DNA from: a virus
Length of the DNA: 64,000 nucleotides
Direction: 5' to 3' (one strand)
Virus record (IMG/VR): IMGVR_UViG_3300047564_003843
Location: 32,001 to 96,000 of that record
Below are positions 1-64,000 of the stretch, piece after piece. The number at the start of each line of letters is the position of its first letter. Position 1 is the stretch's first letter. The translations under genes and the position numbers were made by a program. The notes below the pieces were generated by a model. It saw nothing but the letters and a program-made list of their open reading frames with translations. It searched no databases and had not been told where the DNA came from.

Positions 1-82
1 CTTCCACTTTTACCTTCATCTTGTTTGGACAACGCGCTGGAAGGACGCATAACAAGACTCAGGTTGAGAGTTCGCCGTATTG

Positions 83-1852
83 CTACCGCGTTCCCACATT
101 TGTTAGAACTCGCTCTGCCGTCCTTCCGATTTCTACGGAAGCCGATACAGGGTCAAGCACACCTGACATTACCACGCCCGATTTATTATCGAGTAAAGAC
201 TTAGCGTAATGACCGCCATCAAAAGGAAGCCATAAAACCGCAACGCCTGACTCGGCGCAACGCTTTGTCCAATGACGAGCCTTTATTTTTTCTTCGTGTG
301 TGTATTGTCCATCTGAAACAATTACAAGTAAGCGAGCGCCACTTCCATTGAGAAGATTTAGTGCGCCATCAAGTGCGCGAAATGCTTTGTCAAACTTTTC
401 AGTTGAGTCGCTCGCAGAATAAACACGAACTTCTTCAAGGTGTTGTCCTGCCTTCAAGGTGGGAAAAACATCTGAACCATAATAAACCATCGCACATCTT
501 CCTTGAACTCTGCGAGTTGCTTCAGACATAACCCACGCAGTTGTAGCCATTGGCTTCATCGCATCTCCCATAGAACCTGAAATGTCCACCATCACGCCAA
601 CTGTAAGAGTTGTTTCTTCTGTCTGCTTACGAACTGTGCGACGCCACGCTTCTGTTTGTTGCACAATTCCGCGTGACTTCATCGCGGCATTTTGGACGAG
701 TGCGCGAGAGCGCAATCTTCCGGGAGGAATAATCGAAGTAATCTCTGTCGCATCTCTGTCACGATACTTTGCTTTTTCTAGCATCTTAGAAATCGTAACT
801 GCCGCGATGCGCTCTGCGCTAGTTGGCTTACGAACTTCTACGAGAGTCGAGTTTGTGTTTCCACCTGTTTCTGTTGTGGATTTATTGAAAACTTTTTTTG
901 CCACATCTTTGTTGTCATTTTCTTCTTTGGCTTGGTTTGCTTTTGACTTTGCTTCCTCTGCCATTTCCTCAGACATTTGTTGGTCTGATAGCGCCATACT
1001 TGTTGAAACTGACATTTCATCTGAAGCCTCTTCTAATGCTTCCATAAGAGCCTGAGCGAAAGCCTGAGCCATCTGCTCATCTTTCTCGCCCTTCTCTTCT
1101 TTCACATCGCGAATAATCTTCGCCCACTCTTTTGCTAATGGATAGAGAAGAGTTTCTCCCTGAGTTGGGAAGTCAATAATAGTTTCGCGGAAAGTTTTAG
1201 AAATCTCTCGCAACTTAGAAACAACTTCTTCACCTAAGAAATCTAAAACTTGCTTTTCGATACCTGCAACTTCATCAGCATCTATGATGCCCGCATCAAC
1301 GCGAGCCAACACTAAACCAATCGCACTAGCGCAACTTTGAGTAGTTGAAGTGCTTGCTTCCATTTCTTTTGCATCTGCGATAACTATTTCCATCGCGCAA
1401 GAGCGTAGAAAGTTTAGAGAGTCAGGTTTGTGCCAAACACCCTGAGTTTCAATGCGACCTTCTTCAAGTAACATCAAAGCTTCAACTTCATCTTTTTCTA
1501 AATCTTTGTGAGCCTTTGGTATGTCAAAAATAGAAAACTTTGCGTGAAACGCTTCGTGAAGTATTGCGCCTGTTGCTTTAGGAAACTCATACTGCTGAGT
1601 GCGCTCGCGTAAATCTCCAACCATCATTGGAGTTGTTACTTTGCCAAACGCAATCTCTGTATTTACTTCAACCTCTGCGAGCGCAGGGTTGTAACACGCT
1701 GGTGCGCTACCACCTGCACCTTCACCTACATAAGCGATTAGGTCTGACCTATCAGACCAAGTATTTACAAGTTCGCCTATCTGTGCGCCTACGCCTAACC
1801 ACTCTTTCGGAGTGGACTCTGCTCTAGTGGCAGAAATCTTTATGTGTGCCAT
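83..1852 (-). CDS. vWA (MIDAS) domain protein with N-terminal HExxH motif; CobT/MoxR-partner-like
   Basis: 589 aa; ILHEAFH, VMVDISGSM (DxSxS MIDAS), LVIVSDG; directly downstream of a MoxR-type ATPase. Confidence 0.85.
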   Translation of the reverse strand: MAHIKISATRAESTPKEWLGVGAQIGELVNTWSDRSDLIAYVGEGAGGSAPACYNPALAEVEVNTEIAFGKVTTPMMVGDLRERTQQYEFPKATGAILHEAFHAKFSIFDIPKAHKDLEKDEVEALMLLEEGRIETQGVWHKPDSLNFLRSCAMEIVIADAKEMEASTSTTQSCASAIGLVLARVDAGIIDADEVAGIEKQVLDFLGEEVVSKLREISKTFRETIIDFPTQGETLLYPLAKEWAKIIRDVKEEKGEKDEQMAQAFAQALMEALEEASDEMSVSTSMALSDQQMSEEMAEEAKSKANQAKEENDNKDVAKKVFNKSTTETGGNTNSTLVEVRKPTSAERIAAVTISKMLEKAKYRDRDATEITSIIPPGRLRSRALVQNAAMKSRGIVQQTEAWRRTVRKQTEETTLTVGVMVDISGSMGDAMKPMATTAWVMSEATRRVQGRCAMVYYGSDVFPTLKAGQHLEEVRVYSASDSTEKFDKAFRALDGALNLLNGSGARLLVIVSDGQYTHEEKIKARHWTKRCAESGVAVLWLPFDGGHYAKSLLDNKSGVVMSGVLDPVSASVEIGRTAERVLTNVGTR

Positions 1853-1896
1853 TTCGTCGTTCCTTCCATTTATGTCTTTGTCCGAGACAGGTAAAT

Positions 1897-1924
1897 ACTA
1901 TAATGAAAATGCTTTGGGTGTCAA
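1897..1924 (-). promoter_or_regulatory. sigma70-type promoter for the vWA gene
   Basis: Minus strand TTGACA-16nt-TATAGT about 45 nt upstream of the ATG. Confidence 0.7.
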
Positions 1925-1933
1925 GTAGGGAGA

Positions 1934-1968
1934 GTAGGGGGCGCGACACCCAATGAAGCGCCCCCCAC
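1934..1968 (-). other. GC-rich 11-bp hairpin with a 13-nt loop in the AAA+ gene 3' UTR
   Basis: Minus strand GTGGGGGGCGC-TTCATTGGGTGTC-GCGCCCCCTAC; no U-tract follows. Confidence 0.7.
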
Positions 1969-1995
1969 CTGTTCAACGAAAATCCGACATAGGGG

Positions 1996-3039
1996 TTAGA
2001 TTTTCGCTGGCTTGACCTCTTCCCCATAAGCCCTTGTCAGCACATCGGCAACGACAGGTCTGTCTATTTCGGGGGCAGAGGCAAGAAGGTTCGAGATAGC
2101 GAAAGTATTGCCAAAAGTTTTCGCAACATCTCGGAAAGCAATAAGTTCTCGCATTTGTGGAGACCAAGAAACTTCATTTGATACTTGCTTCTTAGCAAGA
2201 TTTTGTGAAGCAGTAACCATCGCAGTTGGAACTCCAAGCTTTTTTGCGAGCGCCCAATCAGTAGTCATTTCAACTTGAATAGTGAAACGAGATAACAACG
2301 CTTCAGAAAGTCTAACTCCCGGAGCATTTGGATTTGTCGCAGCGACTACGAAAAAGTTTTCGTGAGCCTTGATAGTGCCACGCTCAGGATTTGCGGTGAC
2401 AACTAACTCGCGTCGTCCGTCCATCAAACCATAAGCAAGTGACAAAACCTTTGGGTCAATCAAACCAATTTCGTCAATGAAATAAACTTTGCCATTGACG
2501 GCGGCATCTATCAAACCACCATCAACCCAATCGAAACCACCACTTGGAGTTTGGACATAGCCACCAACTAAGTCAGCGACTTCTGTGTCACCTGTTCCCA
2601 TAAGTGTGACAACATCTTCACCAAACGCTGCTTCGACCATCGCAGTTTTTCCGCAACCCGGAGCGCCATAAATAAGTGCGAACATTGGAGAACCACCTTC
2701 ACCTGCGAAAGACTTCATTGTCATTTCTCTCGCTTTGCGAAGTGCCATAACATCTGAGTGTTCGCCCCACTTGCGACCAAAATACAAATCGCCATTTGGT
2801 CGAGCATAAGACTCAGCGCCTTCCATACTCTCGACACTAATAACTTGCTTTGACTTGCGTGGCGCTCTGTCAGAACCACTTGCGCGAGCAACATAACGCC
2901 CCGCAGGGTTCACTACTGCTGAAAGAGTTTTTGTTGAACTCTCAGATACTGCCTGTGCAACAACTTCTTCAGCGAATTGCCATAGTGTGCTACTCCCACC
3001 TAGTGAAGAGTATTTTTCTCTAAGATTTACATTTTCCAT
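1996..3039 (-). CDS. MoxR/CbbQ/NirQ-family (CobS-like) AAA+ ATPase
   Basis: Walker A GAPGCGKT, Walker B YFIDE, AATNP, LSEALLSRF; paired with vWA gene. Confidence 0.9.
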   Translation of the reverse strand: MENVNLREKYSSLGGSSTLWQFAEEVVAQAVSESSTKTLSAVVNPAGRYVARASGSDRAPRKSKQVISVESMEGAESYARPNGDLYFGRKWGEHSDVMALRKAREMTMKSFAGEGGSPMFALIYGAPGCGKTAMVEAAFGEDVVTLMGTGDTEVADLVGGYVQTPSGGFDWVDGGLIDAAVNGKVYFIDEIGLIDPKVLSLAYGLMDGRRELVVTANPERGTIKAHENFFVVAATNPNAPGVRLSEALLSRFTIQVEMTTDWALAKKLGVPTAMVTASQNLAKKQVSNEVSWSPQMRELIAFRDVAKTFGNTFAISNLLASAPEIDRPVVADVLTRAYGEEVKPAKI

Positions 3040-3059
3040 TTCCCTATGTCCTTTTCTCT

Positions 3060-3515
3060 CTACGCTATGAGTTCTTCAGGGAACTCGCTTGCTTCACGCA
3101 CTAAACCAATGCGATAAAGCAACTTGTTGGGTGTCTTACCTGTTCGGATTTCTTCTAAATCCTTTTTTGATACTTCCACAAGGAAAGCATCTTTTACAAT
3201 CTGCCAACCACCATTGTTTATCGCATCAAACAAATCCATAGCGAAAAACAATCTTTGAGTAGCAAACGCTTCTTTCTTTTCATCATCAAGCATTACTCCA
3301 CCTAGTTCAGTTATTGCGTGATTAGGTATTGGAGAGTTACGCCATTGTTTCTTTGGGGAAGCAGGTGTTACCACTCTGCGAAACAAATTGGCAGGAACAT
3401 CTTTGCCATCTGTTGTGTAACCATCAGGGGTGATGATTATTTGCATTGTTGCTCCGGGCTTACGGAACTCTGCATAAACTCCTACGCCCTGAACTTCTTT
3501 CGTGTTATCTAGCAT
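3060..3515 (-). CDS. hypothetical protein
   Basis: 151 aa ORF with leader AACGACGAAAGGACACCCA-ATG. Confidence 0.8.
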   Translation of the reverse strand: MLDNTKEVQGVGVYAEFRKPGATMQIIITPDGYTTDGKDVPANLFRRVVTPASPKKQWRNSPIPNHAITELGGVMLDDEKKEAFATQRLFFAMDLFDAINNGGWQIVKDAFLVEVSKKDLEEIRTGKTPNKLLYRIGLVREASEFPEELIA

Positions 3516-3556
3516 TGGGTGTCCTTTCGTCGTTGTTGGTGCTAGTGAAAACTAAT

Positions 3557-4048
3557 CTACCATCTCTCTGCTAAATGTGCAAACTCTTCAGCAAAAAGAT
3601 TTTCAGGTGTCGTGGTCTTTCCGAAAACTGAGGTGTAGAGGGCTAGACCCTCAGACCACTCTTCCCACCCCCCATCTGAGGAAACTTCAACTTGCTTCCC
3701 AAAAACATCTTTGATGAGTATTAGGGTTGCACAAACTAAAGTGTCGTAAGGGTGCATTTGGGTTTTGCAAAAGTTGAAAGAAGTTTTTGCATCTTTATCC
3801 CAATCAGGTGCAGGTGGCACGATTTGAGAGAAATGAAAAGTTTCGCACGCTTGTGGTTCTAAACCATTGAAAGCGATGCGCTCGCCACTTGCTTCCCAAG
3901 CGCCAGCCTTTTCTCCAAAAGCATCTGCAACTACAATGCCATTGAGGTCAGCTTTTTTTACTAACTCGATAAAACCTTTACGAACCTTTTCATAAAGTTC
4001 AGGCTCGTTACTATCGAGACTTCTTTTTAGATAATGGGTGTATCCCAT
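3557..4048 (-). CDS. conserved hypothetical phage protein (MGYTHY...FCKT..PYD type)
   Basis: 163 aa ORF with conserved leader and upstream promoter. Confidence 0.8.
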   Translation of the reverse strand: MGYTHYLKRSLDSNEPELYEKVRKGFIELVKKADLNGIVVADAFGEKAGAWEASGERIAFNGLEPQACETFHFSQIVPPAPDWDKDAKTSFNFCKTQMHPYDTLVCATLILIKDVFGKQVEVSSDGGWEEWSEGLALYTSVFGKTTTPENLFAEEFAHLAERW

Positions 4049-4078
4049 TTGGGTGTCCTTTCGTCGTTTGACAGGAAA

Positions 4079-4107
4079 AGATTATTTCATCTTCCTGCCA
4101 TTGTCAA
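4079..4107 (-). promoter_or_regulatory. sigma70-type promoter
   Basis: Minus strand TTGACA-17nt-TAATCT just upstream of the AACGACGAAAGGA leader. Confidence 0.75.
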
Positions 4108-4169
4108 GTAGAACACCAAAACTTTTTGATTTATTTCCTGACCCTGTGGGGATAAAAATGGCGAGCGCC

Positions 4170-4239
4170 AAAAAAAAGGTGAGCAGTTTTGTGACTTGCT
4201 CAGGTCTACGTGGGATAACGACGAAGAAACCCACGTAAG
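4170..4239 (-). ncRNA. candidate small antisense RNA (seed hairpin plus intrinsic terminator)
   Basis: -10-like TAGGGT at 4246-4251; stem TACGTGGG/CCCACGTA with loop TTTCTTCGTCGTTAT; second stem TGAGCA..TGCTCA then CC and T8. Confidence 0.6.
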
Positions 4240-4266
4240 ATTTTTACCCTATCAAGGGCCTAACTG

Positions 4267-4602
4267 TCAAGCTGGGTCCCGCGGCATGAAGTCATCGAGG
4301 TCAATACCGTATTGCTCGAACTTGTCATACAACACCGACATCTCCTCAGGCTTCTCGTAGGACTCCGTTATTAACCGTGCGACATTTGCACGCTGGCTAT
4401 CCGATGCTGACTCGAGGATTTCCCAATCTACTTCTCTCCAAAATGTAGTTTCCAATACGAGCAGACCGCTAGCGTCTCCGTAGTTCCCGTCAAGCGCGAA
4501 GTAACCTAGCGAGCGCTCTACAGGCTGCGGGTCTACTATTTTTACCTCTATAGGCGAGCCGTCTTCTACAAGCTCCGCGTCTAGAATCTCGTTCTCTTCC
4601 AT
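4267..4602 (-). CDS. acidic hypothetical protein
   Basis: 111 aa ORF, upstream GGAAGGG SD-like sequence. Confidence 0.75.
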   Translation of the reverse strand: MEENEILDAELVEDGSPIEVKIVDPQPVERSLGYFALDGNYGDASGLLVLETTFWREVDWEILESASDSQRANVARLITESYEKPEEMSVLYDKFEQYGIDLDDFMPRDPA

Positions 4603-4655
4603 CCCGTTTTTTACCCTTCCGTTTCAATAAACTAATACTACCCTGCCGTTTGGTA

Positions 4656-4681
4656 TGGGTGGGGCTTTTTTACCCCACCCA
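4656..4681 (-). terminator. stem-loop after the 4695 gene
   Basis: TGGGTGGGG-CTTTTTTA-CCCCACCCA inverted repeat. Confidence 0.5.
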
Positions 4682-4694
4682 CGCCGTGCCGTTC

Positions 4695-5420
4695 TTAGAC
4701 AATCATCTCGCTGATGTCCTCAAACTTCTGAATTACTTCTTCCGTCTTTTTGGCTTCTTGGGCGAGCCGTTCTTCTCGGTCAGGGCAGTCCTCATACCAC
4801 TCCTCAGGTTCATCCGAATAGTGGGCACAGGAACATCCGTCTGCGTTATCCCTTGCCACATAATCAGCGTGGCTTTCAGGAATGTCCCACTCTTCAACTA
4901 CAACTAACTCGCCGTTCTCGCTGGCATACTTCACGCCCCAGCCTTGCTCCTCTTCGCAATCAAACTCAAAGGTAAGTTCTGGATGTTGCTCAACCATTGC
5001 TCGGTAAGCACCTTCGGCAGGAGACCAAGCCGTAGAGAACTGATAACGAACCTCGCCTCTGGTTGAAATGTTATCTTCGTAGTAGAGGTCGCTACAATCC
5101 CACTTAGTTCCCCAGTTGCGGATGTTCCAGTCATACCAGCCATCTGACTTGAACTGCATAGAGACAGCCATCTTCTCTTCAACACTTAGTTCGTCATAAC
5201 CTTCTGGCTTGTAATCACTTGCCCCAAAGTAAAGTTGCTTGTTTTCTGGTTCTATGAAGTTCCAAAATGAAAGTTCTTTTTCTGAAACTTCTTCTTTTGT
5301 TTCATTTGTTTTCCAGTCCATCCAATAAGTTGTGTGAGGCTTGGTCGCCTTTTCAACAAACTTCTTGAGGTCTGCTTCTTCTCCTGTGATAACCACAGTA
5401 TTGAATACCCAGTTTGGCAT
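4695..5420 (-). CDS. DUF1281/Api92-like ferredoxin-fold protein
   Basis: MPNW start, WYDWNIRNWGTKWD and FSTAWSP motifs. Confidence 0.75.
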   Translation of the reverse strand: MPNWVFNTVVITGEEADLKKFVEKATKPHTTYWMDWKTNETKEEVSEKELSFWNFIEPENKQLYFGASDYKPEGYDELSVEEKMAVSMQFKSDGWYDWNIRNWGTKWDCSDLYYEDNISTRGEVRYQFSTAWSPAEGAYRAMVEQHPELTFEFDCEEEQGWGVKYASENGELVVVEEWDIPESHADYVARDNADGCSCAHYSDEPEEWYEDCPDREERLAQEAKKTEEVIQKFEDISEMIV

Positions 5421-5466
5421 TTTTATCCTTTCGTCGTTTTGGATAGTTCCATTTGGAACAGGTTTA

Positions 5467-5712
5467 TTATTTCACATCTCCACACTTTTCGCAAGTGCTC
5501 ATACAACAATCGCAATAGTTTTCGTGAGAGTTGTGGGAACAGCAGTCAGTATTGACAGCAACAAAATCCCACTTGGCGTTGATTTCATAATCCTCGAAGT
5601 CATCTGAAATCCAGTCATCAAGTTTGTTGATGGCGTCGTCTTCACTCTCTGCCTCGCCCACCTCAACCGCATACTCTTTGGTGAGGGTCGCATAGATTTT
5701 ATAGGTCGCCAT
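5467..5712 (-). CDS. hypothetical protein with Cys-rich C-terminus
   Basis: 81 aa ORF translationally coupled to the upstream gene. Confidence 0.65.
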   Translation of the reverse strand: MATYKIYATLTKEYAVEVGEAESEDDAINKLDDWISDDFEDYEINAKWDFVAVNTDCCSHNSHENYCDCCMSTCEKCGDVK

Positions 5713-6041
5713 TAGTCTTCATCCATCCAATCGAATCCCTGTGGAATGATGTTGATGAATCCTTCATTTGGGTCTGAAGGATTTGTGTTCACTGCTTGAA
5801 CGAATCGCAGTCCACAAGAGTTATCGAACCACTCCATTACTTTCTTTGACATTTCTTCAGGTGTCATTTCATCTGAAGTAATAAGTGGGTCGTATCCATA
5901 CTGGCGCATTAGAGCAACCTGCTCGTCGTCCATAAGAACATAGATTTTGTGGCAGGTGTCCCAAGCGATTGCTTTTGCGCTCGCTGTGTATTCATCAAGT
6001 TTTTCTGCTTCATAAACTTTATAGTTCGACATCAAAGACAC
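5712..6041 (-). CDS. hypothetical protein
   Basis: 109 aa ORF (WDTCHKIY, CGLRF); start may be at a later Met. Confidence 0.75.
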   Translation of the reverse strand: MSLMSNYKVYEAEKLDEYTASAKAIAWDTCHKIYVLMDDEQVALMRQYGYDPLITSDEMTPEEMSKKVMEWFDNSCGLRFVQAVNTNPSDPNEGFINIIPQGFDWMDED

Positions 6042-6216
6042 CTACGCCTTCTTTGTAATCTTCAATGATGTCTGTGAGCAAACCATCAAGAAAGTTTTCA
6101 GCACGACCTTCTAGTTCGTCGGCAACTTTTTCCCATTGCTCATCTGTGATGAAAGCAGAAATCATTCCCTCGAAATCATCTTTCGAGATGGTGCTTATGT
6201 TCACTACCTTTGCCAT
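6019..6216 (-). CDS. small acidic hypothetical protein
   Basis: 65 aa ORF with AACGACGAAAGGA leader; promoter TTGCTT-17-TAATGT at 6251-6279. Confidence 0.75.
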   Translation of the reverse strand: MAKVVNISTISKDDFEGMISAFITDEQWEKVADELEGRAENFLDGLLTDIIEDYKEGVGVFDVEL

Positions 6217-6367
6217 TTGTATCCTTTCGTCGTTTTACTTGGCATAACAAACATTACATCATCTACCTGATAAAAGCAAATCTCGCCACACCTGACTAGA
6301 CATCTTGGTAATCAAAAAGTTATTTGAAAGTTTGGACTGGCCTGGGGCCCTGGACCTGGACGAAAAG

Positions 6368-6559
6368 TTATTGGGAAGTTCCTGCTGATGGCGGATCAGA
6401 CATCAACGATTCTTGAACAGCCTCAATGTTTTTTACCCCGCGGGTTCTACGACGCTTCGTGCGTCGGTCCTCAAAGACTTGGGACTTCTGGTTCTGCACA
6501 TAGTTTCCAGGCACGCCCCGTGTTAAACGACGCAGTTCATCCCGTTCTTTTTTACCCAT
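6368..6559 (-). CDS. small basic hypothetical protein
   Basis: ORF track 6368-6598; MGKK start at 6559 preferred because a TATTAT/TATTTT -10-like box lies just upstream. Confidence 0.55.
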   Translation of the reverse strand: MGKKERDELRRLTRGVPGNYVQNQKSQVFEDRRTKRRRTRGVKNIEAVQESLMSDPPSAGTSQ

Positions 6560-6622
6560 AGCAAAATAATAAACCCGTGGGCTCGCAGTGAGCTCCACGG
6601 GCTTACCGTAGTTATTTGGATG

Positions 6623-7048
6623 TTACTTCGACGCTGCAGCGGATCTTGCTGACTCCACCATCTCACGAGTGAAGTATGTAGCACCCGTTATAGCATGCCG
6701 TTCGATTTTTTTACTCCTGTAGACCCAACTCTCCGCGCCGCCAAAGAACGCAGAGGAGTGATCCGTCCCGAGACTCCACAGTTGTTTGGACGTGCCGTTA
6801 GTTGAAATTTCAAATACGTAGATGCGGTCATGCCGTTCTAAGTCCATGCCGACTACCTTGCCGTTCTCGAACTTGTAGTGCGGGTGGTCTAGAAGTCTGA
6901 ACCACATAAAATTCATTGCGTCCGCAGGAGTGCACGCCGCGTAAATTTCTCCGAAGTGGGACTTTAATCCCTCGCCGTTGATGTCCGTGAACACGCACTC
7001 TGGTGCTGCGTGATACAACTTGCTCGGCACTCTCATGCACGCCCGCAA
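6623..7048 (-). CDS. hypothetical protein
   Basis: 141 aa ORF; LYHAA near the N-terminus is reminiscent of ADP-ribosyltransferase-fold proteins but unverified. Confidence 0.7.
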   Translation of the reverse strand: MRACMRVPSKLYHAAPECVFTDINGEGLKSHFGEIYAACTPADAMNFMWFRLLDHPHYKFENGKVVGMDLERHDRIYVFEISTNGTSKQLWSLGTDHSSAFFGGAESWVYRSKKIERHAITGATYFTREMVESARSAAASK

Positions 7049-7338
7049 TCTTCATACGGGTATTCGTGCGGTTCTAAGTCTTCGCAACTGCAGAAACCGA
7101 ATAGTTCTACTTGCTTGCCGTGATTGAGATCCGCGAGCTCGCCCCACGACATCACAACATCTTCTCCTTCTTCGACGAGCCGCTGCCCCTTGCCTGTTCC
7201 CAAGCCGACGCCGTATGTATCAAAGTGTGGTTCACACATATTGCCCCACGGGCCGTATGTTGTCATGCCGTCAAATCTTGCTTTATCTGTGCAGAAGTCG
7301 CATTGAGGTAATGCCGCTACTTTTGTAATTGTTGACAC
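7033..7338 (-). CDS. zinc-binding hypothetical protein
   Basis: CDFC...MCEPH and GLGTGKGQ; SD GGAAGGA. Confidence 0.75.
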   Translation of the reverse strand: MSTITKVAALPQCDFCTDKARFDGMTTYGPWGNMCEPHFDTYGVGLGTGKGQRLVEEGEDVVMSWGELADLNHGKQVELFGFCSCEDLEPHEYPYEDCGRA

Positions 7339-7380
7339 GGTTGTCCTTCCGTCATTTTGTTGAAGCAGGTGCTTCAGAAA

Positions 7381-7677
7381 CTATTCTATGTTCTCCCTGT
7401 CAAAATAGCAAATCGCTCCAACAAAGAAAACAACTGCTACCACAACATAGATAAGCGGGTTGATGAAGAGAGTAACGCTGGCCAAGGCTGCAGCTGCTAG
7501 TAAGGAACGAAAGATGTTCAGACCTGTGTGATGCCTCGCCACCAGAAAAACTCCGACTGGCCACAGTGCGGATCCCAAGACCAACATCCCAACAATCCAG
7601 TCTTGTTCACCATAAGGGTCGTTGTCTATGTCGTCTCGAATGCGAGTCAACTGCCAAAGTATTAATGTCTCTATCAC
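7381..7677 (-). CDS. membrane protein
   Basis: 98 aa with about three hydrophobic segments; TAGAAT 7 nt upstream of GTG. Confidence 0.7.
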   Translation of the reverse strand: MIETLILWQLTRIRDDIDNDPYGEQDWIVGMLVLGSALWPVGVFLVARHHTGLNIFRSLLAAAALASVTLFINPLIYVVVAVVFFVGAICYFDRENIE

Positions 7678-8265
7678 GCCATCGATTCTATTATAAATTT
7701 TTTATCTGCGCAAGTGTTTGGTTTGCAACCTACAGCTGTCATCTAGTTACAAAGTTATTTGGAAGTTCCACAGCTCGGGCCCGAAACGATCAGAAATTTT
7801 TACCCCTGCAAAAGCCTGGCACCTGGTGCTGCAGCTTGGGATGGTAAAAGTTATTTGGAAGTTGGAAGCTGAAGGGCCCTTTTTAGTTTTGCGGCCGCTA
7901 GGTTGCAAAACCTAATCCTACCTGGCTTGTCAAGCTCTGTCAACCTGGCAGCCAAAGTTGTTCATAAGTTGTTCAGGGATCTGGAGCTGGCCATCTTCAG
8001 GGGTAAAAATTCTTGATCTGGCGGCGGGCCGCTGTCTCAAGTTGTTTGGATGTTGACGGTGATCTGCAGCTACGTGGTGCCCGTTGGACCTGTTGGACCC
8101 GTTGGTCCAGAGCTGGCCGCTGTAGCTTGGCAAAGTTATTTGGAAGTTGGGAGCTGATCTGCAGCTGCAGCTAAATCTTCCTGCACTATTACCGTTGTAA
8201 TTTAGGTGTAAATTACTACGCGACATACCGTTGTATATATGTATGCGCTCAGGCGCACGCCGTTA

Positions 8266-8403
8266 TTAGGAAGTGGTTGAGGCGGGCCGTTGAGTTGTGG
8301 CGCAGCTTTTACACACGCCGTCTGGATTAAGTTCCTCGCCGCACCAGAAGCAATCCGTTTTGCTCGCCGCCTTCGGTGGGTAAAAATTACTGAAGGTGCT
8401 CAC
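8266..8403 (-). CDS. small zinc-ribbon protein (not in ORF track)
   Basis: MSTFSNFYPPKAASKTDCFWCGEELNPDGVCKSCATTQRPASTTS; two CxxC motifs; GTGA overlap with upstream mini-ORF. Confidence 0.6.
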   Translation of the reverse strand: MSTFSNFYPPKAASKTDCFWCGEELNPDGVCKSCATTQRPASTTS

Positions 8404-8477
8404 AGCAAATCGTCCATATCGCTCGCGCCGTCTTTTGGCGCAGGTTCTTTCGTGCAGTCACCCTCTAGCCGTCCCAT
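8400..8477 (-). CDS. 25-aa peptide (not in ORF track)
   Basis: MGRLEGDCTKEPAPKDGASDMDDLL preceded by GAGGAG SD. Confidence 0.45.
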   Translation of the reverse strand: MGRLEGDCTKEPAPKDGASDMDDLL

Positions 8478-8489
8478 GCCGTTCTCCTC

Positions 8490-8544
8490 TTGACAAACCG
8501 TTAATTACTAACTATGCTAGCACCTAGCATAGTTTAGTAATTAA
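8490..8544. promoter_or_regulatory. long palindrome overlapping a rightward sigma70-type promoter
   Basis: TTGACA(8490)-17nt-TATGCT(8513); inverted repeat TTAATTACTAACTATGCTAG-cac-CTAGCATAGTTTAGTAATTAA. Confidence 0.6.
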
Positions 8545-8747
8545 TCTATAAATCCCATGCCGCTAATGTTGCGAACAGGCTGCGGCTCATTTGATTGAAG
8601 TTTCAACAATCCGTTAACCATCTCCGCTGCTTCATTAGCGCGAGCCGTTACTCGAATGTGTTCGTCCCTTGTGCGGGCCAGCTTGATGTCGTTCTCGAGC
8701 CGCTCTGCGTGCAGCTGTGCTAATTCCAAAAGTTGTTCGGTTGTCAT
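8541..8747 (-). CDS. hypothetical coiled-coil protein
   Basis: 68 aa ORF coupled by ATGA overlap to the upstream gene. Confidence 0.7.
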   Translation of the reverse strand: MTTEQLLELAQLHAERLENDIKLARTRDEHIRVTARANEAAEMVNGLLKLQSNEPQPVRNISGMGFID

Positions 8748-9736
8748 CGTAGCTCGTCGAGCTCCTCTTCAGAGATTGCTGGTTGGGAAAGTTGTTCCGA
8801 TGTCGAGCTCGGATCAGAGCTTTGGGGGGTAAAAATTTTGGGGTCTTCTTCCGTTAACTCCAAAATAACTTCTGCTTCTTTCTGGTCCGTGTGATCAACA
8901 AGCTCGCCTTGAATGATGGTGGCTCCTGCTTTTAAGCGGGCAAGCCGTTCAGCAATAATCTCAGCGGGTGTTCGGGAATCTTTAAGTTCCACGCCGAGGT
9001 CAATCTCCATACCAGCACGGATACCAGCACGGTCAAGAATCTCTGTCGCCGCTTTGAGTTTGACTGGCTCGGAGATGGCGTTCTCCATAAGTTCTTCAAG
9101 TTTGTCTACCGCGTAGGGTGCAGACTGCATCAGCTTCTTGCGAGCCCGTTCGATGTCCGCGCCCGTCTTCTTGTTCGCGCCAAGGTGTAGGCGACACAAG
9201 CCGTCATCTTTCATACGCCCCGATGACCACAGCATGCAGCGGATGCCCTCGGATGTGTGGGCACGGCAACGCATAGGTAATGCTTTTGGCGCTCGCCGAG
9301 CCGTTGGCGGTCCGCCATCTTCCTGCTCTTTTAGGTAGGCGCGGGTCGCGCCGAGTACCCAAGGCGGTACGAGTTTGCACGCCTCTGAATCAACAACCAG
9401 ATCCAGACCCGTCAAGTAATCGGAGTTATTCTGAAGTGGTTCGCTTAATAGGGCCCTTTTGCTGGAGAGCGACATGAGTCGCCGTTCCTTCATCTGCTCA
9501 AGGGAGCGGGCCTCAATTAGCCCAGTCGGGTGTCCGTTCTCTGTATAGACGGGAACCCATTGAAAGTTATGTTGGCGTAAAAGCAAGCGGTTCTCATAAG
9601 TATCTTCAACTATGCCGCGGTCATGCTCGATAAAACCCAATTCAGACAAATCGGGCCGCATGTCGACAGGGGTGTCGATGAGCGGTTCATTCGGCTCATC
9701 GTCACCCTTGCCGTCAAAAATCTGGAGGTCGGTCAA
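8744..9736 (-). CDS. putative terminase small subunit-like DNA-binding protein
   Basis: CRAHTSEGIRC...LCRLHLG (HGGxSTG-like Zn knuckle) plus VKLKAATEILDRAG helix typical of TerS-like proteins. Confidence 0.5.
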   Translation of the reverse strand: MTDLQIFDGKGDDEPNEPLIDTPVDMRPDLSELGFIEHDRGIVEDTYENRLLLRQHNFQWVPVYTENGHPTGLIEARSLEQMKERRLMSLSSKRALLSEPLQNNSDYLTGLDLVVDSEACKLVPPWVLGATRAYLKEQEDGGPPTARRAPKALPMRCRAHTSEGIRCMLWSSGRMKDDGLCRLHLGANKKTGADIERARKKLMQSAPYAVDKLEELMENAISEPVKLKAATEILDRAGIRAGMEIDLGVELKDSRTPAEIIAERLARLKAGATIIQGELVDHTDQKEAEVILELTEEDPKIFTPQSSDPSSTSEQLSQPAISEEELDELR

Positions 9737-9751
9737 AATTTTTACCCCCAG

Positions 9752-9940
9752 CTATTCGTCAATGCCGAGATGTCTCCTGAGTTCTGCACGCTTCTCAACT
9801 AGTTGGTCGGCGTAATACATCTTTTCGGTTTTGGTTCGATACTCAGCGTTACGCATGAGAGTAACCAAACTCTCAATGTCAGCTTTAAGGCTGAGCTCCT
9901 TCTCAACGTGAGCGTTCAGCTCCTCTGGGGTCATTGGCAT
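9752..9940 (-). CDS. hypothetical protein
   Basis: 62 aa ORF with AAGGA SD. Confidence 0.7.
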   Translation of the reverse strand: MPMTPEELNAHVEKELSLKADIESLVTLMRNAEYRTKTEKMYYADQLVEKRAELRRHLGIDE

Positions 9941-9958
9941 CTTAAAGTTATTCCTTTG

Positions 9959-10255
9959 TTAGGACTTCTTCTTTGCTGGAGCCTTCTTTGGCTTTGCGGC
10001 CTCGGAGGCAAGTTTCTTAGTAACTTCGGCAGCAGCGGCTACTGCGATGCGGCCAAATGCTGGGTCCTTCTTGTTAATCCAGCGGAGTGCCGTTGGGATA
10101 ACAGATGCCCATAGTGCGTTGGCTACAAGTAGCCATTCGCCAGAACCAAAGTCGAGTGGGGAGCCCACGCCACTGGTCTGACTAACAATCATTACTGCGC
10201 CGATAACCTGACCAAGGAGGTTCCGTAGGTAGGACTCGAGTGCTGCTTTGTTCAT
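9959..10255 (-). CDS. holin-like membrane protein
   Basis: MNKAALESYLR, two hydrophobic helices, RWINKKDPAFG, basic C-tail; SD GAAGGA. Confidence 0.6.
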   Translation of the reverse strand: MNKAALESYLRNLLGQVIGAVMIVSQTSGVGSPLDFGSGEWLLVANALWASVIPTALRWINKKDPAFGRIAVAAAAEVTKKLASEAAKPKKAPAKKKS

Positions 10256-10482
10256 GAACAAGTTCCTTCTAAGTAGGGTTTTTTAGTTTCTACTTGGAAT
10301 ACAAAATAACACACATGGTTGAAAAGTTTTTTTCAAAAATGCTGCAAGAAAAGAGTCCTTTATAAACAAAAGTTTGGGCCAAAACTCTGAAATGAGCGTA
10401 AATCAATGGGTTTCAAAGTGTTGGACGGCAGCACAAAATGGGTGAATAAAAAGTGATTCTGGTCGGCGTGTCGAGTCGAAAA

Positions 10483-10557
10483 TTAAGCCATAACTGCCAA
10501 AAGCAAAAGCAAGACTTGCATCAACTCAGACCAAGCAAGAAGGAAGAATTCGATCAC
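10483..10557 (-). CDS. 24-aa hydrophobic peptide (not in ORF track)
   Basis: MIEFFLLAWSELMQVLLLLLAVMA after strong SD ACGGAGG. Confidence 0.45.
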   Translation of the reverse strand: MIEFFLLAWSELMQVLLLLLAVMA

Positions 10558-10623
10558 AGTAAACCTCCGTTCTGGTTTTCCGAAGACTACCTTAGGGGAG
10601 GTATAAAAGCAAGAACCTGCTAG

Positions 10624-10815
10624 TTAGACGTCAACGTCTAAAAATTCTTCAAGCTTTTTTATAAGACGACTTGAGTCATCTACAAATTGTTTTTTGCCTT
10701 TGGGCCAAGCACTCTCATTGAGTTCTGGGTTTAGGTACCATCCACCTGCTCGAGCAATCCGTAGAGCGGTTACGGCTTCCTCTTTAGTCAAGGTGATTTT
10801 TTCTTTACCGCTCAT
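10624..10815 (-). CDS. hypothetical protein
   Basis: ORF track 10624-10836; MSGKE start at 10815 likely. Confidence 0.65.
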   Translation of the reverse strand: MSGKEKITLTKEEAVTALRIARAGGWYLNPELNESAWPKGKKQFVDDSSRLIKKLEEFLDVDV

Positions 10816-11101
10816 CTGGGGTGTCTTCCTTTTCAAGGATAGGCAGTTGCTTCAAGATGTCAGGGTCGTTATCAACCAAAACATCGATGGCTCGACGAAT
10901 CCCGAGGGTATAGAAAGTCTTATCTTCCTCACCCATTGAGGCTTCCCAATCTTTAACCATTTGCTCAAGCTTTCCGACTTTATCCAAAATGGCACCATCA
11001 GAAATATCCCCGACCTTCTGGATAATTTTTTGATAAGCCTCTGGGGAGATTTCATGATTAACAGTCATATCCCAAAGGATGGGTGTTAGTTGTTTTTTCA
11101 T
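10805..11101 (-). CDS. hypothetical protein
   Basis: 98 aa ORF coupled to the upstream gene. Confidence 0.7.
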   Translation of the reverse strand: MKKQLTPILWDMTVNHEISPEAYQKIIQKVGDISDGAILDKVGKLEQMVKDWEASMGEEDKTFYTLGIRRAIDVLVDNDPDILKQLPILEKEDTPDER

Positions 11102-11577
11102 CGTATCGCCTCAAGACAATTCTCGCAAAGAAGAGCATCGTAACCAGTCGCTTCATAAGAGACGGTTTTATACTCGGTGACTGCTGTTGGCACAATTCTC
11201 ACATCTCCTGCTGGAGTTGCTTCAATCGAGCACTTGTCACATTTAGGATTTTCAATCCACTCAACATTTTTGTCTGCACTAAAAGATGCAGCAAGTCCAC
11301 GAGTCAAAGCGTGTTCTACTCCAGGACCACTGGTCTTTCTCAGGAACAGTCTGGTGTCTTCAACCTCAACTACTGGACGAAGATTTTTACAAGGGCAGTT
11401 GTATCTGCTTGGTACACATATAACCAAACCAGCGTCGGTTGAGTGTTTGTTTATAGCGTGACCACAGAGGCAAATCCTCTTGTCACGACTTGGTTTGCGA
11501 GTCAGACTTTCATCTGCCTCAACTGCTTCTTCTGCACTAAGTCCTAGCATGGCTAGTGCATCTCTAGCGTTCGTCAT
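11098..11577 (-). CDS. Cys-rich zinc-binding protein
   Basis: CLCGH..H, CPC, CDKC, LCENC motifs; likely start MTNARD. Confidence 0.7.
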   Translation of the reverse strand: MTNARDALAMLGLSAEEAVEADESLTRKPSRDKRICLCGHAINKHSTDAGLVICVPSRYNCPCKNLRPVVEVEDTRLFLRKTSGPGVEHALTRGLAASFSADKNVEWIENPKCDKCSIEATPAGDVRIVPTAVTEYKTVSYEATGYDALLCENCLEAIR

Positions 11578-11794
11578 TGTTGTCTCTCTCGTTTCCCATG
11601 AAGTTCCACCCCATGATGTTTCTGAACTGAGTATCCGTCTCAGCTTTTTCAATCAAGCCCCCAAGCATTCTCTCGAGGAACTCATTTTTGCGTCGTGCTT
11701 CTCTAAATGCGTTTATGGCAGAAATAATAAACATCGCCATAAAAACACTAAAGAAATTTACTACCCCAATAACTGCTACTTGTTCCCAACTCAT
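11564..11794 (-). CDS. single-TM membrane protein
   Basis: 76 aa ORF with N-terminal hydrophobic helix. Confidence 0.7.
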   Translation of the reverse strand: MSWEQVAVIGVVNFFSVFMAMFIISAINAFREARRKNEFLERMLGGLIEKAETDTQFRNIMGWNFMGNERDNNDER

Positions 11795-11982
11795 TTGGCA
11801 CCTTCAACTTTCAAAAGTCCATGAGCCATCAATTCGTCAACCACTGCCTCAGCATCTCTGGTTGCGATTTTTAACCACTCGTCTGCATCTAGTGGAATCC
11901 TTGTAGGAAACCAATCTTTCATCAAACGACCAGCAATCACATACTTGACTCTCTCAGGAGTCACTGTCATTTTGTCATTCAT
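11791..11982 (-). CDS. hypothetical protein
   Basis: ORF track 11791-12048; MNDK start at 11982 follows TTGACA at 12013-12018. Confidence 0.65.
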   Translation of the reverse strand: MNDKMTVTPERVKYVIAGRLMKDWFPTRIPLDADEWLKIATRDAEAVVDELMAHGLLKVEGAK

Positions 11983-12209
11983 AAAAGTATTATTACCTAA
12001 CACTAGAGAACTTGTCAACCTAAATCCTTCCACCAATTTCCACCCCAATCTGGGACTTAGATACTACCATACACTATTTTTAAATACAACCTAACACTAG
12101 TTTTAAATATTCAAATTCTCAACCCATTTTCTTAGGGGGTGAAACTTTTTTCTCATACGCGTATAGGAAATAGGTTGAATATTAAAATATTAAGTATAGT
12201 TTTTATTCT

Positions 12210-12454
12210 TACTATCACGATTTTTAAAAAGTTTTTGAATTTTCCTTGATAGTAGAGACCTTCCTGCAAAAAACTGTACTATCACGATTTTTTAAAAAAC
12301 TTTTTATTTTTCTTGATAGTATGTTTTACAATGAAAAAAATAACTATCGCAGTTTGTAAAGTTTTTTAGCTTTTTTCTTGATAGTTATTTTTACAGCCCA
12401 AATAAACTACTATCAGGATTTTACAAAAAATGCTGAACTTTTTTGATGATAGTA
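12210..12454. repeat. four AT-rich tandem units, each with an inverted ACTATC...GATAGT pair; candidate replication origin
   Basis: Units start at 12210, 12277, 12342, 12408 (period 65-67 bp) in a 430-bp AT-rich intergenic region. Confidence 0.8.
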
Positions 12455-12530
12455 ACTCTAAAAACTATACACCAAACACTAGATTTTGAATAATCGACCA
12501 TGCAGAGAAATCTGCCTCAAATGTCGACAT

Positions 12531-13184
12531 TTAGACAGTAAAAATGACTGCCTTATGATGCTCAACCCTGACCAAGGGGTGTAGCCAAATCTGGAACCCA
12601 GCCTCTTTAGCCCCAACACACCAAGAGTAGTCCTCCCCCAACATGACAGGAAAGTCTGCCCCTTCAACCCCAATCTCTCGAATCTTGAACCATGGCCTAG
12701 CCATCTTCTCAAAGACCCCAGACTTAACCCCCAAGAATCCAAAACCTACCCCATCAACCCTGACAGGCTCACCCTCTACTAGAAACTCCACAGCGTTTAG
12801 AGAGACAGGATGTCCTGCTTCATTGACCCTCATAGCCCCTATACGACCATCTCGACCTATAGCCATCATTCCAGAGATGATGTCCTTATCGCTTTTCAAA
12901 ATTAACTCAAAATCTTTCACAGACCAAGAGATGTCTGAATCTATCCAAATAATCTTTTCATAGGTAAAGGCTCCACCCCCAAAAGCCACCGCTTGCCAAT
13001 CCGCCCCGTAAGAGTCGGTTGCAGTGTTCTCTCTGGCGCTTGGAACAAAGCTCGAATATTGAGATACGAAGTGATACTTCAAACCCTTGTGATTAAGCCA
13101 TTTTGTAGTCTCTATCAGGCTCTTTACAAAATCCGCCTTCATATCAGAACCAGGCGTTGCAATTACTACGTTGTAGTGTTCCAT
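12531..13184 (-). CDS. GT-A fold glycosyltransferase-like protein
   Basis: IATP, WIDSD (DxD), GFGF, GEDYSWC motifs; leaderless start TAGGCT-6nt-ATG. Confidence 0.75.
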   Translation of the reverse strand: MEHYNVVIATPGSDMKADFVKSLIETTKWLNHKGLKYHFVSQYSSFVPSARENTATDSYGADWQAVAFGGGAFTYEKIIWIDSDISWSVKDFELILKSDKDIISGMMAIGRDGRIGAMRVNEAGHPVSLNAVEFLVEGEPVRVDGVGFGFLGVKSGVFEKMARPWFKIREIGVEGADFPVMLGEDYSWCVGAKEAGFQIWLHPLVRVEHHKAVIFTV

Positions 13185-13214
13185 AACCACAGCCTACACC
13201 TGTAGGATTGTTTT
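13185..13214. promoter_or_regulatory. back-to-back -10 boxes for two divergent leaderless genes
   Basis: AGCCTACA-cc-TGTAGGAT; each -10 is 6 nt from an ATG. Confidence 0.7.
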
Positions 13215-13535
13215 ATGGCAAAACCAAAGACATTTAAATTAGAGCACTCCTCGGTAAGGCTAAAGGACGTCCATCCTGAAGACCAGTGCTTAAAAGAGTT
13301 TTGCACCATCCACAACCGCTCTAAACACCATATGCGCCACCTGCCACAGAACTGGCGGGAAGACCTTGGAATTATGGAGCGAATCTGCGAGCATGGCGTC
13401 GGACATCCAGACCCTGACGAGTTTATGCTTAGTAAGGACATCTACAATTCAATTCACGGATGTGATGGATGTTGTACCCCAATAAGAAAGCTTATTGTTC
13501 GAAAAGACTTAAGGAAACAGGGCAGTGCAAATTGA
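13215..13535 (+). CDS. Cys/His-rich hypothetical protein
   Basis: CTIH, ERICEHGVGHPDPD, HGCDGCC. Confidence 0.8.
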   Translation: MAKPKTFKLEHSSVRLKDVHPEDQCLKEFCTIHNRSKHHMRHLPQNWREDLGIMERICEHGVGHPDPDEFMLSKDIYNSIHGCDGCCTPIRKLIVRKDLRKQGSAN

Positions 13536-14028
13536 CGAATTAAAAGAGGCTCTCACCCTTCAGATGATGATGGCTGGCGGTTTTGATCCTGACAACCGAG
13601 AAGAGTCACCTCTTGAATGGGACTTGAATACTAAAGACAGTCAATACTCAATTTGTAAAGATATTGCAGATTCCCATGTAGATTTTGTTCTTACTCAAAT
13701 AATGTCTATTCCATCTCCTGAAGCACAAGAAGATGTAGAGAATGAAGATTATCTAGATTTTGAATATGAAGATAATCCTCTTGATAGTAAAAAGACAAAC
13801 ACAACTTCTGCAGCTCTTTTTATTTTTATGGATGCAGGTAATGGTAATCCACGTTATGTTTCAGATGTTCGGCAGTGGCTTGCAAATGTTGATAAAGCAG
13901 GTATCCCAGATGACACTGAAATCGAGGGACAGTTATATTTAAGTTATGACATTGAAGGTTCAATAGAAACTATTGAATGTGGTGAGTGTGGTTATGAAGA
14001 AACCCTCATCTCAAGTCACAATCACTGA
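13525..14028 (+). CDS. acidic hypothetical protein
   Basis: 167 aa ORF in operon; C-terminal CGEC. Confidence 0.7.
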   Translation: MQIDELKEALTLQMMMAGGFDPDNREESPLEWDLNTKDSQYSICKDIADSHVDFVLTQIMSIPSPEAQEDVENEDYLDFEYEDNPLDSKKTNTTSAALFIFMDAGNGNPRYVSDVRQWLANVDKAGIPDDTEIEGQLYLSYDIEGSIETIECGECGYEETLISSHNH

Positions 14029-14414
14029 TGTTAAATCCACGAGTATTAGCCAATCTTGGCAAACAACAACAACAACAACCAACAAACATTTATTACCTAT
14101 CTGGACCAATGACAGGGCTACCTGACTACAACCGTCCGACATTCAATAAAGCAGCAGAATGGCTTAGAAATCAAGGTTTTAATGTATGGAACCCAGCAGA
14201 GGAATTTGACCCAAATTACATATACCCACGCAAGTTCTATATGCGTCGAGACATTGAAGCACTTTTAAAGTGTGAATCTATAGTAATGCTTCACGGTTGG
14301 GAGAAATCAGCTGGTGCCCGTTTAGAGCTTGAAATAGCCAAGGAATTAGAAATGAACATATTTTTTCTAGGGGATAATAATCTTGAGAGGAGCCACAATG
14401 AGACCAACCCCTGA
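14028..14414 (+). CDS. DUF4406 / nucleoside 2-deoxyribosyltransferase-like protein
   Basis: YLSGPMTG..YN, WNPAE, GWEKSAGARLE. Confidence 0.8.
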   Translation: MLNPRVLANLGKQQQQQPTNIYYLSGPMTGLPDYNRPTFNKAAEWLRNQGFNVWNPAEEFDPNYIYPRKFYMRRDIEALLKCESIVMLHGWEKSAGARLELEIAKELEMNIFFLGDNNLERSHNETNP

Positions 14415-14550
14415 GAAGCTTCCTGAAAATCTGCGTGACAAGTGTCCATATTGTGGACGTCCTCGTGAGTATGATGACGGCCATGGTCGTCCTCGTTGTC
14501 CTAAACAAGGATGCGCAGGACAACACTCTGGCTGGAATAAAGTCAAGTAA
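14398..14550 (+). CDS. small zinc-finger protein (not in ORF track)
   Basis: MRPTPEKLPENLRDKCPYCGRPREYDDGHGRPRCPKQGC...; SD GAGGAG. Confidence 0.6.
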   Translation: MRPTPEKLPENLRDKCPYCGRPREYDDGHGRPRCPKQGCAGQHSGWNKVK

Positions 14551-14629
14551 TTCATCGCCTTTACTTTTTCGCGATAAACTATAGACTCACCTTAAATTTT
14601 TTAAACCCCTTTTACCTTTAGGAGCCACC

Positions 14630-16678
14630 GTGAGTATCGCTTTCTCTTTTTCCTTGTCAAAAGACTTTGTTGCAACATATAAGGATAAGAAAGCGCCATT
14701 TGGTTATACAGATGCAGCAGGTAACTCCGTAGGTGAGATTACATTTCTTCGCACATACTCACGATTAAAAGAAGATGGAACTAAAGAATCTTGGTCAGAT
14801 GTTTGCGAACGAGTTGTTAATGGTATGTACTCAATTCAAAAAGACCATTGCAAATCACAGCGTCTTCCTTGGAATGACTCTCGCGCACAAGCATCTGCAA
14901 AAGAAGCATTTGACCGTTTATTCAACTTGAAGTGGACTCCACCAGGACGTGGACTTTGGGTAATGGGAACTAACATTGTTAATGTCCAGAGAAACTCAGC
15001 AGCACTTCAAAACTGCGCATTTGTTTCAACTGCAGAGATGACAAAGAACAATCCATCAAAACCTTTTGGATTTCTTATGGAAGCATCAATGCTTGGCGTT
15101 GGTGTTGGTTTTGATGACAAAGGTGCTGACAAAGACTTTACAATCTACACACCAGAAGAAGGAGAGACCTATGTCATCCCAGACACCAGAGAAGGATGGG
15201 TGGAATCAACCACAGCCCTCCTCGATGCTTTCCTACGACCAGATACGGCGGCTCCAGTATTTGATTACAAAGAAATCCGCCCGCTTGGAGAGCCAATCAA
15301 AACTTTTGGTGGAACAGCAGCAGGACCCGACCCACTAATTAAATTACACAACCACATCCGCAAAATGTTTGCTGGACGTGGAGGTGAGAAGCTCACACGT
15401 GTAGACATTGCAGATATTGGAAATCTTATTGGCGTTTGTGTTGTCTCAGGAAACGTTCGTCGTTCAGCAGAGCTTTTAATTGGTCGTCTAGATGATGATA
15501 ACTTCTTGAACTTGAAGAATGCAGAGAAGTTCCCACAGCGTAACTCTTATGATGCAGATGCACCCGGTTGGGCTTGGATGTCTAACAACTCTGTCTCTGT
15601 TGAAGTAGGACAAGACCTTTCAAACATTGTTGAGGGTATTGCCAGAAACGGTGAGCCTGGTGTAATTTGGCTGGATGTTTCAAAACAATACGGAAGACTT
15701 GCAGACCCAATCAACAACAAAGACCACCGAGTTGCAGGTTACAACCCGTGTGCAGAGCAGTCACTCGAATCCTATGAGTGCTGCACTCTCGTTGAAACTT
15801 ACCTCAACCGTCACGACTCAATCGAAGATTACAAGCGAACACTTAAATTCGCATATCTCTACGCAAAAACTGTCACTCTCCTTCCAACACACTGGGAAGA
15901 GACAAATGCAATTATGCAACGTAACCGAAGAATTGGAACGTCTATGTCGGGAGTTGCAAACTTTGCAGACCTCCACGGACTCCCAGTCCTACGAAAGTGG
16001 ATGGACGATGGATACGCAACAATTAAAAGCTATGATGTTACTTACTCTGAGTGGCTTGGTATCCGTGAATCAATCAAAACAACTACTGTAAAACCATCAG
16101 GAACTGTTTCAATCCTTGCAGGTGAATCACCAGGAGTTCACTGGACTCCAGGTGGTAAGTTCTTCAAGCGAGCAATTCGTTTTGGAAACACAGACCCAAT
16201 GCTTCCACTTTTTAAGATGGCTAACTACACAGTAGAACCAGCATCTGAATCTCCAGATACAACTAGTGTTGTTTTCTTTCCAATTAAATCTGGCGCATCT
16301 CGTGCAGAGAAAGATGTAACCATCTTTGAGAAGATGAGCCTTGCTGCAACTGCACAACACTATTGGTCTGATAACTCTGTATCTGTCACAGTTTCATTCG
16401 ATCCTGAAAAGGAATCAGAGCATGTAGGCACAGTCCTTCACATGTATGACGGACAGCTAAAGACCGTAAGCTTCCTTCCTTCAGGAAACTTCACATACCC
16501 ACAAATGCCTTACACCCAAATCACTGAAGAAGAGTATGAAGATTCTATAATGAAACTCTTCCCTATCGATTTCTCTGGCGTGTATGCAGGACTAGCAGCT
16601 GATGCTATTGGCGATGCTTACTGCACCACAGACGCATGCGAGATTAAGCTTATTGTGGAGAACCAAAAAGATAAGTAA
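14630..16678 (+). CDS. nrdJ: class II adenosylcobalamin-dependent ribonucleotide reductase (monomeric RTPR type)
   Basis: RTYSR, PPGRGLW, NCAF, GNVRRSA, NPCAEQ, TVKPSGT, C-terminal CTTDAC. Confidence 0.93.
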   Translation: MSIAFSFSLSKDFVATYKDKKAPFGYTDAAGNSVGEITFLRTYSRLKEDGTKESWSDVCERVVNGMYSIQKDHCKSQRLPWNDSRAQASAKEAFDRLFNLKWTPPGRGLWVMGTNIVNVQRNSAALQNCAFVSTAEMTKNNPSKPFGFLMEASMLGVGVGFDDKGADKDFTIYTPEEGETYVIPDTREGWVESTTALLDAFLRPDTAAPVFDYKEIRPLGEPIKTFGGTAAGPDPLIKLHNHIRKMFAGRGGEKLTRVDIADIGNLIGVCVVSGNVRRSAELLIGRLDDDNFLNLKNAEKFPQRNSYDADAPGWAWMSNNSVSVEVGQDLSNIVEGIARNGEPGVIWLDVSKQYGRLADPINNKDHRVAGYNPCAEQSLESYECCTLVETYLNRHDSIEDYKRTLKFAYLYAKTVTLLPTHWEETNAIMQRNRRIGTSMSGVANFADLHGLPVLRKWMDDGYATIKSYDVTYSEWLGIRESIKTTTVKPSGTVSILAGESPGVHWTPGGKFFKRAIRFGNTDPMLPLFKMANYTVEPASESPDTTSVVFFPIKSGASRAEKDVTIFEKMSLAATAQHYWSDNSVSVTVSFDPEKESEHVGTVLHMYDGQLKTVSFLPSGNFTYPQMPYTQITEEEYEDSIMKLFPIDFSGVYAGLAADAIGDAYCTTDACEIKLIVENQKDK

Positions 16679-16851
16679 TGGCAACCTACGACTATAAGTG
16701 TTCTAACGAGCACCACAGAGAAGTCGTTCGTTCCATGACTGCTGCCGAAGAACTGGTGACCTGCACGGAGTGCGGGGAAGAGATGACGAGAGTCTTTTCA
16801 TCCCCACCTGTCATGTTCAAGGCTAAAGGGTTCTACTCAAGTAGGGGTTAG
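16678..16851 (+). CDS. FmdB-family zinc-ribbon protein (not in ORF track)
   Basis: MATYDYKC..H...CTECG...RVFS.PPVMFKAKGFY. Confidence 0.8.
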   Translation: MATYDYKCSNEHHREVVRSMTAAEELVTCTECGEEMTRVFSSPPVMFKAKGFYSSRG

Positions 16852-16902
16852 CGTTGGGCGAGTCTGTTGACGTGCCAGCAGACTCTCCCACATAATAGTC
16901 TC

Positions 16903-17067
16903 ATGATGTTTACCCAAGGCGATGTAATCGCGACAATAATTGCACTACTCGGTTGTTTAACAGTTATGGGCTTATTCTGGAAACAGAATATTGCCTTGCA
17001 AAGAGAGAACATTGCGCTTAGAAAGCGTCTAGTCGAACAAGAAGTTAAAAGCATTCTTCATAAGTAA
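16903..17067 (+). CDS. small TM plus coiled-coil protein
   Basis: TTGACG-18-CATAAT-6nt-ATG; hydrophobic N-terminus. Confidence 0.6.
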   Translation: MMFTQGDVIATIIALLGCLTVMGLFWKQNIALQRENIALRKRLVEQEVKSILHK

Positions 17068-17108
17068 TAATGCTATGATTGAATACCAAAGCACAAGGAA
17101 GGACCACA

Positions 17109-17369
17109 ATGGCAATTCAAATCCCTGATTTTGAAGACCCTAAAGAAAAGGTTGCTTGGCTTCGCGCCAAAATGATTGAGCTATCAACAGACCATGACAA
17201 TCCTGCTATTGAAGCAGATAGAGCAAGTCTTGAAGCTCCATACTTCGCTGCACTAGAAGCAGCAGGTATGACAGATTGGGTGCCTAACGAAAACTTGAAT
17301 CGTCCAGAAGATACAGATGTTTTTGTTACCGAAGTTCTTGCACCTCCAGCTGAAGAACCAGCAGAGTAG
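17109..17369 (+). CDS. acidic hypothetical protein
   Basis: SD GGAAGGA before ATG at 17109. Confidence 0.7.
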   Translation: MAIQIPDFEDPKEKVAWLRAKMIELSTDHDNPAIEADRASLEAPYFAALEAAGMTDWVPNENLNRPEDTDVFVTEVLAPPAEEPAE

Positions 17370-17879
17370 TTGGAGCGCACCAAAGAATTCATAGAACCAG
17401 ACCTTGTGAACTTATCGCAGGGTCTGGTTTCTGTATCTAATGCAACAACTTTTAATTCAACAGCTCTTGAAGAGATTTACAATAGAAATTTAGAACTTAT
17501 AGAAAAATATCGAATTCCTCTTAAAGAAGGTTCGATTCCAAAAGTTTTTAATATTTTTTGGCAAAACCACATCTGCGGTCAAATTATTATACAAATCGAC
17601 AAAATAACAAACAGCGGACTTATTAGTTACTGGGTTGACTCTCAACTCTCTAATAGAAACATAGCAACTAACGCGGTTATTCTTATAAAACAATACTCTT
17701 TTGATATTTTTAATTTAGATTATCTAGAGGCTTATGTTCAACCAGATAATGTAAAAAGCCACCGTGTATTAGAAAAATCTGGTTTTATTAAGACAGAAGC
17801 AGTTTTTACTTATATAAACCCCGTAGGTACAGGCATCGAGCACTGTGTATACAGAATAGAGCGCGACTACCTCTCTTAA
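17370..17879 (+). CDS. RimJ/RimL-type GNAT acetyltransferase
   Basis: ISYWV, NRNIATNAV, NVKSHRVLEKSGF. Confidence 0.8.
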   Translation: MERTKEFIEPDLVNLSQGLVSVSNATTFNSTALEEIYNRNLELIEKYRIPLKEGSIPKVFNIFWQNHICGQIIIQIDKITNSGLISYWVDSQLSNRNIATNAVILIKQYSFDIFNLDYLEAYVQPDNVKSHRVLEKSGFIKTEAVFTYINPVGTGIEHCVYRIERDYLS

Positions 17880-17916
17880 ACTAAAAATATTGTATTTTTA
17901 TTTAAGGCAGGTAGTA

Positions 17917-18591
17917 ATGGCAAAAGCACAATTTCCTATTGATGGAGTTCAGGGAAAGAGCTGGAAAATAACATCTCCCTTTGGTTGGAGAATTCATCCG
18001 ATTGAAAAGCGTAAAAAGCACCACAATGGAATAGACATTTGGTCTTCTCAAGAACCATGCTATATAGAATCAGCCTCTGACGGCACTGTGCTCTATGCAG
18101 GTCCTTCCGAGAAGAAGAAAGCAAATGGTGAACCAGATGGTTATGGTTATTACGTAAGAGTGTTGTCTGAGGTTGATGGCGTGTGGATGACTCACACATA
18201 CGCTCATATGGTTAAAGACTCGCTAAAAGTTAAAAAGGGTCAAAAGATTGAAGCTGGCACTGTTATTGGTAAAATGGGCACCACTGGTGCTTCCACGGGA
18301 AAGCATCTCCACTGGGAAATACATGAAGGGAAGAAACACCTATGGTCAGCAGATGGCTCAGGGTTTTTGGATCCAATCGCGTTTTGGAAAACTGTAATTG
18401 CGAAACAGAAGGCACTTGCAGATGCACCGTTAGCAACACCAGAGACTGCACCTGTAGCGCCAAGTCCGACGCACGGGAAAGCTCCCGTCACGAAGCCATC
18501 AGCCTCTGCTCCTGCGAAAGTAAAGCAGTCTTCCACTCGTGCTCCTGCGGGAACTGCTAAACCCAAAAGCAAGGGTAGGTTGACACCCTAA
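17917..18591 (+). CDS. M23 family peptidase (endolysin-like)
   Basis: HNGID, YAHM, GTTGASTGKHLHWE; Pro/Ala/Lys-rich tail. Confidence 0.9.
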   Translation: MAKAQFPIDGVQGKSWKITSPFGWRIHPIEKRKKHHNGIDIWSSQEPCYIESASDGTVLYAGPSEKKKANGEPDGYGYYVRVLSEVDGVWMTHTYAHMVKDSLKVKKGQKIEAGTVIGKMGTTGASTGKHLHWEIHEGKKHLWSADGSGFLDPIAFWKTVIAKQKALADAPLATPETAPVAPSPTHGKAPVTKPSASAPAKVKQSSTRAPAGTAKPKSKGRLTP

Positions 18592-18608
18592 GGTCTAACA
18601 CATAGACT
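18580..18608 (+). promoter_or_regulatory. sigma70-type promoter
   Basis: TTGACA-17nt-TAGACT followed by leader ATAACGACAAGAAAG. Confidence 0.7.
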
Positions 18609-18649
18609 GCAGGTAGAAGCAACAATAACGACAAGAAAGACGAAATGAC

Positions 18650-18832
18650 ATGGCACTAGCCCTACACTGCGACGCACCCAGTTGCGAAGCTTGGATTGAA
18701 AATAACTACACAAATAAGCAGAAGTACATCATCCTCAGCCATAACGGCGAAGATAAACATTTCTGCTCTTGGAATTGTGTAATTACATTTGTAAATGAAG
18801 TGGATGTTCTCGATGGTTTTGAGTCTAAGTAG
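18650..18832 (+). CDS. small zinc-binding protein
   Basis: CDAPSC...HFCSWNC. Confidence 0.7.
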   Translation: MALALHCDAPSCEAWIENNYTNKQKYIILSHNGEDKHFCSWNCVITFVNEVDVLDGFESK

Positions 18833-18846
18833 GATAGGCTCTCATC

Positions 18847-19551
18847 ATGGGAAAAAAGATAATCAAGTTTGGAAGAAGTCACGACTACCCTGAACTTCCT
18901 GTACCCGTTAGAAATGTAGTTCCAGATTGGTATAAAAAATCTCCTAGATTTATAGATGGCAAAGAAGCTTCTATTATTTATACCGAACGAGGTGCTCGTT
19001 CTAATATTGGTATGAAGATGTGCGTTCCATTTTTTGACGCGATGATTTGTGGATATACAGCAACTCTTTGGCAAGATGTCCAAGTAACAAGACGACCAGA
19101 TGGTTTAAAACTAGATTGGCTTGTAGACCCTACCCCAATCAATGACAGAAGTAGTCATGGTATGGAACTTCTTCCTATTCCTGCAGGACACTATCCTCAG
19201 CAATACGCTTGGGTAACACCTTTCTCAATTCAAACTCCTCCAGGCTATAGTGTTCTTATAACTCATCCGTTTAATCGTTATGACCTCCCGTTTACAACTT
19301 TGAACGGTATTCACGATTCTGACTCAATAATGCCTCACGGGCACTTACCTTTTTATATGAAAGATAATTTTGAAGGAGTAATTCCAGCAGGAACTCCTAT
19401 TTATCAAATCTTCCCATTTAAACGCGATGCTTGGGAATCAGAGTTTGACGAGACCCTTGGTAAAAAAGCAGAGAAGAGAATGTGGGACGGTATGACCAAA
19501 ATGTTTGGACATTACCGAAATAACATATGGAATAAGAAAGAGTACAACTGA
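18847..19551 (+). CDS. conserved phage protein, DUF6065-like family
   Basis: PDWYK, CVPFFDAM..GY, TPPGYS, GTPIYQIFPFKR. Confidence 0.7.
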   Translation: MGKKIIKFGRSHDYPELPVPVRNVVPDWYKKSPRFIDGKEASIIYTERGARSNIGMKMCVPFFDAMICGYTATLWQDVQVTRRPDGLKLDWLVDPTPINDRSSHGMELLPIPAGHYPQQYAWVTPFSIQTPPGYSVLITHPFNRYDLPFTTLNGIHDSDSIMPHGHLPFYMKDNFEGVIPAGTPIYQIFPFKRDAWESEFDETLGKKAEKRMWDGMTKMFGHYRNNIWNKKEYN

Positions 19552-21119
19552 TGGAGCTTAGAGACATAAAGAATGTGACCATCATTGGTGGTGGTACAGC
19601 AGGGTGGCTCGTTGCTCTTTATGCAAAGACAGTTCTTCCAACAAAAAGAATAACCTTAATCGAGTCAGACAAAATCGGTATTCTTGGTGCTGGTGAGGGA
19701 GCAACTCCTCAACTAATTAGCTTTTTAGACGTACTACAAATACCTGTTTCTAAATTAATTCAAGAAGCAGATGTAACACTTAAGCAGGGTATTAAGTTTA
19801 CAAATTGGCACAAAGGTGGAGATTCTGATTGGTTCTATCACCCATTTGTTGGTTTTGGTAATGTTGCTGCCACAGAGGTTTCTTTAGAAAGATATGTCTC
19901 TGGTACACCAGCTCTTTTTACACAGGTAGCAAAACTACAAGAACCTCAAGAAGAGTGGTGTTTTATGACCCGCTTATGTGAGCAGAACAAGGTTGCCTTC
20001 AAACCACATAGAGAAGAATTTTATCCAGCATCAGATCCAATTTTTCAATACGAAAAGATGGGAGCATTTTCTCTACATTTTGATGCTAGAAAACTTGCTG
20101 CGTTTTTATCAGAAACTGGTCAAGAACGCGGTATTCAAAGAATTGAAGGTTTAGTAGAAAGCTATAAAACAGATGATGAAGGTTATGTCAATGAACTTCT
20201 TTTAGATAATGGAAAGTCAGTAGATACTGATTTTGTTTTTGACTGCACTGGTTTTAAGTCTTTCTTTGCTAAAGAGTTTGAAACTAGTTGGGTGTCTGCT
20301 AAAGACCATTTAACTGTCAATGCTGCTATGCCTTTCTTCCTTGATATAGAAAGTCCTATCCCTCCATACACAGAAGCAGTAGCAATGAAGTATGGGTGGA
20401 TGTGGAAGATTCCTCTTCAATCTCGTTATGGTTGCGGTTATGTTTTTAATAGCAACATGATTGATGATGCTCAAGCAAGAGAAGAGATTATTGATTATCT
20501 TGGCTATGAACCTGAATGGCCTAGGGAAAAATCATTTAGTTGGGAACCAGGTTATTTATCAGAACCTTGGAAAAAGAATGTATTTACGATTGGTCTTTCT
20601 GCAGGTTTTGTTGAACCGCTAGAAGCTACTTCTATATGGTCAACTGTTATTGATTGGTCTAGTGCATTACTTGGCAATGTAGAACTTATGTATACAAAAG
20701 ACCAAAGTATTATTGATGATTTCAATAACTTCTGGCGTAAGAATCAAGAAGAAGTTATCGGCTTTATTTATGCTCATTACATGAGTGGAAGAACCGATAC
20801 AGAGTTTTGGGAGCACTACACCTACGAAAATGCACCTGCTTCATCAAAACGTTATTTAGATATAAATAATAAAAGATCCTTTATCCTTAATGATTTTATA
20901 GACCACAATTTCTTTGAAATTGATTCATGGTCTTATATTCTTCTCGGGCTTAAAAATAAAAAGTTTATAGAACACCACAAGCTATTCGAGTTCTATAATT
21001 TTACAAGAACTTTTATGGAACAAAGATATACAAGCTTTAAAAAACTTATTCAATATGTAGCAGACAATGAAGCAATCACCCACGACGAGTTTTTGGAGAA
21101 GATGAATGAAAAACAATAA
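19551..21119 (+). CDS. flavin-dependent tryptophan halogenase-family protein
   Basis: GGGTAGW, GAGEG, TLKQGI (catalytic Lys position), DCTGF, GWMWKIP (WxWxIP), GFVEPLEAT. Confidence 0.9.
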   Translation: MELRDIKNVTIIGGGTAGWLVALYAKTVLPTKRITLIESDKIGILGAGEGATPQLISFLDVLQIPVSKLIQEADVTLKQGIKFTNWHKGGDSDWFYHPFVGFGNVAATEVSLERYVSGTPALFTQVAKLQEPQEEWCFMTRLCEQNKVAFKPHREEFYPASDPIFQYEKMGAFSLHFDARKLAAFLSETGQERGIQRIEGLVESYKTDDEGYVNELLLDNGKSVDTDFVFDCTGFKSFFAKEFETSWVSAKDHLTVNAAMPFFLDIESPIPPYTEAVAMKYGWMWKIPLQSRYGCGYVFNSNMIDDAQAREEIIDYLGYEPEWPREKSFSWEPGYLSEPWKKNVFTIGLSAGFVEPLEATSIWSTVIDWSSALLGNVELMYTKDQSIIDDFNNFWRKNQEEVIGFIYAHYMSGRTDTEFWEHYTYENAPASSKRYLDINNKRSFILNDFIDHNFFEIDSWSYILLGLKNKKFIEHHKLFEFYNFTRTFMEQRYTSFKKLIQYVADNEAITHDEFLEKMNEKQ

Positions 21120-21477
21120 AACACCAAAGAACTACCAATACAAAGACCCAAACTTCTACACAAATCAAGAAGTCTTTGACGGAAATGTGAAGAAACACTT
21201 TCAATGGGTCAGAGCACTAAAGACGATGGGTCAACGCAGTTATTGGAATGTTCCTAACACTGTTGAGTTTCTAGCATTTACCACTAAGGCAGTTATCATC
21301 ATTCCAGGTTTGCTTTTTGGTGTTTCTATTTGGTGGCTGTATATTTTTGCTCTTGTAACTAGTTTTTTATTAATTTGGTCAGCTACTATAAAAACTTTGC
21401 CTACACTTATCTGGTTTAATATTTTATGGGTTATTCTTGCATCAACCTTTATTGTAAAGCACTTTGCAGGATTGTAA
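21106..21477 (+). CDS. membrane protein
   Basis: 123 aa with about three hydrophobic helices. Confidence 0.75.
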   Translation: MKNNKTPKNYQYKDPNFYTNQEVFDGNVKKHFQWVRALKTMGQRSYWNVPNTVEFLAFTTKAVIIIPGLLFGVSIWWLYIFALVTSFLLIWSATIKTLPTLIWFNILWVILASTFIVKHFAGL

Positions 21478-22418
21478 TGGATTTTTCAAAGTTTCCTTAC
21501 ATTAGAGATTTAGGCGGACATGTAATTGATGTCCGTCGATTAATTGACCCTAACAATAAAAATTGGGGTGCAACTAATCTTTCTATTGGAAACTACAAAA
21601 ATAAGTATGTTGGAGCTTTGCGCTCAAGTAATTATGTAATTATGGATAACGGAAGTTATACCGTTACCGAAGGTAATCTCATCACTTCAAAAATATATTG
21701 GGGCGAGTTTAATAAAGAATGGAAGTTAGAAAATCTAAGACAGATAGATACTTCTATTGCAGGAGATTTAAAACGAGGTTTAGAGGACCCTAAAGTTTTT
21801 TATCGAGATGGTGCTTGGCACATAACCTGCGTAATTATGGATAAAGAAGAAGTCCCATATGCACGTATGGCAATTGCTCGTCTTGACTCAAAGTGCACAA
21901 AGCTTGTAAGTTTTGAAGTCTTAAATGGTATGGATACTCAGCGTCCAGAAAAGAATTGGATGCTTCCTTACGAACCAAATCCACATTTTGATTTTATTTA
22001 TGGACCAAACTCCACAGTTCAAAATAATATGATGACAATGCTTTTTACAGATGTAAGAAAGCTTTCACAACTTCGAGGCAACACAAACTTGCTTCTTTTA
22101 GAAGATGGAACATATCTTGGAGTTATGCATAGAACTTTTGTAAGAAACGAGGCTAGGTGGGAGCCAAAACGATTTAGCACTCAAAATGCCTCTGTCAGAA
22201 ATTACATTCATTACTTTGTAAGATTTGATATTGAAGGCAGTATTTTGGAGATTTCTAAAGGCTTTCAGTTCTTCAAGTCAGGGGTTGAATTTGCTGCTGG
22301 TTTAGTTGCCCACAAGGACAATTTCTTAATTAGCTTTGGCAGAGATGACCTATCTAGTCATATCGCCGTGATGCCTAAAGACCTAGTTTTAAAATCACTC
22401 ACACCAATCGAGTATTAG
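21477..22418 (+). CDS. beta-propeller glycosidase-like protein
   Basis: GLEDPKVF, EKNW, LRG, VEFAAGL, ISFG.DD; start coupled to upstream stop (TAATG). Confidence 0.65.
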   Translation: MDFSKFPYIRDLGGHVIDVRRLIDPNNKNWGATNLSIGNYKNKYVGALRSSNYVIMDNGSYTVTEGNLITSKIYWGEFNKEWKLENLRQIDTSIAGDLKRGLEDPKVFYRDGAWHITCVIMDKEEVPYARMAIARLDSKCTKLVSFEVLNGMDTQRPEKNWMLPYEPNPHFDFIYGPNSTVQNNMMTMLFTDVRKLSQLRGNTNLLLLEDGTYLGVMHRTFVRNEARWEPKRFSTQNASVRNYIHYFVRFDIEGSILEISKGFQFFKSGVEFAAGLVAHKDNFLISFGRDDLSSHIAVMPKDLVLKSLTPIEY

Positions 22419-22428
22419 AATCATCAGT

Positions 22429-22665
22429 ATGACCCTGTTAGGTTCTGGCACGCAAAGCCAAGAAGACACTCGTACCGTCTACGAAAACGGCGACCACGAG
22501 CGTTACTCTCACTATGCTCCAAAAGATGAGATTATGGAAGCATTAATCAATGGGACACCAATTATGGCTTTGTGTGGGAAAGTTTGGGTTCCTTCTCGTG
22601 ATCCAAAAAAATTTCCCATCTGCCCAATGTGCAAAGACATATATGAGCAGATGAGCCATGAGTGA
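22429..22665 (+). CDS. DUF3039 family protein
   Basis: HY, ALCGKVWVPSRDP..FPICPMCK. Confidence 0.8.
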   Translation: MTLLGSGTQSQEDTRTVYENGDHERYSHYAPKDEIMEALINGTPIMALCGKVWVPSRDPKKFPICPMCKDIYEQMSHE

Positions 22666-22870
22666 TACTACTCAAATCATAAAGCTAGACAACACACCGC
22701 TTGAATATATAACTCCCCGCGAACGTTGCGACGCTTGCGGTCATCAAGCATATTATCGTGTTACTTTTGAAGCAGGACATCTATTCTTTTGCAGACATCA
22801 CTACATCAAACAAGAAGATGCTTTCTTTGAGAAAGCTTTAGATATCGTTGACGAGTCTGAATTACTTTGA
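22658..22870 (+). CDS. small zinc-binding protein (actinobacterial type)
   Basis: RCDACG.QAY...LFFCRHH. Confidence 0.75.
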   Translation: MSDTTQIIKLDNTPLEYITPRERCDACGHQAYYRVTFEAGHLFFCRHHYIKQEDAFFEKALDIVDESELL

Positions 22871-23248
22871 AGGCTTTGTAAAGTCTTCGATAGTAAATCC
22901 ATCAGTTCTTTCAAGAACCACATAGGTGTAGTCAAAAAGACTGAGATTGCTTTCAAGATTATCTAGAACTTGTTTTACAGGAAGCTCTCCACATGTATAT
23001 AAATCAAACTGGACTTTTGAAGGTTTATCTTCATCCCAGATATGCATAGCAATATGAGAAGTCTCAATCATAACTACTGCTGTTAAACCACGGTTTCCTT
23101 CAGCAGTTACATATGAGGCATAAGGTCCTTGAATGACCTTCATATCAATGGATTCAACAAGCTCACGCATCCAATTGATAACAAGTGTTTCGTCAGTCGG
23201 TGGATTAAGTGTCCACCCGTTTACTAGTAAATGGTTGTGTAAAGGCAT
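22862..23248 (-). CDS. speD: S-adenosylmethionine decarboxylase-family (pyruvoyl) proenzyme
   Basis: HLLV, GLTAVVMIETSHIAMHIW, FDLYTCG. Confidence 0.8.
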   Translation of the reverse strand: MPLHNHLLVNGWTLNPPTDETLVINWMRELVESIDMKVIQGPYASYVTAEGNRGLTAVVMIETSHIAMHIWDEDKPSKVQFDLYTCGELPVKQVLDNLESNLSLFDYTYVVLERTDGFTIEDFTKPSK

Positions 23249-23273
23249 AACTAAAGCCTACAGCAGAAAGTAA

Positions 23274-23555
23274 TTATTCCTCTGAAGCAGGGGCTTCTTC
23301 AGCAGGTGTTTCTTCTACGACAACAACTGCCTCTTCTTTTTCCTCTTCAGGAGCGTTATAGCGGACAAGACCAATGTCATATACCTGCTCACCTTCTTCG
23401 GCGGCTCGTACAACAGAGAAACCACCATCGCGCCATACGACCTCAGGTAGAGGAAGAATGTCCTTACAAGGACCATCAATCATGCATGCTTGGACGTGGT
23501 TAGCCAAGACTCGCCCGTTATTAGGCATTTGTTCAAATCCGCATAGACATTTCAT
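23274..23555 (-). CDS. hypothetical protein
   Basis: 93 aa ORF; TAGAAT-6nt-ATG. Confidence 0.7.
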   Translation of the reverse strand: MKCLCGFEQMPNNGRVLANHVQACMIDGPCKDILPLPEVVWRDGGFSVVRAAEEGEQVYDIGLVRYNAPEEEKEEAVVVVEETPAEEAPASEE

Positions 23556-23627
23556 AGTTCTATTCTACATCCAATTCTTTAGCCTTAGGACCTTCTCGGG
23601 TCTTGTTTTTGCTTTACAATATAATAT

Positions 23628-24866
23628 ATGACTTCAACCCCTATAACCAATGTTTCAAAGCCAAATCGCGACCAGATTAATGGCTTCCGTACAGACATGT
23701 TTGGGCGTACTAAGGTCTCTCAAAACTACACATATTTTGATGCTTCGCATCGTTTTCAAGAGAATCCAGACTATAGCGACATCTTTATTGGCACTGCCAG
23801 TAAGTCTTACTCTCAGAATGAGAGCTGTGTAAACCTCACTATTGGAACTGCTTCAGGGGATAAGGTCCACCGCGAGACCAAAAAGGTAATGCTCTATCAG
23901 CCAGGTAAATCTCTTCAACTAATGCAGACATTTACAATGGAACCTGCAAAAACAAACCTACGCCAACGAGTTGGATATTACTCACGGCAGAATGGTTTTT
24001 ACTTAGAACAAACTGGTACAACTATAAATCTTGTCAAGCGTTCATATACCTCTGGTCAGTTAGTGGAAACTAGAGTTCCTCAGTCAGAGTGGAACATGGA
24101 TAAGCTCGATGGCTCTGGACCATCTGATGTGGTTCTAGACCTCAGTAAGTCTCAAATTCTGTGGACTGAAGTTGAATGGCTAGGCGTTGGTTCTGTAAGG
24201 ATGGGTTTTGCTATTGATGGTTACTTTGTCGCTGCTCACCAGTTCAATCATGCTAACCACGACACAAGCACCTATATAACTACAGCGGCTTTACCATTTG
24301 CCTTCGAAATTGAAAACATTGGGGCAACTTCATATGCAAGTACTATGAAACAAATATGTTGTTCCGCGGGTATCAATGGTGGGTATGAAAAAATTACAGA
24401 GTCATGGTCTGCATATAGAAGCACTCCAGTAAACATCACAACATCTTTTACGCATCTAGTATCGATTCGACTTTCAAATGGAAGAACAGATGCAATTGTT
24501 ATCCCCTCTGCTCTTGATATTATGGCAACTCAGGCTGGAAACTATGAGTGGGTTCTTCTTAGAAATGCAACTATTACTGGTGGTACATGGGTAACCCACG
24601 CTTCCCCTCAAAACGCTGATTACAACGTAACCGCCACAGGGCTTTCTGATATATCTGAAGCAATCATTGTTCGTCAAGGGTATTTTCAATCAACTAATCA
24701 ATCAAGCGGTTCTATTGAAATTGGTGGAATCAATCGTCTAGACCTACAGCTTGGCAGAACAAATGCTGACACCCCTGTCAGTGACACATTTACTCTTGCT
24801 CTAAGAACCCTCTCTGGCTCAGGTCAGGCTGTTGGTTCTATTGCTTGGTTTGACCTGCTCAGCTAA
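23628..24866 (+). CDS. probable virion structural protein
   Basis: DMFGRTKVS, YQPGKS, EWLGVGSVRMGF; beta-rich composition. Confidence 0.6.
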   Translation: MTSTPITNVSKPNRDQINGFRTDMFGRTKVSQNYTYFDASHRFQENPDYSDIFIGTASKSYSQNESCVNLTIGTASGDKVHRETKKVMLYQPGKSLQLMQTFTMEPAKTNLRQRVGYYSRQNGFYLEQTGTTINLVKRSYTSGQLVETRVPQSEWNMDKLDGSGPSDVVLDLSKSQILWTEVEWLGVGSVRMGFAIDGYFVAAHQFNHANHDTSTYITTAALPFAFEIENIGATSYASTMKQICCSAGINGGYEKITESWSAYRSTPVNITTSFTHLVSIRLSNGRTDAIVIPSALDIMATQAGNYEWVLLRNATITGGTWVTHASPQNADYNVTATGLSDISEAIIVRQGYFQSTNQSSGSIEIGGINRLDLQLGRTNADTPVSDTFTLALRTLSGSGQAVGSIAWFDLLS

Positions 24867-24903
24867 CCTGGACTTTTTGCCTTTTTTCTGATAGCCTGGA
24901 GCT

Positions 24904-25983
24904 ATGGAGAGTTGGCAAAAACTAGATAGGTCATCTACCCCTTTGACCTCAACAGTTGAGATGGACAGCCTTACACAAGAGCTTGTTCGTCCCTTCGATT
25001 ACGAAACAAACGGTCTTTCAACCTTTCACCCGTTTGTTCTTCCAAAACTTCCTAGTGAGTTTAATCTTGGCGTAATTGTTGGTGCCTCTGGGACAGGTAA
25101 GTCAACTCTCCTCCAATCTTTTGGAAATCCAGTAATTCCAACTTGGGACTACAACAAATCAATTGCATCTCACTTTGATAATCCAGTAGATGCAAGTGAG
25201 CGCTTATCTGCAGCAGGACTTATGTCTGTTCCTGAGTGGGTAAAGCCTTATCAGGTTTTATCAAATGGACAAAAGTTTCGTGCTGACTTAGCAATATCTT
25301 TGCAAAGTGGTGCTGTCATTGATGAATACACATCTGTTGTAGATCGTAATGTTGCAAAAGCTGCATCAACATCAATGTCTAAATACATTCGTCGTAACAA
25401 CATAAAAGGAGTTGTGCTGGCAACTGTTCACCGCGACATCCTTGAGTTCCTTGAGCCAGATTGGGTTATTGATACTGACCGTGGCGAATGGACCTCAGGA
25501 AGGTATCTTCAACGACCTGAACTGGTTCTCGACATATATCCTGCCCACAACAGCGTTTGGGGATACTTCGCTTCGCACCACTATCTCTCCGAAAAGCTCA
25601 ATAAGGCCTCACACAGCTACTTGGCTATCTGGGAACAACAGTTAGTTGGTTATGTAGCAGCAATGACTTATCCGTCAGGCACTGTGCAAAATGCTTGGCG
25701 TGAGCATCGTTTAGTAGTTCATCCTGATTATCAAGGACTTGGGTTTGGCCCAAGAATTTCAGAAGCAGTTGCAGAGTATTATATAAATCAAGGAAAAAGA
25801 TATTTTTCAAAGACTTCTCATCCACGCTTAGGCGAATATAGAGACACTTCTAATTTGTGGAAACCTACATCAAAAAACCACATGAAACGTTTAGATGGAC
25901 ATATTGAACGTACAAATATGAGATGGCAATTAAATCCAAATCGATGGTCTTATTCTCACGAATATATAGGAGAAAATAAGTAA
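24904..25983 (+). CDS. ABC-type ATPase fused to a GNAT acetyltransferase
   Basis: GASGTGKS, LSNGQ, AVIDE, H-loop; C-terminal HHYL and RLVVHPDYQGLGFG. Confidence 0.85.
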   Translation: MESWQKLDRSSTPLTSTVEMDSLTQELVRPFDYETNGLSTFHPFVLPKLPSEFNLGVIVGASGTGKSTLLQSFGNPVIPTWDYNKSIASHFDNPVDASERLSAAGLMSVPEWVKPYQVLSNGQKFRADLAISLQSGAVIDEYTSVVDRNVAKAASTSMSKYIRRNNIKGVVLATVHRDILEFLEPDWVIDTDRGEWTSGRYLQRPELVLDIYPAHNSVWGYFASHHYLSEKLNKASHSYLAIWEQQLVGYVAAMTYPSGTVQNAWREHRLVVHPDYQGLGFGPRISEAVAEYYINQGKRYFSKTSHPRLGEYRDTSNLWKPTSKNHMKRLDGHIERTNMRWQLNPNRWSYSHEYIGENK

Positions 25984-26008
25984 TCTTTTTGAGGTCTACA
26001 CTGTAGAT

Positions 26009-26302
26009 ATGAGTGAGCCGAACTCACCCGAAGAGCCTCGGGACAAAGAACCTTCGTCTTTTGATTTCAATCGACTCGAGGTAGACCTTGGCATCTCATC
26101 TTTAGATGAAGATGCAATGCAGATGTATGAGCTTTTTAAGTCTTTAGTAAAAGCAGGTTTTAAAGACAAACAAGCTTTAAGACTTGTAGCTTTGATAATT
26201 ACAGAACATGATGTATTAGAAGAAGCTGTTATTTTTAATTTTGACCCTGATGATATGGAAGATTTAGAAGAACCAGAATCAGACCCTGACGAAGAGGAAT
26301 AA
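26009..26302 (+). CDS. acidic hypothetical protein
   Basis: ELFKSLVKAGF...QAL motif; leaderless start. Confidence 0.75.
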   Translation: MSEPNSPEEPRDKEPSSFDFNRLEVDLGISSLDEDAMQMYELFKSLVKAGFKDKQALRLVALIITEHDVLEEAVIFNFDPDDMEDLEEPESDPDEEE

Positions 26303-26303
26303 A

Positions 26304-26651
26304 GTGTCAGAAGAGCCAGAGCAAGACAGGTCAGACTACCTTTTCGGACTTCTTCTAGAAATAGGAGCAGTCGAGTTTTACGGAGTCTCTGGCGACACAG
26401 GGGAGCCTATCTACCGAATAACAGATTTGTGCGAAGAAATTTTCCCCGAGCTTTGGCAAGCGCAAGTACAACATGTTGGAGAGACAGCAAACAGGCTTTG
26501 GCAAATGGGGCTTGTTGAAATCAATCTTTCTGCAAAAGGGGAGACTGTCTACTTTAGAGAACATAATTACAGAAAATACTTAGAAATAAAAGATTCTCTC
26601 TCAGAAGAAGATAAAACCTTTATAGAGGTTTTTCTTGAAGATTTGTCTTAA
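26304..26651 (+). CDS. hypothetical protein
   Basis: 115 aa ORF in operon. Confidence 0.75.
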   Translation: MSEEPEQDRSDYLFGLLLEIGAVEFYGVSGDTGEPIYRITDLCEEIFPELWQAQVQHVGETANRLWQMGLVEINLSAKGETVYFREHNYRKYLEIKDSLSEEDKTFIEVFLEDLS

Positions 26652-26668
26652 ACGCGTATACTGGAGAA

Positions 26669-26911
26669 ATGACTATGTCTTACGCCAGATTTTTTGCAGA
26701 TGATGTTTATGTATTTGCATCACCTAGAGGTCTTACATGTCAAATGTGTAGTTTTGGTGACATGTTGGAAACAAGCTTTTTAGCTGAATCAACCCAAGAA
26801 ATGGTTGACCACCTCAAAGCCCATCAGAAAAAAGGAGACAAGATGCCTTCAACAATTTTTGATGAGCTTTGGGCAGATGACTCCGAAAACTATCCTTCTA
26901 AAAAGAATTAA
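26669..26911 (+). CDS. hypothetical protein
   Basis: MSYARF..DVY, CQMC, HL..H. Confidence 0.75.
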   Translation: MTMSYARFFADDVYVFASPRGLTCQMCSFGDMLETSFLAESTQEMVDHLKAHQKKGDKMPSTIFDELWADDSENYPSKKN

Positions 26912-27318
26912 AAGTTTTTAATATCTTTTAACTTCTCAAACAGTTCCATAATTTTAGGTGGAGTGTTTGTAAGCTTTATATTATTATTGCTGTGATTTTC
27001 TTCAAACCGCGGGAACATAATTGTTGTATGTCCTCCATCGTTTGAATATGCTCTTGGATTTCTTTTATTTCTCCAAAGCTCGTCTGTAATCTGTTCCCAC
27101 TCATTCGGGTGGTCAGTTAGCTGCCTTAAGTTCTCGTGACGAAATAGCTTTTCTAAAGCTTCTGGCATAAAGTAAAGAGTATTTTCGGTGTGAGGATAAT
27201 CTGTAAAAAAATCTACTAACTTTATATAAAAAGCTTTTAGTTCAGGGTCATCTTCAGATAAATCAAGCTCATAATTAGCATGACGCATCCACTCTTCTTT
27301 GCTGTATTCAAATGCCAT
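26908..27318 (-). CDS. hypothetical protein
   Basis: LTD...EW...WRNKR...SNDGG. Confidence 0.7.
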   Translation of the reverse strand: MAFEYSKEEWMRHANYELDLSEDDPELKAFYIKLVDFFTDYPHTENTLYFMPEALEKLFRHENLRQLTDHPNEWEQITDELWRNKRNPRAYSNDGGHTTIMFPRFEENHSNNNIKLTNTPPKIMELFEKLKDIKNF

Positions 27319-28039
27319 TTATATTCCTATTCCTAACATTATCGTTATACCATTTTCGTCCCTCGGCTACGTTTGAGACAAAAACTGGTTCCCCTAAGTC
27401 TACCGAAGCAAACCAGTCATACCACTTAGGCAAGCAGTCAATGTATGGTCCGTCTAATAAAGCAAATGGTATCCCATACGCATGCGCTGTAATTGCAACG
27501 TGCATAGCCCCCGCTAAAACAAAGCGTGCTCCTGATATTTTGTGAACCATAGCAATAGTCTCATCAATAGTTTCTACAACAGCGCTTATTACAGCATCAG
27601 CACCATATTCGTGGTGCGTAAATTTATTATAATCAGATGGATCTTTTATGTGGCGCACAACTATTGCCATAGCGTTTGGAGCAGCTTTAGTTAAAATATT
27701 TGGCAGTATGTAAGCAGGATCTTTACTTACTTCTACATCAACTCCATGTTTTTCTAACTCCATTTGAGTGTATGGACCGCGAGCGCCGATAAATTCACAT
27801 GCACCTACAAGTTGAGGATCTAAACCTTCTCCACGCCACCCACAAGAAATAAATATTGGTTTGTAACCTTGTCTTAAAGTTTCATCTATTATTTCATTAC
27901 ATATAACACTTCCAAGAGGAAAGTACATATTTTCGGTGTCGTTGTACCAAGCGTTATACACAGATGGCGGAGTAATTAACTCAGCCAGAGCATCGCCATA
28001 GTTCCTGACGACCCCATCCATCTTCCACTCATAAATCAC
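27308..28039 (-). CDS. polysaccharide pyruvyl transferase-like protein
   Basis: NYGD, GS, ARGPYT, DPA, AMHVAITAHAYGIP. Confidence 0.75.
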   Translation of the reverse strand: MIYEWKMDGVVRNYGDALAELITPPSVYNAWYNDTENMYFPLGSVICNEIIDETLRQGYKPIFISCGWRGEGLDPQLVGACEFIGARGPYTQMELEKHGVDVEVSKDPAYILPNILTKAAPNAMAIVVRHIKDPSDYNKFTHHEYGADAVISAVVETIDETIAMVHKISGARFVLAGAMHVAITAHAYGIPFALLDGPYIDCLPKWYDWFASVDLGEPVFVSNVAEGRKWYNDNVRNRNINGI

Positions 28040-28141
28040 CTCTCAACCTTACCTTCCCCCTCCCCTCTTTATTTCTCAACGCGCCGCTGCTTTTAACGGA
28101 AAGAGAGCCCGGAAAATTGAAATTTGTATTATGATAAACAC

Positions 28142-28885
28142 ATGGCACGCAAAGACGAAGTTACGGTTTATTGGTCTCCTTACTACCCTGTCAGGGCAGA
28201 GGAGCGCTATGACTGGAACATGATGTATCAGGACCCAAAATCCTTAACAGATTCTTTAAAGCCTGAAAGAGTAGTTGATGGTGACCCCAACAACAGTATC
28301 TTTTTTTGCCCTGCTTATAAAAATATGTTTTCTAATACATTTGTCTTTTCAAATCTTGTAGATAGTAAATATGAATTTAATCCAGAGACTAAACAGTTTG
28401 TTGCTGTTCAAGACCATCAATATGTATTATCTCGTTCGATGGAACCTTTTATGCAGGATAGAAGGGTAATTTGGATTCCTCTTGGTTGGACTTTCTTTTG
28501 CGAAGAGGATGTAGAAATGGAGCTTATGCCACCAATTCTTCACGACACTATTCATAGACACTATGGAAGTATCACCCCAGGACGATTTAACATCTCTAAG
28601 TGGTACAGACCTTGCATAACAGAGTTTATTCTTTGGAAAGGTCAAAACAGATTCCATCTTGCTGAAGAACCAGTAATGTACGCAAGATTTCATACAGACA
28701 AGAAAGTTGTCCTTAAACGTTTTGAAATGACAGCTGACCTACAAAAATTAGCTGAAAGCATTGCTGACACAAAAAACAACCTTGGCAGGTTCAAGTCCCT
28801 AGCTTACAGATACGATACTTTTGTTAAATCTCGAACCAAAGAGATTGTTCTTCGTAAAATAAAAGAGGCTGTTATAGATGAGTAA
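28142..28885 (+). CDS. conserved phage protein, paralog of the next gene
   Basis: VYW.P, CPA, PGRFNISKWYRP; TATGAT-6nt-ATG start. Confidence 0.75.
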   Translation: MARKDEVTVYWSPYYPVRAEERYDWNMMYQDPKSLTDSLKPERVVDGDPNNSIFFCPAYKNMFSNTFVFSNLVDSKYEFNPETKQFVAVQDHQYVLSRSMEPFMQDRRVIWIPLGWTFFCEEDVEMELMPPILHDTIHRHYGSITPGRFNISKWYRPCITEFILWKGQNRFHLAEEPVMYARFHTDKKVVLKRFEMTADLQKLAESIADTKNNLGRFKSLAYRYDTFVKSRTKEIVLRKIKEAVIDE

Positions 28886-29618
28886 AGACGAGATTGTTGT
28901 TTATTGGGGACCTTGTTACGAAGTTGGTCCAGACCACATTATTGATTGGAACATGTTCTATGCCGACCCTACAGAGCTTCTTCCTGATTTAAAAAAGATG
29001 AAAGATAAGACAGCAGGAAATCAAAGCATACTTTACTGCCCTGCTTTCACCGAAAACTATAAAAATACTTTTGTATTCAGCAGCGTTGTAGACAGCAGGT
29101 TTTCATACAACCATCAACAAAATTGCTGGGAAATACCTAATAAGTATCAAATACACCCTGCTACAACCATGCGAACCAGTTACATGGAAAATCGCAAACC
29201 TTTAGTTCTTTCTATGATTTGGCTTTTTGTTTCTGAAGAGCCATTAGAGATGGAGATTATTTCTCCATACCTTCATCAAACAGAGTCTTCCAAGTACGGG
29301 GTTATTGCCACTGGAAGGTTTGATATTGGACGTTGGTATAGACCTATCCATGCCGACTATCTGTTGTGGAGCGGTCTTGACAACTTTGCAATTAAAGAAG
29401 GAGACCCCTTTTTCTATGTAAGATTTAATACTGATAAAAAGGTTGTTTTAAAAAGATACGTTAATACCCCTGAAATCTACAAGCAGACTGTTTCTAATGT
29501 TGAAACTAAATTTCTTTTTGGTAAGACACCCCCTCTTGCAAAGCTATACAACTACTTTTCAAAAACTAGAACCAAAGACATAATGCTTAAAAAGATAAAA
29601 GATGCGGTGATTGAGTAA
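28878..29618 (+). CDS. conserved phage protein, paralog of the previous gene
   Basis: VYWGP, CPAF, GRFDIGRWYRP, shared TDKKVVLKR. Confidence 0.75.
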   Translation: MSKDEIVVYWGPCYEVGPDHIIDWNMFYADPTELLPDLKKMKDKTAGNQSILYCPAFTENYKNTFVFSSVVDSRFSYNHQQNCWEIPNKYQIHPATTMRTSYMENRKPLVLSMIWLFVSEEPLEMEIISPYLHQTESSKYGVIATGRFDIGRWYRPIHADYLLWSGLDNFAIKEGDPFFYVRFNTDKKVVLKRYVNTPEIYKQTVSNVETKFLFGKTPPLAKLYNYFSKTRTKDIMLKKIKDAVIE

Positions 29619-30070
29619 TGGAATCTTCGGCACTGGTTGAGCTTGAGCGTATGTTTAAGCAGAACAAGGTTGGCTTTACAGCCTCTTGTTTTGACCTTCT
29701 ACACGCAGGACACATTCTTATGCTTGAAGAAGCAAAATCAGTTTGTGACCACCTTATAGTGGCACTTCAAGCAGACCCAAGCATTGACAGACCTCAGAAA
29801 AGAAAACCCATTCAATCTTTAATTGAGCGTCAAATCCAACTTAAAGCAGTTAAGTATGTAGATGAAATTGTTGTTTATGAGACAGAAGATGACCTACTCA
29901 ATCTACTCAAGACCTTGCCTATAGATGTTCGAATTATTGGTGAAGACTACATAGGTAAAGATTTCACAGGTAGGGACTACTGCATAACTCACAACATAGA
30001 TATTTACTACAATAGTCGCAGACACACCTACTCCTCTACAGAGTTGATAGAGCGCATCCGAAAGGTATAA
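29618..30070 (+). CDS. TagD-like cytidylyltransferase
   Basis: FDLLHAGH (HxGH), ER, VKYVDE, SST. Confidence 0.85.
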   Translation: MESSALVELERMFKQNKVGFTASCFDLLHAGHILMLEEAKSVCDHLIVALQADPSIDRPQKRKPIQSLIERQIQLKAVKYVDEIVVYETEDDLLNLLKTLPIDVRIIGEDYIGKDFTGRDYCITHNIDIYYNSRRHTYSSTELIERIRKV

Positions 30071-30090
30071 GGGAACGGGAGCCCGGAGAA

Positions 30091-30309
30091 ATGAACTATA
30101 GAGATATTCAAGCTGGCTCCATCTTTCAAGCATGGGGAAGTTTTAGTAGCCCAACTCTTTCAGAACCAGTAACTCTTTCTATAACTACAAAGTGTCCAGA
30201 GAAGTGGCTACTTATTGATAGAGAAACTGGTCAGGTTTATCAAGGTTCCGATGAAGTAAATCCTCATATGCCTTCACAGATGCTTTGGAAACCTATAGAA
30301 TCTAATTAA
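30091..30309 (+). CDS. hypothetical protein
   Basis: TKCPEKWLLIDRETGQVY. Confidence 0.65.
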   Translation: MNYRDIQAGSIFQAWGSFSSPTLSEPVTLSITTKCPEKWLLIDRETGQVYQGSDEVNPHMPSQMLWKPIESN

Positions 30310-30352
30310 CAGTAGAAAGTCTTCTGTTATTGCAGTACATATAGGAGCCACA

Positions 30353-30742
30353 ATGTTGGCTAAGACAAATTCAGGTAGTGACAAACAAGTAATACAACCA
30401 AAACAGTGGACATTAGTTTATTTTGGTGAAAAGAAACAAACATCTTTTATATCTCATGGTGCAGGTAAACTTCTTTTTAATGTCATCCTTCGTGTTGAAT
30501 ATCCCGAGATAGGGTGCCCAAGAACTCTTCGAGGACGATTTGTCAGATGGCCTAATACATCAAAAGCAGATGAAACGGGTCATAACGATGTTAATCCAAT
30601 TGCTGGACTAACAAGACATCACCACTGGGACCACTTCTTAGAGAACAGAGCTAAAATGCCAGTAGGTTTTATAGTCTGGCATGATGGAGAAAGCCCTATT
30701 GTTCTTGATGGAAGACAGATTAAAAGCTTTTTAAGTAACTAG
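30353..30742 (+). CDS. hypothetical protein
   Basis: 129 aa ORF with AGGAG SD. Confidence 0.7.
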   Translation: MLAKTNSGSDKQVIQPKQWTLVYFGEKKQTSFISHGAGKLLFNVILRVEYPEIGCPRTLRGRFVRWPNTSKADETGHNDVNPIAGLTRHHHWDHFLENRAKMPVGFIVWHDGESPIVLDGRQIKSFLSN

Positions 30743-31464
30743 TTATATTCTTTTCTAGTCCAAAACTTATCTTTGTATGCATTGTAAAAACTCATTTTTA
30801 GTTTTCTTATGCTTCTTTGAATAGTTATCATGTCTGATCTCTCTCCATACTTCATTTCATAAGATTCTCTTTTAAATGGAATAACTTGAGCCATTGGATA
30901 CCCTGCAGGGATTATCCCCTCCCACTCGGGGTCAATTAAAAATGGAAAGTTAATTGGATGAGCGTAAGTATCAGTGTCAACGATAGCTGGGATACATTGA
31001 AGTATTTGGTCTTTTGCATCTCTATTCATTGGAGGAACAAATAAACATGAGTAACCTTTTGGAGTTATTACTGTCCAAGGTGAGTGAAATTTTGGAATTG
31101 CATTGTCAGGATGTTTTTGCACATGAGGATGAGTAGACATTTGTAATGGTGGATGAAACCCTAAAACATCGTAATCAGGCCATTGAAAAAGTTGCTGACC
31201 ATCTTTTTTTGTCACCTTCACATCTGTGGTTAAAGGGATTATGTAACCTGCTGTCATAGCATCCAGCATTGGCATGCACTTTTTTCCTGTCGCGGTGCCC
31301 GTGTTCAACCCGATGTCACTCCAGTAGACAGTCCCCTGCTCTCCATCTATGTATGAAGGCAGTTTTTTATACCAGTCTGGAACAGCTTTTTTGGCGGGGT
31401 AAGGTCGAGTCTCCTCTGGGAGGTCTCCCATAAGGTCCACAAAAGTAATTGGTACTGAAGTCAT
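30739..31464 (-). CDS. conserved phage protein, DUF6065-like; paralog of 18847-19551
   Basis: PDWYK, CMPMLDAM..GY, TPKGYS, GYPMAQVIPFKR. Confidence 0.75.
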   Translation of the reverse strand: MTSVPITFVDLMGDLPEETRPYPAKKAVPDWYKKLPSYIDGEQGTVYWSDIGLNTGTATGKKCMPMLDAMTAGYIIPLTTDVKVTKKDGQQLFQWPDYDVLGFHPPLQMSTHPHVQKHPDNAIPKFHSPWTVITPKGYSCLFVPPMNRDAKDQILQCIPAIVDTDTYAHPINFPFLIDPEWEGIIPAGYPMAQVIPFKRESYEMKYGERSDMITIQRSIRKLKMSFYNAYKDKFWTRKEYN

Positions 31465-31645
31465 ATATCTAAAACTACACCTTTTTCCTCAAAAGACAAC
31501 ACACAACTTACCTATAATTATCAAGATACATAGATTTCCTTACCCGACATGCTAAGGAAAAAGGCGGCTGGACCCATAATCAACGGTCCAGTCGCCTTCT
31601 TTATTTTGAGCGATAATAGACCTTGGACAAGGTATTGGAGAAACA

Positions 31646-31876
31646 ATGAGAAAACTAGGGCTCCTAAGCGTATTGGCGCTAGGTCTTCTTTTAACAGGAT
31701 GTGGGTATCAGGGTAATTATCGATATCCATGCCAAGAACCACACAATTGGGAAACAGCTGAATGCAAGCCTCCTGTTTGCACTGTTGCTGGCACTTGTCC
31801 AGTAGACTTGGTAGGCGAGGATGTCTTTAACGGCGAGACAACAACAACAGATAGTGGAGCGACACCAAATGGCTAG
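31646..31876 (+). CDS. small lipoprotein
   Basis: Signal peptide with lipobox LTGC; RYPCQ..NW...EC..C..C. Confidence 0.75.
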   Translation: MRKLGLLSVLALGLLLTGCGYQGNYRYPCQEPHNWETAECKPPVCTVAGTCPVDLVGEDVFNGETTTTDSGATPNG

Positions 31877-32279
31877 ATATAGATATTCTCAAGCAGAGCT
31901 TGACTCTCGCTTGAAGTTTACCCTTGGAATTATTCTTGGGGTTATTTTGCTGTGCACAGCAATTGGTATTTTGTATGGATTGCTTTTTGTAACACAGCCA
32001 GTAAATGCTCAGTCAGAAAATGACAAGATGTTCTTTAACGTCTTAGGAAGCATTGCAACATTTATTACTGGAACACTCGCTGGCATCCTCATTGGTAATT
32101 CTGGTGCTAAAGACATTATGTCAGCACAGCTTGCTAATAAAGAAATGGATGCAAAGAACACACAAGCCGACAAGAAGCTTGAAGCAGAGATTGATGCAAC
32201 TGCAGCACGTCTAGCAGCAAAGCCAGATGGCGCAATGCCAGAAGAACAACCAGTTGATACAGATTGGGACAAGGACTAA
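31869..32279 (+). CDS. two-TM membrane protein (holin/lysis-module candidate)
   Basis: Two hydrophobic helices; between lipoprotein and CHAP hydrolase. Confidence 0.65.
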   Translation: MARYRYSQAELDSRLKFTLGIILGVILLCTAIGILYGLLFVTQPVNAQSENDKMFFNVLGSIATFITGTLAGILIGNSGAKDIMSAQLANKEMDAKNTQADKKLEAEIDATAARLAAKPDGAMPEEQPVDTDWDKD

Positions 32280-32281
32280 AA

Positions 32282-32857
32282 ATGGCAGAGCAAGGCACAG
32301 CGGCTCGTTTAATCGAAGTTGCTACAGCAGAGATTGGTGTTATCGAAGGTCCTAAAGATAACGAAACAAAGTACGGTGCTTACACTAAAGCTAACTTCCA
32401 ACCCTGGTGCGGAAGTTTCGTTAACTGGTGCGGGAACGAAGCCGGGGTAAAAATCCCTAACACTGTTTACACTCCAGCTGGAGCGCAAGCATTTAAGAAA
32501 GCTGGCTCTTGGATTGATGGAGACATTGCAGATCCAGAACCAGGCGATATCGTGTATTTTGATTTCCCGGCAGATGGCGTTGATCGAATCTCACATGTTG
32601 GAATTGTTGTAAAAGACAATGAAGATGGAACTGTCTGGTGTATTGAAGGAAACACTTCTTCAAAGAAAAAGGGAAGCCAACGAAATGGCGGAGAAGTGTG
32701 CAAGCAACTCCGTGCTTTTAAGAAGAACAAGGCTGGAGTAATGATTTCTATTGTTGGCTTTGGTCGTCCTAAGTTCAAGGGTGCAGGAGCAGCTAAACCA
32801 AAAGCTGCAGCAACCGAGACAAAAGTCTGTCCAACTTGCAATCAAGCAATTAAGTAG
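32282..32857 (+). CDS. CHAP-domain peptidoglycan hydrolase
   Basis: PWCGSFVNW, PGDIVYF, SHVGIV, IEGNT. Confidence 0.9.
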   Translation: MAEQGTAARLIEVATAEIGVIEGPKDNETKYGAYTKANFQPWCGSFVNWCGNEAGVKIPNTVYTPAGAQAFKKAGSWIDGDIADPEPGDIVYFDFPADGVDRISHVGIVVKDNEDGTVWCIEGNTSSKKKGSQRNGGEVCKQLRAFKKNKAGVMISIVGFGRPKFKGAGAAKPKAAATETKVCPTCNQAIK

Positions 32858-32863
32858 TTCAAG

Positions 32864-33274
32864 TTGTATATCTACCGAGTTAAAAAAGTACACAAGGTAG
32901 TCGATGGGGACACTATCGATGTCGACATTGATTTAGGGTTTAACGTGTCTTTTTACCAACGAGTCCGCCTTGCTGGTATAGACACACCTGAGTCTAGGAC
33001 TACTGACAAGTATGAAAAAGAACTTGGTCTTGAAGTTAAAAAGAAACTTGCAGCTTTGCTTGCTAGTGCTGGAGATATTGTCATTAAAACCGAGAAACCA
33101 GACAGCACAGAGAAGTATGGTCGTATTCTTGGGTGGCTATATCTTGATGGTGCAGAGGTTTCTGTCAACGAAGCTTTGATTGCTGGTGGGTACGCTTGGT
33201 CTTATATGGGTGACACCAAAGTTAAGGACTTTGATGCTTTGTTGGCAAAACGTAAACTAAGAAAGGAAATCTAA
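32864..33274 (+). CDS. thermonuclease (SNase-like)
   Basis: VVDGDT, RLAGIDTPE, KYGRILG. Confidence 0.9.
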   Translation: MYIYRVKKVHKVVDGDTIDVDIDLGFNVSFYQRVRLAGIDTPESRTTDKYEKELGLEVKKKLAALLASAGDIVIKTEKPDSTEKYGRILGWLYLDGAEVSVNEALIAGGYAWSYMGDTKVKDFDALLAKRKLRKEI

Positions 33275-33462
33275 TGGAAGCAATACTTGTATATCTTGGT
33301 CTTGCTCTTGCTATCTCTTTAATTACTATTTCAGACGATAAAAAAACAAAGAAGATTAAAGAAGGATATAACCCAAACGCAGTAGACCGCGACGGCGATG
33401 GGATTATCCAAGAAGGAACTAAGTTTGAACGTAAGGCTAAGAAGCCAAAGAAAAAAGCTTAG
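33274..33462 (+). CDS. small membrane-anchored protein
   Basis: N-terminal TM; DRDGDGIIQEGT EF-hand-like loop. Confidence 0.65.
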   Translation: MEAILVYLGLALAISLITISDDKKTKKIKEGYNPNAVDRDGDGIIQEGTKFERKAKKPKKKA

Positions 33463-33767
33463 TCGTGTTTTAGGTTGCTTGGCACTTTAGCCAACTTACC
33501 TACAAAACCTTCTGGTGCATCTTCAAAGCCAACTTTTTCATCTAAGTAGCCTTTAATTGCTCGTGGCACGATAAAGGTTAAAATCTCTCTTGCTTCACAT
33601 GTGTGACATCCACAAAAGATTAAACCACTCTCAGTTTCTATGTCGGCTGCAGGAGTACCCTCTTCAGCATCCACAGAGTCATACAAAGCCATCATGTACA
33701 TCTCTAGGCCCTGTTGTAGGTCGGTAGCCCAACCTTCATCCTTAATCACAAACTCTTTAATCTCCAT
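33459..33767 (-). CDS. hypothetical protein
   Basis: FCGCHTC..RE; TAGGAT-6nt-ATG. Confidence 0.75.
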   Translation of the reverse strand: MEIKEFVIKDEGWATDLQQGLEMYMMALYDSVDAEEGTPAADIETESGLIFCGCHTCEAREILTFIVPRAIKGYLDEKVGFEDAPEGFVGKLAKVPSNLKHD

Positions 33768-33843
33768 CCCCCCATCCTACGCTGCTTTGGAGAAAAAGGG
33801 AATGGGAGCCCGGAAAATTGCATTTTTATGCTAGTCTCTTTCT

Positions 33844-33984
33844 ATGACTAAAAAGACGACAAGACCCACAGAAAAACGCAACTTCACATGCCCCGTCTGT
33901 AAAGAGGTGCATGAAGCCAAAACCCGTTTTGTATACCAATCTTTGGTAAGGCACCTCGAAGATAAACACGAAAGTAGGAAGTGA
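33844..33984 (+). CDS. C2H2-type zinc-finger mini-protein (not in ORF track)
   Basis: ...FTCPVCKEVHEAKTRFVYQSLVRHLEDKH; TAGTCT-6nt-ATG. Confidence 0.65.
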   Translation: MTKKTTRPTEKRNFTCPVCKEVHEAKTRFVYQSLVRHLEDKHESRK

Positions 33985-34121
33985 TGCTTCTTTTTCTCAA
34001 ACAACTTTTTTGTAAGCACCTCATCACCACTCAATCTTCCTGCCCTTTTACTGGTAAGGACTACGACATCTGCATCAATTGCACAAAGGTCTCTGAACGG
34101 AGCGGGAGCCCGGAAAATTGA
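33984..34121 (+). CDS. small Cys-rich protein (not in ORF track)
   Basis: MLLFLKQLFCKH...CPFTG...CINC; TGATG coupling. Confidence 0.6.
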   Translation: MLLFLKQLFCKHLITTQSSCPFTGKDYDICINCTKVSERSGSPEN

Positions 34122-34906
34122 TTTCTGAGCCGTATAAGGATATTTCACAAGAGGTTGTTGATATCTTAGAAGTCCTTATTGCCCAAGAAGATTCTTATCA
34201 CCAAAACCACAAGCGGCGTATGGCTCGCACTCTTGACTTACTTCTACAAGAAAAGCCAAAGGGCAAGCTCTTAGAGCTAGGAACTTCAAAAGTTATTCCG
34301 TTGTCGCTTCAGCAGCTAGCTCCAGATCTTGAAGTCCATGTCACTGACTTTCAGAAACACCTACCCACAGTCGGCACGTCAACTGTCTCAATTAAAGATA
34401 AGACGCTGGAAGCCACCACTTACAGGATTGATTTAGAGACAGAACCCATTCCTGTTGAAGACGAGACTTTTGATGTAGTTATTTGTTGCGAAGTCATTGA
34501 GCACATGGAATTAGACCCAATGTTCATGCTGGCTGAGGTCAACAGAGTCCTCAAACCACAAGGAACTCTTATTCTCACCACACCCAACATCACCAGTTCA
34601 AGGGCTCTGTATAAGATGCTCAGGGGCACAGAGCCATACTTCTACATGCAGTATCGCCACAAGCCAGCCCTATATCGCCATAACTACGAGTACAGCGAAA
34701 GCTCAATACGCCAAGTCACGAAGGCAGCAGGATTCTCTGGGAAGGTGTGGACAGAAGACTCTTTTGAAGATGGGGTAATGGAGGATGTCACCCGCCTCAG
34801 AGGACTTGGCTATCCACTCAACTCGATTGGCGACAACATCTTTGCTATCCTCACCAAAACTCGGGGGGTTGTAAATCGCTTCCCTTCGGTCATATACTCG
34901 GACTAA
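34118..34906 (+). CDS. class I SAM-dependent methyltransferase
   Basis: LLELG, FDVVICCEVIEH, RVLKPQG, TTPN. Confidence 0.85.
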   Translation: MISEPYKDISQEVVDILEVLIAQEDSYHQNHKRRMARTLDLLLQEKPKGKLLELGTSKVIPLSLQQLAPDLEVHVTDFQKHLPTVGTSTVSIKDKTLEATTYRIDLETEPIPVEDETFDVVICCEVIEHMELDPMFMLAEVNRVLKPQGTLILTTPNITSSRALYKMLRGTEPYFYMQYRHKPALYRHNYEYSESSIRQVTKAAGFSGKVWTEDSFEDGVMEDVTRLRGLGYPLNSIGDNIFAILTKTRGVVNRFPSVIYSD

Positions 34907-34929
34907 TAACGGAACGGGAGCCCGGAAAA

Positions 34930-35100
34930 ATGGCAACTTGCGTTAAAAAAGGATTTGCCAACCGAGAGTTGGCTAGTAGGTTCGTCCAGATGAAAAACTA
35001 CTCGGAAGTCAAAAAAGGGCGTCCAGAGAGCTATTTCTTACACGGATGCGATAAATGCAACGCTTGGCACGTCCTAAAAGGACGAGTTCGTACGGCCTGA
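34930..35100 (+). CDS. small zinc-binding protein (not in ORF track)
   Basis: MATCVKKGF...CDKCNAWHV. Confidence 0.6.
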   Translation: MATCVKKGFANRELASRFVQMKNYSEVKKGRPESYFLHGCDKCNAWHVLKGRVRTA

Positions 35101-35174
35101 ACTTTATCATACCTTTTAGAAACACCTGTTTTAGGTGTTGCAATTTAGAATTAAGTTACTATATGATATCAGCG

Positions 35175-35665
35175 TGGTAGAACCTTACGAGAAGAGCACG
35201 GGCTTTTATTCAAGCTCAACAGCGATGTCATCCCTTGATGACACTTGGTCTACGCCAAGAAACTACTACGCCAAGGTGGATGCAGAATTCAATTTTGCTT
35301 TGGATGCAGCAGCCCTGCAGTCCTCTACTTTGGTAGTAGATAACTGGTATGGACCAGACCACTTAGAGACGGATAGACGAGACGCTTTTCAACGCGATTG
35401 GACTGTCGATGCTCAAGGTGGCGCTATTTGGCTAAATCCTCCCTATGGCAAGACGATTAAGGACTGGATGAGAAAAGCAGATGCTGAATCTCAAAAGGGA
35501 GCCACGGTTGTGTGCCTAGTGCCAGCACGAACTGACACTGCTTGGTTTCACGACTACGCAATACACCACGAAGTTCGTTTTATTCGTGGACGGCTGAAGT
35601 TTGGTAACTCGACCAATTCAGCTCCCTTCCCCAGCGCCCTTGTGGTTATGAGACCTCAAGGCTAA
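35175..35665 (+). CDS. phage DNA N6-adenine methyltransferase (Dam-like family)
   Basis: WSTP, LDAA, WLNPPYG, PARTDT.WF, RGRLKF; start uncertain (5' coordinate approximate). Confidence 0.85.
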
Positions 35666-35679
35666 TAGAAAGGTAAGTT

Positions 35680-35913
35680 ATGGATATCAATTGGAAAGCC
35701 CCGTTTGAACTTGCGTTTGAACTTGGACTGTTTTTAGTTGGTTCGTTGATAGTAGTAATAATCGTTGGATTTTGTCTTTTGTTGCTATACGCAATTGTTA
35801 AGACTTTTTTCCAAGCTCTTGCTAGAGCCAAGGCAAACGTGGAATCTGGTAAACACTCCAAGCCTAAGAAAAAAGAAGAACCAAAGTCAAACCATCTGAA
35901 GCCAGTGCAGTAG
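35680..35913 (+). CDS. single-TM membrane protein
   Basis: 77 aa ORF with long hydrophobic segment. Confidence 0.7.
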   Translation: MDINWKAPFELAFELGLFLVGSLIVVIIVGFCLLLLYAIVKTFFQALARAKANVESGKHSKPKKKEEPKSNHLKPVQ

Positions 35914-35921
35914 GTGATGCA

Positions 35922-36641
35922 TTGTTCCCAGAATTAAAGTTTAGTTCTGATGTTGTTGTAGAACTTGTAAAGCACAGCGCATCAGATGATGATGTGGCTT
36001 TTGCTGCTCGGGTGTCTACTTTGGGTGAAAGGGCTCAGTCTCAAATCGGGACTGAAGACTCTAAGCTGGGCGGTCTCATTAACTTTTTAATGCGAGACCG
36101 TCACGGCTCACCTTTTGAACATTCCGTGTTTACTTTCTATGTAAAAGCTCCCATTTTTGTGTGGAGAGAGCATATGCGTCATCGCATTGCTTCTTACAAC
36201 GAGGAGTCTGGTCGTTATCGAGTTTTAGACCCCGAGTTCTATATTCCTAATAAAGAAAGAAAACTGCTTCAGATAGGAAAACCTGGAGCATATATTTTTG
36301 AAGATGGTACTGACGAGCAGCATGCAATTGTCTATAGCAATTATCGCAGAGTATGTAGACAGTCTTATATGGAGTATGAAGAGATGGTAAGACTTGGCAT
36401 TGCTCGAGAAGTTGCTCGAGGGGTTCTACCTCTAACTATTTACTCTTCGGCTTATGTCACCATCAACTCACGCAGCCTTATGAACTTCTTATCTCTTCGA
36501 CGTAACGTTGAGGGGCAGAGTTTCCCCTCATACCCACAACGGGAGATTGAGATGGTGGCAGAGAAGTATGAAGAGTTCTTCAAAGAACTTATGCCTCTAA
36601 CTCACAAAGCTTTTGTTGAGAATGGAAGAGTTGCTCCGTGA
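35922..36641 (+). CDS. thyX: FAD-dependent thymidylate synthase
   Basis: AARVS, HGSPFEH, RHRIASYNEESGRY, REVARGVLP. Confidence 0.95.
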   Translation: MFPELKFSSDVVVELVKHSASDDDVAFAARVSTLGERAQSQIGTEDSKLGGLINFLMRDRHGSPFEHSVFTFYVKAPIFVWREHMRHRIASYNEESGRYRVLDPEFYIPNKERKLLQIGKPGAYIFEDGTDEQHAIVYSNYRRVCRQSYMEYEEMVRLGIAREVARGVLPLTIYSSAYVTINSRSLMNFLSLRRNVEGQSFPSYPQREIEMVAEKYEEFFKELMPLTHKAFVENGRVAP

Positions 36642-37321
36642 GTAATGGAATTGCATATTGTTATGCACGTGTATCAACTCAGATGCAAGCAGAAGAAGGT
36701 GTGTCACTTGATGGACAGGAACGCCAGCTAGTTGCTGCAGCAGAAGCAGCTGGTTATGAAGCAGTCATTCTTCGTGAAGAAGGTAAGTCTGGTAAAAACA
36801 TTAGCGGTAGACCTGTTTTGCGAAAAGCGTTAGATGAATTAGATGCAGGAAAGGCGCAAGCACTTTTTGTTACACGCTTAGACAGGCTTGCACGCTCTAC
36901 TCGGGATTTTTTAAGTATTGTTGACCGTTCACATAAATACGAATGGCGTTTAGCACTTCTTGATTTGGGGTTGGACACTGGAACTTATCAAGGACGTTTT
37001 GTTGTAACCATCATGTCTGCAATGGCAGAGATGGAGCGTGGAATGATTTCCATGCGTCAAAAAGATGTACATAAGGACCGTAGAGACGCTGGAAAGGTTT
37101 GGGGGGTTAATATTGGACCAAAATCTCCACTGTCTCTTGAAATTAGAAAAAGAATCTATGACGAACGTACAGCTGGACTTTCGTACGGAAAAATTGCTGA
37201 AGGTTTAGAAAAAGATGGAATCACTCCCCCTCGTGGTGGCACTGCTTGGTATGCAGCAAATGTAAGACACATTTTTTTAATGTTTACAAAAGAAAAAAGC
37301 ATTTTAGAAGCAGACAAATAA
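36638..37321 (+). CDS. serine recombinase (resolvase/invertase family) with C-terminal DNA-binding domain
   Basis: YARVST, SG, RLDRLARS, AEMER. Confidence 0.9.
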   Translation: MSNGIAYCYARVSTQMQAEEGVSLDGQERQLVAAAEAAGYEAVILREEGKSGKNISGRPVLRKALDELDAGKAQALFVTRLDRLARSTRDFLSIVDRSHKYEWRLALLDLGLDTGTYQGRFVVTIMSAMAEMERGMISMRQKDVHKDRRDAGKVWGVNIGPKSPLSLEIRKRIYDERTAGLSYGKIAEGLEKDGITPPRGGTAWYAANVRHIFLMFTKEKSILEADK

Positions 37322-37409
37322 GATAAAATTGCTTTAGCAATTCGATGGACAACGAGTTGCAGAAGACGGTTTTTAGCCGTCTTTTTCGCCCTGCGCTGGA
37401 GGCATTAAA

Positions 37410-40400
37410 GTGTCGCGTCGTTTTTCTGGAAAAGCAAAAACAACATTAAGACGTTTTTGGCTATCACTTGCTGCTACTCCTTTTATAATTTTTCTTGTTG
37501 GAGTATTAACTCCTCAAACTGCATACGCTTCCGACGAAGAGGGGGTGCAACCAGCACCAAACCCAAACAGCACATCAACTGATACAAATGCGTCGTCGGG
37601 AGGTGATCCACAAGCTTCTTCTAGTGGCTCAACGCAAGAGCAAATCACAGAAGCAGCAACCGCAGTAGCAACAGCGGAATCTGAAGTAACAACTCTTAAC
37701 ACTCAAGTAACTCAAATTACGGAGGTAGCAACATCAATATCTCAACCTTCCACGCAAGTAACAGAGGCAGTATCTAGCGCACAGATCTCAGTAGCAGAAG
37801 CAGCAACAGCTGTTCAGACAGCAGACGCAGCCGTTGAATCAGGTCAAACAGCAGTTACAGTGTCTCAAGTAGCAAATCAAACTTTAGCTCAAGCAACAGC
37901 CACAGTTACAACACAGACAGCAATAGTAGAGCAAGCAAGTACAGCAGTTGCAATAGCTCAATCAGCAGTAACTACTGCAACAACAACTTTTTATCAAGAG
38001 AATGCAAATCTAGGGACTTTAACTTCTAACCTATCAAGTGCTCAAACTGCGGCCACTGCTGCACAGGCAGCAGCCAATGAAGCCAACACAACCACTACAG
38101 TTACAGAAACTTTTGCCAACAACACCACAAGCGTAGTTACAGTAACTACTGGCTCTGGTGTATCTATCGGTGGTAACTGGAATACCGCTCAAACATCAGG
38201 ACCTGGTCTTGTTGTTCAGTGGCCCCAAAATGATGTTGTTATTGATGTCAACCCAAGCAACACTGGAACTGTCACTTCTGTGACCATGGGCGTATACGCT
38301 AAAAATGGTGATACAACTATGACAGCAACAAATACGGATGGCTCAACCACGACAACAATTATTGATAATAACGTTTCTGCTGAAACACAGGCGGTTGGAT
38401 ACACCTCAACTGAAACAATAACAGGCTCATCTATTGAGACACTAACAATTACAAAAGATGACGACTACTACATCATTGACAATATTTCGATAACTAAAAC
38501 TTCTTCAGACCCCGATTTAGTAGCAGCAGCAGAAGCAGCAAATGCTGAGCTTGCTTCAACACAGGCTGCTTATGACGCACAACTAGCAGTTCGTGATGCA
38601 TCCCATGCAGCTTGGGGTGCAGCTCACGATGCTGCTAATACCGCTCAAACAAATTTGTCTTCAGAACAAACAACTTTAGTTCAGGCTCAAAATACAGAAT
38701 CCACAGCAACTACTGTTGCTCAAGCTGCTTCTGCAGCTATGACAACTTTAGTTTCAACAGCAGTAACAGCTACAGAAACAGCAGTAACAGAGGTTAAAGA
38801 AGCTAAAGTTGAGATTGCTGAAGCTCAGGTGTCCGTGTCTGCAGCAGCAGTAGAGACTGTCTCAACCACACTTCAAACAGTCGTCGCTTCATCAGATGCT
38901 CTTGCACTACAAAAACCAGAGGTAGTTGCAGTAGTCGATGCTGCTGTAGATGCAGTGGTTGAAGCTGAGGAAGCAGTTGAAGCAGCGCAGACTGCTATGG
39001 AGACTGCAGTAACTCTTGCATCTACTGCACCTACAGTTGAAGCAGCGACAGCAGTTGTAGAAGATAAGACTCAAGTTCTAGCTACTGCCTCTGCAGCAGT
39101 AGACGCTCAAGAAGTAGTAGTAACGCAAGCCGTTACTACCGAGGCTGCTGCACAGGCAGTTGTTGATTCTGCTACAAGCCAAGGACTAAAGGTTGAGGTC
39201 TATAACGTTCAAGGACAAAATAACGCCCCAGTGTTAGCAGAAAACGCTACTCCAGTTCTTACAACTACTGACACTAATGGAATAAGCGAGCAGTGGGGTG
39301 GCGGTTATGTCGCTGGATCAAATCTCCATGAAGATGTAATTGTTAAATACACAGGAACTTGGACACCGTCAGTTGACGTAACTCATGTTCATGCCCCAGC
39401 AGATGATGGAGTAAAGCTCTACCTTGATGGCCAGCTTGTAATTAATGATTGGTACGACAAGGGTGGCGGAGGAAGTGTTGTAGAGCAAGCAATAGCTGCT
39501 GGAGATAGTACAGAGTTTGAGTTATGGTATTACGAAAATGGCGGAGGAGCTGGAGTTTGGTTCTACCGATACAACCCTTCAACTGGTTATGTTATCGCTT
39601 CTGGTTCTGAGTTTTCTCAAACAGCTGCTACCGCTGAGCAACTTCAGACTTTAGCAACTGCAGAAACAACTCTAGCCACAGAGACACAAACACTTTCAAC
39701 TTTACAAGCTACAGAGACTGTAGCTACTACCAACCTTCAAAATGCTCAAGCAAATCTTCAAGCAGCAAATACTGCAGTTGCAGCAATGGACACTGCTATC
39801 ACTGCAGCACAGACTGCAATAACAGAGACAGTTCAAGCAATAGCAGCTGTGCAAACTGCGCAAACAGTTGTAGCGCAAGAAGTTATTCTTCAAAGCCCAA
39901 TAGGAGCTCCAACTAATATTGTTGTTACACAGTTAGAGAATGGTGATGTTCAAGTTTCTTGGGACCCACCAACAGGTGTTATTTCACCAGAACGTTATGC
40001 AATCTCATGGTCTGTTGGAGATAGCGGATGGGGTGTTGCAACTGGTAATGCAGGAGACGCTAATGCTCTTAATACAAGCATTGTTCTTTCAGCAGCTTTG
40101 TTTGAAAGCACTGGTGGATTAGACACCACTTATCAAATTAGTGTTCGTTCAGATAATGATTCATTGGCTAAATATTCAACAACAACTGCTACTCAGTTGC
40201 TCGTCGTTGATCCCACCCCGGCTCCAGAACCTCAACCTTCTCCTCAGCCAGAACCAGAACCTGAACCCAATCCAACTCCTGTTGATCCAATTCCAGAACC
40301 TCCTGCCGAAGAACCAATTTTACCTGAACCTCCTGCAGAAGAACCTCCAGCAGAAGAACCTCCAGCAGAAGAACCACCTGCAGAAGAACCACCAGCAGAA

Positions 40401-41255
40401 GAACCTCCTGCAGAAGAACCTCCTGCAGAAGAACCACCAGCAGAAGAACCTCCTGCAGAAGAACCACCAGCAGAAGAACCTCCAGCAGAAGAACCTCCTG
40501 CAGAAGAACCACCAGCAGAAGAACCTCCTGCAGAAGAACCTCCTGCAGAAGAACCACCTGCAGAAGAACCACCAGCAGAAGAACCTCCTGCAGAAACTAC
40601 AGAAGAAGAAATTGATGCTGCTGTAGAAGATGTTATTAGTGATGGCAAGTTGAGTACTGCTGATGCTAAAGAAATTCTTGATGCTCTTAATGCAGATGGT
40701 GAAATTACTAAAGATGAAGTCAACAATCTTTCTGATGCTTTATCTGCTGATGGAAAGCTGACAGAGGCTGAAAAAAATCTTGTTGCAGATGCCCTTATTG
40801 AATCAGTTGCTCCAGGCGAAAATTTAACCAAAGAACAGATTCAAGATGCTGGAATTGAGTATAAAGACCTACCCGCAGACACCCCAGTCGAGGTACGTCA
40901 AGACGAGAACGGTAATGAAATTGTTATTATCGCTGAGGTGGCAGCAGCGCTAGAATTGATTGCTGACCCAACACAACTGGTTTCTGCAATATTTGACGAC
41001 CCTGCACAAGCACTACTTGCAGTAGCAAGTATTGGTGCAGATATGTCAGAAGAAGAACGTGAAGAAGCAGAAAAAATGGTTGTAGCAACTGTTGTTGCTG
41101 CTGGTGCTGCAATTCAAGCAGCGGCTGCAGCAGCTGGAACCGCTGGATCCTCTTCTGGCGGCGGAGGCGGAGGCGGAGGCGGAGGCGGAGCTTCTGGAAA
41201 AATGGATGGAACTCGTAGAAGAACTACTAGTGGAAGAGTTAGGAAGGTGAAATAA
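37410..41255 (+). CDS. large secreted/surface protein: signal peptide, Ala/Thr coiled-coil, PA14-like domain, FN3-like domain, EEPPA linker, acidic C-terminal domain
   Basis: AYA cleavage motif; ADDGVKLYLDG..VINDW and YYENGGGA (PA14); APTNI..VSWDPP (FN3). Confidence 0.8.
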   Translation: MSRRFSGKAKTTLRRFWLSLAATPFIIFLVGVLTPQTAYASDEEGVQPAPNPNSTSTDTNASSGGDPQASSSGSTQEQITEAATAVATAESEVTTLNTQVTQITEVATSISQPSTQVTEAVSSAQISVAEAATAVQTADAAVESGQTAVTVSQVANQTLAQATATVTTQTAIVEQASTAVAIAQSAVTTATTTFYQENANLGTLTSNLSSAQTAATAAQAAANEANTTTTVTETFANNTTSVVTVTTGSGVSIGGNWNTAQTSGPGLVVQWPQNDVVIDVNPSNTGTVTSVTMGVYAKNGDTTMTATNTDGSTTTTIIDNNVSAETQAVGYTSTETITGSSIETLTITKDDDYYIIDNISITKTSSDPDLVAAAEAANAELASTQAAYDAQLAVRDASHAAWGAAHDAANTAQTNLSSEQTTLVQAQNTESTATTVAQAASAAMTTLVSTAVTATETAVTEVKEAKVEIAEAQVSVSAAAVETVSTTLQTVVASSDALALQKPEVVAVVDAAVDAVVEAEEAVEAAQTAMETAVTLASTAPTVEAATAVVEDKTQVLATASAAVDAQEVVVTQAVTTEAAAQAVVDSATSQGLKVEVYNVQGQNNAPVLAENATPVLTTTDTNGISEQWGGGYVAGSNLHEDVIVKYTGTWTPSVDVTHVHAPADDGVKLYLDGQLVINDWYDKGGGGSVVEQAIAAGDSTEFELWYYENGGGAGVWFYRYNPSTGYVIASGSEFSQTAATAEQLQTLATAETTLATETQTLSTLQATETVATTNLQNAQANLQAANTAVAAMDTAITAAQTAITETVQAIAAVQTAQTVVAQEVILQSPIGAPTNIVVTQLENGDVQVSWDPPTGVISPERYAISWSVGDSGWGVATGNAGDANALNTSIVLSAALFESTGGLDTTYQISVRSDNDSLAKYSTTTATQLLVVDPTPAPEPQPSPQPEPEPEPNPTPVDPIPEPPAEEPILPEPPAEEPPAEEPPAEEPPAEEPPAEEPPAEEPPAEEPPAEEPPAEEPPAEEPPAEEPPAEEPPAEEPPAEEPPAEEPPAEEPPAEEPPAETTEEEIDAAVEDVISDGKLSTADAKEILDALNADGEITKDEVNNLSDALSADGKLTEAEKNLVADALIESVAPGENLTKEQIQDAGIEYKDLPADTPVEVRQDENGNEIVIIAEVAAALELIADPTQLVSAIFDDPAQALLAVASIGADMSEEEREEAEKMVVATVVAAGAAIQAAAAAAGTAGSSSGGGGGGGGGGGASGKMDGTRRRTTSGRVRKVK
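40326..40592 (+). repeat. 15-bp tandem repeat encoding (EEPPA)n, about 18 copies
   Basis: GAAGAACCWCCWGCA repeated in frame. Confidence 0.95.
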
Positions 41256-41438
41256 ATGAAAAACTTCTTGAGAGATGTGCTAGACCAGCTTTGGACACTG
41301 CTAGGCATGTTTGTTGCTTGGATTGTTTTAGACGGTTCAGCTAAGACTGTAGTCGGCTATGCCATTATCTGGGCCACAGCCGTATGGTTTATTACATACG
41401 GATTAAGAAACCCTAAAGAAGAAGAAGACGAGGAGTAA
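41256..41438 (+). CDS. small two-TM membrane protein
   Basis: DQLWTLLGMFVAWIVLDGSAK; abuts the large surface protein gene. Confidence 0.75.
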   Translation: MKNFLRDVLDQLWTLLGMFVAWIVLDGSAKTVVGYAIIWATAVWFITYGLRNPKEEEDEE

Positions 41439-41543
41439 AAGTCAGGAAGGTTAATTCCTGACTACTCCTTGCTTTATCCTTGTGTTTATGATAGATTTCT
41501 GAAGGACGCGCTGAACACAAAGACACAAATGGAGACATAAAAG

Positions 41544-42002
41544 ATGAGTAATGAGCTTGTAGAGCAATACGCCCAGCTTATTCAACCAATTATTGGTGAA
41601 GCTAAAAAGGCATATGGAGCTAGAAACCAAAACAGTCCAGCGCATCAAGCAAGTAGAGAATATACACGTTTGCTTGTTGAGTTTAGATCTAAAGGCGGAA
41701 GTCTCCCCCTTTTAGCTAAACGTTTAAATGTTGCTTATGCTGGTGTGCGCCGCCGTGTAGTAATGAATGAGATTAGTGTTTCTAATATTAAACCTTCAAA
41801 ACGTATAAAAGGTGAAGTAGTAAAGCTTGCCGCAGAGAGAGTCCGCTCTGCTAAGAAGCAAGGTACAGACCAATATCATGACCAATTAGCAGAAGAATAT
41901 AAATCTGGAATTTCTCTTTCTAATTTAGCAAAAGAGTTAGGTCTTAGTTCTGCCGCACCCCTGTACTATGGAGTTCAAAGAAGTCTTCAACGAAACAGAT
42001 AG
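41544..42002 (+). CDS. tandem helix-turn-helix DNA-binding protein
   Basis: GSLPLLAKRLNVAYAGVRRR and ISLSNLAKELGLS. Confidence 0.7.
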   Translation: MSNELVEQYAQLIQPIIGEAKKAYGARNQNSPAHQASREYTRLLVEFRSKGGSLPLLAKRLNVAYAGVRRRVVMNEISVSNIKPSKRIKGEVVKLAAERVRSAKKQGTDQYHDQLAEEYKSGISLSNLAKELGLSSAAPLYYGVQRSLQRNR

Positions 42003-42012
42003 GTAGTCGTAT

Positions 42013-43434
42013 ATGGGAAAGAGCTTTATGGAACAGCTCGCCCTTCTACCTGAAGAAGAGCAAGCAGCAGTTCTTTCTCGTATAGACCCTGAAATACTTC
42101 AATGGGATTGGCAATCTTGGGGAAGACCAGAGCAGTTACCTCCTGAAGGCGATGATTGGAATATTTGGCTTGTACTTGCAGGTCGTGGTTTTGGTAAAAC
42201 AAGACTTGCATCTGAATGGGTAAGAGACCAAGCTAAATATACAAATGAAGGTCAAAGACGTTTTGCTTTGGTGGCTCGTACTGCTGCTGACGTTCGAGAT
42301 GTTATTGTTGAAGGTGAGTCTGGGATTATCAATGTCTCCCCACCATCTGAGCGTCCGCATTATGAGCCATCAAAACGTCGTTTAACTTGGCCTAATGGAA
42401 ATACAGCAACACTTTTCACCGCAGATGAACCTGACTCACTTCGTGGTCCTCAATTTACACACGCATGGGGCGATGAGATTGCAGCATGGAGACAAACTCC
42501 AGATGCTGCTGGTATGACTGCATTCGATAACCTTCGAGTTGGTACTCGTCTTGGTGCAAAACCAAAAATTGTTTGTACTACAACTCCTAAAAGAGTTCCA
42601 CTTCTTTACAAGTTGATTGAAGAATCAAATAATCCTAAAAGTCTTTCAAAAGTTATTGTAACTAGAGGTTCGACTATGGATAATGCTGGAAATTTATCTG
42701 GCACATATCTAGACACAATTATGGGTGTATATGAAGGAACTTCTTTAGCTCGTCAAGAACTTTACGGAGAAATGCTTACTGACCTTGAAGGAACTTTATG
42801 GACAATGGAGATGATAGAAAAATCTAGACAAGGAGTTCTCCCTCCTCAAGCTCCGCTCCGTTGTATTGGTGTAGACCCTTCTGTTGCAGAAAATCCTCGA
42901 GATGAGTGCGGAATTATTGTATGTGCATCTACAGCAGATAGAGATTTGTATAAACGTCATGCTTGGGTTTTAGAAGATGCATCTGTTCTTGGTTCACCAG
43001 AAGTGTGGGCAAATAAAGTTGTTGAGATGGCAAGACGTTGGGGAGCACCAGTAATTGCTGAAGTTAACCAAGGTGGAGCTTTAGTTAGAAATGCAATTAA
43101 TGCAATTGACCCAAATGTTAAGGTCTTGGAAGTGCATTCAAAGCATGGTAAAGCGCTTCGCGCTGAACCTGTTGTTCTTGCTTACGAGCAAGAGCGTGTT
43201 CATCACATTGGATATCTTCCAGACCTTGAGTCTCAGATGACAACTTGGGTGCCAGGAGAGACCAAAAAATCTCCAGACCGAGTTGATGCCTTAGTTCACG
43301 CAATGACTGCTCTCCTTATTAAGCCTCCACAAGGATTTGTTGGCGGTAACTTGGTAGCCAAATCCTTTTCCTCACGGAGATTGCCTAATTTTAGAACAGG
43401 TGGCGGAGGTCGAGTTTTTAGTCCTAGAAACTAA
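42013..43434 (+). CDS. terL: terminase large subunit
   Basis: AGRGFGKT, LRGPQF, WGDE, TTTP, RQEL.G, GVDP, SPDRVDA. Confidence 0.92.
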   Translation: MGKSFMEQLALLPEEEQAAVLSRIDPEILQWDWQSWGRPEQLPPEGDDWNIWLVLAGRGFGKTRLASEWVRDQAKYTNEGQRRFALVARTAADVRDVIVEGESGIINVSPPSERPHYEPSKRRLTWPNGNTATLFTADEPDSLRGPQFTHAWGDEIAAWRQTPDAAGMTAFDNLRVGTRLGAKPKIVCTTTPKRVPLLYKLIEESNNPKSLSKVIVTRGSTMDNAGNLSGTYLDTIMGVYEGTSLARQELYGEMLTDLEGTLWTMEMIEKSRQGVLPPQAPLRCIGVDPSVAENPRDECGIIVCASTADRDLYKRHAWVLEDASVLGSPEVWANKVVEMARRWGAPVIAEVNQGGALVRNAINAIDPNVKVLEVHSKHGKALRAEPVVLAYEQERVHHIGYLPDLESQMTTWVPGETKKSPDRVDALVHAMTALLIKPPQGFVGGNLVAKSFSSRRLPNFRTGGGGRVFSPRN

Positions 43435-46037
43435 AAGTTTCTATTAAAGGCGTTAAGAGTATTCCAATCAATTTCTGCTGTTTGTACAGCTCTTGGGATT
43501 AGACTTTTTCCTTTAACTATTGCTCGTGAACCAGTTCCAGAAGTCTCAATACTTCTTTCAGCTAGTTTTCTTTGGAATCCAATCTGAGTAAGTGGGCGTT
43601 CACCGCGCTCATCACTCCATTGACGATATACACCATATAAAGTTTTAATTGGTATCTGAGCGCCAGAATTTTCAAGAGTCTCTTCAGATAAAAAGATTCC
43701 AATACGGTCTTCATTTTTGCGATACATCTCAGCTGCTTCCGCAACTTGAGTGCACCAACCCAATGCATCACGGGATGACGAACCAAGAAGTTTAATAGCA
43801 CCATCTACAGCCCAAGAGAGAACGGCTGGAAGTGCACCTTCAGGGTCAAAGATGTATGCCTTTAAATCGGGATCAGGATTTTCAGGCACACGTGTCATCG
43901 GCATCGGACGGATACGACGCCACATTGCATCGTCCGTGATGATTGGGCGGTGATTTGTCGTAACCCAGAGTTTTGCTCTAGATTCGAACGTGAAAGGCTG
44001 TTCTCCCGGAGAACGAGCCGATATTACAGACGAACCAGTTAAACGCTTAACCGCATTTTCTTTGATTCGTTCATTGTCAGGAAGCTCATCAACCCACACC
44101 ATACGCTTACCACGCAATTGAGCCCAATGGTAAGCGTCTGTATTTCCATTACTCATTTCATTTGCGGCAAGGATGTGAGAATCAAGAGGCCATGCATATT
44201 GTTCTGTACCAAGACATTTAACAATTGCTTCAACAAGAGTGTTTTTACCAGAACCAGCAGGTCCATAAGCTAAAAACATAATGTCATATTTGTTAGAACC
44301 AGTAATTGAGTAACCAGCAGCTTTTTGTATCCAGTCTTGATATTCCTTATCACCACCAGTTGCAAAATCTAAAAATTGTTGCCACCGCACATTTGTATGT
44401 CCTCGTGTATAAGTTACTGGAGCTCTTCTGGTGATATTTAAATCTGGACGACCTTTTAATAGTTCACCCGTTCTTAAATCAATAACACCATTTAATACAC
44501 CTAAAAGATTTTCATCTGCATCCCATTTGCTTACTGGTACTTCAATTCTTGGGTCAGACTTTGCACTCTCTATTGCACCTTTCATACGAGCATTTGAACG
44601 CGATTGATGTGCCCATTGAATAACAGATGCTTGTTGAGAGTCGGGGTATTGAATTACCTCAGCGGAAACAATTGGTGGAATACGCTTAGCTAACTCTTGA
44701 ACTTCCAAGTCTTCTCGGTCTGGTTTCCAGTAGCCTTCTTTCCAAACAAACCAACCCAAGCCGCTCGTATAGCGAATCCCAGTGCCAAATACGTCAACAA
44801 GGCGACGACCATTACCTGTATCAGAAAGCGAACGCTTTCCTTCATTTCCTCCATCTTCAAGTCTGAGTGCATCTGGATCCTTAGGTACATTGATGTTAGT
44901 TAGAGATGTTGCTTGTTCAATTGAGTCACCGTCTTCAATTCCAGCTAAAACAGTGCTAGATATAGGACCAGTTCCCATAGGAAACATTGTTGGTTGTTTA
45001 GGCTCAATTGGTGTTACTACTCCAGTAAGAGGTTTTAGTTCTTTCTGTTCTCCAGAAATTCTTAAAGCTTGCTGCTTTTGCCACTCTGCTGTTTCTGGGC
45101 TTAAGTAAGCAAGTTTTGGATTAGCAGCAACAAAATCGATTGCTCTGTGTACGTGATGAAGTAGTCCGTTAGTTCCTTCTATGTGAAGAGGTGGACGAAT
45201 CTTCTCGGCATTGAATCTAATCATGTCAGACTCAATCATTCGCCTTGAACTTGCATCTGTTCCAAATTTATTTGCTAAAGCACAAACAAGTTTATAAACA
45301 TCTACAGCTCTAGAACCTTCATCAATACCTTGCTCAAGCATCGCTGAGACATCAACTTTTTCATATTCAATGTCGTCCCAGTTACCACTCTCAAGAGTGA
45401 AATTTGTTCTTCTAGTTTGCTTGCGAAGAGCTTGTAGTAGTTCTTCTGGAGCATCGGCCATTTCAATTTCCCAAGGTGCCTTGCCCTCAGCCCACTCATA
45501 GTTAAGACCAGAACCGTGTCTACTTGGAGCAATCAAAACATAACCGTTGTGCTTTATGTCAATGCCTTTTAAATCTAATTTATTTAAGTTTCCAATTAGT
45601 CCTTCAGATGGACTGCATTTGTAGTAGATGTGTCGACCACGGACATGACGACCTCTATCGTCAGTGTATGCACCAGTTAATGCTTCAACAGTTGGTGGAA
45701 GAGCTCCTTCAACTAATTCTTCAAATTTAATAAATGAATCAGGACCACCAGAACGAGGATCAATATCAATTACTAAAAAACCACTCTTTGAACAGTGAAC
45801 TCCAATGTTGTAGTTTGGATTATCAGTCCACCATTTTTCTACTGTCTGAGCGTTACTTGTAGAGTTTAGATTCCACTCATTTATTGCTGGGTGTTTTCCA
45901 ACCTCTTTTGGCTCCCCGTGACCCTTGTTGCAAGTACAACGACCGTCAACAATTCCATGACATGGAAGGATATTCCAGCCAATTTGAGAGTAATAAGAAG
46001 AACCTTTTACAAGACGCTCGGAGAAACCGTCTGTCAT
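43431..46037 (-). CDS. bifunctional primase-polymerase fused to a D5/P4-family SF3 helicase
   Basis: GKHP, NIG, VIDID, GRHIYY, GYVLIAPSRH; GPAGSGKNT, WVDE, TTNHRP, DDAMWRR. Confidence 0.92.
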   Translation of the reverse strand: MTDGFSERLVKGSSYYSQIGWNILPCHGIVDGRCTCNKGHGEPKEVGKHPAINEWNLNSTSNAQTVEKWWTDNPNYNIGVHCSKSGFLVIDIDPRSGGPDSFIKFEELVEGALPPTVEALTGAYTDDRGRHVRGRHIYYKCSPSEGLIGNLNKLDLKGIDIKHNGYVLIAPSRHGSGLNYEWAEGKAPWEIEMADAPEELLQALRKQTRRTNFTLESGNWDDIEYEKVDVSAMLEQGIDEGSRAVDVYKLVCALANKFGTDASSRRMIESDMIRFNAEKIRPPLHIEGTNGLLHHVHRAIDFVAANPKLAYLSPETAEWQKQQALRISGEQKELKPLTGVVTPIEPKQPTMFPMGTGPISSTVLAGIEDGDSIEQATSLTNINVPKDPDALRLEDGGNEGKRSLSDTGNGRRLVDVFGTGIRYTSGLGWFVWKEGYWKPDREDLEVQELAKRIPPIVSAEVIQYPDSQQASVIQWAHQSRSNARMKGAIESAKSDPRIEVPVSKWDADENLLGVLNGVIDLRTGELLKGRPDLNITRRAPVTYTRGHTNVRWQQFLDFATGGDKEYQDWIQKAAGYSITGSNKYDIMFLAYGPAGSGKNTLVEAIVKCLGTEQYAWPLDSHILAANEMSNGNTDAYHWAQLRGKRMVWVDELPDNERIKENAVKRLTGSSVISARSPGEQPFTFESRAKLWVTTNHRPIITDDAMWRRIRPMPMTRVPENPDPDLKAYIFDPEGALPAVLSWAVDGAIKLLGSSSRDALGWCTQVAEAAEMYRKNEDRIGIFLSEETLENSGAQIPIKTLYGVYRQWSDERGERPLTQIGFQRKLAERSIETSGTGSRAIVKGKSLIPRAVQTAEIDWNTLNAFNRNF

Positions 46038-46221
46038 AAAACCTCCGTCGTCATAAATCCCAAGGTATCTTAAACCTAAAACCTAAGTCAAGACACTAAT
46101 TACATTTTTTTTCCGTGTAGCAAATTTACACCTTTTGGAAGACTTAGGCGATACTAACTCTCCGACATTTAATATAAACTATATTCATAGTCTTTTAAAA
46201 ACCATAAAGTTAGGAACCAAA

Positions 46222-46620
46222 ATGCTCTTTGCCGCAGATGCTCCTTGGTGGGAACCAGGTACCCCTAATTTTCTAGACATCGGAGATGTCTCGGCTATTT
46301 TGGTATTCCTAATAACCCTTACAGGTGCCTTTTTAGCAATAACAAAATTTTGGCTAAGGCTACTACGTCGAATCATTCGAGAAGAGATAGAGGTGGCTAC
46401 CCAGCCAATCCATCCTTCTGCAAATGGAGGGCTCAGTCTAGCAGATGTAGCCCGAAAGACTAATAGCCTTGAAACCCAGCTTTCTGACATTCAAAAAGAG
46501 ACTAAAGAGACCAAGGATTTGCTTATCAAAGTCCTAGCTCAGTCAGTGGTAATCCCAGACACCGTTCCTATGGCTGAACCACCTGTGAAGCGAAAAAGCC
46601 GTAAATCCTCAGGTTCTTAG
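46222..46620 (+). CDS. membrane protein of actinophage type
   Basis: TM helix then ANGGLSLAD motif; SD AGGA before ATG at 46222. Confidence 0.65.
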   Translation: MLFAADAPWWEPGTPNFLDIGDVSAILVFLITLTGAFLAITKFWLRLLRRIIREEIEVATQPIHPSANGGLSLADVARKTNSLETQLSDIQKETKETKDLLIKVLAQSVVIPDTVPMAEPPVKRKSRKSSGS

Positions 46621-46758
46621 AAACACTTTTTTCTTCACCTTTTAGACACGCCAGTAAATTAAAATCTATTAGTTTATTTAATTAAGTGTTATCCTTCTAT
46701 ACAGAGTAACCGTTAACTTTACGGTGACTCTAATAAGTAATAAAACTGGAGGATTACC

Positions 46759-47034
46759 ATGGGGTTAGCAGAAAAATTACTTGAAGTAAAAAGGTCTGAA
46801 CCTGGACTTCCCTGCGGGATAGGAAAGCTTCTTACGGAACTCAAGGGGGAAGATAAAGAAGCTTTAGAATTAATTTTTTCTACCCGTTCAAAATCTGGGA
46901 CAATTTCAAATCGTCAAATTCATCGCATTCTTCTCGATGAGGGGTATGAGGTGGCGTTTGCTTCTATCTCGCTTCATAGGCGGCAACAGTGCCGTTGCTA
47001 TACGAGTAGAGATAAAGCAGTTAAGGACAACTAA
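46759..47034 (+). CDS. small putative DNA-binding protein
   Basis: PCGIG...ISLHRRQQCRC; GGAGG SD. Confidence 0.7.
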   Translation: MGLAEKLLEVKRSEPGLPCGIGKLLTELKGEDKEALELIFSTRSKSGTISNRQIHRILLDEGYEVAFASISLHRRQQCRCYTSRDKAVKDN

Positions 47035-48251
47035 TGTCTTCTCTAACAGACAAGCTCACTGAGCTCATTTCTCCGGGGCCTAGTGGGTCTGACCGTAGAG
47101 AAACAAACACTCCCGAATCTTGGAGACCACGCCTTGAGATAGACCCGTCAAAAGGCGAAGGGTTTTTTATATCAACCCCAAGACCAGCAGGAAACAGCGC
47201 AGATGCAACAGAACTTTTAAAAGAGTTCGATTTAGACCCAAAAGATTGGTCAATAAGCTCTCTAAGACGCTCAAGATGGCAGAATCATAAAGGAGAATGG
47301 CTAGAAGCTTTTAGAGCCAGCTTAGTTCCAACTTCTAATGTATCTAGTTCAGAGTTAGATTTTGATTTAGAGAAATTAATAAATGAGGTTTCTAAGTGGA
47401 GACCTTCTAAAGTTTCACAAAAAATAACAGGCGAACTTGCATATGTATTTGCTCCCAGTGACCAGCAAATTGGTAAAAAGCAAGGCGACACTGGAACTGG
47501 TCAAACAGTTCAAAGACTTTTAGATTTAACCGAACAAGGTGTTCAAAGACTTTTAGAGCTTAGAAAAATTGGAAGACCTATAGGAACAATTGTCATACCC
47601 CTACCAGGAGACCATGTAGAAGGCACTGTGTCCCAAGGGGGAAGAATTCAAGGTCAAGCTGTATCAGATTTAGGTATTACAGAGCAAACTAGATTAGCCA
47701 GACGACTTCTTTTAGCACAAGTAAAAGCTTTTGCTCCATATGCTGAAAAAATAGTAGTACCAGTAGTTAATGGAAACCATGATGAAGCTGGTCGTCAAGT
47801 TATGACTGACCCTTCAGATGGGTGGAATGTTGAAATTGCAAGCGCAGTCCAAGACGCTTGCGCAGAAAATGAAAATCTTTCTCACGTTGAATTTAGATTC
47901 CCAGAAAAGCAGCATCAAACTTTGGCTATAAATGTTTGTGGAACTATGCTTGGACTTTTTCACGGTCATCAAACTGGTCGAGATGTTTTAAAATATCTAT
48001 CTGAGCAATCAGCTGGTCAAACTCCATTAGGCGCTTGCGATGTCTGGATTTCTGGGCATTACCACTCGTTTAAGAGTATGGATGTTGGCAACCGTCTATG
48101 GCTTCAAGCCCCGACTACTGACCCCGGTAGTGCGTGGTTTAGGGACAGACATGGACTGGAGTCACCTCCAGGAGTCCTAACTTTGGTTATAGGTGGAGAC
48201 TACAATCCGAGACAGGATATAAGCGTTTTAACTGCTAAAAGGACTACATAA
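47034..48251 (+). CDS. calcineurin-like metallophosphoesterase (Mre11-like)
   Basis: SDQQIG, GDHVEG, GNHD, FHGH, SGHYH. Confidence 0.85.
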   Translation: MSSLTDKLTELISPGPSGSDRRETNTPESWRPRLEIDPSKGEGFFISTPRPAGNSADATELLKEFDLDPKDWSISSLRRSRWQNHKGEWLEAFRASLVPTSNVSSSELDFDLEKLINEVSKWRPSKVSQKITGELAYVFAPSDQQIGKKQGDTGTGQTVQRLLDLTEQGVQRLLELRKIGRPIGTIVIPLPGDHVEGTVSQGGRIQGQAVSDLGITEQTRLARRLLLAQVKAFAPYAEKIVVPVVNGNHDEAGRQVMTDPSDGWNVEIASAVQDACAENENLSHVEFRFPEKQHQTLAINVCGTMLGLFHGHQTGRDVLKYLSEQSAGQTPLGACDVWISGHYHSFKSMDVGNRLWLQAPTTDPGSAWFRDRHGLESPPGVLTLVIGGDYNPRQDISVLTAKRTT

Positions 48252-48358
48252 TTTAAAGATAGCCATCTCCGTGACAGCGTACAATATAAAACAGTCCCGA
48301 GGAGTCTGTTTGCCTGTGCAGCCTCCTATAAAGACCACCGAGACCTGGAGCACCGCGA

Positions 48359-54304
<5,946 letters not shown>

Positions 54305-54317
54305 GGAGAGTGATTAA

Positions 54318-55019
54318 ATGCCAGCAATAGATTTTCCAAATAATCCAACTCTTAATCAAGAGTACACAAACGGAGTAAACGTCTACCGTTGGGATGGCAC
54401 TGCGTGGCGATTAGTTCGCACAAGTGCAGTCGGACCAACAGGTCCAACTGGTCCTGCAGGTCTTGATTCAACTGCTATTGGTGCTACTGGTCCAACTGGT
54501 CCAGATGGTTTACAAGGACCTACAGGTCCAGAAGGTCTTCCATCTATCGTTCCAGGTCCAACTGGTGCTACTGGACCTACAGGGTCTTTTGCAATTGTCC
54601 CGTGGACTTTGTATACGCCAACATGGTTTGGAAGCACTACAAATCCTCAAATTGGAAATGGTCTTCTTCAAGGTAGATATACCTATGTAGGAACTACAAT
54701 TTTTGGAGAAATTAGAATTCGAGCAGGAACATCAGGATTTAACCGAGGAAATGGTACTTATTCTTTAAGCCTTCCTGCTGCTGGAAATGTTGAAAACTAT
54801 CAACCAGTAGGTCAAGTTGTTATGAGAGATGAAGGCCCAGGTATTACATACTTTGGTACTGCAATTTTTAATAACAACGTATCCAATCGTATAGAGCTTT
54901 TTATGCACTCACAGTCTGCAACATTTGATGAAGGTGTAGCTGTAACTGAAAGCACACCATTCCTTATCAGCGCGAATGACAAGATACTTATTCAATTTAC
55001 CTATGAGTCGTTGGTGTAA
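54318..55019 (+). CDS. short collagen-like fibre protein
   Basis: AIDFP..P N-terminus, GPT repeats, C-terminal beta domain. Confidence 0.85.
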
Positions 55020-55030
55020 GGAGATAACTG

Positions 55031-56923
55031 ATGGCAGCTATTGATTTCCCTAACTCACCTACCGTAGGAGATTTATTTACTTCAGGATCTCAAACTTGGC
55101 AGTGGGACGGTACCGCTTGGAACCTTGTAATTTCTCAAGTAGTAGGTCCAACTGGTCCAACGGGTGCGCAAGGAAGTGCTTCTAATGTAACTGGACCAAC
55201 AGGACCTACAGGAACAGTTCTTTTAGCTTCTGATACACCTCCAACAGGAGCATCTGCTGGTGATGCTTGGTTAAACACTGCTACAGGAAAAATTTATGTT
55301 TACTTTGATGATTACTGGGTAGAGTCTGCTTCAAGTCTTTCAGGTAGTGAAGGACCTACAGGTCCTACAGGACCTACTGGCCCAATCTCCACTGAATTAG
55401 GTCCTACAGGTCCTACTGGTGTTACTGGTGCTACAGGTCCACAAGGAAATACTGGCCCTACTGGTGCTAACGGTTTAGATGTAACTGGTCCAACTGGTCC
55501 ACAAGGTCCTACTGGTGTAGGAGGTCCTACAGGTGCAGAAGGTGAACGTGGACCTGTTGGTGCAACTGGTCCAATTGGTGCTACTGGTCCAACTGGTCCA
55601 GATGGAGAACTAGGTCCTACAGGACCTCAAGGTTTGCAAGGACCTCAAGGTATTACAGGTCCCCGTGGTTTTGCTGGCCCAACTGGTCCAGTTGGTGCTA
55701 CTGGTCCATCAGTAACTGGTCCTACAGGTGCGACAGGTGATGCTGGTCCAACAGGACCTGCTGGTGGACCTATTGGCCCTACTGGTGCTACTGGTCCTGC
55801 TGGTCCTACAGGAGCTGATGGTGCTGCAGGTCTTCGTGGTGCAACAGGTGCTACTGGTGCGACAGGAGCTGCCTCAACTGTTCAGGGACCAGTAGGTCCC
55901 GCTGGTCCAACAGGGCCTAAAGGTGATACAGGTGAACCTTCAACTGTTCCCGGTCCTCGGGGAGATACTGGTCCATCAGTAACTGGACCAAAAGGCGATA
56001 AAGGAGATACAGGCGATAGCTTTGCTGGAATCACTTCTACTAGCACATTATCTGTAAATCTTGGTTCTGAAAACTTTCTTGTTAATAAAACTGGCGCATA
56101 CTCTGTTGGAACACGTGCAAGATTAGCCAGCGCCACTTTCCCTCAAGATTATATGGAAGGTGTTATTACTGGAATTGTTGGAACTTCTGTCACAATGTTT
56201 GTTGACAAAATAAACGGTGATGGAAACACTTATTCAAGTTGGAATTTAGTTCTTGGTGCAGGAGAAATTGGACCTATTGGACCTACTGGTCCTCAGGGTG
56301 CATCAATTAAATTTAAAGGAACTGTTGCTCAGGATGTAAATCTTCCAGCTACTGGAAATCAAATTAACGATGCTTATGTAGTTTCTGCAACAGGTGATTT
56401 GTGGGTTTGGAATGGAACAGTGTGGCAAAACACTGGTCGAATTGTTGGACCTACTGGTTCTAAAGGTGATCAAGGAATTCAAGGACCTCAAGGAATTCAA
56501 GGACCGCAAGGAGATCCATCAACTGTTCCAGGTCCTCAAGGTGAGCAGGGACTTCAAGGAGTTCAAGGACCTCAAGGAATTCAAGGACCTACTGGCCCTG
56601 CATTCTTTAATTTAATTGGTCCTCAGTATCTATCTTCCGTAACACTAACTGCAAATGATGCTGCTTCTTTAGTTAAAGTAAACAGCTCAATTCCTTCAGT
56701 GGTAACAATTCCATCTGATGGTACTAGCGGATATACATTTGATACTGGAACTCAAATTGTTTTGACCCAGCTGGGAAGTGCAGTATTTAGTGTGACTGGT
56801 GCTGCGGGGGTAAGTGTTTTAAGTGAGGGAGGTCGCTACACAAGCAAACAACGTTACGCAGTGGCTTCTTTAATTAAACTTGGAGCTAACTCTTGGCTAC
56901 TAAGTGGAAACTTACAGGCATAA
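55031..56923 (+). CDS. collagen-like fibre protein
   Basis: MAAIDFP N-terminus, long Gly-X-Y tracts, C-terminal ..W...GNL domain. Confidence 0.85.
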
Positions 56924-56924
56924 A

Positions 56925-57848
56925 ATGTTAATAGCCACTCATGCAATGCATGCAACTCTTCCAGTTGCTTTTTTACCTACGGTATGGACTTTAGTTCCTA
57001 ATAGTTCTTTTGGCACAACAAACATAAATGCAATTGCGACTGATGGTGCAGGACAATTTGTTGCGGCAGGTAGTTCTGGAAAATTAGCTACTTCTACTAA
57101 TATATCTACTACATGGACTCAAAGAGTTTCTGGGTTTTCTGGTAGCAATATTTATGCTGTTGCTTACGGAGATAGTCAATATGTTGTTGGTGGTAGCTCT
57201 GGAAAAATGGCTACCTCTCCAGATGGAATTACTTGGACATTACGAGCTTCATCTTTTGGCGCAAGCGCAATACTAGGTATTACATATGCAGCTTCTGCTG
57301 GATTATGGGTAGCAGTGGGTGGTTCAGGAAAATTAGCTACTTCCATAGATGGTATTGAGTGGACTCAAAGGCTTTCATCTTTTGGAACTACTTTTATTAA
57401 TGGTATTTACTCTGACTCAACAAAAATTGTTGCAGTTGGTTATGATGGAAAATTAGCAACTTCCACTAATGGCATTAGTTGGACACAACGAGGTTCTTCT
57501 TTTATCACAAGCACTATTTTTTCTGTTACAGGAAATCCTTCTGAAAGCAGATATGTAGCCGTTGGAGACTCTGGAAAAATTGCTACATCTGATAATGGTA
57601 TAAATTGGATACAAACATTCCCTGCCAGCACTTTTGGTTCTTCTCAGATTAGGTCAGTTACAGCAAATATTGAGAATTACTATTTAGCTGGAGGAACTGC
57701 AGGAAAGTTAGCAACTTCTACTGACTCAGTTGCTTGGGTTCAAAGAAATTCAGGTTTTAGCACATCAAACATAAATGATGTTTATTTAGATGATTCATTA
57801 GGAATTGCCGTTGGAAATAGCGGCAAGATTTCATATGCGGGGGGCTAA
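56925..57848 (+). CDS. repeat beta-propeller protein (BNR/Asp-box-like)
   Basis: About six repeats of VAVG.SGKLATS.DG..W..R.S.F. Confidence 0.8.
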   Translation: MLIATHAMHATLPVAFLPTVWTLVPNSSFGTTNINAIATDGAGQFVAAGSSGKLATSTNISTTWTQRVSGFSGSNIYAVAYGDSQYVVGGSSGKMATSPDGITWTLRASSFGASAILGITYAASAGLWVAVGGSGKLATSIDGIEWTQRLSSFGTTFINGIYSDSTKIVAVGYDGKLATSTNGISWTQRGSSFITSTIFSVTGNPSESRYVAVGDSGKIATSDNGINWIQTFPASTFGSSQIRSVTANIENYYLAGGTAGKLATSTDSVAWVQRNSGFSTSNINDVYLDDSLGIAVGNSGKISYAGG

Positions 57849-58025
57849 ATGTTTTCTTATATAATAATAAATAACAACCCAAGAGGACCACTAGTTCAAA
57901 TACTTTACGGAAGTAACGTTATTGACGAGTCAGGACCATGGGAGTCTTTAGAGTCAGCATCAACATGGGCAGAAGCCTATGTAAGTATGAAAAATGCTAA
58001 TCAGTCAGAACCACAAGTTGGCTAA
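57849..58025 (+). CDS. small hypothetical protein (not in ORF track)
   Basis: 58 aa ORF, GPWES..SA..WA. Confidence 0.6.
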   Translation: MFSYIIINNNPRGPLVQILYGSNVIDESGPWESLESASTWAEAYVSMKNANQSEPQVG

Positions 58026-58074
58026 GAATTATCAAAGTAGAATAGACATTTGGACCAGAAAGGAGACAAGCTAA

Positions 58075-58725
58075 GTGGCAGCAATTGATTTTCCAACACC
58101 CGTAGTAGTTGGCGAAGAGTTCACCGCTGGTGGGCAAACTTGGATTTGGACTGGCGCTGTCTGGGAAGCTAAGCGTGTAACTCCAACTGGCCCTACAGGT
58201 CCACAAGGTATTCAAGGACCTACAGGTGGTGTAGGACCTACTGGTGCTACTGGCCCTACAGGTATTCAAGGACCTATAGGTCCCGTTTCAGATGTTGCTG
58301 GACCAATTGGTCCACAAGGCCCTACAGGTATTCAAGGACCTACAGGTCCACAAGGTTTACAGGGTTTACAAGGCCTTCGTGGCTTTACTGGACCAACTGG
58401 TGCTGATTCAAATGTTACTGGTCCTCAGGGTCCAACTGGTCCTCGTGGTGTAACTGGACCAACAGGTCCTACAGGAGCCCAGTCTGAAGTTCCAGGCCCT
58501 ACTGGACCAACTGGACCTGTTGGTAAGTTCACCGCTGGTCCAAGCCAGCCAGATTTATTGTCTGCAGTAAATGGTGATGCTTGGTTTGATACAAATACTG
58601 CAATTACTTATGTTTTTTACAATGGAGTGTTTGTTCAAACTCAAGGTGGCTCAACTGGCCCAGTGGGACCAACTGGTGCGCAAGGCTCTTTTGCAGCTAC
58701 ATATAGCTGGTGGTTAGGTACATAA
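58075..58725 (+). CDS. short collagen-like protein
   Basis: MAAIDFP N-terminus, Gly-X-Y repeats, GDAWFD module. Confidence 0.85.
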
Positions 58726-58818
58726 AATGGAAAACACAAGCACTTTTTTCAAATCAAACTTTACTAGCGATGGTATTCTACTAGTAAATCTCGTGTGTGG
58801 TGAGAGAGGTATTAACTA

Positions 58819-61506
58819 ATGCCCGGCTTTTTAGGTGGCGGCTCAAGCTCGAGCAGCGGTACTGGCGGAGAGATTTCTTTCCCTAAAGAATTTATCGACC
58901 CTGTAACTAAGCTCCGTGTCTCTGAACCCCAGAACCTTATCGATACTGACTTTGAGTATGGACTTCAGCCTACCAAGTGGGAAACTGTTGAGCTTATTAA
59001 CAACACTCCTTCATTCTTTTCTAAGTCTGGCGATACCACCATCCCGAACATTGTTGCAATTACAACCAATGATGGAACCCGAGAAATTACCGTATCCACT
59101 GGCCTCCCACACGGGTTAGCGGTCGGTATCCCTATCAACGTAACTGGTACTAAGTCAATTACAGCTGATGGTGCGTACATCATCAACTCAATCCCTAACC
59201 CCAACACTTTTACATACCTATGTCGAGACATTCAGCTTGGTAACAATTCAATCGAGGATTTGTATTCTTCTGTAATTACAGGAGAGTTCTTCCAAGGCTC
59301 TCAGCTTCGACTTTCTGATGCTGCAGGTATTACAACCGACGGTGAAGCAATTTCTACTCTTACTGTTACAACAGGATCCACTCACGGATTTTATGTAGAT
59401 ACACCATTCTACTTCTTGAACCTAAACTCAACTATTTCACAGGAATTTCCTGCAAACAATAATGAAGCAAAATCTTTTGACGCTTCTAACTCAGCAACAG
59501 CTCAGACTTTTGATGGTTCAAATACTCTTTCTCAAATTAACATTGACTGGTCTAACTCTGCAACTGTTGCTGGTGTAACAAGCTCTGTAAATATGAGCGC
59601 AGCTAATCTTGCTAATAACACTATTACTGTTGCTCATGGAACAGAAAATTTTGCAAATATAGTAATTGGAACTCCTCTTTATTATGATGTAGTTTCTGGT
59701 GGAGGCTATTTTGCTGATAATCCTCGTGGAGTTGTTTTCTTAAAAACAAACACCACTCTTGGAACTTCTAGCTCAACATTCCAAGTTTCAACTCTTCCTG
59801 ATGGCGATCCAATTGCAATCCCAACTACAATGACTGGAACATTCCAGCTAGCTAATCAAGCTCGTACTTTTGCTGGAAATAACCAAAATGCTTCAACTGA
59901 AGTAACAGTTGAGATTGTTAAAGATACTCCTAAAGAGTTTGATGGTTCTAATACTTCAATTGAGATTGGTCAAGTTACTTCTTATAGTGGGTCTCTTGTT
60001 AACGTATCTTCTGCTCAAGCTGTACCTCTTAATTGGTACTTCGGAACTATGGTTTTCTATAGTACAACTGGAACAGCAGCTAACGGTCTTACAAACAACA
60101 CTACATATTTTATTGACTCATTCTTTAGCACTGGAACTTTAACCTATGCATTTACATTAAAACCAACTCCAACAGGTACAACAATTACTTCTCTTTCTGG
60201 TGGAACTGGAACACAAACATTTAAGCAAATTGGTATATCCCCAGATAAAAATATTTTCCATCTAAAAGATCATGGATATGCTCGTTTTGACATGGTTCGC
60301 TACGCCCCTCCTTCAGAAGAAGGAAGATTTACTGTAGTAGATGCTGCTCAAGTTAAAAACTTTTACTTCGTGGCGCAAGTTCTAGACACACATAATTTCA
60401 CTCTTAATCAAACAGTAGGAGAGTTAAGCCCTCAGACTATTTCAAGAAGTGGTTTTTCTCGATACGCAATTACACCAACAACTGTAACCCCTATCGGTAT
60501 GACTGCACCAATTACCTACACAGTTACAAGCGGAACTCTTCCATCAGGATTGTCTCTTAATCCTTCAACAGGTGTTGTTTCAGGAACTCCAACAGAAAAT
60601 ATTGCAGTTCCAGGTCGTATAGTTATTATCACTGGAACTGACGTAGATGGTATTTCTGCATTCCAAACTCACACATACCAGTTTGACCAACCACCTGCTT
60701 TGTATTCTTTCTCAAGCGTTACATTTACTCCAGGTGGTGCTGGTGGTTCTGGTGGTCCAAACGTTAGCCAAGCTCGTTCTGGTGCAGGAAACCCTTCATG
60801 GGGTAATACATATATCAACATGCCAGGTAACAATGGAACTATTGTATGGACTGTTCCAGAAGCAGCTACATATCGTGTAGAAGCATATGGTGCTGCAGGT
60901 GGTTGGGCATCTAACTGGGGTAACCGTGGTGGATATGGCGCACGCATGCGTGGAGATTTTGCATGGCAATTAGGCGATGAAATTAAAATTGTTGTTGGCC
61001 AAGCTGGTGGTGGTATGGGTGATAACGGCGGCGGTGGCGGCGGAAGCTACGTTGCTCGTCGTTCTGACAACCTTCCTTATCTTGTTGCTGGTGGTGGCGG
61101 TGGAGCATCTCCAGGTTGGTATGGATATGCAGATGCAACTACTGGTTGGTCTTCTCGCGGTTCCAACAACTGGGGTGGTGCCTCAGGAGGTAACGGCGGT
61201 AACGGTGATTCATTTGGTGGAGGCGGTGGCTTCTACGGTAACGGTGGAGGCTGGGCAGGTCCAGGTACTTCATTCGTAAATGGTGCTTACGGTGGAAACT
61301 ACTCAACTCACGGTGGATTTGGTGGCGGTGGCGCACCTCGCGGTTGGGCTGGAGGCGCTGGCGGTGGTGGTGGCTTCAATGGTGGTCCAGGTGCTTATTG
61401 GTCAGCTAATGGCGCTGGCGCTGGTTCTTACAATGTTGGAACAAATCAAAGCAGCTCAGAAGTTGCCAGCTCTGGTAACGGTCAAGTAAGTATTCAGAAA
61501 CTGTAG
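58819..61506 (+). CDS. virion structural protein with Ig-like and glycine-rich domains
   Basis: DPVTKLRVS.P..LIDTDFEYGLQPTKWE; LPSGLSLN..TG..SGTP; AYGAAGG..GGGGG domain. Confidence 0.8.
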   Translation: MPGFLGGGSSSSSGTGGEISFPKEFIDPVTKLRVSEPQNLIDTDFEYGLQPTKWETVELINNTPSFFSKSGDTTIPNIVAITTNDGTREITVSTGLPHGLAVGIPINVTGTKSITADGAYIINSIPNPNTFTYLCRDIQLGNNSIEDLYSSVITGEFFQGSQLRLSDAAGITTDGEAISTLTVTTGSTHGFYVDTPFYFLNLNSTISQEFPANNNEAKSFDASNSATAQTFDGSNTLSQINIDWSNSATVAGVTSSVNMSAANLANNTITVAHGTENFANIVIGTPLYYDVVSGGGYFADNPRGVVFLKTNTTLGTSSSTFQVSTLPDGDPIAIPTTMTGTFQLANQARTFAGNNQNASTEVTVEIVKDTPKEFDGSNTSIEIGQVTSYSGSLVNVSSAQAVPLNWYFGTMVFYSTTGTAANGLTNNTTYFIDSFFSTGTLTYAFTLKPTPTGTTITSLSGGTGTQTFKQIGISPDKNIFHLKDHGYARFDMVRYAPPSEEGRFTVVDAAQVKNFYFVAQVLDTHNFTLNQTVGELSPQTISRSGFSRYAITPTTVTPIGMTAPITYTVTSGTLPSGLSLNPSTGVVSGTPTENIAVPGRIVIITGTDVDGISAFQTHTYQFDQPPALYSFSSVTFTPGGAGGSGGPNVSQARSGAGNPSWGNTYINMPGNNGTIVWTVPEAATYRVEAYGAAGGWASNWGNRGGYGARMRGDFAWQLGDEIKIVVGQAGGGMGDNGGGGGGSYVARRSDNLPYLVAGGGGGASPGWYGYADATTGWSSRGSNNWGGASGGNGGNGDSFGGGGGFYGNGGGWAGPGTSFVNGAYGGNYSTHGGFGGGGAPRGWAGGAGGGGGFNGGPGAYWSANGAGAGSYNVGTNQSSSEVASSGNGQVSIQKL

Positions 61507-61519
61507 AAGGAGAGTATAA

Positions 61520-64000
61520 ATGCCTATTGATGTCACAGCTGCAGGTGCGGCAGGTACTCACACCTTTGCAAAAGTAAATGTTAATTTAGATGAAGATTTT
61601 ATTTACTTTAAAAATACAGCCCCTAACGTAATTCCAGCTGCTTTAGCTCCAGGAGTTGCATTTTTATACACCTCTGGTGTTGGTTCTGTAACTGGTTTTA
61701 CCGAAAATGGTCTTGTTTATGTTACTACTGCCGAGCCTAAAAAATTAAAATTTAGTACTACCTCTGGTGGTGCTGCAATTAACTTTACTGACAGTATGGC
61801 TGGTTCTATTAAGTTTAACACTCCAATTGTTTATGCAAATAAATTAAACCTTGATGCTTCTACTCCAACAAATCAAGCTGTTAAATATTTTACAAATGGA
61901 GAACCACTAACTGGTCTCACAAGTGGAGATACATACTTCCTAAAGAACGTATCTATTTCTGAGTTCGCTGGTTCTCAATCTCTTTATCCTTTTTCTTCTC
62001 ATACATTTACTACTTGTGGTTTAACTGGTAGAACAGGCCCTACTCAAACACAGATGCGTACTTCATACAGCACCACTTGGGACGACACTTATATTTCTCA
62101 AGGTGCGTTTGTTGGTTATCAAGACTGGACAGTCCCTGTTTCAGGTATTTATAGATTCAATGTACGCGGTGCTGCTGGTTATGATGGTACTGGTAGTGGA
62201 ACCCCAGGTCGTGGTGCAATAGTTGAAGCAGATATTGCATTGACTAAGGGTGAAGTAATTACAATAATTGTTGGACAACGCGGTGCAGCACCATCTTCAG
62301 GAACCCTATGGGGTGGCGGCGGAGGCGGTACATATGTTGTTCGTAAAACTGGTAACGAACCTTTGTTTGTTGCAGGTGGTGGTTCTGGAGAATCTAACAC
62401 TGGTCCCGGTCGTGACGGTGTTCTTACAAAACTAGGTGGAACTTCTACTAATAATCAACCAGCTGGTGGTACTTCTGGTTTTGGTGGTCGCGCTACAAAT
62501 CCAAATGGTTATTCAGCTGCTGGTGGAGGTTTCTTCTCTCGCGGTCAGAATGGATTTACTTTTGGTGGAGTCCCAGCAGCTCTTGGTGGCGGTTCTTTCC
62601 TAGATGGTTTAACAATGGGAACTAACACACTTGTTGGTGGTTACGGTGGATTTGGTGGTGGAGGTCAAGCTGACGGAAACCGTGTAGGTCAATCTGGTGG
62701 TGGCGGTGGCTACTCTGGTGGTGGCGGTGCTCGTTCTACAACTGCAAACCAATCTGGTGGTGGTGGTGGTTCATTTATTGCAACTACTTCTACAAATGTT
62801 AAAACATCAACAGGATTTTTTGATGGAGCTAACTCATTTAACGGCTCTCTAATTCAAAACTTAGCTTCATACAATACTGCAGAAGGTCAAGTAGCCGTTA
62901 CTTTGATATCTAGCTTTACCACTGGTAACACAATCCATCCTACAGCTCAAGATGCTGAAAATGGAACTAATGCTATTGCAGTAGAGCCAGCTGGTTCTTC
63001 ATATCACTCATTTGTACCAATTAACTTTGACGTTCAAAATGACCAAATTCATAGCGCTGCTCCACACACTCTAACAAATGGTGAAGCAGTACAAGTATCA
63101 TTTAATGCAACTCCACCTACTGGAATTCAAAATAATGGTATTTATTACATTAATACTGTAAACGCTTTTACTTATCGTTTAAGCACAACTCCTTCTCCTT
63201 CATTCACTAACATTAACTTAATTTCACCATCTTCTCGTGAAGTTGCTACAACCGCAAAACTCAGCCGCGTTGTTGTTAATACTGCTACTGATACTTTAAC
63301 TATTAATAACCATGGTTTCTTGGTTGATCAGCCGTTGAGATATCAGGTTGGTGACGGAACAGCAATCGCACCTCTTATTGACCAAGCTACTTACTATGTC
63401 GCTGAGGTTTTAAACGCTAACCAAATTCGTTTAAAGTCTTCTCTGAACTCTCCAACATATATTAACTTTACTTCTGCTGGAACTGGAACTGGTCATAGCT
63501 TTATCTTCTTGACTGTTAACGCTCTTGAAGACACTCTTTATATCCCTAACCATGGCCTTGTGTCTGGTCAAGCAATTCGTTATTCAAAAGGTTTGGTTGG
63601 AAACACAGTTATTCCTGGTTTGACAGATAACTTTACTTATTACATTGTTAAAGTTGACAACAGCATCGTGCGTTTAGCTACAAACAAGGCATTAACTGTT
63701 ATTGCAAACATTACAAACCAAGAACCATGGCCAGCAACTGGTACACACTCCTTGTTTATTACTTCTCTTGACTATGCAACTGAAACTATCACTCTACCAA
63801 GCCACGGGTTCTTGCAAGGCGAGCTTGTCGAGTATGACACTAAAGGTCAAGCAGCTGTTAATGGTTTAACTACTGCTACTCCATATTATGTAATTTTCGT
63901 AGATGGTGACAACATCAAGTTGGCAACTACTCCTGAAAATGCTGATGCAGGTACTGCAGTGAATTTAACTGATACACCTATTGGAGTTGGAAGACATACC
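61520..64000 (+). CDS. large virion structural/fibre protein, truncated at the window end
   Basis: ATG at 61520 after AGGAG SD; frame appears open to the end; glycine-rich domain and repeated HG(F/L)..G..V.Y...YY modules. Confidence 0.8.
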   Translation, partial: MPIDVTAAGAAGTHTFAKVNVNLDEDFIYFKNTAPNVIPAALAPGVAFLYTSGVGSVTGFTENGLVYVTTAEPKKLKFSTTSGGAAINFTDSMAGSIKFNTPIVYANKLNLDASTPTNQAVKYFTNGEPLTGLTSGDTYFLKNVSISEFAGSQSLYPFSSHTFTTCGLTGRTGPTQTQMRTSYSTTWDDTYISQGAFVGYQDWTVPVSGIYRFNVRGAAGYDGTGSGTPGRGAIVEADIALTKGEVITIIVGQRGAAPSSGTLWGGGGGGTYVVRKTGNEPLFVAGGGSGESNTGPGRDGVLTKLGGTSTNNQPAGGTSGFGGRATNPNGYSAAGGGFFSRGQNGFTFGGVPAALGGGSFLDGLTMGTNTLVGGYGGFGGGGQADGNRVGQSGGGGGYSGGGGARSTTANQSGGGGGSFIATTSTNVKTSTGFFDGANSFNGSLIQNLASYNTAEGQVAVTLISSFTTGNTIHPTAQDAENGTNAIAVEPAGSSYHSFVPINFDVQNDQIHSAAPHTLTNGEAVQVSFNATPPTGIQNNGIYYINTVNAFTYRLSTTPSPSFTNINLISPSSREVATTAKLSRVVVNTATDTLTINNHGFLVDQPLRYQVGDGTAIAPLIDQATYYVAEVLNANQIRLKSSLNSPTYINFTSAGTGTGHSFIFLTVNALEDTLYIPNHGLVSGQAIRYSKGLVGNTVIPGLTDNFTYYIVKVDNSIVRLATNKALTVIANITNQEPWPATGTHSLFITSLDYATETITLPSHGFLQGELVEYDTKGQAAVNGLTTATPYYVIFVDGDNIKLATTPENADAGTAVNLTDTPIGVGRHT

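Follow-up and report, generated by a model that had tools for sequence, protein, structure and literature searches.

A hairpin behind a phage ATPase gene displays a loop that complements, and co-varies with, the start region of the gene at the head of the predicted operon

To our knowledge, functional base pairing that joins the 3' end of a bacterial message to its 5' end has been studied experimentally in only a handful of cases. C/A-rich translational enhancers are the elements through which GcvB, a stand-alone small RNA that acts in trans on many targets, represses translation. In Staphylococcus aureus, the 3' UTR of the icaR mRNA base-pairs with that message's own 5' UTR (PMC3868564), while in Vibrio cholerae the autoregulatory small RNAs OppZ and CarZ are cut from the 3' end of their own operons, being released by RNase E and dependent on Hfq, with OppZ triggering Rho termination (PMC7398697). 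Terminator loops can themselves be active, as has been reported for the enterobacterial small RNAs SdsR, RseX and ArrS, whose loops act on the fepA 5' UTR (PMC11979758).

The locus described here lies in a 64,000-nt stretch of phage DNA, hereafter the window (bases 32001-96000 of a single 160.7-kb contig; G+C 43.5%), whose proteins are most similar to those of uncultured viral contigs and, more distantly, to those of Actinomycetia phage DSL-LC01 from lake water and of Microbacterium and Gordonia phages. A megablast search with positions 1-6000 gave no match to named phages, and the nearest named phage is a relative at the protein level only. The hosts of this phage are likely to be actinobacteria, which as far as we know lack Hfq. 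The hairpin under study, HP2, and all the genes around it are carried by the minus strand, and the features needed to follow the argument are these:

4048 to 3557, minus strand: open reading frame of 163 amino acids, with no family match
4049 to 4057, minus strand: site D, a 9-nt complement of the HP2 loop in the leader spacer of the 163-residue protein gene, just before its AUG
3554 to 3582, minus strand: weak promoter-like site of the 151-residue protein gene (TTGCAC, 17 nt, TATAAT-like TAGATT), absent from the promoter-scan output
3513 to 3523, minus strand: site A, the main candidate target, an exact 11-nt complement of the HP2 loop in the spacer and AUG of the 151-residue protein gene
3060 to 3515, minus strand: gene for the 151-residue protein, first cistron of the unit, with no assigned function
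3127 to 3135, minus strand: site B, a 9-nt complement of the HP2 loop inside the 151-residue protein gene, at codons Lys-Thr-Pro-Asn
3042 to 3050, minus strand: 9-mer in the start region of the AAA gene, candidate target of the HP1 loop
1996 to 3039, minus strand: AAA_5 (CobS/MoxR-like) ATPase gene, second cistron, stop codon 1998-1996
1974 to 2009, minus strand: hairpin HP1, which straddles the AAA stop codon, loop 1997-1986
1934 to 1968, minus strand: hairpin HP2, about 28 nt after the AAA stop codon
1914 to 1922, minus strand: site C, a 9-nt complement of the HP2 loop, 22 nt after that loop and overlapping the -35 hexamer (TTGACA) of the vWA promoter
1897 to 1924, minus strand: promoter-like site of the vWA gene (TTGACA, 16 nt, TATAGT; 11 of 12 in the promoter scan)
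83 to 1852, minus strand: gene for the 589-residue (vWA) protein, with its own promoter and its own 3' hairpin
19 to 57, minus strand: 3' hairpin of the 589-residue protein gene, whose loop octamer (45-38) complements the gene's own SD region (1868-1861)

Among described systems, icaR and OppZ/CarZ come closest. Like the icaR 3' UTR, HP2 carries a motif that complements the ribosome-binding region of the mRNA to which it belongs, and the outcome that we propose would again be less translation; the icaR motif, however, is a C-rich anti-SD, whereas HP2 has a G/U-rich seed in a terminator-type loop, and its target is a C/A-rich spacer with the AUG here and the SD or upstream leader elsewhere (PMC3868564). 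The present case also differs from icaR in that the unit belongs to a phage and has two cistrons with one element for each, and in that its support is co-variation only, with no sign of RNase III processing (PMC3868564). As with OppZ and CarZ, where the arrangement gives negative feedback, a seed at the 3' end of an operon complements a start region inside the same operon; in contrast to those released small RNAs, a 3' fragment that carries HP2 would be putative (PMC7398697). What HP2 shares with SdsR, RseX and ArrS is the loop of an intrinsic-terminator hairpin as the candidate active part, but those loops are reported to act, in all likelihood, without base-pairing, whereas the evidence for HP2 is co-varying complementarity (PMC11979758).

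Gene order and the absence of an intervening hairpin suggest that the 151-residue protein gene, the AAA ATPase gene and HP2 lie on the same transcript. The 151-residue protein had no match in Pfam, PHROG or NCBIfam, all of its Atlas leads scored below 0.9, and its AlphaFold2 model, although confident (pLDDT 83.5), had no fold match in the PDB; these results neither point to a role in DNA or RNA binding nor speak against one. The homologue of the 589-residue protein in phage DSL-LC01 is annotated as cobalamin-biosynthesis/vWA-like. A -35/-10 pair is found at the position of the vWA promoter in most relatives, and clear TTGACA-type promoters occur in relatives at the position of the weak site that precedes the 151-residue protein gene, where transcription from a promoter of this type would be predicted to leave some 35-45 nt of 5' UTR, with site A inside it. 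In many genes of the region, 5-8 nt separate a common leader, AACGACGAAAGGA, from the ATG, and among those leaders the spacer CACCCAA belongs only to the 151-residue (3515) and 163-residue (4048) protein genes. A longer version of the leader, ACGACGAAAGGA, stands before 12 or more start codons (in the window at 1853-6234 and elsewhere in the genome), and a promoter with a GCAGGAAG-like box in its spacer is common to several of the genes with this leader.

On the minus strand, HP2 consists of a 5' arm (1968-1958), a 13-nt G/U-rich loop (1957-1945) with the sequence UUCAUUGGGUGUC and a 3' arm (1944-1934), the two arms pairing over 11 bp with one G-U; an 11-bp stem at this place had been proposed in the initial annotation of this DNA. 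The local fold is worth -26.5 kcal/mol over 37 nt; the folding of the 148-nt region around HP2, taken as a whole, is not unusually stable (z -1.2). To follow the element in relatives, viral contigs were scanned with the ATPase, which yielded 80 loci with 54-100% identity. The order of the 151-residue protein gene, AAA ATPase gene, hairpin and vWA gene is kept in about 77 of the 80, the first two genes adjoin in 77, and a strong hairpin stands just after the ATPase stop codon in every one of them. Among 20 alignable homologues the HP2 stem co-varies, with 82% of the cells paired against 66% in shuffles and double changes at 9 of the 11 pairs; none of 500 shuffles was as good, and all slid registers scored lower.

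Whether HP2 ends the transcript is a separate matter. It is a GC-rich hairpin that directly follows a gene and precedes the next promoter, a position kept in relatives, as expected of a terminator; the U run that should follow the stem is absent, the tail being a mixture of C and U with no run of five T, and the terminator scan did not list HP2 in view of the missing T run and the long loop. The position can be read as that of the operon terminator because three distant relatives (L056, L058 and L063) carry there a canonical hairpin with a U tract. Terminators without a U tract have in fact been reported for actinobacteria, so that HP2 may still function as a terminator, and we infer from these comparisons that an RNA 3' end probably lies at HP2. 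Rfam had no family match for the window as a whole, and for positions 1850-2060 it returned chance-level scores only (19.5 and 13.4 bits, with thresholds of 70 and 50). We also considered a small antisense open reading frame that would begin at an ATG in the plus-strand reading of the loop, and rejected it, as this ATG is lost in L007, L011 and L018. Two observations concern the same interval in other loci. Eight distant relatives (L040, L043, L046, L047, L053, L065, L068 and L070) have the -35 hexamer of the following promoter within the 3' arm of their hairpin, an overlap of terminator and promoter of which the complementarity between loop and site C in the window may be a variation. In one sub-clade, a tRNA gene (Met-CAU or Ile-UAU) is found between the hairpin and the vWA gene (L049:1809-1883, L057:4974-5049, L066:4500-4574).

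The HP2 loop is complementary to four places on the same strand. The 11-nt match that includes the start codon of the 3515 gene, and the copy about 20 nt downstream at the -35 hexamer of the next promoter, had both been claimed in the initial annotation, and both are there, as an exact 11-mer at 3523-3513 and as the 9-mer at 1922-1914, respectively; the match claimed for the 4048 gene is likewise a real 9-mer (4057-4049), yet it is not conserved, even where the 163-residue protein is 96% identical. Site B is a fourth sense copy, which adds to those listed earlier. The 9-mer occurs six times in the window and six times in the whole 160.7-kb genome, with 0.6 expected and none of 100 shuffles reaching six, and a stretch of 2.2 kb contains five of these copies. 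A duplex search with the loop over 4.7 kb of minus-strand RNA ranked the four sense copies first (-18.1, -16.1, -14.7 and -14.7 kcal/mol), with the leader of the 151-residue protein gene at the top and the next-best duplex at -12.1 kcal/mol. Opening costs are small, and the net energy after accessibility costs is about -10 kcal/mol per site. A helix of 11 bp would be strained within a loop of 13 nt, and the conserved core has 7-9 nt. In the leader of the 151-residue protein gene, CUAGCA (3545-3540) can pair with UGCUAG (3514-3509, over the start codon and the Leu-Asp codons), which would enclose the SD and site A in a loop some 25 nt long; both hexamers are found again in L008, L009, L010 and L014 and are absent where the Leu codon is UUA (L006, L027), and given this fold the contact between loop and leader may be one of loop to loop. 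A further loop complement of 7-8 nt, ACACCCA, is formed in the window and in L005 by codons 3-5 of the 163-residue protein gene (Tyr-Thr-His; 4033-4039, minus strand), where distant homologues have other codons.

Matches of this kind could of course mean little. HP2 might be an ordinary terminator, and the resemblance of its loop to the leader a functionless product of coincidence or common descent; such a reading draws on the abundance of short inverted matches in 64 kb as well as on the lack of conservation of site D. What makes it very improbable, in our opinion, is the behavior of the two sequences in relatives, where multiple independent compensatory changes are found. At each locus the loop was compared with the 92 nt ending just past the start codon of the homologue of the 151-residue protein gene, which lies about 1.55-1.6 kb upstream. 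Complementarity persists through unrelated words and shifting registers in more than ten lineages. Loops of the GGGUGUC type match GACACCC in the spacer, and the pairs of loop and leader found across lineages include AUGGGUAUC with GAUACCCAU, CUUGGGUG with CACCCAAG, GUGUCCUUG with CAAGGACAC, UGGUUUUU with AAAAACCA, GUAGUGG with CCACUAC, and GUCGUCC with GGACGAC. Both sides have changed in L006 (loop GGGUAUC, leader GAUACCC, 9 nt in total), in L007 (loop UAGGUGUC, leader GACACCUA) and in L030 (loop UUGGUGUC, leader GACACCAA); in L018 and L022, GUAGGUG pairs with CACCUAC; the register has moved 3' into the GUG start in L026 and L052, and 5' into the SD in L027 and L011; and the words of L023, L036, L071/78 and L079, 7-10 nt long, are unrelated. 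In L079, we also noted that the hairpin loop behind the AAA gene complements the shared leader ACGACGAAAGGA (10 nt) and not a gene-specific word.

These impressions hold up statistically. Taking one representative per distinct loop, 17 of the 37 resulting classes have at least 7 nt of complementarity with their own leader, against 3.8 expected with swapped partners (permutation p<=1e-5, a value also reached when a single GGGUG-type class is kept). A sliding-window control within the same loci gave a Fisher p of 6e-20, which is conservative as other real sites are included in the null, and the mean match was 4.2 nt in the sense-strand control against 6.8 nt for the complement. Shared ancestry was addressed on the ATPase tree, where, among 15 path-disjoint sister pairs, the own partner matched better in 12, the swapped one in two, and one pair was tied (sign test p 0.006); in a single-motif version of the tree test, GGGUG in the loop and its complement in the leader changed together in five pairs and in opposite ways in none, with one tie, which is the expected direction but underpowered (p 0.06). 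Taken together, these comparisons suggest that pairing between loop and leader is maintained by selection through compensatory change. The initial annotation had proposed that the end of the operon message feeds back on its first genes and had looked to co-variation of loop and leader in homologous operons as a check; such co-variation is indeed found, by permutation and in the sister pairs alike, and supports the proposal for the 151-residue protein gene, while the 4048 gene, its other suggested target, drops out for want of conservation. The leader match is present in 23 of 26 representative loci. In roughly half of the distinct-loop classes, for the most part distant ones, the leader match is missing, so that the contact characterizes a large sub-clade and not the family as a whole. 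Cultured relatives add little: in Microbacterium phage Pumpernickel there is no intergenic space after the AAA gene, and phage DSL-LC01 has a hairpin at this place with only a 6-nt match to CA-rich leaders.

The other sites do not all behave in the same manner. Site D is missing, with other spacers in its place, from L005/L048, where the 163-residue protein is 96% identical, and from L003 (76% identical), and judging from this distribution it is probably recent or fortuitous. At site B, a codon alignment shows that every lineage with a GGGUGUC loop encodes Thr and Pro by ACA CCC and that the third base of the Pro codon follows the loop in L007, L018 and L030, whereas in lineages with other loops these codons vary freely among synonyms; the four codons lie in a conserved protein motif. 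Within the GGGUGUC-loop clade, site B thus looks like a real second partner. Site C, in turn, raises the question of whether it, and not the leader, is the partner under selection, forming an H-type pseudoknot in read-through RNA, by which termination or read-through would be tuned or the 3' end protected, or acting as an inverted repeat on the promoter, with the leader matches being secondary. Its distance from the loop, with stem and linker lengths compatible with a pseudoknot, makes it a sterically plausible partner in read-through RNA; it follows the loop in L030 and L007, it is present with at least 7 nt in 13 of the 26 representatives, and in the distant loci L040, L043 and L070 the -35 hexamer even lies in the 3' arm of the hairpin. 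Its place, however, is fixed with respect to the -35 hexamer, just after which it stays even when the hairpin is about 97 nt away (L010), and not with respect to the hairpin (+34 to +97), and it is found in fewer representatives than the leader match. Furthermore, six lineages (L006, L018, L022, L026, L027 and L031) keep the leader match without any site C, and the loop is therefore not paired solely with the adjacent downstream copy, the outcome that according to the initial annotation would have spoken against feedback on the leader. We thus consider it improbable that site C is the selected partner. Neither site B nor site C has a clear role in a model where HP2 represses through the leader.

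The contact between HP2 and the 151-residue protein gene has two counterparts in the same module. HP1, whose 5' arm is made of the last four codons of the AAA gene, exposes in its loop, right after the ATPase stop codon, a 9-mer (1994-1986) complementary to the AAA start region (3050-3042). HP1 is conserved, with both stem and complementarity changing their words between lineages, and the match between its loop and the AAA start averages 6.67 nt with the own partner against 4.85 nt with swapped ones, reaching at least 8 nt in 27 loci against 2.1 expected (p<=5e-5). A ribosome terminating at the AAA stop codon would unwind it. Similarly, the match between the 3' loop of the 589-residue protein gene and its own SD is kept in relatives through other words (own 7.32 nt, swapped 5.84; at least 8 nt in 22 loci against 6.0 expected; p<=5e-5). 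Genome-wide, across 132 crude gene calls, there is no enrichment of matches between a gene's own 3' region and start region (5.17 against 5.08 nt); the lack of a general tendency counts in favor of the reading of HP2 as a functionless terminator, and it also indicates that the design is local to the module of the 151-residue, AAA and vWA genes.

With sites A, C and D placed at or close to promoter-like sequences, one could also see in the 9-mer a DNA operator for a phage or host protein, four copies of which would share an orientation near promoters while another is inverted between GC-rich arms, and all of which would co-evolve with the specificity of the protein. The clustering of the motif is in line with this idea, and so are two facts that call for caution about RNA pairing, namely that G-U wobbles, a mark of RNA pairing, are not enriched at the duplex edges (1 of 28) and that site C tracks the promoter. 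The matched word, however, changes register and identity between lineages, and even becomes a pure SD or leader word, where a fixed one would be expected and where such shifts would be intolerable for a protein operator; the antisense copy is invariably displayed by the loop of a co-varying hairpin, and the sense copies belong to the start region of the cognate cistron; promoters elsewhere in the genome lack the motif; and the parallel elements of the AAA and vWA genes pair with gene-specific words of their own start regions. That no DNA-binding fold or family was found for the 151-residue protein is at most weak evidence in the same direction. On balance, an operator is even less probable to us than site C as the selected partner, and RNA pairing, of whatever sign, is quite probable.

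Given such pairing, a repressive contact, in which the HP2 loop would occupy the start region of the 151-residue protein gene and lower initiation, is the reading toward which we lean. HP2 would be the terminator or 3'-end hairpin of the message that encodes the 151-residue protein and the AAA ATPase, and its G/U-rich loop would provide the seed for pairing with the C/A-rich initiation region of the first cistron, which here comprises the spacer and the AUG. Pairing might occur in cis, once the full-length RNA has been made, or in trans, from a 3' fragment that accumulates, and would keep 30S subunits off the first cistron, so that the message would be translated mainly while nascent, or early translation would be shut off as 3' ends accumulate. 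HP1, over the AAA stop codon, would do likewise for the AAA cistron, and the vWA gene would have its own version. The hairpin, the complementarity and the joint evolution of loop and leader are observed, whereas the place of the RNA 3' end, action in cis or in trans and the sign of the effect are inferred. As in GcvB, a G/U-rich seed would meet a C/A-rich element in or just upstream of a ribosome-binding site, with the difference that the element is here part of the regulated message and specific to one cistron.

The sign of the effect deserves attention. In the window and in L006, L010, L011, L014, L026, L027 and L071 the duplex covers the SD, the spacer or the start codon, while the target in L009/13/15, L018, L022 and L030 is situated upstream of the SD, at a distance of 5-16 nt, and not over the SD or AUG, and direct occlusion is hence not universal. 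Enhancer targeting of the GcvB type would explain these lineages, and where the target lies upstream of the SD a stabilizing or enhancer-blocking mode is as plausible as occlusion. The same pairing might in fact be protective or activating, with the 3' loop raising or prolonging expression through its contact with the 5' UTR, either because a closed message shields its 5' end from 5'-end-dependent decay (of the RNase J or E type) or because the leader is remodelled. All of the co-variation evidence fits this possibility equally well, and the upstream targets, to which that of L023 can be added, are probably near the 5' end of the message and would leave no direct block to the ribosome; on the other hand, the lineages in which the duplex covers the initiation signals speak against it, as do the AAA and vWA elements, which pair with the SD itself and would thereby be expected to inhibit initiation. 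A protective or activating contact therefore appears unlikely to us, even if less so than the readings based on site C or on an operator.

If the contacts are repressive, one might go further and picture a "self-closing message," in which each cistron of the conserved module of these freshwater actinophage-like viruses carries, displayed in a 3' loop, a complement of its own start, and finished transcripts silence themselves in cis. This extension is tentative, and we would regard it as possible and no more than that. If true, it would amount to a translational timer made only of RNA, in need of neither a protein nor a separate small RNA, and terminating ribosomes would unmask or mask the HP1 element over the stop codon.

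As far as our literature searches and general knowledge go, no description was found of pairing between the 3' and 5' ends of phage messages. The comparative data by themselves provide many independent compensatory changes for one contact, reveal two sister contacts in the same three-gene module, and make the pairing of loop and leader a well-defined target for reporter and structure-probing experiments. Restricting the synthesis of early proteins to a short pulse is a job that phage T4 assigns to the RegA protein. If the contact described here is repressive, it would give a phage an RNA-only way to restrict an early module to such a pulse, and it would mean that terminator loops can carry gene-specific addresses, which matters for the annotation of phage genomes, as terminators would then be more than stop signals.

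Follow-up and report, generated by a model that had tools for sequence, protein, structure and literature searches.

A conserved hairpin loop antisense to a common early-gene leader, followed by a widespread RNA pseudoknot motif, in a large phage of a likely freshwater actinobacterium

To our knowledge, phage antisense RNAs that act on the phage's own genes come mainly from temperate enterobacterial phages, each of them controlling one gene or operon. The c4 RNA is cut by RNase P from the 5′ part of the transcript that it regulates, and the CI RNA of phage P4 is related to it in principle. Bacterial small RNAs can derive from 3′ UTRs, and the UCCC loops of Staphylococcus RNAIII and Rsa RNAs, like the actinobacterial 6C RNA, display pyrimidine seeds that target Shine-Dalgarno (SD) regions. 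The promoter-early stem-loop (PeSL) cassettes of T4-type phages have been proposed as recombination modules. As described for phages P1 and P7 (PMC12197685), loop sequences of the c4 antisense RNA pair around the ribosome-binding site on the phage mRNA. By analogy, the hairpin reported here would be a loop-displayed antisense riboregulator, like P1 c4 in mechanism and outside every catalogued family.

The DNA analysed, referred to as the window, is a stretch of 64,000 nucleotides comprising bases 32001–96000 of a 160.7-kb IMG/VR phage genome; positions are those of the window unless the genome is named. At 64% identity, the primase-helicase of 'Actinomycetia phage DSL-LC01' comes closest to that of the present phage, followed by those of large Microbacterium phages at about 50%. 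DSL-LC01 is a freshwater phage assembled from a metagenome (PMC10611076). The G+C content of the phage is 43–47%, and its host is likely a freshwater actinobacterium. A DNA search of GenBank phages with positions 3000–7000 returned no match. Positions 1–9700 hold small genes in a minus-strand block, and several small early genes stand behind sigma-70-like promoters (TTGACA-N17-TAnnnT) in which the spacer sequence GCAGGAAG is often conserved.

The leaders of these early genes share the motif AACGACGAA, which occurs seven times in the window against 0.24 expected: five leaders, one coding site and one plus-strand complement of the hairpin loop described below. Genome-wide there are 18 copies, 12–13 of which are leaders of the form AACGACGAAAGG-N5-8-ATG lying a few bases after early promoters, spread over genome 22–38 kb with a single copy at 158.5 kb. 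The leader motif keeps one orientation, at about +1 to +15 of the sigma-70-like promoters. Each leader copy in the window belongs to the first gene behind an early promoter and lies just 5′ of, or overlaps, the SD GAAAGGA, which matches the actinobacterial anti-SD. The leader sites are cheap to open (mean 1.5 kcal/mol).

1853–1861, 3526–3534, 4060–4068, 5430–5438 and 6226–6234, minus strand: the five leader copies of AACGACGAA in the window.
4048–4107, minus strand: the transcription unit next after the hairpin, with TTGACA at 4107–4102, a 17-nt spacer, TAATCT at 4084–4079, the leader AACGACGAAAGGA at 4068–4056 and ATG at 4048; it carries the target copy nearest to the hairpin.

The promoter-leader cassette is a general design across this phage group. 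DSL-LC01 shows TATAAT-agaatca-...-AACGACGAAAGGA-N5-8-ATG before nearly every small early gene (locus L450, record positions 29192–34407), and has 16 leaders in all. Paralogous promoter-leader-gene units with near-identical flanks were also seen at opposite ends of the present genome, at 22.1 kb and 158.5 kb, both outside the window; they may reflect terminal redundancy or a duplicated early cassette.

A first-pass annotation, made from the letters of the window, had proposed a discrete small RNA of about 70 nt on the minus strand at this locus, with its own promoter, a seed hairpin and an intrinsic terminator, acting in trans on the early leaders. The minus-strand letters around the element are as that annotation wrote them, and the features that we distinguish there are listed in the direction of transcription.

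4267–4602, minus strand: a gene for a 111-aa protein of a small-protein family (YFAxDGNYGDA...T..W..DW...R..A), taken from the list of open reading frames.
4265–4270, minus strand: TTGACA overlapping the stop codon, a possible −35 element for TTGACA-N18-TAAAAA.
4240–4251, minus strand: the TAGGGTAAAAAT box with core GTAAAAA, conserved wherever the upstream stop codon falls.
4206–4238, minus strand: the anti-leader hairpin, with 5′ arm 4238–4230, 15-nt loop 4229–4215 (UUUCUUCGUCGUUAU) and 3′ arm 4214–4206.
4217–4225, minus strand: the seed UUCGUCGUU, the exact complement of the leader AACGACGAA, containing a YUNR motif (UUCG).
4180–4206, minus strand: a predicted H-type pseudoknot, with S1 formed by GAC 4206–4204 and GUC 4195–4193, and S2 by UGAGCA 4202–4197 and UGCUCA 4185–4180.
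4152–4177, minus strand: a U8 run (4177–4170), a small GC hairpin GGCGCUCGCC (4169–4160) and AUUUUUAU (4159–4152).

Folding recovered the annotated hairpin as the minimum-energy structure: TTACGTGGG and CCCACGTAG form 8–9 bp around the 15-nt loop, with z = −2.9. The antisense relationship noted in the first pass was likewise borne out, since the seed UUCGUCGUU exactly complements AACGACGAA in 12–13 early-gene leaders, including the five in the window. Opening the seed costs 0.44 kcal/mol, and the seed-leader duplex is worth about −13 kcal/mol (−13.5). Genome-wide, the complement of AACGACGAA lies in a transcribed-strand hairpin loop only once. When the loop was shuffled with its composition preserved, a 9-nt Watson-Crick match to the 14-nt leader arose in 0.19% of trials, and the observed duplex energy was reached in 1%. 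A YUNR motif (UUCG or CUCG) is present in the loop of every variant; such motifs favour fast loop pairing.

Pairing of the loop with start regions, which the annotation had suggested comparing with shuffled controls, stood out in part. At ≤ −12 kcal/mol the loop paired with 14 of 177 crude start regions against 5.6 ± 3.4 for the controls, but the enrichment is modest (p about 0.02–0.08, start regions against shuffled loops). A genome-wide scan of duplex energies did not discriminate, because purine-rich coding tracts able to pair with the U/C-rich loop are numerous; more than 30 such coding sites equal the leaders in pairing energy. The strongest pairing of the loop is predicted with the start region of the primase-helicase gene (46037–46092, minus strand), where AUGACGACGGAGG stands behind TTGACT-18-TACCTT; the predicted duplex has 13 contiguous pairs, three of them G-U, and an energy of −17.1 kcal/mol. 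Extra pairing between the UGGGU of the hairpin arm and ACCCA, which the annotation had suggested, is lost in relatives. Its statement that the element has no open reading frame agrees with the relatives, among which none is conserved across the element and indels of 2, 4 and 5 nt occur. Rfam gave no match at E ≤ 1 for positions 1–14000 and noise alone at E ≤ 10 for 4140–4280, and the covariance models of the catalogued c4 RNA family did not match the element.

Two further structures were considered and set aside. In the fold of this phage GGGUAAAAA forms a long-range helix with UUUUUAUCCC further downstream; this helix is absent from two related loci (L383 and L387). A second hairpin, with a conserved loop, lies after the AAA-ATPase gene (1934–1968, minus strand; GGGGGGCGC, loop UUCAUUGGGUGUC, GCGCCCCC). 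As a second anti-leader regulator it was rejected: its loop complements the −35 region TTGACACCC just 20 nt downstream, and its GGGUGUC is retained by relatives whose leaders lack CACCCA. We read it as local structure, in which the loop and TTGACACCCAA of the promoter 20 nt downstream possibly form a local pseudoknot.

Conservation of the anti-leader hairpin was followed in six IMG/VR contigs whose flanking proteins are 76–99% identical, and then in further contigs located by way of the leader motif and, subsequently, of homologues of the upstream 111-aa protein. In the six close contigs the 15-nt loop is unchanged, and the stem changes with compensation, from ACGTGGG/CCCACGT to CGCGGG/CCCGCG. 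Across about 20 distinct hairpins or lineages the stems are unrelated in sequence yet paired, and the loop core is kept; the replaced stems include TTACGTGGG, TGCGCGGG, CGCGGGGGG, TTCGGTAGG, TTCGGGAGG, TCGCCAGGGG and GGGTGCCGGG, as well as the 13–15-bp stems of a sister group and the 12-bp stem of the one anti-leader hairpin in DSL-LC01. RNAalifold reported compensatory changes at all five modelled pairs. Because the loop has been kept while the stems were replaced with pairing preserved in about 20 lineages, the hairpin is a real, selected structure with a sequence-specific, single-stranded loop. The seed is unpaired in this conserved structure with its covarying stems, as in antisense riboregulators that display their seed in a loop. 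The hairpins fall into two groups.

Group A (this phage included): stem of 6–10 bp, loop UUUCUUCGUCGUU(U/AU), then the pseudoknot.
Group B (the sister group): GC-rich stem of 13–15 bp, loop UUUUA(C/U)UCGUCAUUU, then a U-run; the anti-leader loop lies inside an ordinary-looking operon terminator hairpin.

The first-pass annotation had looked to co-variation of loop and leaders in relatives, and it is found there: seed and target change together, loop G or A tracking leader C or U, in about two independent events. Lineages with the loop UCGUCAUU use AAUGACGAA leaders, and those with the loop UCGUCGUU mainly use AACGACGAA. Within ±3 kb of the hairpin, the 11 short-stem, loop-G lineages of Group A have 39 AACGACGAA leaders against three AAUGACGAA, and the loop-A lineages of Group B have none against 15. 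Over whole contigs, four loop-A genomes of Group B have 15 AAU against three AAC leaders. The closest comparison is between two sister loci. L429 has a long-stem Group B hairpin with a G-type loop, and its leaders are two AAC and two AAU; L424, with loop A, has five AAU leaders and no AAC. The orthologous leader just downstream of the hairpin has C in L429 and U in L424, matching loop G and loop A, and this pair could be explained by a single recombination tract carrying loop and adjacent leader. Uncompensated mismatches also occur: loop-A genomes have three AAC leaders, and L498 combines an unchanged loop with AACAACGAA leaders. The covariation thus appears to fit selected RNA-RNA pairing, on the strength of about two independent changes.

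The leader seems to have a wider role than that of a target. Five other leader-rich contigs, all of them fragments, have no anti-leader hairpin, and the search of these contigs for an anti-leader loop found solely coding look-alikes and leader complements. Conservation of the leader therefore has causes besides the hairpin RNA, probably a place in an efficient initiation region.

The RNA element always lies in the 3′ UTR of some gene, which in most lineages encodes a member of the 111-aa family (69 viral and 80 metagenomic homologous loci examined). This family has the invariant motif YF-DGNYG-A...T...R and at least 69 viral and 199 metagenomic relatives. Searches of Pfam and PHROG gave no family for the 111-aa protein, and a confident AlphaFold2 model (pLDDT 83) had no PDB fold match at E ≤ 0.001. 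In two lineages, L034 and DSL-LC01, the hairpin follows an AAA ATPase or endonuclease gene instead, with a copy of AAACGACG(A) merely 8–30 nt after it. The element stands at the 3′ end of an operon in every case, 115–165 nt upstream of a promoter-leader unit, and the operon that ends at the present hairpin appears to start at the promoter with a leader near 5494–5430.

These positions bear on the idea of a discrete transcript of about 70 nt with its own promoter and intrinsic terminator, for which we find no support: the element is always part of a gene's 3′ UTR, the supposed terminator belongs to the pseudoknot motif, and in the sister group the anti-leader loop sits within the operon's own terminator hairpin. 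TAGGGT, proposed as the −10 element, has no −35 at a workable spacing, and the box that is conserved there is GTAAAAA, whose core lies 0–10 nt 5′ of the hairpin in every short-stem lineage. A better-spaced candidate would use the TTGACA at the stop codon, which the four closest lineages retain although their reading frames differ, and which is missing or out of place in lineages further away. TTGACA-N17/18-TAAAAA is found in these four, TAGACC or TAGACT-N17-TAAAAA in two more; L388, L391 and L394 lack such a pair. The promoter scan made no call at the hairpin, because the candidate −10 has no final T. The promoter evidence is mixed, and a promoter of its own for the hairpin RNA is doubtful. 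The TAGGGTAAAAAT box itself is a candidate for a weak −10, a processing site or a further copy of the polar repeat GGGTAAAAAT. This repeat occurs 17 times genome-wide against 0.38 expected; 15 of the 17 copies lie within genome 22.7–41.7 kb, mostly along the direction of transcription.

4240–4249, 7796–7805, 8001–8010, 8378–8387, 8827–8836, 9738–9747 and others: copies of the GGGTAAAAAT repeat in the window.

The contexts of GGGTAAAAAT vary, from SD-spacer-ATG regions to the loops of long hairpins after terminators and the interior of genes; it could be a stoperator-like or a phage-specific promoter motif.

At the other end of the element, the inverted repeat TGAGCA-N11-TGCTCA had been taken for the stem of an intrinsic terminator (4202–4170). 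It proved instead to be stem 2 of a widespread pseudoknot motif in which S1 and S2 covary. With a 6-bp stem and an 11-nt loop, it departs from the intrinsic-terminator pattern of a GC-rich stem, a loop of 3–8 nt, an immediate U-run and an arrangement conserved in relatives, and the terminator scan made no call. The T8 run that was to complete the terminator is replaced by unrelated sequence in relatives, being absent or different in L012, L049, L065 and L094, and canonical terminators stand 10–30 nt further downstream in relatives. In this phage the likely true 3′ end or terminator region is 4152–4177; a homologous CCGCGCUCGCGG-UUUUUA is present in a relative.

The pseudoknot motif reads CCUGAGCA-AG-UCAC-AAAAC-UGCUCA in the window, where its A-rich loop 3 (4192–4186) is ACAAAAC. 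The family form is CCUGAGCA-WG-NNNN-AAAAC-UGCUCA and the general motif CCUGRRCA-WG-N4-AAAAC-UGYYCA. Its features are a complementary S2, 3–5 nt before CCUG that pair with variable loop bases, and AAAAC in loop 3, all of which are found at 4206–4180. The motif is present in more than 130 viral contigs (at least 119 stretches in the scan), with 136 distinct instances (loci L143–L256 and L475–L477). S2 is Watson-Crick compensated in 134 of the 136, and the four nucleotides before CCUG find partners among the variable loop bases at 3.3 of 4 positions; shuffles give 1.98 (maximum 2.22). Because S2 is compensated and this pairing exceeds that in shuffles, the sequences point to a pseudoknot of the H type whose third loop is A-rich. 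This genome has a single copy, and so do Mycobacterium phage Labelle, the T7-like Paracoccus phage ParMal1 and cyanophage S-RIM4. Rfam holds no family for it, and 12 bacterial pseudoknot loci were also without an Rfam match. A literature search by sequence and description gave nothing specific; the 8,495 unnamed candidates of PMC10690425 may include the motif.

The position of the pseudoknot relative to genes is regular. A same-strand open reading frame ends ≤80 nt upstream in 123 of 134 viral instances, and the spacing between the stop codon and CCUG has a sharp lower limit of 8 nt, which is also its mode. From the motif to the next start codon the median distance is 32 nt. A tRNA gene or an SD-ATG often comes directly after the motif; among 131 cases there are 24 with a tRNA gene beginning 4–14 nt beyond it. 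The tail is moderately U-rich (38% against 25%). No protein family common to the neighbours was found when one was sought. This spacing suggests interplay with a terminating ribosome, or a protective role at the 3′ end. Among the 119 bacterial-genome matches listed, about 40 carry the full signature; the bacterial matches are partly chance, since about 500 chance matches are estimated in 596 Gb. In five bacterial MAG contigs (L301, L320, L332, L348 and L364) a tiny open reading frame, MK(K/R)(Y/F)x(V/I)PRxAHCxEG(C/H)..., lies behind a strong SD. In four of these contigs the frame ends at the UGA within the pseudoknot's CCUGA; in L320 the stop is a UAA upstream of the motif. One possibility is that the frame encodes a leader peptide, or a precursor of RiPP-like type, coupled to the pseudoknot.

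Our preferred reading of the hairpin, to which we assign a probability of roughly 0.55, is riboregulation: placed at the 3′ end of an early operon, its loop would pair with the leader that the early genes share and obstruct ribosome binding. Such an RNA would be carried in the 3′ UTR of the 111-aa gene and may be set free as a stable 3′ fragment that the pseudoknot and a terminator protect. The pyrimidine seed presented by its 14–17-nt loop, UUCGUC(G/A)UU, is highly constrained and has a YUNR turn; it would base-pair with AA(C/U)GACGAA at the 5′ end of the short early-transcript leaders, where this sequence abuts or overlaps the SD GAAAGGA. A 9-bp duplex at the leader box falls inside the 30S footprint. 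Pairing over about 9 bp, at roughly −13 kcal/mol, would thus block 30S binding or invite cleavage, and early-gene translation would be damped as the RNA accumulates. The hairpin would then probably damp early-gene translation. Sequences and folds show the structure, its conservation, its accessibility, its complementarity to the leader and the link between loop and leader variants; we infer expression of a stable RNA, repression, action in trans on many leaders, and any timing. Two points weigh against such a mechanism. The element lies inside the early region and would hence be made together with its proposed targets, and one RNA would have to titrate a dozen abundant mRNAs. The early-to-late switch put forward in the first-pass annotation goes no further than plausibility, because the RNA is encoded among its targets.

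The same pairing could act in cis, which we consider possible though on the unlikely side. The 3′-terminal loop might pair with the 5′ leader of its own operon mRNA (5438–5430) and close the mRNA, limiting translation of the first cistron or protecting the 5′ end; or, on read-through transcripts, it might pair with the following gene's leader and thereby restrict translation to mRNAs that start at that gene's own promoter. The constant place of the element at an operon 3′ end, with a promoter-leader unit 115–165 nt beyond, speaks for action in cis, as do the apparent start of its operon at the leader near 5494–5430, the change of the immediately downstream leader along with the loop in L424 and L429, and the AAACGACG(A) copy 8–30 nt after the hairpin in L034 and DSL-LC01. 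Against a cis role, one loop faces 12–13 leaders over 16 kb and at 158.5 kb; leader variants track the loop across whole genomes, and the extreme constancy of the loop suggests many simultaneous partners. That constancy exceeds that of the leaders, which would also be expected if the hairpin were instead a protein-binding site, for the 111-aa product or a host factor, with incidental or secondary complementarity to the leaders. Tight synteny with one small protein family across deep divergence speaks for this as well. Yet the hairpin follows AAA ATPase (L034) or endonuclease (DSL-LC01) genes in two lineages, no RNA-binding fold is recognisable in the 111-aa protein, and it would be left unexplained why loop G/A goes with leader C/U; we regard a protein site as improbable.

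Cluster A mycobacteriophages have stoperators, which are repressor sites, and by analogy AACGACGAA might be a double-stranded DNA operator downstream of the early promoters, with 4217–4225 as one more site. The motif does lie at about +1 to +15 of sigma-70-like promoters in a single orientation, and all copies would change together upon a change of repressor specificity. Such an operator would not account for the inverted repeat on its flanks, with covariation in about 20 lineages, nor for a hairpin site that is always inverted relative to the others and always in the loop. The loop is always antisense to leaders on the same strand, which argues for RNA pairing rather than a DNA site, and we hold the operator to be very improbable. 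Because covarying stems, constant antisense orientation and the G/A–C/U link are left unexplained by the protein-binding and DNA-operator readings, both are less likely than a riboregulatory loop. An ordinary 3′-end structure for stability or termination, with no specific partner and a chance match to the leader, is at least suggested by the sister-group hairpin and U-run, which resemble a normal terminator, and by the modest energy-based enrichment (p about 0.02–0.08). Against it, a 14–17-nt loop that stays letter-for-letter constant amid turnover of its stem is unexpected for a terminator, the leader match has a chance of 0.2%, and the loop covaries with the leaders; of the readings weighed here we find this one the hardest to credit.

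The riboregulatory loop and the pseudoknot can also be joined in a broader and rather speculative proposal, which we think unlikely as a whole. Hairpin and pseudoknot would together form a processed, exonuclease-protected riboregulator that shuts off an entire class of early mRNAs through their common leader, an RNA-only temporal control in a large phage of virulent type, and the pseudoknot would represent a new cross-phylum class that reads the position of the ribosome at the upstream stop codon, for example in translation-coupled termination or 3′-end protection. Such reading of ribosome position is suggested because of the hard 8-nt minimum from stop codons and the single-copy occurrence in myco-, cyano- and T7-like phages. 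Independently of this proposal, the pseudoknot is a separate lead, being compact, highly conserved, missing from Rfam and present in cultured phages.

Compared with preQ1-I aptamers and recoding pseudoknots, the latter 5–9 nt after the decoding site, the present motif has the same order of elements (S1a, short loop, S2a, S1b, A-rich loop, S2b) in about 29 nt, and it resembles them in a fixed minimum distance, here 8 nt from the upstream stop codon. It differs in that its S2 is 6 bp and conserved in sequence with S1 free to vary, and in that there is no slippery site and no in-frame extension and a tRNA gene often follows.

The repeated early promoter units of this phage, with near-identical flanks and a region of small accessory genes, recall the PeSL cassettes of T4-type phages; unlike in PeSL, what is repeated here is a promoter with a translated-leader box, of which an RNA loop presents an antisense copy. 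With P1/P7 c4 the hairpin has no sequence or Rfam relationship. Like c4, it is a small structured phage RNA with a loop complementary to sites in the ribosome-binding region elsewhere on phage transcripts, where a block of translation is proposed, and a few loop bases would set the specificity, so that the variants would constitute specificity groups. c4 controls a single operon (icd-ant) for lysogenic immunity in a temperate enterobacterial phage, whereas here one loop in a 3′ UTR faces a leader common to a dozen early units in a 160-kb freshwater actinobacterial phage. Such phages are abundant but uncultured. If the reading is true, the phage tunes a whole temporal class of genes post-transcriptionally with about 30 nt of RNA, and the natural G/A and C/U variants provide a ready-made compensatory pair. 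As in RNAIII, the Rsa RNAs, 6C and the 3′-UTR-derived small RNAs, the seed sits in the loop of a hairpin with a GC-rich stem, in the 3′-terminal part of a coding transcript, and it is predicted to pair with purine-rich, SD-proximal sequence of several mRNAs. Unlike in RNAIII, the Rsa RNAs and 6C, the seed here mainly meets a phage-specific box 5′ of the SD rather than the SD itself, and regulator and targets are both encoded by the phage.

Follow-up and report, generated by a model that had tools for sequence, protein, structure and literature searches.

A large actinophage probably makes a small RNA whose hairpin loop is antisense to the leaders that head many of its own early genes. As far as sequence comparison can tell, the strongest argument that this pairing is functional is that two RNAs with unlike scaffolds each display the antisense of the leader used in their own lineage. 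The explanation as a whole, in which the message of the primase-helicase gene is included among the targets of the RNA, is put forward tentatively, as somewhat short of an even chance.

The phage and the leader of its primase-helicase gene

The window, by which we mean the whole 64,000-nucleotide stretch that was analyzed, comprises bases 32001-96000 of a 160,704-bp single virus record (43.5% G+C), and its features are collected in Table 1. The nearest cultured relatives of its primase belong to Microbacterium phages (49-50% identity) and to "Actinomycetia phage DSL-LC01" (64%), and IMG/VR holds 35 loci related to the gene at 49-84% identity. Since these relatives are actinophages, the host is probably an actinobacterium. 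The phage itself is a large, uncultured, and probably virulent actinophage, whose primase and RNA regions showed no DNA-level similarity to deposited phages, relatives being found only at the protein level.

On the minus strand, positions 46091-46035 consist of TTGACT (46091-46086), 18 nt, TACCTT (46067-46062), gggattt, ATGACGACGGAGG (46054-46042), tttt, and the ATG of the primase (46037-46035), so that a 13-nt site stops 4 nt short of the start codon. The original prediction had assigned the gene a TTGACT-18-TACCTT promoter. That sequence is present, and relatives retain TTGACT-17/18-TAnnTT despite diverged promoter spacers, although the -10 box matches the consensus at only 3 of 6 positions and stays below the threshold of a consensus promoter scan. 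Some 110 nt upstream of this conserved promoter there is another promoter-like site, TTTAAA-17-TATATT; transcription from it, if any, would give the primase message a long leader, and the message would then not be leaderless. The core of the 13-nt site, GACGACGGAGG, is retained in relatives with primases 80-84% identical and with diverged promoter spacers; L004 has lost the AU at the 5' end of the site. A hairpin sequestering the Shine-Dalgarno (SD) sequence of the primase message was considered and given no weight: it is predicted in three lineages, but its partners differ and it does no better than shuffled sequences (z, +0.6 to -1.3).

A candidate small RNA with a conserved loop in the early region

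The partner of the primase leader is the loop of a candidate small RNA unit, the TTGACA of which overlaps the TGA stop of the gene at 4267-4602. The RNA is predicted to fold into a 9-bp hairpin and a second structure, followed by U8 (minimum free energy, -25.2 kcal/mol; z, -3.7). The loop sequence TTTCTTCGTCGTTAT has its sole exact copy here, at 4229-4215(-), 41.8 kb from the primase leader. Relatives of the locus were found via homologues of the downstream gene, a fourth lineage being added by a pattern scan. The 13-nt loop core UUUCUUCGUCGUU was identical in all four lineages, and the stem bearing it had undergone compensatory changes, from CGUGGG/CCCACG to CGCGGG/CCCGCG (U-A to C-G) and from A-U to G-C, with G5/C5 in lineage 4. 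Three lineages retain TTGACAG...TAGGGTAAAAAT, including where the reading frame upstream of it is shifted. Lineage 4, which has lost the 3' AU of the loop, has a stop codon within GGGTAAAAAT and no evident -35 box, and its RNA may therefore be a 3'-untranslated-region element.

Searches with the Rfam covariance models gave no gathering-score match in the window and nothing relevant at an E value of ≤10 in positions 4100-4300, and the model of the c4 antisense RNA family (RF01695) was not matched by the loop RNA. Pfam and PHROGs searches of the genes beside the RNA found no RNA-binding protein. When the RNA locus was sought at the DNA level in the five contigs with the closest primases, there was no match, because these fragments end before the early region. 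No contig carries both the RNA and the primase gene, the two being linked via contigs of a shared sample or shared identity, and among the contigs examined none has both a changed loop and a primase gene.

The candidate RNA ends in a widespread phage pseudoknot

The apparent terminator of the RNA is one copy of a pseudoknot that is widespread in phages, a point that the original prediction had overlooked. The 28-nt consensus, NNAC-C-UGAGCA-N-GUNN-NN-AAAC-UGCUCA, shows covariation in both stems. Of 111 distinct copies, 110 can form stem 1 (NNAC/GUNN), with GC, CG, AU, and UA as pair types, and when position 5 of stem 2 (S2) was forced to be non-G, its partner was complementary in 79 of 82 copies (AU, 64; CG, 10; UA, 5). 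Because the two stems interleave, the fold is an H-type pseudoknot. A search with CCTGAGCANGTNNNNAAACTGCTCA had hits in at least 120 IMG/VR contigs and, across many phyla, in 58 stretches of GTDB genomes; overall, the pseudoknot is present in at least 240 IMG/VR contigs (L049-L168 and L232-L350 among our loci) besides the 58 GTDB stretches (L169-L226). Among 200 copies, 82% lie within 80 nt after a co-oriented open reading frame (ORF), with a median gap of 12 nt; in 73% such an ORF begins no more than 100 nt downstream, and a T-run follows 28% of the copies. Across phages of many host phyla, this placement generally marks the pseudoknot as a co-oriented "punctuation" element between genes. Cultured phages with the motif are the Arthrobacter Amigo group, Roseobacter SIO1, Lentibacter, phiCT19406B, Lactobacillus phig1e, Staphylococcus StB12, S-H35, and crAss cr7_1, and the genome studied here has a single copy. 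The pseudoknot is absent from Rfam 15, and a literature search for its sequence returned nothing relevant. Five CRISPR spacers equal the pseudoknot sequence: a single array of "Ca. Tepidiaquacella proteinivora" (repeat GTCTCAATTCCACTATGGTTCAATTCAAAT) accounts for four, and the fifth comes from a Poribacteria genome; from this recurrence, hosts appear to target the conserved element repeatedly.

The short first hairpin, the AAAC-containing spacer, and the pairing of loop with spacer recall the coremin motif (xrRNA-C) and xrRNA-WCC of plant and other RNA viruses (PMC10520033, PMC10321173), as do the intergenic or untranslated positions shared with coremin. The coremin motif has a 4-bp hairpin 1, a YGAD (or YGNNAD) loop, a spacer ...AAACUAC, and then hairpin 2 (PMC10520033). 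The phage element, in contrast, has an 8-nt loop (CUGAGCAN) in place of YGAD, an S2 of 6 bp and not 3, and a spacer NNAAAC followed by the loop-pairing UGCUCA, with no conserved or obligatory second hairpin, and its hosts are bacteria, without Xrn1. Having neither the YGAD loop nor the second hairpin, it was not assigned to coremin/xrRNA-C, and the likeness is one of resemblance only.

Strength of the match between the primase leader and the loop

As originally claimed, the leader and the loop pair at all 13 positions (10 Watson-Crick and 3 G-U pairs), and the pairing covers the GGAGG of the SD sequence; the longest pure Watson-Crick run is 6 nt. For a regulator seed, at least 6 to 7 contiguous pairs in a single-stranded part are asked for, and here there are 13 pairs with a 15-nt loop on a 9-bp stem; the site also overlaps the SD sequence, as occlusion of initiation would demand.

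Leaders, taken as -35 to +6 around 183 crudely called ORF starts, were ranked by their hybrid energy with the loop. The primase came first of the 183 (-17.1 kcal/mol; next, -14.1) and the 18650 gene fourth (-14.0 kcal/mol), in line with the expectation that both would be in the top tier, the ranks being approximate because the gene caller is crude and misses at least 5 motif-bearing genes. After correction for the opening of the target (predicted cost, about 7 to 9 kcal/mol, with about 7 for the primase site), the primase took rank 9 and the 18650 leader rank 1. The prediction had named as its refutation that many unrelated SD-led leaders score equally well. None of 1,522 SD-led leaders of unrelated phage contigs reached -17.1 kcal/mol and three reached -16, which extrapolates to about 0.1 expected per 183 leaders, but with composition-preserving shuffles of the loop the best leader had -15.0 ± 1.5 kcal/mol and 9% reached -17.1. 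Since about 180 leaders were tested and 9% of such pyrimidine-rich shuffled loops find an equally good one, the family-wise P value is about 0.1 and the primase match is not significant by itself: it is unusual for one leader (top 0.1%), yet only at about P = 0.1 genome-wide. The 160.7-kb genome has 17 other sites with at least 13 contiguous pairs to the loop (G-U allowed), and the primase is surpassed in energy by three non-self sites, each of them located in coding or antisense sequence. There is no primase-specific covariation, as the loop and the site are both invariant where both are known.

A mini-ORF that starts within the site

The original prediction overlooked a conserved ATG at the 5' end of the 13-nt site and the mini-ORF that it opens. 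Since this ATG lies 7 nt after the -10 box, the mini-ORF is probably leaderless. Exactly 7 nt separate TAnnTT from the ATG in the lineages of the window, L001, and L004, with a diverged 7-nt sequence. The mini-ORF reads MTTEVL*, MTTEVI*, and MKTTEVI* in the three, the sole indel being one codon (AAG), and in each its TGA overlaps the primase ATG. These are the features of a leaderless coupled upstream ORF (uORF), with its ATG at the predicted transcription start, its frame kept, and its stop overlapping the main start. Other uORFs overlap or abut the primase start in four more lineages (Table 1), which suggests that coupled translation of the primase is an old feature of this group of phages. 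Leaderless mRNAs and short leaderless ORFs are reported for actinophage hosts. The mini-ORF resembles the leaderless uORFs and termination-reinitiation of Actinobacteria in its ATG at the predicted transcription start, its 6 to 7 codons, and its ATGA overlap, and differs from them in that it contains the SD sequence of the main gene and that its start is predicted from sequence.

It is a serious, though minority, possibility that AUGACGACGGAGG is kept solely as the start of this leaderless mini-ORF (MTTEV-) and as the SD sequence of the primase, with termination-reinitiation at ATGA, and that the complementarity is incidental, any U/C-rich loop pairing with a purine-rich ribosome-binding site. 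If a leaderless mini-ORF is coupled to the primase, no RNA pairing is needed to explain why the site begins with a conserved AUGA, and the 7-nt gap fixed despite divergence, the codon-sized indel, the constant ATG overlap, and the recurrence of primase-overlapping uORFs (L010, L014, and L034; the uORF of L017 ends 4 nt before the start) all fit such a role, as do relatives that are actinophages, with hosts known for leaderless mRNAs. So do the P value of 0.09 under the shuffled-loop null and the frequency of GACGAC, which as such is not enriched in leaders (1 versus 0.75 expected). This explanation nevertheless leaves unaccounted for the use of ACGACG, which is the core of the leader family of this phage, the invariance of both ACG wobble positions, the presence before primases of other lineages of the AACGA-type leader proper to each lineage, and the failure of every one of the 1,522 unrelated leaders to score as well. 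The mini-ORF reading does not exclude targeting by the RNA, the two being compatible: an RNA paired to nt +1 to +13 would leave neither the leaderless start nor the SD sequence accessible. On this evidence, the primase is plausible as a physiological target, if not a probable one.

The leader class and its other members

The genome has 11 exact copies of ACGACGAAAGG, each 5 to 9 nt before a start codon and most of them preceded by a conserved promoter of the extended -10 type, which carries a GCAGGAAG box in its spacer, and the loop pairs with AACGACGAA of this canonical leader family. ACGAC is enriched in leaders (15 versus 3.5 expected), and TAACGAC is enriched more strongly (3 versus 0.18 expected), found at genome 21351, window 18650, and genome 117252. 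The leader CAAACGACGAAAGGA occurs at genome 22131, 22453, and 158560 (+) and at eight minus-strand sites (window 3533-6234 and upstream); it shares 12 nt with what we take to be the start of the tag-coding sequence of Escherichia coli tmRNA (GCAAACGACGAAAAC), probably by coincidence, because actinobacterial tags differ.

The leader of the 60-amino-acid Cys-rich gene at 18650 had been described as the reverse complement of the loop with one gap, behind a TTGACA-17-TAGACT promoter. Both statements held, the promoter scoring 10 of 12 in the scan. CAATAACGACA(A/G)G... is conserved in three lineages (L227-L230), and every change in this leader among relatives is a purine transition opposite a loop U. 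A match inside the 18650 ORF (ATAACGGCGAAGA) had the best non-self energy (-18.1 kcal/mol) but was absent from L228-L230, and not being conserved in relatives it was set aside as probably due to chance. The operon headed by the 18650 gene also contains a gene for a tryptophan-halogenase-family flavoenzyme (Pfam E value, 3e-99), an unusual auxiliary gene for a phage. The third member of the ATAACGAC subclass is an SNF2-family helicase gene outside the window, at genome 117252 (-), with the leader CATAACGACAGAAGG and an extended -10 box, TGATAGTAT.

Primases elsewhere have leaders of the same kind. The primase or a uORF fused to it stands behind AACGAC or AACGAA in four other lineages (L010, L014, L015/L016, and L017), with AACGACAAATG in L010, AACGACGCATAGATG in L014, and AACGAAAGGA in L017, and AACGAAAGAAA directly precedes the primase in L015, L016, and L027. 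The earlier claim that the regulon extends beyond the local cluster and includes replication is supported in part. Its reach beyond the cluster has better support from the TAACGAC leaders, the conservation of the 18650 leader, and the AACGA leaders of primases than from the match of the primase, which alone has a P value of about 0.1. By these comparisons, the leader class does reach beyond the early cluster.

A different RNA carries the antisense of a variant leader

A contig of the sister lineage G006 has a shorter leader, AACGAAAGG(A/G)A (= AACGAAAGGAA), at 11 genes. At the corresponding place in its early region, beside a homologue of the window gene at 4695-5420, a TGATATAAT promoter is followed by a structured RNA of about 165 nt and then by a terminator. 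The central loop of this RNA holds UUCCUUUCGUU, the exact 11-nt antisense of the leader AACGAAAGGAA; nowhere else on the gene strand of the 85.6-kb contig does such a 9-mer occur. The RNA is conserved in at least 8 distinct contigs, and the consensus fold leaves most of the antisense stretch unpaired; with its three or four helices, it is structurally unrelated to the loop RNA of the window. It matched no Rfam family, and ARAGORN found no tmRNA at three of its loci (L362, L370, and L371). A primase homologue was absent from the 79% of the G006 genome covered. Covariation is found at the system level only, a leader variant going together with its antisense RNA in the G006 lineage.

These data also bear on the idea that the class of AACGAC(G) plus SD leaders is read by some other factor, such as a RegA- or RegB-like repressor or nuclease, a ribosomal feature, or a promoter start-site region, the hairpin being a by-product (a relic of an inverted leader), a decoy or titrator, or nothing more than a 3'-end or processing structure of the gene at 4267-4602. 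The spacing between the motif and the start codon is fixed, and the motif frequently falls within about 10 nt of the predicted transcription start; the hairpin always adjoins the same upstream gene and in lineage 4 directly follows its stop codon with no -35 box, and the attached pseudoknot is usually intergenic (82% of copies within 80 nt after a co-oriented ORF). A relic, however, would not keep an invariant loop through compensatory changes of the stem, another lineage has a second RNA, of different structure, that displays the antisense of the variant leader, and the neighboring genes offer no candidate RNA-binding protein. We consider a reader other than the RNA improbable.

Table 1. Positions of the features discussed (window coordinates unless a contig is named)
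Feature	Position	Strand	Description
Candidate small RNA unit	4170..4270	-	TTGACA 4270-4265, TAAAAA 4246-4241, hairpin 4239-4206, pseudoknot 4206-4180, U8 4177-4170
15-nt loop UUUCUUCGUCGUUAU	4215..4229	-	Core UUUCUUCGUCGUU invariant in four lineages; contains YUNR-like UUCG
H-type pseudoknot copy	4180..4206	-	S1 GAC/GUC, S2 UGAGCA/UGCUCA, conserved linker AAAC
Primase-helicase gene	43431..46037	-	868 amino acids; Pfam Prim-Pol, D5_N, DUF5906, Pox_D5
Mini-ORF ATGACGACGGAGGTTTTATGA	46034..46054	-	MTTEVL*; TGA overlaps primase ATG (ATGA)
13-nt site AUGACGACGGAGG	46042..46054	-	Complementary to loop; covers GGAGG SD sequence and mini-ORF ATG
Candidate primase promoter	46062..46091	-	TTGACT-18-TACCTT; TTGACT-17/18-TAnnTT kept in relatives
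Second promoter-like site	46171-46199	-	TTTAAA-17-TATATT
Canonical leader AACGACGAAAGGA of gene 3060-3515	3528..3540	-	ACGACGAAAGG family
Other window copies of canonical leader start	4068, 5438, 6234	-	5' A of AACGACG core
Promoter of 18650 operon	18580..18608	+	TTGACA-17-TAGACT; 0.1 expected in shuffles; conserved in relatives
Leader ATAACGACAAGAAAG of gene 18650-18832	18625..18639	+	Pairs with loop, one bulged loop C
Internal match ATAACGGCGAAGA in 18650 ORF	18741..18753	+	Rejected
Tryptophan-halogenase-family gene	19551-21119	+	522 amino acids
SNF2-family helicase gene	L360:154-1953		Genome 117252 (-)
uORF before primase	L010:1644-1700		15 codons; TAATG overlap
uORF before primase	L014:2950-3004		8 codons; ATGA overlap
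uORF before primase	L017:2940-3004		10 codons; ends 4 nt before start
uORF before primase	L034:2950-3004		TAATG overlap
G006-type RNA	L362:4266-4390 = G006:C1:70265-70389	-	Also L366-L371, L383, L385
Pseudoknot-matching CRISPR spacers	L215:1776-1800, 3037-3061, 5923-5947; L222:6754-6778; L223:930-954		

DISCUSSION

The mechanism that we propose would run as follows. The phage would make a small RNA of about 70 nt (approximately 4239-4170, minus strand) composed of a 5' hairpin with the 15-nt loop, the pseudoknot module, which may protect the ends of the RNA, and a U-run. Its loop would be antisense to the leader class, AACGAC(G) plus a purine-rich SD sequence, heading many early genes. The primase message would most likely be a diverged member of this class, the first 13 nt of which could pair with the loop, and the pairing would hide both the AUG of the 6-codon mini-ORF, which is probably leaderless, and the GGAGG that serves the primase, so that translation of the primase would be lowered when the loop RNA is abundant. 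The leaders of the 18650 operon and of the SNF2 helicase gene, both of the ATAACGAC type, are further likely targets, for which the 3' half of the loop would supply the pairing partner. The sequence comparisons show the complementarity and its rank, the conservation of the loop and the sites, and the agreement of leader variant and antisense RNA by lineage. A discrete RNA species, its binding in vivo, and the direction of its effect are what we infer here from nucleotide sequence.

Several known systems are related in principle. The c4 antisense RNA of phages P1 and P7 and the sar RNA of P22 present loop stretches that pair at ribosome-binding sites and block translation (PMC12197685). The loop RNA is like c4 (RF01695) and sar in being a small phage RNA with short loop stretches complementary to the surroundings of the ribosome-binding site of phage messages. 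Unlike them, it would serve a dozen or more dispersed leaders with one loop and not a single adjacent operon, it carries a pseudoknot module, and its phage is large, uncultured, and probably virulent; to c4 it has no sequence or structure match (cmscan). In P1, the target of c4 is the upstream ORF icd, to which the downstream ant is translationally coupled. CopA/CopT and RNA I/RNA II expose their seed in a large hairpin loop that contains a YUNR-like U-turn and sits on a G-C-closed stem, and the loop RNA shares with them the large-loop seed, a YUNR-like UUCG, and the closing of the stem by G-C pairs; those RNAs, however, are cis-antisense with full complementarity, whereas the loop RNA is proposed to act in trans through pairing of 9 to 13 nt. 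The function that we envisage is like that of T4 RegA, a translational repressor, and RegB, which cuts GGAG in early SD sites, both of which bring about a phage-wide posttranscriptional shutdown of many early genes via their initiation regions. RegA and RegB are proteins, in contrast to the RNA considered here, and no homologue of either was found in this phage.

Taken to its full extent, the anti-leader explanation would hold that related lineages of large freshwater actinophages each encode a RegA-like anti-leader RNA, finished here by the pseudoknot, that controls dispersed genes including the SNF2 helicase gene and, via the leaderless mini-ORF, the primase gene. In that extended form, which we regard as rather unlikely to be right in every part, the loops would follow the leader motif of their own lineage, UUUCUUCGUCGUU facing AACGACGAAAGG and UUCCUUUCGUU, on an unrelated scaffold, facing AACGAAAGGAA. 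To our knowledge, the small RNAs of phages known so far mostly act on one neighboring gene or on host messages. If the proposal is true, these phages would possess an RNA counterpart of the timing exerted by T4 RegA and RegB, acting through a shared leader motif and reaching replication genes tens of kilobases away. The two lineage-matched pairs of RNA and leader offer a clean design for compensatory-mutation tests, and the pseudoknot, which is found in hundreds of phage contigs from many host phyla, in cultured phages, and in CRISPR spacers and is not in Rfam, is directly testable in the laboratory.
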